Source: Tubiluchus corallicola
Taxonomy: Eukaryota > Animalia > Priapulida
Direction: 5' to 3'
Length of the DNA stretch: 64,000 nt
NCBI GenBank assembly: GCA_030141605.1
Contig: JAQGDQ010000447.1
Span: 62,001-126,000, forward strand
The position numbers and the translations under genes were made by a program. The notes beneath the pieces are model-generated. The model had not been told where the DNA came from, ran no database searches, and saw nothing but the letters and a program-made list of their open reading frames with translations. This document shows positions 1-64,000 of this stretch, one piece after another. The first letter of the stretch is position 1. Each line of letters starts with the position of its first letter.

Positions 1-59
1 TCGAAACACTGAAGTTCGGTTCGATTCGAATTCGCTTTCTGGTAAAGAATGCTCACCCC
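1..59. mobile_element. Right end of hAT-like MITE family A (TTCGAA-rich)
   Basis: Ends in GAATGCTCACCCC; matches right ends of the copies at 17643-18040 and 61625-61870. Confidence 0.8.
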
Positions 60-762
60 AAACAGACAGTAGCGATTAAACACTGCATAGTGAAATCCAA
101 GCCCTGGAGTACTAGTCTAGTTGCTATATAGCAACAGGTTGCAGACAAAATTCCTTGGCATAAAGTTTGAACTCAGTGTCTGGAGACATATAAATCACAA
201 ACAGATCTCGCTTGACACAAATGGTTAGCAGTTAGTAGTCAGCCGGGAAGCAAAAACATTTAATAATTGTACTGTTTTACATTAGTACTACGTTTTAGGA
301 CAGAATGATGCAATATGCATCGTTTTAAAGCTTCAAATTATATAAAAAAAGTTGTTGATAAATGGCTTTGAGCGAAGTAAAAAAATCGTTGTTAAAATGA
401 AACTTACGTCATTAAGTTAGAAAAAGGTGTCAAATGTTCAGTGTCGTTAAAACGAAGCATCGCTAAATGGGAGGCGTTAAGTGAGAACTTACTGTACTAA
501 CGTGCCATGAGTTTGTCGTTAGCGTAACTTATCGGGAAAGTCGCATACAAAAGATTCGTTTTTTTTAAAAAACTGGGTGATAAGAAACCGACGGATAACA
601 GCTGTTTATATATTAAAATGCAGTGCAAAAGCGAAACTAATAGGAAGCAATCTAAACCGTGCAAAAAAAATAACAAAATTTAAAACATTTATCCAACTAA
701 ACATTTCTCCATGGCATAATATCGGCATAAAAAACGTGACAACAAAAACATCTGCAACTCAC

Positions 763-3700
763 CCCATACAAAACTCCACCAATGGGAGGTCCTACCATTA
801 ATCCCAGACCGGTGAATGTTTCTAAAAGGCCCTAAAAGACAAAACGTAATTTGTTTTAAATAAGAAGCAGACTGAAAATTCTATTTCAAATATGCAGTTC
901 CCAAAACTAAAAAATACAATTTAGATTCAGGTAGGTTTATTTACCTTTTGTAATACACAAAAAATCAAGTACATAGCAAAATATGTTTAGTAGTTAGAGA
1001 AAGTGTAACCTAGCCACTGGGGGGGGGGGGGGGAGGGTGAGGCAAGCCAGCTCAACTCAGTGACGGTCCCAAGCCCAGATAAATAGGGAGGGTCAGGGTC
1101 AGGAAGGTCATCCGCCTGTAAAAACTGCGCCATAACCTTCTATGAATGAGTCATGAGACTTGAAGGTAAAGTCCGCAAAGAAGTGGTCAGACCCACTCTA
1201 ATCTATGGGCTAGAAACAGCTTCTCTAAAGAGGAATGAAGAGGGGTGTGGTGGAGATGAGGATGTTGAGACGGATGGTGGGAATAACAAGAAGAGATAAA
1301 ATTAGAAATAATAATATCAGAGGAACAGTAAAAGTAGTGGAAGCCTCGCAAGATTGCGATGGCATGGACACCTGAAAAGAAGAGTCGGTGAAGATCACGT
1401 GGGAGGGGAAGACATAAATGAAGAGATGGTCAACAACAGGAATGCGTGGAGAAGACTTATTCACAACGGCTACCCCGCATAGGGTAAAGCTGGGAAGAAG
1501 AAGAAGAAGAAGTTAGAGAAAGTGTGGCGAAAAAACCTTAGAGGTTAGCAAATCAGCCACCTTTTTAGTTAAAATTAGTACAAGAATATCTAGCGACGAT
1601 TTAAGCTGGTATGAAACACGAAAATCATGTCAATCTGAAAAAATATAATAAGGAAATGATTAAGAAAAAAATAAATCAAACTAGTTTTAAGTGGTAAAGT
1701 AACACGCCAAAATAAAAACAAGAACAAAACAAACATAAGCAAAAGAGATTGAGAGACAAAAAACTATCAGAAGTGGATAATTTAGTGTTGATAGGAATTC
1801 TCACTCCTTTAAAGCAAATAACGAAGGTGCGAAAGGCAGTAGAAACCAACGGTTCAGTTCACATTCAGCTTTTTTACTTACGAAAACGGTCGCCACTCTT
1901 CCCGGAAACTCGTTGGCAATGATGGCAAAAGAAGCCGTTACAAATGCCGTAGCTGCAATGGACTCACATATCCGTACCGCAAAACACAGCCCAACAAATA
2001 CACTGCCATCTGGTGCCAAATTTAGGAACCTGTAACAATCATAACGATAGACAACAGACTTTTTACTTTTCAAAAGTATCTACTTAGTAGTTTAATAGTA
2101 CAAAAATACAAATCTACCAACCCGAACAGTATCGTCGTTGATCCGCACACAAATAAACCAGATATGTACAAAAATCTCGAACCTACTTGCGTTATCTGCA
2201 AAACAAATCAAAACACAGTCAAAGAGTTTTGAAAGGCCGATTCTTTCAGGATCCTACTTTACACATTACAGTACAAAATTTGATAAGTTGTACCATTTAC
2301 TGTCACAAGAAAACCCTTAAAGCTTGTTGTGCTATTTTATGATACTTCCACACATACTTATTAAAACATGTAACACATTTTCCAAAAATAAGACACCTTC
2401 AAACTCAGAAAATATAGGCTCGCCATTGCTGCCTTGAAAACTGAAGTTATATAAATGCAAAATAAAATCACCATCATCAAACTACTTACATATCTTCCAT
2501 AAATAGGTGAACAAAGGAACATAACAAGCTCAAAAACGCTGAAAATGAGACCAATTTGGGCCGTGGTTGCCCCTTTCTTTTCGGCCTAAAAAGAAACACA
2601 AACGTAACAGTATTACCATTGATAGAGTTACTTAAATAACAGTAAATATTTTACTGTATCAAATACGAATGTATGAATTATAATGTAGCAAAAACAACTC
2701 TAAAATGGCAAGGTAACTTTGCACCTCAGCAGGAAAGAATGGTGCTATGAGTGAAAAGCAGACGGTGTGACAGAAGTTGGCCAGAGCCATCTGTACGAGA
2801 ACTCGAATCTGGCGTCCAGTGTACTTGTAGCTACCCGTACTTGACACCTCACTAGGGTTATCTGAAAACACGAAAAAAAAATGATTAGTATATGTATAGC
2901 TATGAAACATGACAAGACTTTAGCTCCCGATTTTAATATTTTTGCAAATAATTGCATGACAGAAATCTTGAAAACAATGCAATGTGTAAATCAGGGGTGT
3001 GCAAATTATCTGACTAGCTAGGCCACATTAAACTTTCCTGTGGGCCACAGGCAGTTTGATCAAGGAGCCAAGTACAGAAAGGCCTAATAACGATTTTTTG
3101 CATCCGACCTGCATACATCATTACTACAACACTCAAGAAACTATTTTAGAAGTTATTAAAATTTATATTACAAACCATATATTTCTACTTTCAGGACAAA
3201 TGCTGGTAATTTCATTACAATGCATATTAGTAATGTGTATCACACAGTCTGTGTAGTACAGTGACATTAAGCTACAACTGTGTTGTAAGGGTTAATAGCA
3301 TCCGATCTAGTAGAAAAAACTACCGCACTATCTTTTGGACCGTGGCACGGACTTCAGCTGGATACACTCAATTAATCCCCCGGGCCGCACTTTTATTAGG
3401 TTGACAAATCTCTTCGCGAGCCGCACAAATTCTCTCGGAGGGCCGCAAGTGGCCCGCGGGACGCAATTTGCACACCCCTGGTGTACATTGTGTGCAAATA
3501 TTCTACGAATTTAACATTTTAAAGGTGTACTTATATGATTTTTATAATCGAGGGCCAATGTTATTTACAAAAACATGATATAATTTGCAAAAACTGAATT
3601 ATTCATTTTCTGCCTCAGTTCCTCTGTGCTGATGGAGAATAGTGGGCATATACTTGATACCCTGCAAGGCATAAATGCTTTAATTTAAGATATCAAAGCC

Positions 3701-5736
3701 AACTTAAAATGCACGTGGGTGCTGACAGCACCAGTGGAGGAACTATCATGACTGCACACATCTATTTCACTTTCATCTTAAAAATGCTGTCGGTCTTATA
3801 TTTTAAATTAATGTACATTTAACATAAAATTGGCAGTTTACCATTTGACAGCTTTCATATGCTGTTGCAAATTTCAGGAACACAGAAACTTAAGAAATAC
3901 AATTACCGAAATTCAAAAACGTTCAAACTTCCTGAAATTAGTGGTGCAAGAGCGGAAGACCTTCTATCGATTTTGTAAAGTGCGCGAATCACATTAAAAA
4001 TGATTACATTCGTTTTTGACAGTCATAAGTCATTTATTTCACCTTACACATTTACAATAGTTTCATGTACAATATCTAGTGAAAGGGCCTACAATGAACG
4101 TAATACAAATAAGAAATACTGCACAGGAAAAGCCTCAAACACTGTTCACTTATACACGAAGGTAAATGTGTTGCGGGCAATCAAAAAGCAGGGCTTGTTA
4201 GATTGTCACACACAGTGGTAGAAAAAAAAGTAATGGAGATAATCTGAAAATTTAAAGTGAATCGTGATAAAAGAAACATTAGTGCTTAAAATGGAATGAT
4301 GTAATGAACGAAGCTCATATATGGGATATATGGGAAGTACTCACCCACCTATGTGTTGAGTGACTCACTTTAGTTTAGTTTATTAATTTATAAGTGCCGC
4401 TTCATTCGGAGGTATCACTTTTGCATCCTAGCAGATCAGTGCATGCTCAAGTACTTAGTAATTATCACGGAATTGAAACCTACTAAGTAAATTTTTTACA
4501 GCTTACAACTCTCTACTTTACATTTTGTACTAATGAGATCAGTGCATGCTCAAGTATTTAGTAATTATCACGGAATTGAAACCTACTAAGTAAATTTTTT
4601 ACAGCTTACAACTCTCTACTTTACATTTTGTACTAATGAGATCAGTGCATGCAGAAGGACTTAGTAATTACCATGGAATTCAACCTACTAAGTGAATGTT
4701 TTTACAGCTTACAACTCTGTACTTTACATTTTGTACTAATGAGATCAGTGCATACTGAAGTACTTAGTAATTACCACGGAATTGAAACCTAGTAAGTGAA
4801 TGTTTTTACAGCTTACAACTCTGTACTTTACATTTTGTACTAATGAGATCAGTGCATACTGAAGTACTTAGTAATTAGCCACTGAATTGAAACCTAGTAA
4901 GTGAATGTTTTTACAGCTTACAACTCTGTACTTTACATTTTGTACTAATGAGATCAGTGCACGCAGAAGGACTTAGTAATTACCATGGAATTCAACCTAC
5001 TAAGTAAATGTTTTTACAGCTTACAACTCTGTAATTTACATTTTGTACTAATGAGAGACACTTCTGCATAGGATTGTCCACTTTTGTCCAGGGGTGCCTT
5101 TTCATAGTTTCTGTTGTTATGTACGCCTAGGCAGCCGGCACGTTCTAGCAACTAATCATTTCCAAGAAAGACTGTTTTGAAGTAATCACAAAAGTTTTAT
5201 TTTAAATTCAATATTACAGAAAGAGTAAAAGACGTGGCGATTTCCTCGCTTCCAATGAGTAGACTAAAAAGACGTGCTCAATTCTGATTGGCTGACGTAC
5301 TAAAATGCATATAACGAAGCCAAGTTTTACAGGCAATTCTAAATAAGCACAACCTTATATTAAAGGGCAAGCAGAGTGAAATCTTCCAAACAAAGACTTA
5401 ATTTCTAATTAAAAATGAACACGAACGTAATAATTACAAGACAGATACCGGTAAATGTAATTATATTATAAACTTTTGCAAATGCAAGTGCACAAAGTAT
5501 TATAGTACAATCGCCTGTTCACGCGTCGCCTGATCACGCGATAAGTTTTCATTCTGCACAGTTATAACAGGCACACAAGTCAGACGACTCAGCCTGCACT
5601 AAATAGTAGTAATTACGTTACCTGATGATTCTTTGGGTCCATTCTGTGACGAATATCTCTTGATTTTCTCACCACTGTGAGTGATGAGTGGAGTATGTTC
5701 TGTAGATTTGCTTAAACTGAGCTCGCTTTCCATCAT
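763..5736 (-). CDS. SLC18B1: MFS-type vesicular amine/polyamine transporter SLC18B1-like, 5' part (6 coding exons; 3' exons outside window)
   Basis: Phase-consistent GT-AG exons: 5736-5622 (MMESELSLSKSTEHTPLITHS...), 2861-2725 (..RQIRVLVQMALANFCHTVCFSLIAPFFPAE), 2585-2490 (AEKKGATTAQIGLIFSVFELVMFLCSPIYGRY), 2195-2122 (ITQVGSRFLYISGLFVCGSTTILFG), 2029-1882 (FLNLAPDGSVFVGLCFAVRICESIAATAFVTASFAIIANEFPGRVATVF), 831-763 (GLLETFTGLGLMVGPPIGGVLYG). The motifs PFFPxEAEKKG, FPxxVATV and LETFxGLGLxxGPPxGG match SLC18B1. Confidence 0.92.
1006..1092 (+). ncRNA. Twister self-cleaving ribozyme (P1-type core, P1 stem absent, one P4 mismatch)
   Basis: TAA-CCTA-GC-[CACTG..CAGTG]-ACGG-TCCCAAGC-CCAG-ATAAA-TAGG-GAGGG. 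P2 CCTA/TAGG and P3 CACTG/CAGTG are perfect; loop TCCCAAGC, ATAAA linker and GAGGG match the canonical twister core. Confidence 0.85.
1007..1510 (+). mobile_element. Non-autonomous, internally deleted RTE-clade retroelement with twister-ribozyme head and (GAA)n tail
   Basis: 15-bp TSD AGTTAGAGAAAGTGT at 992-1006 and 1511-1525. Remnants of the RTE ORF C-terminus (EMRMLRRMVGITRRDKIRNNNIRGTVKV, RLRWHGHLKRR, WRRLIHNGYP). GAA microsatellite tail. RTE-type 5' UTR motif GTCAGGAAGGtCATCCGcctGTAAAA. Confidence 0.88.
2992..3480. mobile_element. hAT (Charlie-like) MITE family B
   Basis: TIR CAGGGGTGTGCAAATT...AATTTGCACACCCCTG; 8-bp TSD GTGTAAAT/GTGTACAT; homologous copies at 29715, 30371 and 54789. Confidence 0.9.
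4434..5056. repeat. Tandem repeat, ~103-105 bp x 6
   Basis: GATCAGTGCA recurs at 4434, 4537, 4640, 4743, 4847 and 4952. Confidence 0.95.
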
Positions 5737-6620
5737 CGTCACTGCCTTGATTTGTTATTAATTCAGCTCTGTTCTTTAATCACACACAGTCCAGGATAGG
5801 ACTGGGCTTACCTGTAAATAATAACATACACTTTTAAAAAGTTATCATTACTTTAAAGACAGCGTAGCAAACACAAATCAATCTTGAAGAGACACATTTT
5901 AAGCATGTTACATAAATTGTAATCAGACATTTCCTATCAATACAAATGCAGTTGTACTGATTACATTTGCTCCTATAGCACTATGCATTCATGATGTTGG
6001 AGCTATACACCGAAATAATGTTGTTACAGCCAAGGCCTACTTTCTTATCTAACCATATACAACCTGACAACATTTGCTGCCATAAAGGTTAGATGAACGT
6101 GACAAAATCTGCTTCAAATAATTCATTACTTACCCAAGTTCAGTATGCAGTAGTTGGAAACTCCAGGAATCTGCATAGAGTTACAAACACAAAAAATTCT
6201 CACAACACGGTTTTCATCTTTAGACGGTGTTTCTCTATACCTATCCAAATTGCTAGGTAAAGTGTAATCATAAAGGCTACTTAAACCTGCCTGCAAGCTT
6301 GTGAGAGTATGAGAACAAGGGTCTATCACAAGCAAATAGAACATGTATAAACTAAAGCAGTGATAAGCTAGTTGGCAGTAGGACTTTAAGCTGTTATTAT
6401 ACTTGCACCAGTGAAGGTATTTCACACATGTCATGCAACTGTACAAGTGGTAGACTATATATATACATATGTTAATTCAATAATTAAAATATGTACTAAT
6501 AATTTACTTCAATGTGAATCTACTGGTCATTTTATAGGAATAACACATTTCAGTTAGCTCTAGCTGACCCGCAATCCCTTACATTTTAGGTGTCACTAGC
6601 TGACAAATGAATTTACATTA

Positions 6621-7195
6621 CAGTCGTGGCCAAAGGTTTAATTAAGCCCACTTCGTACACACGACGGCTCATTAGGAAGGTAATTGAAAGTTGCAAATAA
6701 ATGTTTGTGCTGCGCATGCGCAGGACTTACAAGATGATGACGTCGTCAGTACGGTTGCGGGAATTGTCTTAGATGCGCTCTCGGCAGTAGCTTCCTCCCC
6801 AGTCGTCTGATTATGTTGGATGGTAATTCTAATGAAAGGTAAAAGGATGAGTGATCAAATGTGCATGCGCATATGTCTCTGACTTGATGATGTCATCCTC
6901 GCTGTGACGTCATCAGTGCTTGTTACCATCCAACATAATCAGACGACTGGGGAGGAAGCTACTGCCGAGATCGCGTCTAAGACAATTCCCGCAACCGTAC
7001 TGATGACGTCATCATCTCGTAAGTCCTGCGCATGCGCAACCCAAACATTTATTTGCAATTTTCAATTACCTTCCTAATGAGCCATCGTGTGTACGAATCG
7101 GTCCACCATGAGGGAAAATATATGGTATTGAATACCAAAAAAGCTCAAAATTCACGTCGTAATCACAGGTGGGCTTAAACTTTTGGCTACGACTG
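6621..7195. mobile_element. Tc1/mariner-type MITE with a long internal inverted repeat
   Basis: TA-CAGTCGTGGCCAAAgGTTT...AAACTTTTGGCTACGACTG-TA; inner arms ~6652-6826 and ~6923-7097 are near-perfect reverse complements. Confidence 0.9.
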
Positions 7196-8164
7196 TAAAA
7201 GCAGTTCATGAGTGAAGACAGGTGATCATCATCAACATCATCATTATCATCATCATCACACTGTCATTGTCAATGTCTTCATCATTATCACCATCATCAT
7301 CATCAAAGCCCATTATATCTATTGAGAACATACATTGTGCACACAGGATTCTAATAAGAAGAATTCTGCACTTAAGACAGCTGAAACATGTTTAATCCAG
7401 CAAATACTAGCTTTACTTACTACTGCTATGCCAGTGGCTTGTCAGCATCACTTTAATAAGAGGAGAAAATACATGTTTCATGCCGTTTGCTTAAAAATAT
7501 TATGCTAAATCAAACTTCTGTACAAGTCAATGTAAACATATAAACTATTTGCAAAACCTAGTTTGTATATCTATATGTTTGATAAGTATATATCGTTCGC
7601 TCACTGGACAACAAAAAATTAGGTTCAACGTAGCATTTCATTTGTCACACCCATTTAGAGACCAGGTTGAGATGAAAATCCCCCTGGCAGCCTCTGCATC
7701 ACTGAACCATCATCTGACATTGAATTACAGGAACTTTGTAAAGTATTAGGTCAAAGGAATGTCACACATTTTGGTAAAACAAAGAAACTTACAACTCAAA
7801 CAGTCAAACTACCATAAATTTAGAAAGAAAGTCATTGGAGTGTCAAATTGTATTCCAGCTGATGCTGATGATTTACCCTGGCCAAAAATTGACTAGAAGC
7901 CAGGAATTAAAATTTTAGAAAAAAATAGCAAATCTTTGCAAGGTTATTCTAACGATATTTTGAAATGAAACGAATTTCAATAATTAGTATCTTACAAGGA
8001 TAATCTTGTTTTTATAACATGACAACTTCATTTGACGGTGCAAAATCACATTCCTTTCATCAACAAGTCCGAAATGAAAAACCATCACCTACGTAATCAT
8101 CAGCTTAGAATGCATCGTCATACTCTTTTATTTTATTTTTCATTCAGTTTGGGATGATGTCGGG

Positions 8165-8515
8165 ACTTCTAGTAAAAAAGTCACAGAAAAAAAACACAGG
8201 TAAAAAAGTCACGCAGAACAGGAAATAACTCTAGCCGTACCTCTAACCCTAAGATATTGAACAAAACGTGATTTTTTTCATGTACCTAATAATAATGCCA
8301 TCATACATAAAAAGTATTGTCAATATGTACAACTCATGTATTGCCAGTTAATAACTGATGTAAAATATTTTCTGTTTTATTACTTTAATTGTTTATGGTG
8401 CTTAAATAAACTGCAACTGACTCGAACAGTTTCGTACAATTACTTGACTTACTTTTCTAGCCAAAATTGTGAGCTTTTTTCTCTGACTTTTTACCTATGA
8501 CTTTATTAGCGGTTA
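8165..8515. mobile_element. Unclassified non-autonomous DNA element with GGTAAAAAAGTCACA subterminal repeats
   Basis: Inverted AAAAAGTCAC/TGACTTTTT motifs at the two ends; homologous to 39293-39830. Confidence 0.6.
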
Positions 8516-11059
8516 TCAGTGTCCGATAACAGAAAAGTAATTAGTATTTCACAAAACACAATTTGATGGGAAAGTTCCTAGGGAACCAATGATGGTTGTC
8601 GATTAATCTTGAAGGCACAGAAAATTGTTTACAGCTTAACTAGTTTGAATACTTAGATCTATACAACCAGATTTGCAAAAGTCATCAAAGACTGTAGATT
8701 TGGCAAGCTTGTTAAATCCCACTTGCTGAACCACGAAGTTGATACAAATTTCCTTCTGAATATTATTACCTTACTACTTTCCCATCCATTTTCCTAGTCC
8801 CAAAACAAGTTTAACGTAACAACTGAATTTTAACCTAACCAGGTAAACATTAACATTTATTTCAATCACAATGGGCCTAAATACGCTCAATGTCTTTTCA
8901 TGATAAAAGTGCTGCATTGGCCGAGAACTATTCCCTAACCACCAGGCCGTTTTTATGTACAAACGGTTTCATAATTTCGAATGCACCCTGACAGCTTAAT
9001 ACTTAGTCACCTAGCGACAAGAAATCGGATAATCAGTATATATATATATATATATCTTTTGCTGAAGTGGCATGTTCCTCACCACCATCCATTTGCGTGG
9101 AAATCACATTTCATCACAAGTATGATTTGACACTTCGGGACTTCTATACAAATTGCAATATGCAAAAACTATTCACACTCACAGTGTTACTTCACTTGTC
9201 TTTACAGATTTTTGCATACCAATAAAATAATAATGTTCAAGGCTCAGAGGTCAGGCTAGTACAATTCCAACTTTTCAGAACTTATTTACAACAGCTATTA
9301 ATTAACAGGCAATTTCAAGAGCAGCATGAAATTACCAGGTTGCTAATTGTAATAAATTGTAGTCCAGACTCATACGTGTACATCTGGCACGAAAATCAAG
9401 CCTGGAGTACCTGCCACTGTATTATTTGTCTACGAATATCAAAGCTGCTTACCTGCATAAACGAAGTCTGCTTGATGGTAGCATAACTATTGTGTAAGCA
9501 TTTGCAGCATGCATTTTAAACAAAATTTCTTCGGTTTCACAAAGTTGTGCAACACGTTGCGAACCTGACTGTGGCTGTCAGCTGCTACCAGGAATAACCA
9601 AAAGATAACATTCCGCGGCAAAATTTCTCTGCTACGACGTGTCTTAACAATTTCCCAGAATCAAGGGGAAAGCAAAAAAATAATTATTGCTCTTTAGCTT
9701 GCCCTTCAAGATTAATTAGGTACACAAAAATTGCCTTTGCATTTTAAAAGCAACTTTTGTCTACCTAATCAAGCTTGAAGGGCCTAGAAATCGGTGCGCT
9801 GCTAAAATGAACTTTCAAAAATAATGAATAGTGTGTACAGTGTGGTGGCTGAGTAGCAATTTGAGTTTGATTAGCAGACGATAAACGGTTATTTACATTT
9901 AATGACACTTACCTTTAATAATCAATCATGCTGTTTGTTTAAATGTTTAATGCCAATGCTGAAGTTAGTGTGAAATTCGTGACGGCGATTTTTTAGATGA
10001 AAACTGAGTTGGTTTTCACTTTTTACTCTTACTTTTTGGCACTACATTATTCAGGCTGATACTATATTTAACATGCAATTTCATTATGACTAGGCGTTAT
10101 AAAAGTCTAAAACGTAAAAGACTTTCTCATGTTGTTGCTTTTCTTATTTCTACCCTCGGTGCAGAGCAGTAGTTTATAATTATTATAAAACCAGTTTCTT
10201 CCTCTGGCCCATTATAAAATTGCTCGTCTGTGTAGTTATTTACCAGAAAATTCTTTCCTTGTCCATAGCAACTTCTGCTCCAATGACACATTGTTTCTGT
10301 CATAAACTAATTAATTAGATAGTATAGGCACAAAAATTCTATTTTTGGGAACTGTATTCATATTTCTACCTTTATATTGCAGTCCTTTAAATTACTCCAA
10401 AAACTGGCCTTGTCTGAGATGATGTGTGCAAAAATTTGTTGCTAGCGGTGTTGTGTAATTTCTCTGCAATTGACCATTGATTATAATTTTTAATGTAGTA
10501 CTTATAACTGAAATGCTACTAATTTCCAGGCAACTTAAAAAGTTTTTACGCAAGAGGTAATTTAACTTTGCTTGGAATTTGTAAAATTGTCTAAGACACT
10601 GATATATATATCATTTTTTTATGTTTTTTCTAAAAAATAAGCTAAACTTAAGTTGGCAGTTTTCTAATTATTAGTAATTTGAAATGTTTTGTTTGGCAGG
10701 TAGTTGAGCCTAATCAATTTCTTTGTAGGGATTATCTTACATTTAGGCACAATAGGCAGATAAATAAAAAAACATGGAGAAGTTGCATTTTCTGCTCAGA
10801 TTAAGCTTTTTGCTATAAATATGAGTATTGTGCAGTTTGCAGCAGTTAATTATTTTGTTTGTTGGTTAATATTAATAAGGAAGTGAAAATTCACGAGGGA
10901 ATCGACGTTTTTTCCTTCAAAAACAACATTTGTTTCTTAAATTCCAGAAGTATTTCCCTTTGAAATTATGACTTATGTTAGCTACCGTTAGAGCCACTAC
11001 TTAAAATCACTATACCTGTAGTAGAACACTGTAATCCATTAGGCTGTATCAGTCCTCTA

Positions 11060-12365
11060 ACTGATTGTAAATAACTGAAAAACTCATACATGCTTTCGCT
11101 ACATCCAAACTTGATTATTTCAACAGTTTGTTTTTTGTACTTCCTGAATATGAAAATCGTAAACTCCAGCTAATTCAGAACTCTGCTACTCGTCTCGTTA
11201 CAAAAACAAAAAAATATGATGATATTGCACTTACAAAATACTATATGCTTTGGCACCTGCAATAGTATTGCGTATGTCACAGATCTTTTGATACGTCGTA
11301 ATATAGACCAAACACTTTTTGCTCTGACACTAATGAACAAATTCATTTACCTCAGCCAAATATAGTATTCTGTGATGAGAAAGCTTTTTCTGTCTGCTGT
11401 TCTCTACGTTTCTGGAACAGACATAGACACAAACATAGACATTTTTTATTTATCTCCTTATTTACAGCAAAATACAAATAGACTATAATTGTCATAATTA
11501 ATGAGGATAAATTATGCATAAAGAAAAGAGTTAGGGGGGTGCAGGAGAAAGGGTAGCCAAAGACCGATTGGTCATCAAGTCAGCTGCCCTTCTCAGGTTA
11601 GTATAAATTGTAAAAAAAAATTGTAGCACTGCCAATTATACCTTGGGATAAGAAAATCGACTGCTAATGTAAATCTATAAGGGAAGAAATTAAACTTGAA
11701 AGCGAAGTAACTAAACAAGCTGTGAGACAAGGAAACATGATAAAATGAAAAATATGCATTGATGATCAACCAAACATGTAAATCGTATAACTAGCCGATT
11801 ACAGCATAAACAAACCATAAAATTAAGTCCAACTAAAAGACGTTTATAAAGCGTACATAAGAAATCAGCAAAGGAAACAAAATATGCGTGATAAAATGAA
11901 ACTAAATGTAATGAAACAAAAATATGCAATAGTATTCTGTCAAATTATGTCTGTTAAGCATAATGCCATTAGGACTATGGAACAAAAGAACTAATATAGA
12001 GAAGCAGAAGTGGAGTAAATAAAATAGGCAATGAAATACGAGTATGTAAGTAAATAGACAATATGACTCAATGAAAAATATGAAACTTATGATTACTGTG
12101 AAACAATGAGCAAAATAATATATGTAGTGAGAAAAACATAATATAAGGAACTGCTTACTTGTTGCTGTATGCTCTGCAAACTCTTTGATTCTTTTAAACG
12201 ACATCTTAAATCATATTTGTTTAGATGCACTAAATAGAGTGAATTAATATTTAATTTTTTTAATGTATCTTGAATTTCAAATGTATTTTAATGTTCAACG
12301 TGCTGGTATTTTAAACAATATAGTGCGCTATATGAATGAATTTTGCATTACATAACACATTACAC
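11060..12365 (+). mobile_element. Decayed L2-clade LINE 3' fragment, interrupted by a second insertion (~11440-12150)
   Basis: Translates AFATSKLDYFNSL..LPEYENRKLQLIQNSATRLVTKTKKYDDI; resumes ..SFKRHLKSYLF near 12190; L2-type GCGCTATA...(CATTA)n tail. Confidence 0.75.
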
Positions 12366-13431
12366 TTGTGAAATTGCAGCTCCATCTATCCGTGACCATC
12401 GTCACTGATGAGCAGTTATATTGCAGCAGCTCCAGGATTTGCTTCTTTGTTGCATAACTTTATCTTCTAAATATAGCCAGAGAACCAGCCACCAGTTGCT
12501 AAGTGGAATTTGGCTAAATTAAATAGACGATGTGTAATCGTTTGTCGGGGGGAGCTGGTTAGATTCTCAGGCCATTGTGTTTACTGTTTAGTACGCAAAC
12601 AGTTGCAATGTTGCTGGTAACTTCGCGTCTTGTGCAGTTAAAATATTTGAGGTTGAGAGTAAGAATGTTGTTAACGAACCACGTGGTATAATTAGCAGAC
12701 GAACATAAACTACAGGTTAATATTCTAAGTTCGTTGCTTGTTCTAACCGCTAGCAACCTGTAGTGGTCAAACTCAAACACAGTCATATATTATGGTAGTT
12801 CAATGTGCAATATTTAAACTGGAAAACAGCTGACTCGTGGCAGTCTTATCGGCTAGAGATAAACACAGGCGCAGAATAGACTTAACTTGCGCTGCAGCCT
12901 TTATTACGTGAATTTCTGAGTCTTTTATGTCTGATATTACAGCCGTTTAGCGTGGCCTTTTGGCTGCCGCACTACATTTTTTAGCTGTAGTGAAGGTTTC
13001 TACTTGACGAACTATTATTTTGCGAAGGATATCGAGTTGTTTTATTGTATCAATATAAGTCACGCGTTATTTTGCTCATGAAACAAGCAGGCTGCTAGAC
13101 TCGCCTGGGGTGATGATGTGAAATTACTGAACAGTTTGCATGATTGCTTTGAACGGATTAAGAAAAAAATCGTCACTCGACAAGATTCAGCTGGAAAATC
13201 ATTGCGCGTTGACACGGAATGTGTTGGCTGTTTAGAGAATTTTGGTGAGGAATAATTCATTTTTTTATTACGGGCACTAAATAAGGTTTATAATTGAAAC
13301 ACCACAACATAACTGGGACTTATTATAATAAAAGAAGGTTTATCTATATACCCTAATAAGCCTTCTTTTAATGTACAAAGCAGTTCAATTCCTTTAACTT
13401 TATTTCCAAACACTTAGCTATTTGTTGCCGC

Positions 13432-13841
13432 ATCAATTTCTTTTCTACACATCTGCTTAATCATTACCTATTTGGCTTTTTGTTAATACACAATTAGTGC
13501 ATGTTAATAATTTACTGTATCAATTTCTTTTCTACTGGTCTGCTTAATCATTACCTATTTGGCTTTTTGTAAATACATAATTAGTGCATGTTAATAATTT
13601 ACTGTATCAATTTCTTTTCTACTGGTCTGCTTAATCATTACCTATTTGGCTTTTTGTAAATACATAATTAGTGCATGTTAATAATTTACTGTATCAATTT
13701 CTTTTCTACAGGTCTGCTTAATCATTACCCATTTGGCTTTTTGTACATACATAATTAGTGCATATTAATAATTTACTGTGTTAATTTCTTTTTTACTGGT
13801 CTGCGTAATCATTACCTATTTGGCTTTTTGTAAATACATAA
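13432..13841. repeat. Tandem repeat, 87 bp x ~4.7
   Basis: ATCAATTTCTTTTCTAC at 13432, 13519, 13606 and 13693; variant at ~13780. Confidence 0.95.
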
Positions 13842-14063
13842 TATAAGATAAGATAATATTTATTTTCATCGGTATGATTTAAAACAGTACATATTTGTAA
13901 AAAATATATCAAACATAATGTATATGAGTGATAACATGATAATAATATGCACTTCTTAAAATCTTTTGGATGCCACCAGAGAAATAGTGCATAATTAGTG
14001 CATAATATTCTACTCTTAGGCTCTGCCTAATGCCCATATAAACTTGTTGTGTTTGTAAAAATT

Positions 14064-14106
14064 TACCACTGATGATGACAGCAGTAGCTCTGTAGAAACG
14101 TTTGAC
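14064..14106 (+). ncRNA. Degenerate minimal type-I hammerhead ribozyme
   Basis: CCA-CTGATGA-TGACAG-cagtagct-CTGTA-GAAA-CGTT-TGA: both conserved boxes present, stem II ACAG/CTGT, palindromic ACGT stem III; stem I and the stem II closing pair are mutated. Confidence 0.55.
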
Positions 14107-14805
14107 ATAATTTTCTAATTACGTGAATTAAAACTAAATAAAGTTGTGGTGTTTTAATCATGAATGTTTTATTGTATTTTGGTTAAATAATTCAGTTATT
14201 TTGACTATTCTGGTTTTCGCGTTCGTCTGTTTTGTCACTGAAGACCCAGTCAGCTCATATATGCTCGAGCCTTATAACAAGATGTATCTTAAAATCAATA
14301 TTATTAAAATAATTTTGATCTGAATTTTTATTCCTCATTTAAATTTATTTCTTTTCTTACAGTCTTTTTCTTCTCCAAAAAAACTGCTCTAGGAAAATGA
14401 TAAAATCATTACAAATAGAATATTGATTATCTTTCATTAATTATTATAAGACCTAGTTTTATTTACACTAAACTCAGTGGTTACTGCATGTATATTTTTG
14501 GCAAGTGAAGTTGAGAAAAAACGAACTCATTGAGTAGATGGATGGGTGACTGCTGAACTCAATAGCAATGTTAGTGATTTCACTTGATCTATTGTCAATG
14601 GCTGTTTACTTTGCAATAGGATGAATGCACATCTGAATCTGATCGAGACGCTTCTGTTGATCATGTGTTTAGAGAATACTCCTCGAGCTAGGTTTCGGTC
14701 CCTCCATAAGCGTATATCTTGAGTAGGTCCTTTCTTTTGGTGCTGGATTGCAGAGTACCAAATTGCGTAGAAAAATATTTATCGTGTAATAGATGTGTCA
14801 GATTG

Positions 14806-14807
<2 letters not shown>

Positions 14808-14847
<40 letters not shown>

Positions 14848-14860
14848 CGTGTGTGCGTGT
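14808..14860. repeat. (TG)n microsatellite
   Basis: Visible directly in the sequence. Confidence 0.98.
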
Positions 14861-16150
14861 AAATAATTAACATTAGCTTAGCTACTTTGCAAACAAAGAA
14901 TCAGAGACAATAAATACCACAGTCAATGCTCAGTAGCAACATTTTTAAAAATTCTTCGTTATAATACGCTAAGTTTTAATTTATTGGCAGGTGAAATCAT
15001 CCACACAGATGACCGTAGGCTATTTTTGTTGTCAAGATTGCATTTTTGCTTAATAGCTGTAAAATTACTGCGCCAATTACTGTCAATTGAGGTTTAAAAT
15101 CTTGGCTTGTAAGTAACCCCATAGGGTAGACAAACTTGCAAAAAACTGCACTGCTGCAGCTCGTGTGCGTGGAGGACAACGTTAGGGCGTCTTCACATTT
15201 ACGCGATTCATGCGCACAGGTTAAGCGGCTAAGCTGTTTGCGTATTTCAGCTCAGTGAAGCTAAGCGGTTTGGCAGACCTATCGTTATCAGAGCTATAGC
15301 TATTAACAATGACAGCACAGAAGCTGCCTTGGTGTGTATGTGCCTTTAGGTTTAGCGCTGAATTGTCATATCCATCGAGTAAGCTAGTTAAGCACACAGA
15401 TAACTAGCTAAGCAGCCAAACACACGAATGAGCAAATCGCACACTCTACCACGTAAAATTAAAGACCCATACCACCAACCAGTCTGCCAGTGAAGTACTT
15501 AGTCAACCAACTGATTCGCCAGCTCGCCAGTTAGGAAATCAGCCAACCTGCTAGTCAGCTAGGCTAGCTAAATGAACATATGACCAATTGGTCAGTCAAT
15601 GAAAATGAATAAAGCAATCACAACCGCACGAAAGACAACTAAGCAAGCTACCAAATGCCAACGAAGTAGCCAACCAACTTGTCGATCAACTAGGTAGTCA
15701 GCTAGCAGTCAGCCGGCCGTCAGATAACTATAAGCAGAGAAGTTAAGTCACAAATCACTCACAGAATCAAAGAAGGTTTATAAAATATACATTCTAGTAC
15801 TTGGAAGAATCTTCCTACATTCTTTATATAATTACGCTTAAACGTGTGACTAGAAAAAAATGCTGTGACTTTTCAAGCGTTATGAAGGTTAATCGTTTCT
15901 CTAACCAAAGAAAAGCCATCATTGGATTTTGTGTTTGTACGACACCAGCCCACTAATGATTACTGGGTACTTGTAGTATAATTACATAGCGGTATGGTTA
16001 CTGGAGTGCTTAGGGGGTCGGGCTGTAGTTGAGCAGTAAAAAAGAGCTAGTCGTGTCGTCACTACCAGTTCATCTGTGTGTACGGACACTCTTGGAAGTT
16101 TTTTTAGTGGTCAGTAGGAAATACGCGCTTTCTGGAAACTTCGGCTAAAA

Positions 16151-16531
16151 TCCTTTTCACAGTTTCGTTGTGCGCACGCATAGATGCTGTAGGTCAAAGG
16201 TTATGTGTACCATAGCAACGCATCTTAACTACAACCATCAAGTGACATGTGGGGAAAGCAAAGCCGTCTGCCCCATCAGTTTGTAACTTAACTTGTTTTA
16301 CGTGGATTTTACTTATTATGCATTGTGTGCGCGTAGAGTGATTTACTAACAGAATCTTGCTTGGGGACAAGAAAAATGAACTAGGTAAGGCGCTAGCTAG
16401 CTGTTAAAACTGTTGCTATTACAATAGATTGGGCTGCGAGGTGTTGCCAAGTGTACACAAATACGTTGTCTGGTACACTTAACCTTTGACCTTTTCACGA
16501 TTATCATCAACCGCTGGAACTGTGAAAAAGC
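16151..16531. mobile_element. PIF/Harbinger-like MITE family F
   Basis: TIR CTTTTCACAGTT...AACTGTGAAAAAG; internal inverted AGGTCAAAGGTTA; homologues at ~45805-46183 and ~47700-47830 (reversed, partial). Superfamily assignment tentative. Confidence 0.7.
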
Positions 16532-17391
16532 TTATGACTGTGAATTACTAGTGAAAATAATTACTAGATGAAGTGAGTATAAGTAGATTATAGAGATTGC
16601 TAAATGTATTAAACTTGTTTCAATCTCTCTAACAATCCACTGCTGCTCGAAAATGGTTTAAAATTGAATTCCGCTCACTGACTTGACTTGGTTCGCTACA
16701 CAGTGAATTTTCTTTTCTAGTCCATTACTACTGAACGTGCTAATTGTGACGACCCACAACTGCAACTCAGTGAATTGATTTTCACCATCGTCATCGTTAT
16801 TGTTATTTTGAACATCGTAAACAAAGGTAAACAAATTATAAACGACTTGTTTACCAGGACAAAAGCGCACTCTGACCTGACTGTTAGTTAACCTTTGCAT
16901 TTTGTTTTCAATATACGACCAGCCTACTGCATGCTATAACGTATCTACTTGCCAACTCAGTGTTGTTATTGTTATTGTCGCTTGAAAATTGTAAACAAAA
17001 TGTGTTTATTACGAGTGCGTATTTGTAAACATGTTTGCACATGGGCAAAAAGTCACAGCCTTGTCTTATGATTGCTAGTGAATGTTTTTGGTTTTCAAAA
17101 TACGCCTTATCCTATACAACAATTACAATTATATTGTGCTACGTCATGTTGATATCAATGGTCCTCATGTATCAGTGTTCGAGTGACTCGCAGGGTGTAC
17201 ACACACTCTATAGTTTCAGTCTTGAGTTCGAATCCGGGACCATACAAAGTTATGAACTTTGTTTGACCTATCTATATACTATATTGACTTGCTGGTAGTT
17301 GGTTGGTCACTAGCTAGCACGCTTACAAGTTTTTATATATCATTTAACTGTACACGTTTTTATTTTTGCTAATTTGTTATAAGTTCACGAC

Positions 17392-18675
17392 CAGGGCCGC
17401 GTCTGCTATTAGGCAAACTAGGCAGTTGCTTAGGGCACCAAAATTCTGTTAGCAATTTTTTTATTTTTATGTTTAGCAGGTAGCTGCTTTTGTAGAAACA
17501 GAAACGAACTGCTTGAGTTATTTTCCTGTGAAATTGTATAATTCACCCGCGCTAACAAGGAATTTTCTTCAGCAAAACATGTTCTGCTTTTACCTTTTCT
17601 GGCTTCCAACGATTACGTCATCTCACGTAAATATATTACTACTAGGGGTGAGCATCGAACGTTCGAATCGAATTCGAAGGAGTTTTTTTTCAGTTCGAAT
17701 TCGATTCGAATCCAAAACTATAGATTCGAATAATTCAGCACTTCAATCACATATGTTCTTTATCACTAAAACGATTGAAACATCATGCAATTAGCATAAT
17801 TTAGCTGTGATTTCTGCGCACAATTTTAAACGAATTACTAGTCGTTTTATTGCAGAACAAAATCTAGTGATATGCATGATCTTTGTAAGACTAATTTTTA
17901 CTGGTGGTTCGAAAACTTGTTCGAAAATCTTTCAATCTCAATTCGAATTCGAAACATTGAAGTTCGGTTCGATTCGAATTCGAAAGTCACAAATTCGGTT
18001 CGATTCGAATTCGCTTTCTGGTAGAGAATGCTCACCCTTAGTTACTACAGTTTATAGCACGCGTGGAGCAGCAAAGAAAGTAATGATGACGACGGCGGCG
18101 GCGGCGGCGGCGGCGATGATGATTTAAAGTCGGCTTTTGGATGAACAATTAACATAAGCTCAAACAGCTTTTTTTTGAAAGCGAACTGGTTGAGAAACGA
18201 GCGACACCTTCCGTTAAATAAAAGAAATTCTTGCGATAGCTTTTGTAACAGATAAACGTTCGTAAGTGTAATACGGAAAACGACAGGTAAAAAAGCACTC
18301 GACATTGAACAGCAAAAAGATTTGTAGAGATGTAGAGTAAAGATGAAACTAGTGAAACAGATGTATGTGAAAAAGAGGATACAGTGTTTTAAAAGCTGAG
18401 TGAAAATCTTGCCAACAGTATGATGTGTAGCAGCAATTTTCATTGGCCCTGAAGACCCAGGACGTACAATGAGTCATAAGTTCAAATTCAACCAATGCAA
18501 GAATTTAAGTTGCAGATAAGTAATTAGCTAGCGTTAATTAGTGTACTATAATACATGTATACTTAATTACATACAACACGTGTAACGAATCGAGGGGGAA
18601 GGGGTTTACCGTTGATGAAGGGGTGCTAAAAATACTGTTCCCTAGGAGGCGTCAAAGTACCTAGAGCCGGCCCTG
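17392..18675. mobile_element. hAT-like non-autonomous element containing a nested family A MITE
   Basis: TIR CAGGGCCG...CGGCCCTG; 8-bp TSD TTCACGAC/TTCACGAT. Confidence 0.8.
17643..18040. mobile_element. hAT-like MITE family A
   Basis: TIR TAGGGGTGAGCAT...ATGCTCACCCTTA; TSD ATTACTAC/GTTACTAC. Confidence 0.88.
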
Positions 18676-19118
18676 TTCACGATTATATTTACAGTGCAGG
18701 GTTAATCATCGGTTAATTCTAAAACAGCAATGTTTCAATGTTGGTTGTACATTAATTATTTCAATTCACTGCCACACGTAATGAAAACGTAATTAACTCC
18801 AGAATGGTACAAAAACAGTCTGTTTGGTGTTATTTACAATTTCGTGGAGTGCATTACGTGGTTATCGACTAGCCATACTTATCCAGGCACTCGGGTTCAT
18901 TGAAATCGCTTACGTTAGACATCGGCAGCTAGGCTGCAGCTTAGATAAGACTCGAGTGTATAACTATGTACCAGTATGAAATAATTATGACGTTAGTACA
19001 TGTATACGTGCAACGTTTATATGGCGAAATTGTTATACATGTGCTCAACTAACCATATGTAGTGCAATTAGCTGGATACCGTCAGTTGTTTCAAGGTTAG
19101 TACAAAATTAACAGAACA

Positions 19119-19621
19119 TTAAATGAAAAGTCAAGCATTCTAGGAAGTCAGGCTTATTTCAATGTTCACGAAAAATGTTAGAACGATTTAGTAATAAAAT
19201 TGCAATAAGCACCTTGTGTAACTAGTTAAATCACCCTAAAATCGCGATCATTTCATGCTCGGGCACTCCGATTTTCAACGCCCATTCTTCTTCCAATGAC
19301 GTCATTCGTCTTGAAGAAAAGTAGCGCACTGTCAAACTTTGTCAAAAGTGTAATGAGTTTTTACACAAAAATTACATAGCTAATTTTGAAATAATTTTGC
19401 GTGAACATTAGGTAAGCTGCAGAAGTTTGAATTACTTTAAGTAGTGCGCGCTTACGAAAAGTCACGAAGTCTCCCAGTTACGTCATTATTTTCAAGTGAA
19501 TGGCGGCATCCGCTAAGCTTTATAGACAGTTCTTTGTAAATCTCTTTGTTACATTTTTCTAAGTTTAAGTGAAAACAATAAAATAAACCCAACATACTGA
19601 AGGGCTTGTTCTTTCCTTTAA
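19119..19621. mobile_element. TTAA-flanked Kolobok-like MITE family D1 (uninterrupted copy)
   Basis: TTAA at both ends, ..TTTCCT-TTAA terminus; colinear with 35633-37096. Confidence 0.75.
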
Positions 19622-20284
19622 ACATGAGTTCCGTTATCAATGATTTTATGGCACGGCATGTTATGTGGATAGGCCTGTGCCTTAAACTAGGTTTTCATTT
19701 CATCTCTGCTTACCATGTCTGCTTTAAATTCAAATAAGGTTACATATTATGTCACATTGTGCATTACATGTATATGACATTTTTCACTTGTTTGTATTTT
19801 GATTTCTCCATTTTTAACGTGTCAAAGTTTTTTTGCTCTGTTTGCCTATTTTAACCTTAGTTTATAATCTTAGTTTTCTAATTATTTTTGTGTTTCTACT
19901 TGTTTTCTTTATAAATGTATCGATTAATTACACAATGTTTAATGGTTTTTGTTTATATTTGTAAATTTTATGTTTGTGTACTTACATGTGTTTATTTTTT
20001 CTTAATTTTAAATGACTGAAACCACCAATCAGGACCTCGCTGCAAATGAGCTTTGCTCGATCAAATTTATCCTGAATAAATGTCTCCTCTTATCGTTTCT
20101 TAAGGCTCCAGGTTCCAAGCTGTTAAGCTGCTTCAATGCTGCATGCACATGGTGCTCTTGTGTCAATCAACTAATGGTGATTTTCAACTTTGTTTATTTT
20201 GCAGATACGAAGCTGTCAAATGCGGCAGATCACACTAGTAATAGCTTTGCTATTCTCCGCTAATCGAAAGAACATATCGTGGTA

Positions 20285-23200
20285 ATGCCTGACGGTGAAC
20301 TAGGTGACGCTGATTCCGAGAGTTTGAATTGGCAGAAATGTCAAAGGACATTCAGTGGCGAGACATTCACACACGTGTCCACTTGCTCGTCGTACGGTGA
20401 TCCTATTCCTCCAGCACCTGATGGCGGATGGGGTTGGGTGGTCATTGCTTGCTCGTTCGTTGCTCACTGCGTGGCGGACGGCACCACATTTGCTTTTGGC
20501 GTCCTCCAGATCAACATGGTGCATTTCTTCAACCAAGGAACGGGCAAGACGGCCTTCGTTGGTTCGTTGTATACGTCTGTACCGCTTCTTGTTGCTCCAC
20601 TAGCGAGCGTCGTTGTGGAACGAGGCGGATGTCGTAAAGCCGTCATTATCGGAGGTGTCGTTGCGGCTATTGGATTCATACTCAGCACTTTCGCTCCCAC
20701 TGTGGAAGTGCTCTGTATTACAATAGGGATCATATCAGGTCTCGGTCTGTCGCTCATCTTTGTTGCCGCTATCGTCATCTTGGCGTTTTACTTTGAGAAA
20801 AGAAGATCGCTTGCCACGGGTCTGGCAACATGTGGTTCCGGGATAGGATGCTTCATTTTTGCCCCGATACTTGAACACCTTATAGATAGTTACGGCTTTC
20901 GGGGAACGTGTCTGATGGTCGGTGGCATATTTCTTCACCTGTGTATCTGCGGAGGTTTAATGCGGCCTCTTGAGTGGTCAAAGAATGTAAGAGTTTGTGC
21001 CAGTGCCAGTAACAGTACTATAAACACCCCATCAAACTCGCCCATTAAAACCACAGTACTTTCCACGAAAAATACAGGTTCAGGATCAGACATCCCTAGT
21101 GGCGAATATTTGCGTCTACTAGGTGGTGACGTTGTAGTGCCATGTGTAACAGAACATAAAAGTGCAAGACGGCATAGTGTTTCTATGAACGATCTTTCCG
21201 TGGCACCACGTCAGCTCTTTAGGACCGCAGAATTACCTAGCATTTCAGACGATCATAACGAAAATGTAGTGCATAATGGCATAATACCGAATGGTCACCC
21301 TTCAAAGACTACAGTGACCGAAAGAACTACTAGTATATGCATAGATAATATAGCTAATAATAGTGCAAACGAAGTGCCTAATAAATCAGTGCATTTAGAA
21401 GACGCTGTAGTTCCTCCTACCGTACGCATAGATGATGTAGATTTTGATGACTATGTAACTGAAGTGCAAATTAGTAAAGAAATGGCATTAAAAAACTCGA
21501 AACACTTACACAAACTGCTAACTCACAGCACAACTTGTCTTGATGACACAAACATTGCTTCCAACTGCAACTACTTTCATGGAGCAACATCATCTGGACT
21601 ACAAAGCCTCGGTGAAACAAGAGGTAAAAGCAGCCTTGAACGCGACTGCAGAAATACTTCCGTTGCGGCACAAAATGGTAGCGTGAAGCAAGCAAAGAGT
21701 CTTCCAAACATTAATGTTGTAAAGGCAGCTCCCCATAATCGAAAGCAGGCCAGTCAACGTCATCGTAACTCGGCTTCGTATGTTTTTCGAAGACCGTCCA
21801 TTGGACGAGTCTTGAGCATTCCTTGCCCTTCCCTTAATGTCAGTACGCGACCGTGCAAACACAGTCCGGCTGCTTCGTCACAGCAGCGCAATTCTCCCAT
21901 AGAAACTGTGTGGCTTAAGAGAAAGGATTTAATGCCCAATGTAACGAAAGGTGTAGGAATGAGCTTATTGGAACGACTAACAAAAAGAGAGCCACATGCG
22001 CAGCCATTACACCTGAACAGGTAATTAATTTTGTTCAAATTTGTACTTGTATATGTAGATTGTGGTCGTCTAACATTCTAAAATAAAGTTTGTGTCTTGG
22101 AGTTACCTGTGGCCTGCTAACATTAATTTAAATCAAATCACTTGCTACTAATAGCATCACTTAAATTTTTTATCTCTGTCATTTCTGCTTACAAAGAAGG
22201 ATAATATTGACAAAAGTGTCATTAGCTGAACAAGTCTATAAAATCTAATTTAATTCAAGGTCCAACAGCAATGACATTTGAGCCAAATTGGGGTGAACGC
22301 GAATTTAAACTAATATCAAACGTTCTTGAACAAATGGTTAATTTGACCAGCCTCATTCTTGGTAGCTGCCATTCTTCGAAGACAAAATGCATTTCCAAAA
22401 ACCATATGGGATGATTATTTTCCCACAGTCAACTGGCATTTCCCTTATTTCAATTTCGCCTGGTCCGTTACTCTGTGCTGATGCGCAAGTGAAGGAAAGA
22501 TAGCTACTGAAGTTGGGCCTATTTTAATAAGCCTTGACTTGGCCGTATTTGCAAGCAAAATATTTCGCGTGGTTTTTTAACTTTCGTGTATTAATTAAGT
22601 AAATTCAAAAAGCACTGTTAGGTTGGCAAACCTGCTTTACTAATAACTTGCGCATGCGTTTCTGCTGTACCATAATAAACAATGAACAGTACCATGTTCA
22701 AGACCCATGTTATACCATGACTATGATGTATTTTTAGTTTGGTATCGTTATTGGACCAATTCCGCATTTTAAAACCGACCAATCTAAATGAATCGAAATT
22801 GTTTGCGGGTTTTGTACGTGATATTTATTTAATGTTACAGACCGAAGACGGTAAGCTGTCCCGACGTCTACCATTGTTACCAGAAAATGTCTCATAAACA
22901 CCATCACCGAAAATCAAAGAAATCAGTCGAGGACATCATCAAGATCTTGAAAAGCATGTGTAACTTCTCTATGCTCAGCAATCTAACATTTCTCCTCTTC
23001 TGGATCTCCAACCTCGTTCTTTACATGTGGTACGACATTCCGTATCTCTATATCGCCGACCACGCTACATCCATCGATATATCTGACGAAAAATCCACGT
23101 TCTTGTTATCCATAATAGGCATAGCTAACACAGCTGGGCTCATACTGTTGGGCTATGCCGGTGACCAGCCTAATATCAATCCAACCTTCATCTATGCTCT

Positions 23201-25540
23201 TTCTATATGTGTATGCGGTGTCGCCACTTTCGTGGTTCCGTTCGTCTACTCCTACACTCTTCTCGTTATATACAGTTGCATCTATGGTTTCTTCATCAGT
23301 GGAAATTATGCGCTCACATCCGTCATACTGTGCAACTTGATAGGCGTGAACCGCCTCACTGCGGCGTACGGACTGATTTGCATGGGACAAGGAATTGCTA
23401 ATCTGTTGGGTCCCCCGTTAGCAGGTATGTATGGAAGAACTGACCCGCTCAGTGGGATAATTAGAAATTAAACTTTATTTTTCTACAAATAAAAAGACAA
23501 GTACAAGACAGTGCCTGAAACAACAAATACTTTTTATAGAACTAAAGTCTCTTAATATTAAAACTAGGGCTTTGTAGAACTCAGTTAAGCGTGAAATTGG
23601 GGCCTTCAATTTAAGCGTCAATCTTCGCACCCAGATTCAAAAATATGCTGGATTTTAACAGGTAAAGAAGAAAAATTGTTGAAATAAGTACGACAAAATA
23701 TCTTTCTGCACTTGTAACAATTCTCAAAGTACATCTAATAGCTTCGGATGGAAAAAGGTACCTAGGAATATTTACCAAGAGATCGAGATAAATTATACAA
23801 CATACATGTCGTTCCTTTGCCTGTCCCAGCTTATCATGTATATTGTGTACCGGAAGTGCAGCCAAGTTTTAAAGTTAGGGGAAGCAAGCACTTAAAAAGG
23901 TGCCTTGACATATACCAAGCAATTTTTAACACAGTGATTATACATTTTAATTTTATGTTTAAAATGAAAACACAGTAAAGTTTTGCAGTAAGCGTAAAAA
24001 TCTCAAAGCATAATAAAGACGTGTGTTATTTAATTATTTTAATTTTAAAAGTAAAATGGAAACAAAGTGAAGCATCGTGAAAAATGTATCACGAACGCAC
24101 TACAACAGAACTACTACAAAAATCTATGATAGTATTATTGTTTTTCTAAACCATGAACGCACTACAACAGAACTACTACAAAAATCTATGATAGTATTAT
24201 TGTTTTTCTAAACCATGAGCGCACGACAACAGAACTACTACAAAAATCTATGATAGTATTATTGTTTTTCTAAACCATGAGCGCACTACAACAGAACTAC
24301 TACAAAAATCTATGATAGTGTTATTGTTTTTCTAAACCATGAGCACACGACAACAGAACTACTACAAAAATCTATGATAGTATTATTGTTTTTCTAAACC
24401 ATGAGCGCACGACAACAGAACTACTACAAAAATCTATGATAGTATTATTGTTTTTCTAAACAATCTTAACAACAGACATGTAAATTTTGTAACACCCTCA
24501 TAATAAAACGTAAAGACCATGAAACTTGCCTTTGCAATATATATATATAATTGACAGTAGGCCTACTACTACTAGACAATTGTGTGACAGTGCTCATTTC
24601 AAGAACTCGGCAGTCGGGTTAGTCAAACAATGACTCCAGAAAATTCTTCCAAGACCCGGCGATTAAAAAAATAAAAGAAACATTCAACTTTCAGCTAAAG
24701 AGTTGAAAAAAATTATTGAAAAAGTGCCAATTTTGAAAAATATGCTCAGTAGGAGCGGTGCTCCTCTGCCCCCCCCCCTGTTAGCTATGCCACTTGTGAT
24801 CCTAGTAATCCTAGTAATTCGCGCTTGTCGTTTCCTTCTTTTGACACGATCGTGTCTTCCGATTGGTCTCTCGGCTGGCGAGATTTTGCATGATTATTAG
24901 GATACTTGTAAAATGGCTCGTTGATTATTTGTACTCGTGAATTCATACACATTAACCCCTTCCTCTACTGGAATTTAATAAAAATGTTGGAGAGAAAATT
25001 GCACAACATGCTAACCTCCAACAGAGCGATATGAGCAGCCTTATACAATGAATGTTCCTTTGTGTCAAGGTTAGTGGACGGGTGAATTTGTTCGCTTGGT
25101 GATGTTACATCTTGTATTGCATAAAGACAACTCAGTATCTTCTTCACTCCTAGAGTTTGCGATCGTCCTCGCTGTTGCCGAACAGGTGTCGAAATTTTAC
25201 CTGCGAAGCGCTGTGCCTAAACGCGTCCATGCCACATGGGCTTAAAATTAACATCTCCAAAGACAAATTTAGTGATTTGTGAATAATCAAGTTGTTATGA
25301 TTCTTTTCTGCAGGTTGGTTGCATGACTTGACGGGAAACTACCACACGTCGTTCTACGTCGCCGGAGTGTTCATCTTCGCATCCGGTCTCATCCTGACTG
25401 GCATGCCCTTTGCCAGAAGTCTGCAGATGCGCAGAAAAATGTCACAACTTCAACAAGACAAGACAGACTTTGCCGGTAACGCACTGCTCGAACGTCGCGA
25501 TGACGCCTTGATCGTATTAGAATATGAAACGACTTTGTAA
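20285..25540 (+). CDS. SLC16 monocarboxylate transporter (invertebrate long-loop, MCT12/14-like), 848 aa, 3 coding exons
   Basis: Exons 20285-22020, 22841-23424, 25314-25540 sum to 2547 nt in frame with GT-AG boundaries. SLC16 signatures PPAPDGGWGWVV, YFEKRRSLATGLATCGSGIG, GIANLLGPPLAGWLHDLTGNY; long central loop with SCPD motif; ends ETTL. Confidence 0.95.
24093..24461. repeat. Tandem repeat, 62 bp x 6
   Basis: Unit GA(A/G)CGCAC(T/G)ACAACAGAACTACTACAAAAATCTATGATAG... starting at 24093, 24155, etc. Confidence 0.97.
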
Positions 25541-26302
25541 AAAGAAAAAGTCGTATTTTACACCAGAGATTGGGCATAAATGCACCACCCTCGCACAGTA
25601 AAGCAAATTGATGATTCGTCCACAATGTGTAGTCATTTCATATAAGTTTGGACAATCCTAGCTGTGATTGCTGGTCAGTCAACATCAGGGAACATGTCAG
25701 ACTTTAAAAATCCTGCATAGAGCATTTATTACCAAACAGTCATTGCAAAATTTATTTTGACTGCAAGCTTTGTAGTAACACATGTAAATATTATTGTAGG
25801 TGTGATGTCATTACCCCGCTTCACGTTTAAGCTTTGTTGTATAAAGTGAGGTTAGCTTATGCTTATGTAGTGAACATTATGTACCATGCCATGTTTGCTC
25901 TTTCAGACCTTGACAGCTTCTTACTCTTTACATTCTAGCAACATAAATAACAAAGATACCATATCAAAATGCTGTGTTAATATATTTTCTATATTTATAT
26001 GTATAGACACATTTACAATGCTCTCAAGACACCAGATTTTACTATTTTATAGACTTGTTATAAATCTTGTACTAGAATGAAAGATCAGCATTTTTCAATG
26101 TATTTACTCAGATTGTAGCCAGTGTATTTCTAGATCTTACTGTTTCTTGGACACAAAGGGTACAAACTCACTTTCACAATTATACAATTATTACACTAAC
26201 CTTTAAATACCTTAATTACATACACATTTCTCTTTGCCATTTTTCTTATTGTTAATTTTACAGTATAAGAGGCTAAATAAGTCATACTTGGAAAAGCTAA
26301 TA

Positions 26303-26882
26303 CTGTCAAACCTCGATATAATGCCCCCCCCCCTATAATGCCAACCTTGCTTAGTGCCCAAATTTTTATCAAAAGAAAATATCTATTTTTGCATAGACAT
26401 GTATGTATCAATTATGTATCAATATACAGTCAACCCTCGTTAAACCGGACTAATTAGGGGGGTGGGTGGTCCGGTTTAACCGATTGTTCGATTTATCCGA
26501 TATGCCTATATATGGTCTATATTATACAGGAATAATCACCTTAATAATGCCTATATACATTGCACTATATACTATACTGTATATTACTTTAAAATACCTA
26601 ACCTGTGAGGATAAAGAAATTATTGTACAGTTTAAATAAAAAATGGCTTCGGCCCGTCAATGGCTCGTGGTGAGTTGGTAGGCCGTGTTGTGTTTAGCGC
26701 TCCGGCTCGGTCGGAAATCGGTCAGTTTCCTTTACCACGATGGCGTTCGTCTTATCCGATATCCGGGCTAACGGGGTCCGGTTTAACGAGGGTCGACTGT
26801 ACCTTGTTATAATGTCGAACTTGCTATAATGCCAACTTTTTCTTGCAGTCTCGAAGTAGGTGGTATACAAAAGTTTGACTGC
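26303..26882. mobile_element. Nested pogo/Tigger-like MITEs (inner copy 26427-26799)
   Basis: Inner TA-CAGTCAACCCTCGTTAAACCGGAC...GTCCGGTTTAACGAGGGTCGACTG-TA; outer CTGTCAAACCTCGATATA...TATACAAAAGTTTGACTG. Confidence 0.82.
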
Positions 26883-28343
26883 AGTTCAAAACGTATTTCC
26901 TTCAAACTTTCACTTTCCGTTTATCATTTCCTTATTAATTAGGCATAAAACTGAAAACTTCTCTTTGATCAACTAATGGAAACGGCAGAGATGTTATGTA
27001 GGTACACATAAAATTTAGTTATTTTGAAGTTAGCTATCATAACATTTGAATTACAAAACTCAATCATGTTCTTAAACTGCTAAATCACGTGACATTTTTA
27101 CACCTAGCAATCCGTCTAAACAAATGTCTGTCTAAAAATGTAAGAAAATGAGATTGTAGTAAAGCTTAAAAGAAAAACACAAGAACTATGAAAAAGGAAG
27201 CTGCCAGAAATAAGGATCGTTCCTTAGCACGGGATTCGGGAAAATTTGAATCTAAACACAGAGTCGTAACAATAAGTTACAATCTTAACAACAGTGCATT
27301 ACTTTAGTGGATAATTTTGGAAAATGGGAAATCCAAAAATGGGAAATCAACAATTCAAATTAAAAACTAAAAAAATGCATAATACATGTGCAGTCGACTC
27401 TCATAGAACTCGTATTCTGGGATAAAAAGAATTCGCCGTGAGTTGCGTGAAACAAAAACACACATTTACAAAAGCCTTCAAATACAATGACAGATCAGCG
27501 GGACATTAACTGCATGAAACTTGGCAACTGACCATTCATTGTCACCAATACCGCACCTTCCCAATTTAAAAATGAAGTAAGAGTTCTTATGAGAAAACAT
27601 ACTGACTATTTACGCCACAGATATAAGATATGCAATCTTATCACACTTACAATATACCAAGCATAAGTGCATAATCAGTCTGCTTAGTCATCAATTTATG
27701 CGACACAAATAGGCTGTCTACGTAATTAAGCGCATTTTGTTTATACTGATCTTTGACGTGTTATTACGAATAAATTACTTATTCCATATTAATGCAAAGC
27801 AAAGTAGCGCGTTAAACAAAAATCTTTGACAAACCTCTTAGTTCTGAACTGTTGTATCAGCACCACCTCCAAAAAAGCATAAAACAATAAAGATTTTTAG
27901 AATTTCTGGGCTAACATCCCATCTTTTAAGATTGAACATTTCCTACATATCATTTGCTAGAGCATTTGTACGCACTTAAGAAACATTTTTTGAAACTTGA
28001 GTTAAATTGCCCTAAATCTGACTTGTGAAAAAACAAAAAAGGTTGAACTAAATTAAATATTAGAGCTTTTCGCGGTACAGCTCATCACCAAAACAAGTCT
28101 GACCACAGCGCAATGGATGTTCATACTCACATAAACGCAACATAACATAATAAATAATATAATTCCTAATCAACAAAATATAATTTTATACAACTCTTAA
28201 TATTAAAAATAATTAAAAATATAATTTTCAATACCTTTTATGTTATCACAAAATGTCTGTTGCAACTTACAGTGCTCGTTGCTCGATGTGCATTTCGCAC
28301 AACATCTGGAAGTAGACTAGAGGGCGCTGTTAGGCAGAGCGTT

Positions 28344-56118
<27,775 letters not shown>

Positions 56119-59100
56119 GACGCTGACGACTCAAACAATGCCACGCTTGGGCGAGCAAAGACGCGACAAAGTTATTCGCAGATAGACAGGCCAAGTTTGT
56201 CCGACAGTATGATGAGCATTGTCAAACTAGAATGTTACGCAAATAACTTCATGATAAGGAAGAACAATTACATGCCTCACCTAAAATATTAACAAAATGC
56301 AGTTTAAGTGCAGGGATGAGAATGACAAATTGCAAAAAACTCTGAAACAGGCTGGGGTTTTGGGGGCAAATCACAATTTTGTGACCATAGAAAGCCTCTA
56401 AGTGGACTTAAAATACACCAGTTACCTTGTTTCATGCATAATTTAAAATACCCAACTATCAAGGATACATGATACCTAATTGTGTCAAAAATGCCTAAGT
56501 ACTGGCCGCTCCTATGCAAAAGTATATAAAAACTGTCTGCAATTGACTCAAATAACTCCGCACAATTGATTCTATATTTTTATACATAGATATACACGTG
56601 GTTACACTGATGTACATGATTTAAACAAAGTGATGGCCTGCGAACTAGCGGTGAGTTTGGGAAACAATGTACTGGGTCCGTAAAAATTTTCTCAACGAAT
56701 TTACGAGATTTACAAAAATGGCACTACTGGTCTTCCAAAAACTCAGAATTCCACGTATCCACGGAAAATTCTCATCCCTGTAAGTGCATACAAATAAGGC
56801 ATCTGTATTACTTGAAATTACTACCTTGAATATAAAGCTTTTTAGCAACAATGCATTTTTGTCTCCCACTTGGAACTGACCTTTGAACTCAAGTTAATCT
56901 ATAGATACAATTTAACTTGATGTCCATGCCAGTTCTCATTGGGGTAGTGAAGAAGCTTAAAGCATTCCATCTCCTAGCTGGCTTTTTGCCCCGGTTCGTT
57001 GCAAAAATCTATATCCGCCCTTGGTAATACAAATTACAATGAGTACCCTAGCTCGACAATTTAGAATGTATTCTATGCTGCACCACATACTGGTGTAGCA
57101 GGCCAAATTAATCCCTGCCCAGATTAAACCCGGGTATACGCTGGAGAATAAACGGTGATAGACCAAACTATTCCTGGGGTGTAAAATTGCCTAGGCCAGA
57201 CTATATCCCTCCAGGCCATGGTGACTCCATGGACTGGCTGACCTACATCCCAAGCTTCAATCTTCTGTCAACTTATCTGCCACCATCTTAACTAGACTAA
57301 TCTGTAACCTTATTAAGTTAAACAAAAGAAATGTTTTACTCAAAGCATTACAAGTTCTGTCAAGTGTTAATTAACGAATGGTTAACGCAAGAACATAGCT
57401 TTAGTTAAACACCTAGTTAGAAAACTGTGACGGATATATAAAAAACGTGATGCGTGTACTATCGACTCATCATTACGTGAAAGTTAAACAACGTCAATGC
57501 TGCCAAGAGAGTCTAAAGTCAGTCTACCATGGCAACCAGCAATGCTCAAAACTATCACACGGCAAACGCAACAGGAGAAGCAACACGCTTGCAAAAGCGA
57601 AAATTTTAACCGATAAACTAAACAGGATTTTAAAAAATATACAATATAAACTTGAAAGGAACTCACAAAGTCACAACCGAGAAATTCTGCGGAATCAGCA
57701 AAAATATAATGCAGTATGAGCAATCATTAAAATTGTGTTCAATTCAGCCTGCTTTATTACCTAATTGATTCAACGTTATTCCTAACTATTTCTCGGTGAC
57801 AACTGGTAAGAGTGCAAGAAACAGGCGTAGGAGTGCCTAGTTTTTTCTGCTGGTTTACTGCTGCGTTTACCTGTCTTGAGAGCTGATTTTTATTTCAGAT
57901 TTTTCTTGCACAATCGACGTACTGGACGCGACGATTACAACAAATTTTTACTCACAACCGTACATTGGTATAAATGCGTTTTACTTTGTATTACGCTTCC
58001 ACGTGTGTATTTTGCTATTGTCATAGTGCGTATCCTATATAGAATAATAATAAACAGTAACAATTATGACACACTTTGACTGTTAGATTATATAAAGGAA
58101 GTGCACCATGCAGAGCCGCACACAATTTCGGAATTCTCGCTATAATATACTGCCAAGGGCGGCTATTTAATTGTGTTGCGTAACAAACTGAGATGTCACA
58201 CGAATGAGCGCTTGGACAGCCACACTTGAACACTGCCTCAATGCAATATTTTTGACAGGCAGGTGATTAAAAGTGTTGCACACAACACACGCATTTAGTA
58301 CAACTTAAAGAAGCGCAAGCTTATAATGCTCCATTTTTCTTGACAACAGCTGTCACCACACTGCGATACCAAAATAAGTTAATAGCACTGTTTTGACGTT
58401 CGTACCACCTAGCAGAATTACAACTAAACTGAGTATGGAATAAGTGATGTACCAGGTTGAACCAGAACTGGATGGTTGAACCAGGTACTGGATATAACAC
58501 CGCATAACTACAGGTTATTACCTTATACTAGTTAGTTGATCTCTTGACCCATTACTACCTTCTGATTTCCACTCCAAAAACTATACAACCACATCCAATG
58601 ATACTATTTCGGAATAGTAACGATTTTTCACTTGTGTGTGCACTTCAAAGTTGGTCTGCTTTTCTTCACAAGTGGACCCACTAGCTGCCTGTGGTGTGCT
58701 ATAAAATATGCACTTTACATGGCTGCCAAAGGATAGGTATTTTCCGAGAGAAAGAAGGATTCTTTTACACTGGGCCATCAAAACCTGGTGCACCTCAAAA
58801 TTTGGTGCTGTATGCTACATTCTAGTTACCCAGTAAATACTCCCCTGATTAGAACTACCATTTTTCAAACAAAGATAATTATGATTGCAAAGTGTTAAGT
58901 AATAGAGCAATATCAAAATTAATTATTTGTGTAAAGTTTACCATGTATGCCATGTGTAAAATAAACATGACACCCTGCTCAAAATACGTCCATACTTCTA
59001 TGTACATTAAGATGCTCAGAATAGCTCTAGCTGCCGGATAAGATTTGGCTAAAATATTGCAACCGTTTTTAATTTGGTCATTGCCCCTTGGCATGTGGGA

Positions 59101-60007
59101 CTAATTAGATGCACGCGTCTAACCAATTAGTGGTATTGACACAAGATCAGCTTCGTACTACTTATACAACTCCGTGCACTGGACCACTGTGTGAGTTAAC
59201 CAATCAGTGCCATGATTCACCTCAAACCAACAGAGTAGCAGAAACTCGTTGCTCGGCTTCCAAGTCAGCAGAGGACCATTGCTAAGCTTCCAAGTTAGCA
59301 GAGGACTGTTGTTAGGTTTAAAAGTAAGGCTGATTGCACACCTAAAAATAAGTGCTTGACTTCTGCGCCTAACTTTGAACTCGTCCTTACATCAGATACG
59401 ATATTTGTGAATGTACATGAATAAAACTATAGGATCATGCATATGTTACATTAGTCTCCTGCACTTCTACTTCAACATGCGAGTCTAATTATTTAAATTA
59501 TCTTCGCAGTTTCATAAATAACTAAAACACTTTTATTAACATTTTATTCTTACTGATACATTAATAATAAATGTTGCACTGTATTTGATTGTTAAAAAAG
59601 GACCTAGCAACACTATTGACTTAGCTATTATAAAAAAACTATAATGCAGTTTTGTAGCTGATTTCAATGAAACGAGAACATTTTTCACGCTTGAAAATTA
59701 TATGCTTATAACTTTGGCTCAATACAAATTATACAATAAGTAACATCATGCAACCAAACTGCAAAAAAGAAAGACCATTGTTGTATATACTTGAACTCTG
59801 GCTCGAAGGACAGTATTTGAACTTTGAATTTTTCCTGAGTTTTAATGCCAACAGGTTTAAAGGGAGAGAGCCTATCCTGATTGTGTACTGATAACTTATT
59901 GTAGTCAGAAAATGTTGTATTAAAACTTAGTGTGATTAAATTATCTGCTCTTACATGCGATTAATAGTGCTGTGGAATTATTGAGAAATAAGTAACGCAT
60001 TATATAA

Positions 60008-60503
60008 TTGTGTTGTTGCCATCCTTCTGTCTGAGAAGACAATGGAATGAATCAAGGATGGAGTCCGATCCTTGAACGTCTCCAGGGCGCACGCCTGGGC
60101 ATGTTATATGGAGATCCTGAGTTGCCCAGACAACAGGAACCCCCTCTCTTCCTCCCTGGTGTAGTCCAAAGGAAAGCGGAGCGATACGTTTGGCACCAGG
60201 TTGGCTGCAGGAGCGGCCGGAGTCAGTGAGCATGCTGCACTGGTCTGCCTTCGGGGCTCCACTCCTGATTTGGAAGATTTACTCCTCTACACATGACCGT
60301 TGGGTCCCTTGACCTCCTCCGCCCTCTAGCCGTTGGCTGCTTGTGCAGCTCCTGCGTCTAGTGTCGAGATACAGTGTGGGCATCCCGCAAGCCTACAGCA
60401 CCTGGTATTCCTAGGCGGTCACCCATCCAAGCATTAACCAGGCTCTACGTTGCTTAGCTTCGGTGATCAGACGAGAACCGGTGTTTTCAATGTGATTTGG
60501 CCG
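60008..60503 (-). mobile_element. 5S-rRNA-derived SINE (SINE3), near full length, RTE-like tail
   Basis: 5S head 60503-60389 (box A AGCTAAGC, box C GGATGGGTGACC, no T-run terminator), ~380-bp body, 3' end CCATTGTCTTCTCAGACAGAAGGATGGCAACAAC; 12-bp TSD CGCATTATATAA at 59996-60007 and 60502-60513. Confidence 0.9.
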
Positions 60504-61624
60504 CATTATATAAAATTACTTTATATAAGTCCACCCGGTGGCCACGGATATTTATATAAGGCATAAATCACAACCAAAATTCTGCCACAATCTAGTTCAA
60601 ATTATAAATTTAATCATAAGCACAGAACGTTAAACACAATAATTTGGTTTAAACCACATCACTAAATGTATTTAATTGCGCATAATTATAGGCCCATATT
60701 TAAATAAAAAAATGGGCCACCCTTTTGTGGTACCTGCTGATAAAAATTATCCCCAATAATTTGATTCGATTCGATTTAATATTTTATTTCAAACTTTACA
60801 AAGTTCATAAACACATCACAAAGTAATACAAATAATACAATAAATCATGACACACAACAATAACACAAATAACAATTAACGGTATAACAAACTACGCCAA
60901 TGACGTCTAATTACAGAAGAAAATTTTCACTCTTATTCAGTCTGACGTATACACTGTATGCACATTTTCTGTGAATCACATCAAAATAAATAATATTAAG
61001 TCTAGTAGAAATATATCTAGCTATCTAGTACTTTAATTATTACGATAAGAGGTCACACTTCTCTTTTACAGGCAAGGTTACACTTGCATGAAGATACTTT
61101 TTAAACATACGATCTAAATAATATACAAATACGCCAATGAAGCCAGACAGTTTAGAGCGATTCTCCGACAGGCTTTTCCATAAATTCGCTACCAGTGAGT
61201 TTCGTAATAATCATTTTATCCATTTGATGATGAAATATTTGCACTTTTGAGAAACATAATTATTTCATATTTCATTTCATATAACAATACAAGAAAAAAC
61301 AAGACACACATGCAATTTCAGTTTTGAAATGTACTGACACAGCAGACAAACAAAACAATTACTGGTAAAACAAACATTATTAAGTCTTTTTGTTAGTTAT
61401 TTAAATGAAAAGTTCAATGATTAGTACTTAAAATAAATTGTCACTCATCTGGCCTCAGTTTCAACGATATGATCGTAACATAGCATGTTGTTCATCATGT
61501 CTTAAAAACGCTTTTCGGACATAAATGCTTTATTGCGCCTAAATCATTACTTCCATCTGGAATAAACATTTATCTGCATCGCCCGTAAGAAAAAATTCTG
61601 GTATAATTACATTGGTGTGATTAC

Positions 61625-61870
61625 TAGGGGTGAGCATCGAACGTTCGAATCGAATTCGAACGCTCGAATTCTATTCGAACGAGTTTTTTTAGTTCGAACT
61701 CGATTCGAATCCAAAACTATAGATTCGAATAATTCAGCACTTCAATCACACATGTTCTTTATTACTAAAACGATTGAAACACTGAAGTTCGGTTTGATTC
61801 GAATTCGAAAAACACATATTCCGTTCGATTCGATTCGAATTTGCTTTCTGGTAGAGAATGCTCACCCCTA
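61625..61870. mobile_element. hAT-like MITE family A (short derivative)
   Basis: TIR TAGGGGTGAGCAT/ATGCTCACCCCTA; perfect TSD GTGATTAC. Confidence 0.92.
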
Positions 61871-63509
61871 GTGATTACATAATTTTCACATAATTTCTTC
61901 TTAAAATCATTGTAATGTGGGCATTTTATAACAAAGTGTAATTCGCTTTCGATTTCATTTCTTAAACAATATGATCATATGCGATTCTCAGCCGGGATTT
62001 TTCTAGGTTTACAAGAATTTATCAATAACAGGTGAAATGCACCGTAACAAGGTAACAAAACTATATCCATCTAAATTAATAAGACACTAGTGATCTATAT
62101 AACAGTACTTTAATTATGTATGTTTAGAGCGTCTGCTATTTATCGCCTTGGTGTGCGGGATATGCCGTAGCTAATGGTTATCAATGCACGATGGTAATAA
62201 ATGACACTTCATTATAGTAACTTCATTACGGTGATTCTAATCACTAGGCTACGATGATTCTAGTCTATTTCTGCCTTGTTTAAAACGCATAATTCTGGCA
62301 CTTAAAGACATTCTAGCATATAGAAGCAAAGCGGCAGTTGTTGTACTGACTTGACGAAATAAACAATGATTTTTATGTATAATCAAATTAGGAGTTCTAG
62401 ACTAAGTTATCAACAATGGATCACTGCACTTAAGCAAACTGTGGTTTTTATTTTTGTAGCTTATGTCAGAGTTTCAGCCTCAGTGAACATACGTAAGTAT
62501 ATGAACATATAGAAAGTAAAAATAATTGTAATTGAAAGCCTTTTTTAGGATAAACATCTATCACGTAACGATTTGACACGAAAAGAAAAAGTTGAAAATT
62601 TTCACTATTTTGCACGTAAAAATTTTGTGCACCCGTAGTAATTGTTGGATGAGTATTATAGTTATGTTTGGATGTTGCCTAGCATACTTGGGTGTGTGTG
62701 TATGCGTGTGTGCGTGCAAGCGTTTGTGTTAATTATACGATACCATCGCTGCCTATTGCTAACTTATTTACTAAATGAACTGCTTCGGAATTAATAGATT
62801 TTTGTGTTTTGTTTCTCTCGGAAGGCTCGTAGGGAAAACCAGAAAACACTTCGTCAAATTAAACTAGTTTATTAAGCGAGAATTCTACAACACAAAAGTA
62901 TGAAGGAACGCTGTTACACGCTACAATAATATTAAGCAACCAGACAAATGCGTGCTTAATAAAGTAATATTTTTAAACTAACTAGGAACTTAAACAAAGA
63001 AGGTCAGAGCATCATGACAGTCTAGAATGCAGAACACTGCAAAGCTCTTTGATCTATACCCCAAGATCTTTGATCTACACAAACCATATCTATGGTATTG
63101 TTACAAACGCGAAATGATTACACTAAACGTGAAAATCTGGAAATCGTTTGAGTGTATCTGAAAATGTAAGTATACAAGAGACTGTGTAAGTGGCGTCCGT
63201 GTGAATCCGTGTGTCTGTCTCAGCGGCCTGCTTCGCCTTACATAGCGCGCCCGAGAAGCTTCCAGAAGTTTTGTTCCAGAACATTCTACACGGTAAGACG
63301 ATTATTCTAACGGAACATTCTACGATGTTCTATTTAATTCTAATAGATGCCAGCGATCTCCACAACACTGATGCAATCAAATACCTGGTAGTATTTCATA
63401 CCATTCTCATGAACTACTAATACGTAGCACAACTAGCGGTGTTAATTATTTTCTTGGAAATTAATCATTGGTGGCTGAAAATGCACGCCATTTTTACTAA
63501 TTATTTCAG

Positions 63510-63670
63510 CACGCACTTGCTCACATTTGTTTGAAAATGGGACGACCACTTCTGGCAATTATATGATTGATCCTGATGGAGACGGAGGAGAGGAACCTGT
63601 CCAAGTTTATTGTGACTTAAACAATGGTTATACATTCGTCAATCACTCCTTATCAGGCATTCCAACAACG
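63510..63670 (+). CDS. Exon encoding the start of a fibrinogen/COLFI-like domain (CNTNAP/neurexin-IV type); gene incomplete, possibly a pseudogene
   Basis: tttcag|..RTCSHLFENGTTTSGNYMIDPDGDGGEEPVQVYCDLNNGYTFVNHS..|gtattt; SGxYxIDPDG..VYCD motif. Confidence 0.75.
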
Positions 63671-63736
63671 GTATTTACTTACCAATAATATTGATTATAG
63701 GCAATTATTGATTAGTGATTCAGTAATAATGCAGGT

Positions 63737-64000
63737 GACTACGGCTAAATCACGTTGAAGTTAAGCAATGTAGAGCCTGGTTAGTACTTGGATGGGTGAC
63801 CGCCTAGGAATACCAGGTGCTGTAGGCTTGCGAGATGCCCACATTGTATCTCGACACTAGGCGGAGGAGCTGCACAAGGCAGCAAACGGCTAGAGGGCGG
63901 AGGAGGTCAAGTGACCCAACGGCCATTTGTAGAGGAGTAAACCTTCCAAATCAGTAGTGGAGCCCCAAAGGCGGACCAGTGCAGCATGCTCACTGACTCC
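63737..64000 (+). mobile_element. Second copy of the 5S-derived SINE (cut by window edge)
   Basis: 5S head 63737-63829 with an internal deletion between GAA repeats, followed by the same body as 60008-60503. Confidence 0.9.

What the first reader, a model, noticed from the sequence alone, without database searches (positions are those of the whole stretch)
992..1525. Twister-headed mini-retroelement whose 5' end is exactly the ribozyme cleavage product
Seen: a 504-bp insert between perfect 15-bp TSDs. It begins AACCTAGC and contains a full twister core (P2 1009-12/1084-87, P3 1015-19/1058-62, loop TCCCAAGC 1067-74, GAGGG 1088-92), then a fragmented RTE ORF C-terminus and a (GAA)n tail. Known: twisters cleave at U|A of the UAA motif, occur in 5' UTRs of RTE retrotransposons, and P1-less mini-twisters remain active. 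Inference: this is a promoter-less, non-coding RTE parasite that is cut out of host read-through transcripts by its ribozyme and copied in trans. The boundary set by the TSD coincides with U|AA, and the last T of the target site restores the U at -1, so a new insertion could rebuild its own cleavage site. This copy has a C-A mismatch in P4 and a long G-run in P3, and lies antisense to SLC18B1, so it would not cut the host pre-mRNA.
Basis: partly seen in the sequence, partly recalled or inferred. Interest (0 to 1): 0.85.

Follow-up and report, generated by a model that had tools for sequence, protein, structure and literature searches.

The report
Twister-headed mini RTE retrotransposon family
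This 504-base intron insertion is a worn copy of an abundant, protein-less jumping element that keeps only the two ends of a roughly 3-kb retrotransposon and starts exactly at the cut site of a predicted self-cutting twister RNA, which likely makes its front end; both halves of this design are already published separately.

Summary
A 504-bp insert (1007-1510) sits between perfect 15-bp duplications, antisense in an SLC18B1-like intron. It carries a twister core, a 49-nt leader plus ATG, a broken RT C-terminus and a (GAA)n tail. It is a family, not a one-off. Summed contig depth rises over a thousandfold inside it, contigs from two studies bridge the ~2.5-kb deletion, and 3 of 7 listed contigs with foreign 5' flanks start exactly at 1007. 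The Rfam hit is weak (21.9 bits, cut-off 67.2). A related coding element from another organism also has its duplication abutting the twister AA. The claimed novelty is mostly published: duplication at the cleavage site, with any base at -1 (Perere-3, Liu 2021), bipartite non-autonomous RTEs (Kojima 2018) and ribozyme-headed R2 SIDEs. I found the twister-plus-bipartite combination in none of 7 literature searches, but this scan noted it in two other genomes. Cleavage, transcription, promoter absence and the autonomous partner are untested. Verdict: a new variant of a known kind, interest 0.35.

The parts
992..1006 (.). 5' target-site duplication (15 bp); its last T is the -1 base of the predicted cleavage site
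   Evidence: flank-to-flank joints without the element in paralogous repeats, table 5
1007..1092 (+). P1-less type-P1 twister ribozyme (predicted): AA 1007-8, P2 1009-12/1084-87, T2 GC 1013-14 with GC 1073-74, P3 1015-19/1058-62 with a long loop holding a 15-G run (1019-33), P4 1063-66/1075-78 with two mismatches in this copy, L4 1067-74, GAGGG 1088-92
   Evidence: family majority C at 1063 and G at 1077; compensatory pairs against related RTE copies
1093..1147 (+). RTE-type 5' UTR and start codon (ATG 1142-44, 49 nt after GAGGG)
   Evidence: 47-nt spacing and ATG AAT in related coding loci L006/L013; DNA match to the leader of L001
1147..1152 (+). approximate main internal-deletion junction: start codon joined to RT C-terminus, about 840 codons (~2.5 kb) missing relative to P0001; shared by the family
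   Evidence: bridging contigs X1 record 7 and X3 record 15, and 17 + 4 loose ends at 1152-1153
1150..1482 (+). broken RT C-terminal coding remnant (equivalent to about residues 843-988 of P0001), with an 8-nt deletion near 1242 (this copy), a ~16-nt deletion near 1347 and a ~90-nt deletion at 1407-1411 (both also in other copies); stop at 1480-82
1483..1510 (+). short 3' UTR and (GAA)n tail; the first two bases of the 3' duplication continue the tail register (2-nt microhomology)
   Evidence: similar UTR motif and microsatellite tails in L001, L003, L009
1511..1525 (.). 3' target-site duplication (15 bp)
832..1881 (-). host intron of an SLC18B1-like gene (exons 1882-2028 and 763-831), holding the element in antisense

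Best explanation
The insert is a decayed copy of an abundant non-autonomous, internally deleted (bipartite) RTE-type retrotransposon whose 5' end lies exactly at the cut site of a predicted twister ribozyme, which likely frees the element RNA from longer transcripts before a full-length partner's enzyme would copy it into new sites. Shown: the anatomy, the shared deletion, the shared 5' end and the intact twister core in other copies. Inferred steps: (1) Transcription that starts upstream runs through a copy in the sense direction. (2) The P1-less twister cuts 5' of the AA at 1007, with whatever base the target supplies at -1, leaving an RNA that begins with AA. (3) The endonuclease-RT of an autonomous RTE recognises the retained 3' ~360 nt, nicks a target, primes on the GAA tail by microhomology and copies the short RNA to its end, giving a 15-bp duplication that abuts the AA. 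This copy has since drifted about 4% from the family majority, has lost two P4 pairs and carries a G-run predicted to trap the pseudoknot loop. It is probably a poor or dead ribozyme, and being antisense it would not cut SLC18B1 pre-mRNA.
For: Family: summed contig depth is about 90-105 in unique flank against 160,000-790,000 across 1070-1513 in run X1; 6-8 against 10,000-86,000 in X2; 10 against 37,000-876,000 in X3, an independent study (the tool warns this is no copy number). Shared main junction: X1 record 7 (1105-1210, 11 differences, 1 gap) and X3 record 15 (1117-1194, 6 differences, 1 gap) bridge it, 2 of 16 pieces listed out of 1140. In addition, 17 X1 and 4 X3 contigs run from the leader into the RT remnant. 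Shared 5' end: of the 7 listed pieces with 19 or more unaligned upstream letters, 3 start exactly at 1007 and 1 at 1003; depth in X1 steps from 362 (993-1000) to 15,060 (1009-1016). Ribozyme: over 96% of X1 depth reads C at 1063 and G at 1077, restoring P4. P2 and P3 show 5 two-sided changes among 4 related sequences (small sample). Independent case: L009, a ~2.6-kb endonuclease-RT copy from another sample, has a 14-bp duplication (13 of 14 identical; L009 73-86 and 2662-2675) ending at the base before its twister AA. Literature: the same geometry and in vitro activity for Perere-3 (PMC8501958); P1 is dispensable (PMC5408937, PMC11662667).
Against: The Rfam score of this copy is far below threshold, and its folding energy is no better than shuffles. 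3 of the 7 pieces with foreign upstream sequence start inside the ribozyme (1024, 1070, 1086), so some copies may be 5'-truncated. In X3 the 3' end is 6 to 20 times deeper than the ribozyme, so other elements share the tail there. Only contigs, not reads or a genome, were available, so the 5'-end count is tiny and is a subset chosen by the tool.
Confidence: 0.8

Rival explanations
1. The family is real, but its 5' end is set by an internal promoter that starts transcription at the first base, and the twister is a vestige or serves translation of the parent element only.
For: No transcript or cleavage data here. LINE 5' regions are held responsible for transcription (PMC5786205 section 23). This copy's ribozyme looks damaged.
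Against: The boundary falls on the exact scissile bond here, in 3 other copies, in L009 and in Perere-3. The family majority keeps P4 paired. No Pol III B box or tRNA head was found.
Confidence: 0.11
2. This is a one-off: a full-length RTE inserted here and lost its middle afterwards, and the high depth comes from full-length or truncated LINE copies.
For: Some contigs carry the undeleted coding sequence before 1412 (6 in X1, 4 in X2, 10 in X3), so less-deleted relatives exist. The 8-nt deletion is not shared.
Against: Diverged contigs from two studies bridge the same main junction. X2 record 11 and X3 record 20 bridge the two smaller deletions with one gap each. Depth is about equal on both sides of the main junction in X1 and X2.
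Confidence: 0.04
3. The short form arose once and was multiplied as DNA, as cargo of the older repeat in which it sits, and not through RNA.
For: The flanks are themselves repetitive (depth up to 9,200 at 1514-1550 in X1).
Against: The element is about 100-fold deeper than its flanks. Contigs join the two flanks without the element (5 joints over 3 runs, sides 21-29 letters). Other copies have unrelated upstream flanks beginning at 1007.
Confidence: 0.03

Closest known systems
T-variant twister ribozymes heading the RTE-clade LINE Perere-3 of Schistosoma mansoni (Liu et al. 2021, PMC8501958; parts 1, 3, 4, 5, 6 of 9 read)
   Same: Twister at the 5' end, target-site duplication directly against the AA of the cut site, target DNA supplying the -1 base and the 5' strand of P1, short repeat tail, non-specific targets, proposed transcription from host promoters.
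   Different: Perere-3 is described as a coding element. This one lacks ~2.5 kb of the ORF and cannot encode the enzyme; it has a different P2 and a long P3 loop. In the parts read, non-autonomous derivatives are not described.
Bipartite non-autonomous RTE elements: Bov-A, RTESINE1/2, WALLSI3, MAR4_MD (Kojima 2018, PMC5786205; passages and section 23 read)
   Same: Only the 5' and 3' parts of an RTE retained, no small-RNA head, presumed Pol II transcription and copying in trans. That paper already links ribozyme-bearing clades to bipartite forms.
   Different: The ribozyme cited there is HDV-like, not twister. Here the 3' part includes ~330 nt of decayed RT coding sequence.
R2 SIDEs, short internally deleted elements (Eickbush and Eickbush 2012, PMC3414825; abstract read)
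   Same: 5' self-cleaving ribozyme joined to a LINE 3' end, released from a co-transcript and copied by an autonomous partner.
   Different: HDV-like ribozyme (per PMC6765202 passage), R2/R1 clades, fixed 28S rRNA target, described as rare. This family is dispersed, abundant and twister-headed.
Truncated twisters at RTE 5' ends (de la Pena and colleagues, stated as 'in preparation' in PMC7761336; passage read)
   Same: States that truncated but active twisters are conserved at the 5' end of RTE-superfamily elements and likely process them from upstream transcripts.
   Different: One sentence without data; non-autonomous forms are not mentioned in the passages seen.

Membership tests
type-P1 twister ribozyme (RF03160) | Rfam gathering score | tested here: not met
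   21.9 bits against 67.2, E 0.28; two related RTE-head twisters also fall short at 51.3 and 42.5
type-P1 twister ribozyme (RF03160) | conserved loop nucleotides: AA after the cut, L2 GC, L4 UCCCAAGC, UAAA, GAGGG, able to form pseudoknots T1 and T2 | tested here: met
   roles of T1/T2 from PMC5408937 passages
type-P1 twister ribozyme (RF03160) | stem P2 (4 bp) and optional P3 | tested here: met
   5 two-sided changes among 4 sequences (small sample)
type-P1 twister ribozyme (RF03160) | stem P4 | tested here: inconclusive
   two of four pairs broken in this copy; restored in over 96% of X1 depth; P4 mismatches are generally tolerated (PMC11662667)
type-P1 twister ribozyme (RF03160) | stem P1 | tested here: not met
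   AGUG against UCAG gives one G-U wobble; P1 is dispensable
type-P1 twister ribozyme (RF03160) | self-cleavage at N|A | not testable with these tools
   needs a cleavage assay
RTE-clade LINE derivative | homology to the RT C-terminus of single-ORF endonuclease-RT elements of about 3.2 kb | tested here: met
RTE-clade LINE derivative | short 3' UTR with microsatellite tail and long target-site duplication | tested here: met
   that these typify RTE is recalled
RTE-clade LINE derivative | phylogenetic placement of the RT with named RTE references | not tested
   no hit was named RTE; the clade label rests on architecture, the twister link in PMC8501958 and recall
bipartite non-autonomous LINE (SIDE-like) | 5' end and 3' end of the parent joined by an internal deletion shared among copies | tested here: met
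bipartite non-autonomous LINE (SIDE-like) | no coding capacity for the enzyme | tested here: met
   longest ATG-initiated frame 48 aa; no endonuclease or RT core
bipartite non-autonomous LINE (SIDE-like) | copies at different sites with their own duplications | tested here: inconclusive
   different 5' flanks seen; both ends of another copy never seen on one contig
bipartite non-autonomous LINE (SIDE-like) | autonomous partner in the same genome | tested here: inconclusive
   undeleted coding sequence before 1412 in 6, 4 and 10 contigs; no genome held
Pol III SINE | tRNA/7SL/5S head with A and B boxes | tested here: not met
   no B box on either strand by a simple pattern, no tRNA, no such Rfam hit
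retrozyme (ribozyme in terminal or tandem repeats) | two ribozyme-bearing repeats | tested here: not met
   one ribozyme only; no long direct repeat besides the duplication

The most novel reading that the evidence does not exclude
Thousands of promoter-less, twister-armed parasites are scattered through this animal's genome. Each re-arms itself from target DNA and cuts any host transcript that reads through it in the sense direction, so selection has left an antisense bias in introns and a ribozyme-killing G-run expansion in P3. The family would then be a natural genome-wide test of whether a 5' ribozyme is what lets some LINE clades spawn bipartite parasites.
Probability: 0.25. Interest if true: 0.65.

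Novelty: new variant of a known kind. Interest (0 to 1): 0.35.

Why it matters
It extends twister-defined 5' ends from a coding RTE in blood flukes to an abundant protein-less derivative in another animal. That fits an open suggestion in PMC5786205: the LINE clades that make bipartite parasites are those with 5' ribozymes. With an assembly, the many copies would allow direct tests of 5'-end precision, -1 base preference, intronic orientation bias and ribozyme decay. As it stands it joins two published ideas rather than adding a new mechanism.

Tried and rejected
No whole genome is held, so the genome-wide copy table could not be built. No second copy lies in the window. Pattern scans for the family's twister found nothing in metagenome contigs, prokaryote genomes or viral contigs; these collections are not the right ones for an animal repeat. 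No RNA holder was listed, and run X6 (guessed RNA) gave 0 laid contigs; this says nothing about expression. Run X5, with the same species label, held only 8 partial matches, so it was not used. Minimum-energy folding does not show the twister (z +1.2 to +1.4), as expected without pseudoknots and with the G-run. A sigma-70 promoter scan is irrelevant to an animal and was at chance level. A 3-beta-HSD Pfam hit on the 48-aa frame (E 0.018, below cut-off) was rejected as chance. Look-ups of earlier findings by sequence and by 'twister' in this genome returned nothing. Rejected readings: Pol III SINE, retrozyme, small functional peptide (the ~16-nt frameshift near 1347 is also bridged by another copy), and a requirement for U at -1. 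Supplements of the papers were not opened, and Repbase/Dfam could not be searched, so an unpublished database entry for this family is possible.

Full report
Observation. The 15-mers at 992-1006 and 1511-1525 are identical and enclose 504 bp. The bases after them differ, so the 5' junction is fixed at 1006|1007. The twister core motif occurs once in the window and in 0 of 100 shuffles. Rfam finds twister-P1 only weakly (1039-1096, 21.9 bits, E 0.28, cut-off 67.2) and misplaces the 5' strand. The insert lies between minus-strand exons 1882-2028, which hit SLC18B1 at E 1e-8, and 763-831, so it is intronic and antisense. One correction: P4 has two broken pairs, A1063.G1078 and C1064.A1077.

Anatomy. 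After GAGGG (1088-92) come 49 nt and an ATG at 1142. Related coding loci L006 and L013, 2 of 36 fetched, have a twister, 47 nt and an ATG AAT that opens the long ORF, and L001 matches the leader at DNA level. A few bases after the ATG the sequence jumps to the RT C-terminus. The closest protein, P0001 (988 aa, endonuclease plus RT, on a 3.3-kb contig), aligns only from residue 843 on, so about 2.5 kb is missing. A profile of 63 relatives (P0001 plus the first 62 of the other 85 hits) maps four collinear pieces. From these I derive further losses of ~16 nt near 1347 and ~90 nt at 1407-1411; an 8-nt loss near 1242 is seen. The longest ATG-initiated frame is 48 aa, and there is no B box or tRNA head. 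The tail is (GAA)n, and the first two bases of the 3' duplication continue its register. None of the hits was named RTE: the clade label rests on architecture, the published twister link and recall, not on a tree.

Is it a family? No genome is held, so I laid contigs of public runs on the locus. X1 and X2 are one sample and may be the source; X3 is another study. Summed depth is about 90-105 in unique flank and 160,000-790,000 across 1070-1513 in X1; 6-8 against 10,000-86,000 in X2; 10 against 37,000-876,000 in X3. The tool warns that this is no copy number, but it fits thousands of copies. Two diverged contigs, 2 of 16 listed from 1140, bridge the main junction: X1 record 7 and X3 record 15. 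A further 17 X1 and 4 X3 contigs run from the leader into the RT remnant with one extra base. X2 record 11 and X3 record 20 bridge the 1347 and 1407 deletions with one gap each; X1 record 3 spans 1347 with 9 gaps and may be a variant. Against uniformity, 6, 4 and 10 contigs carry undeleted coding sequence before 1412, which I read as the CINGDLREK stretch matching P0001. In X3 the 3' end is 6 to 20 times deeper than the ribozyme. Longer relatives, possibly the autonomous partner, therefore share the tail. Contigs also show other deletion forms (for example 1146-1262 and 1153-1367). The 8-nt deletion is absent from the other copies seen, and two contigs are 11 nt shorter across the G-run region. 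At 22 of the 27 listed positions inside the insert most X1 depth differs from this copy, about 4% divergence; a few of these sit beside indels, and 82 rows were not shown.

The 5' end. Of the 7 listed pieces with 19 or more unaligned upstream letters, 3 start exactly at 1007, 1 at 1003 and 3 inside the ribozyme (1024, 1070, 1086). Depth in X1 steps from 362 to 15,060 across the bin that holds 1007. That the three exact pieces do not extend to T1006 suggests other bases at -1; this is inferred from alignment ends. Five joints over three runs link the two flanks without the element (sides 21-29 letters, below the tool's caution line of 30), showing empty paralogous sites of an older repeat into which the element inserted. 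An independent case came from the metagenome loci. L009, an old endonuclease-RT copy of ~2.6 kb (the same 5' flank recurs in L008 and L012, with a matching hit in L010, so counted once), has a 14-bp duplication with 13 matches that ends at the base before its decayed twister's AA.

The ribozyme. Over 96% of X1 depth reads C at 1063 and G at 1077, restoring both P4 pairs. Among four aligned sequences P2 and P3 show five two-sided changes, more than in 500 of 500 shuffles, but the sample is tiny. P1 is one wobble pair. P1 is dispensable (PMC5408937 and PMC11662667, passages), and the latter finds P4 mismatches mostly tolerated and the pseudoknots sensitive. In this copy the G-run is predicted to pair with the L4 CCC needed for T1 with probability 0.94, and the twister-compatible fold costs 6.8 kcal/mol over the minimum (pseudoknots not modelled). 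I infer that this copy is weak or dead while the family majority is competent.

Mechanism. Shown: bipartite anatomy, shared deletion, shared 5' end in a small sample, intact core in other copies. Inferred: upstream read-through, cleavage before the AA, recognition of the 3' part by a partner's enzyme, and target-primed copying to the RNA's end (confidence 0.8). Rivals: internal promoter with a vestigial ribozyme (0.11), one-off deletion (0.04), spread as DNA (0.03).

Comparison with what is known. Liu et al. 2021 (PMC8501958; parts 1, 3, 4, 5, 6 of 9 read) report twisters at the 5' end of the RTE element Perere-3, duplications directly against the AA, target DNA rebuilding the 5' side of the ribozyme, and cleavage with any base at -1. 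PMC7761336 (passage) states the twister-RTE link generally. PMC5786205 (passages and section 23) lists bipartite non-autonomous RTEs and connects them to 5' ribozymes. R2 SIDEs are the direct functional precedent (PMC3414825, abstract; PMC6765202, passages); PMC4035085 (abstract) covers ribozyme-bearing L1Tc/ingi elements. Seven searches showed no paper on a twister-headed bipartite RTE; most hits were seen only as listings, supplements were not opened, and repeat databases were not searchable. Earlier notes of this scan describe the same design in two other genomes; these are unchecked AI notes and I do not count them as support.

Verdict. It works like an R2 SIDE with a twister in place of the HDV-like ribozyme, and it meets most of the tested features of a bipartite non-autonomous LINE. 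It is a new variant of a known kind, interest 0.35.

Noticed in passing
window 922-991 and 1514-1700: The target is itself an older middle-repetitive element (raised depth, many variant contigs, empty paralogous sites); no second copy in the window.
   Followed up: partly
window 1009-1032: Summed depth of about 15,000 in X1 across the G-run suggests that long G-runs in P3 occur in a subset of copies, not only here; poly-G sequencing artefacts are an alternative.
   Followed up: no
window 1115-1487: Contigs show other internal-deletion forms of the same element (joints 1146-1262, 1151-1487, 1153-1367, 1274-1366; loose end at 1115), suggesting repeated shortening.
   Followed up: no
L009:73-2675: Old endonuclease-RT element with a decayed twister sharing this family's P3 loop, a (GAT)n tail and a 14-bp duplication abutting the AA.
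   Followed up: partly
L013:81-156: The twister head appears to carry a short tandem duplication of its P3 region and lacks the normal 5' strand.
   Followed up: no
window 20264-23471 (+): Long frames of a transporter-like gene (looks like a monocarboxylate transporter; label recalled, not tested).
   Followed up: no
window 48668-56130 (-): Exon-like frames resembling a TEX2-type lipid-transfer protein (label recalled, not tested).
   Followed up: no
window 4433-5056, 13432-13842, 24090-24464, 34070-34795, 35879-36369: Tandem minisatellite arrays with periods of about 60-105 bp; several dispersed repeats also recur, for example 2992-3448 / 29710-30086 / 30371-30838 / 54784-55166.
   Followed up: no
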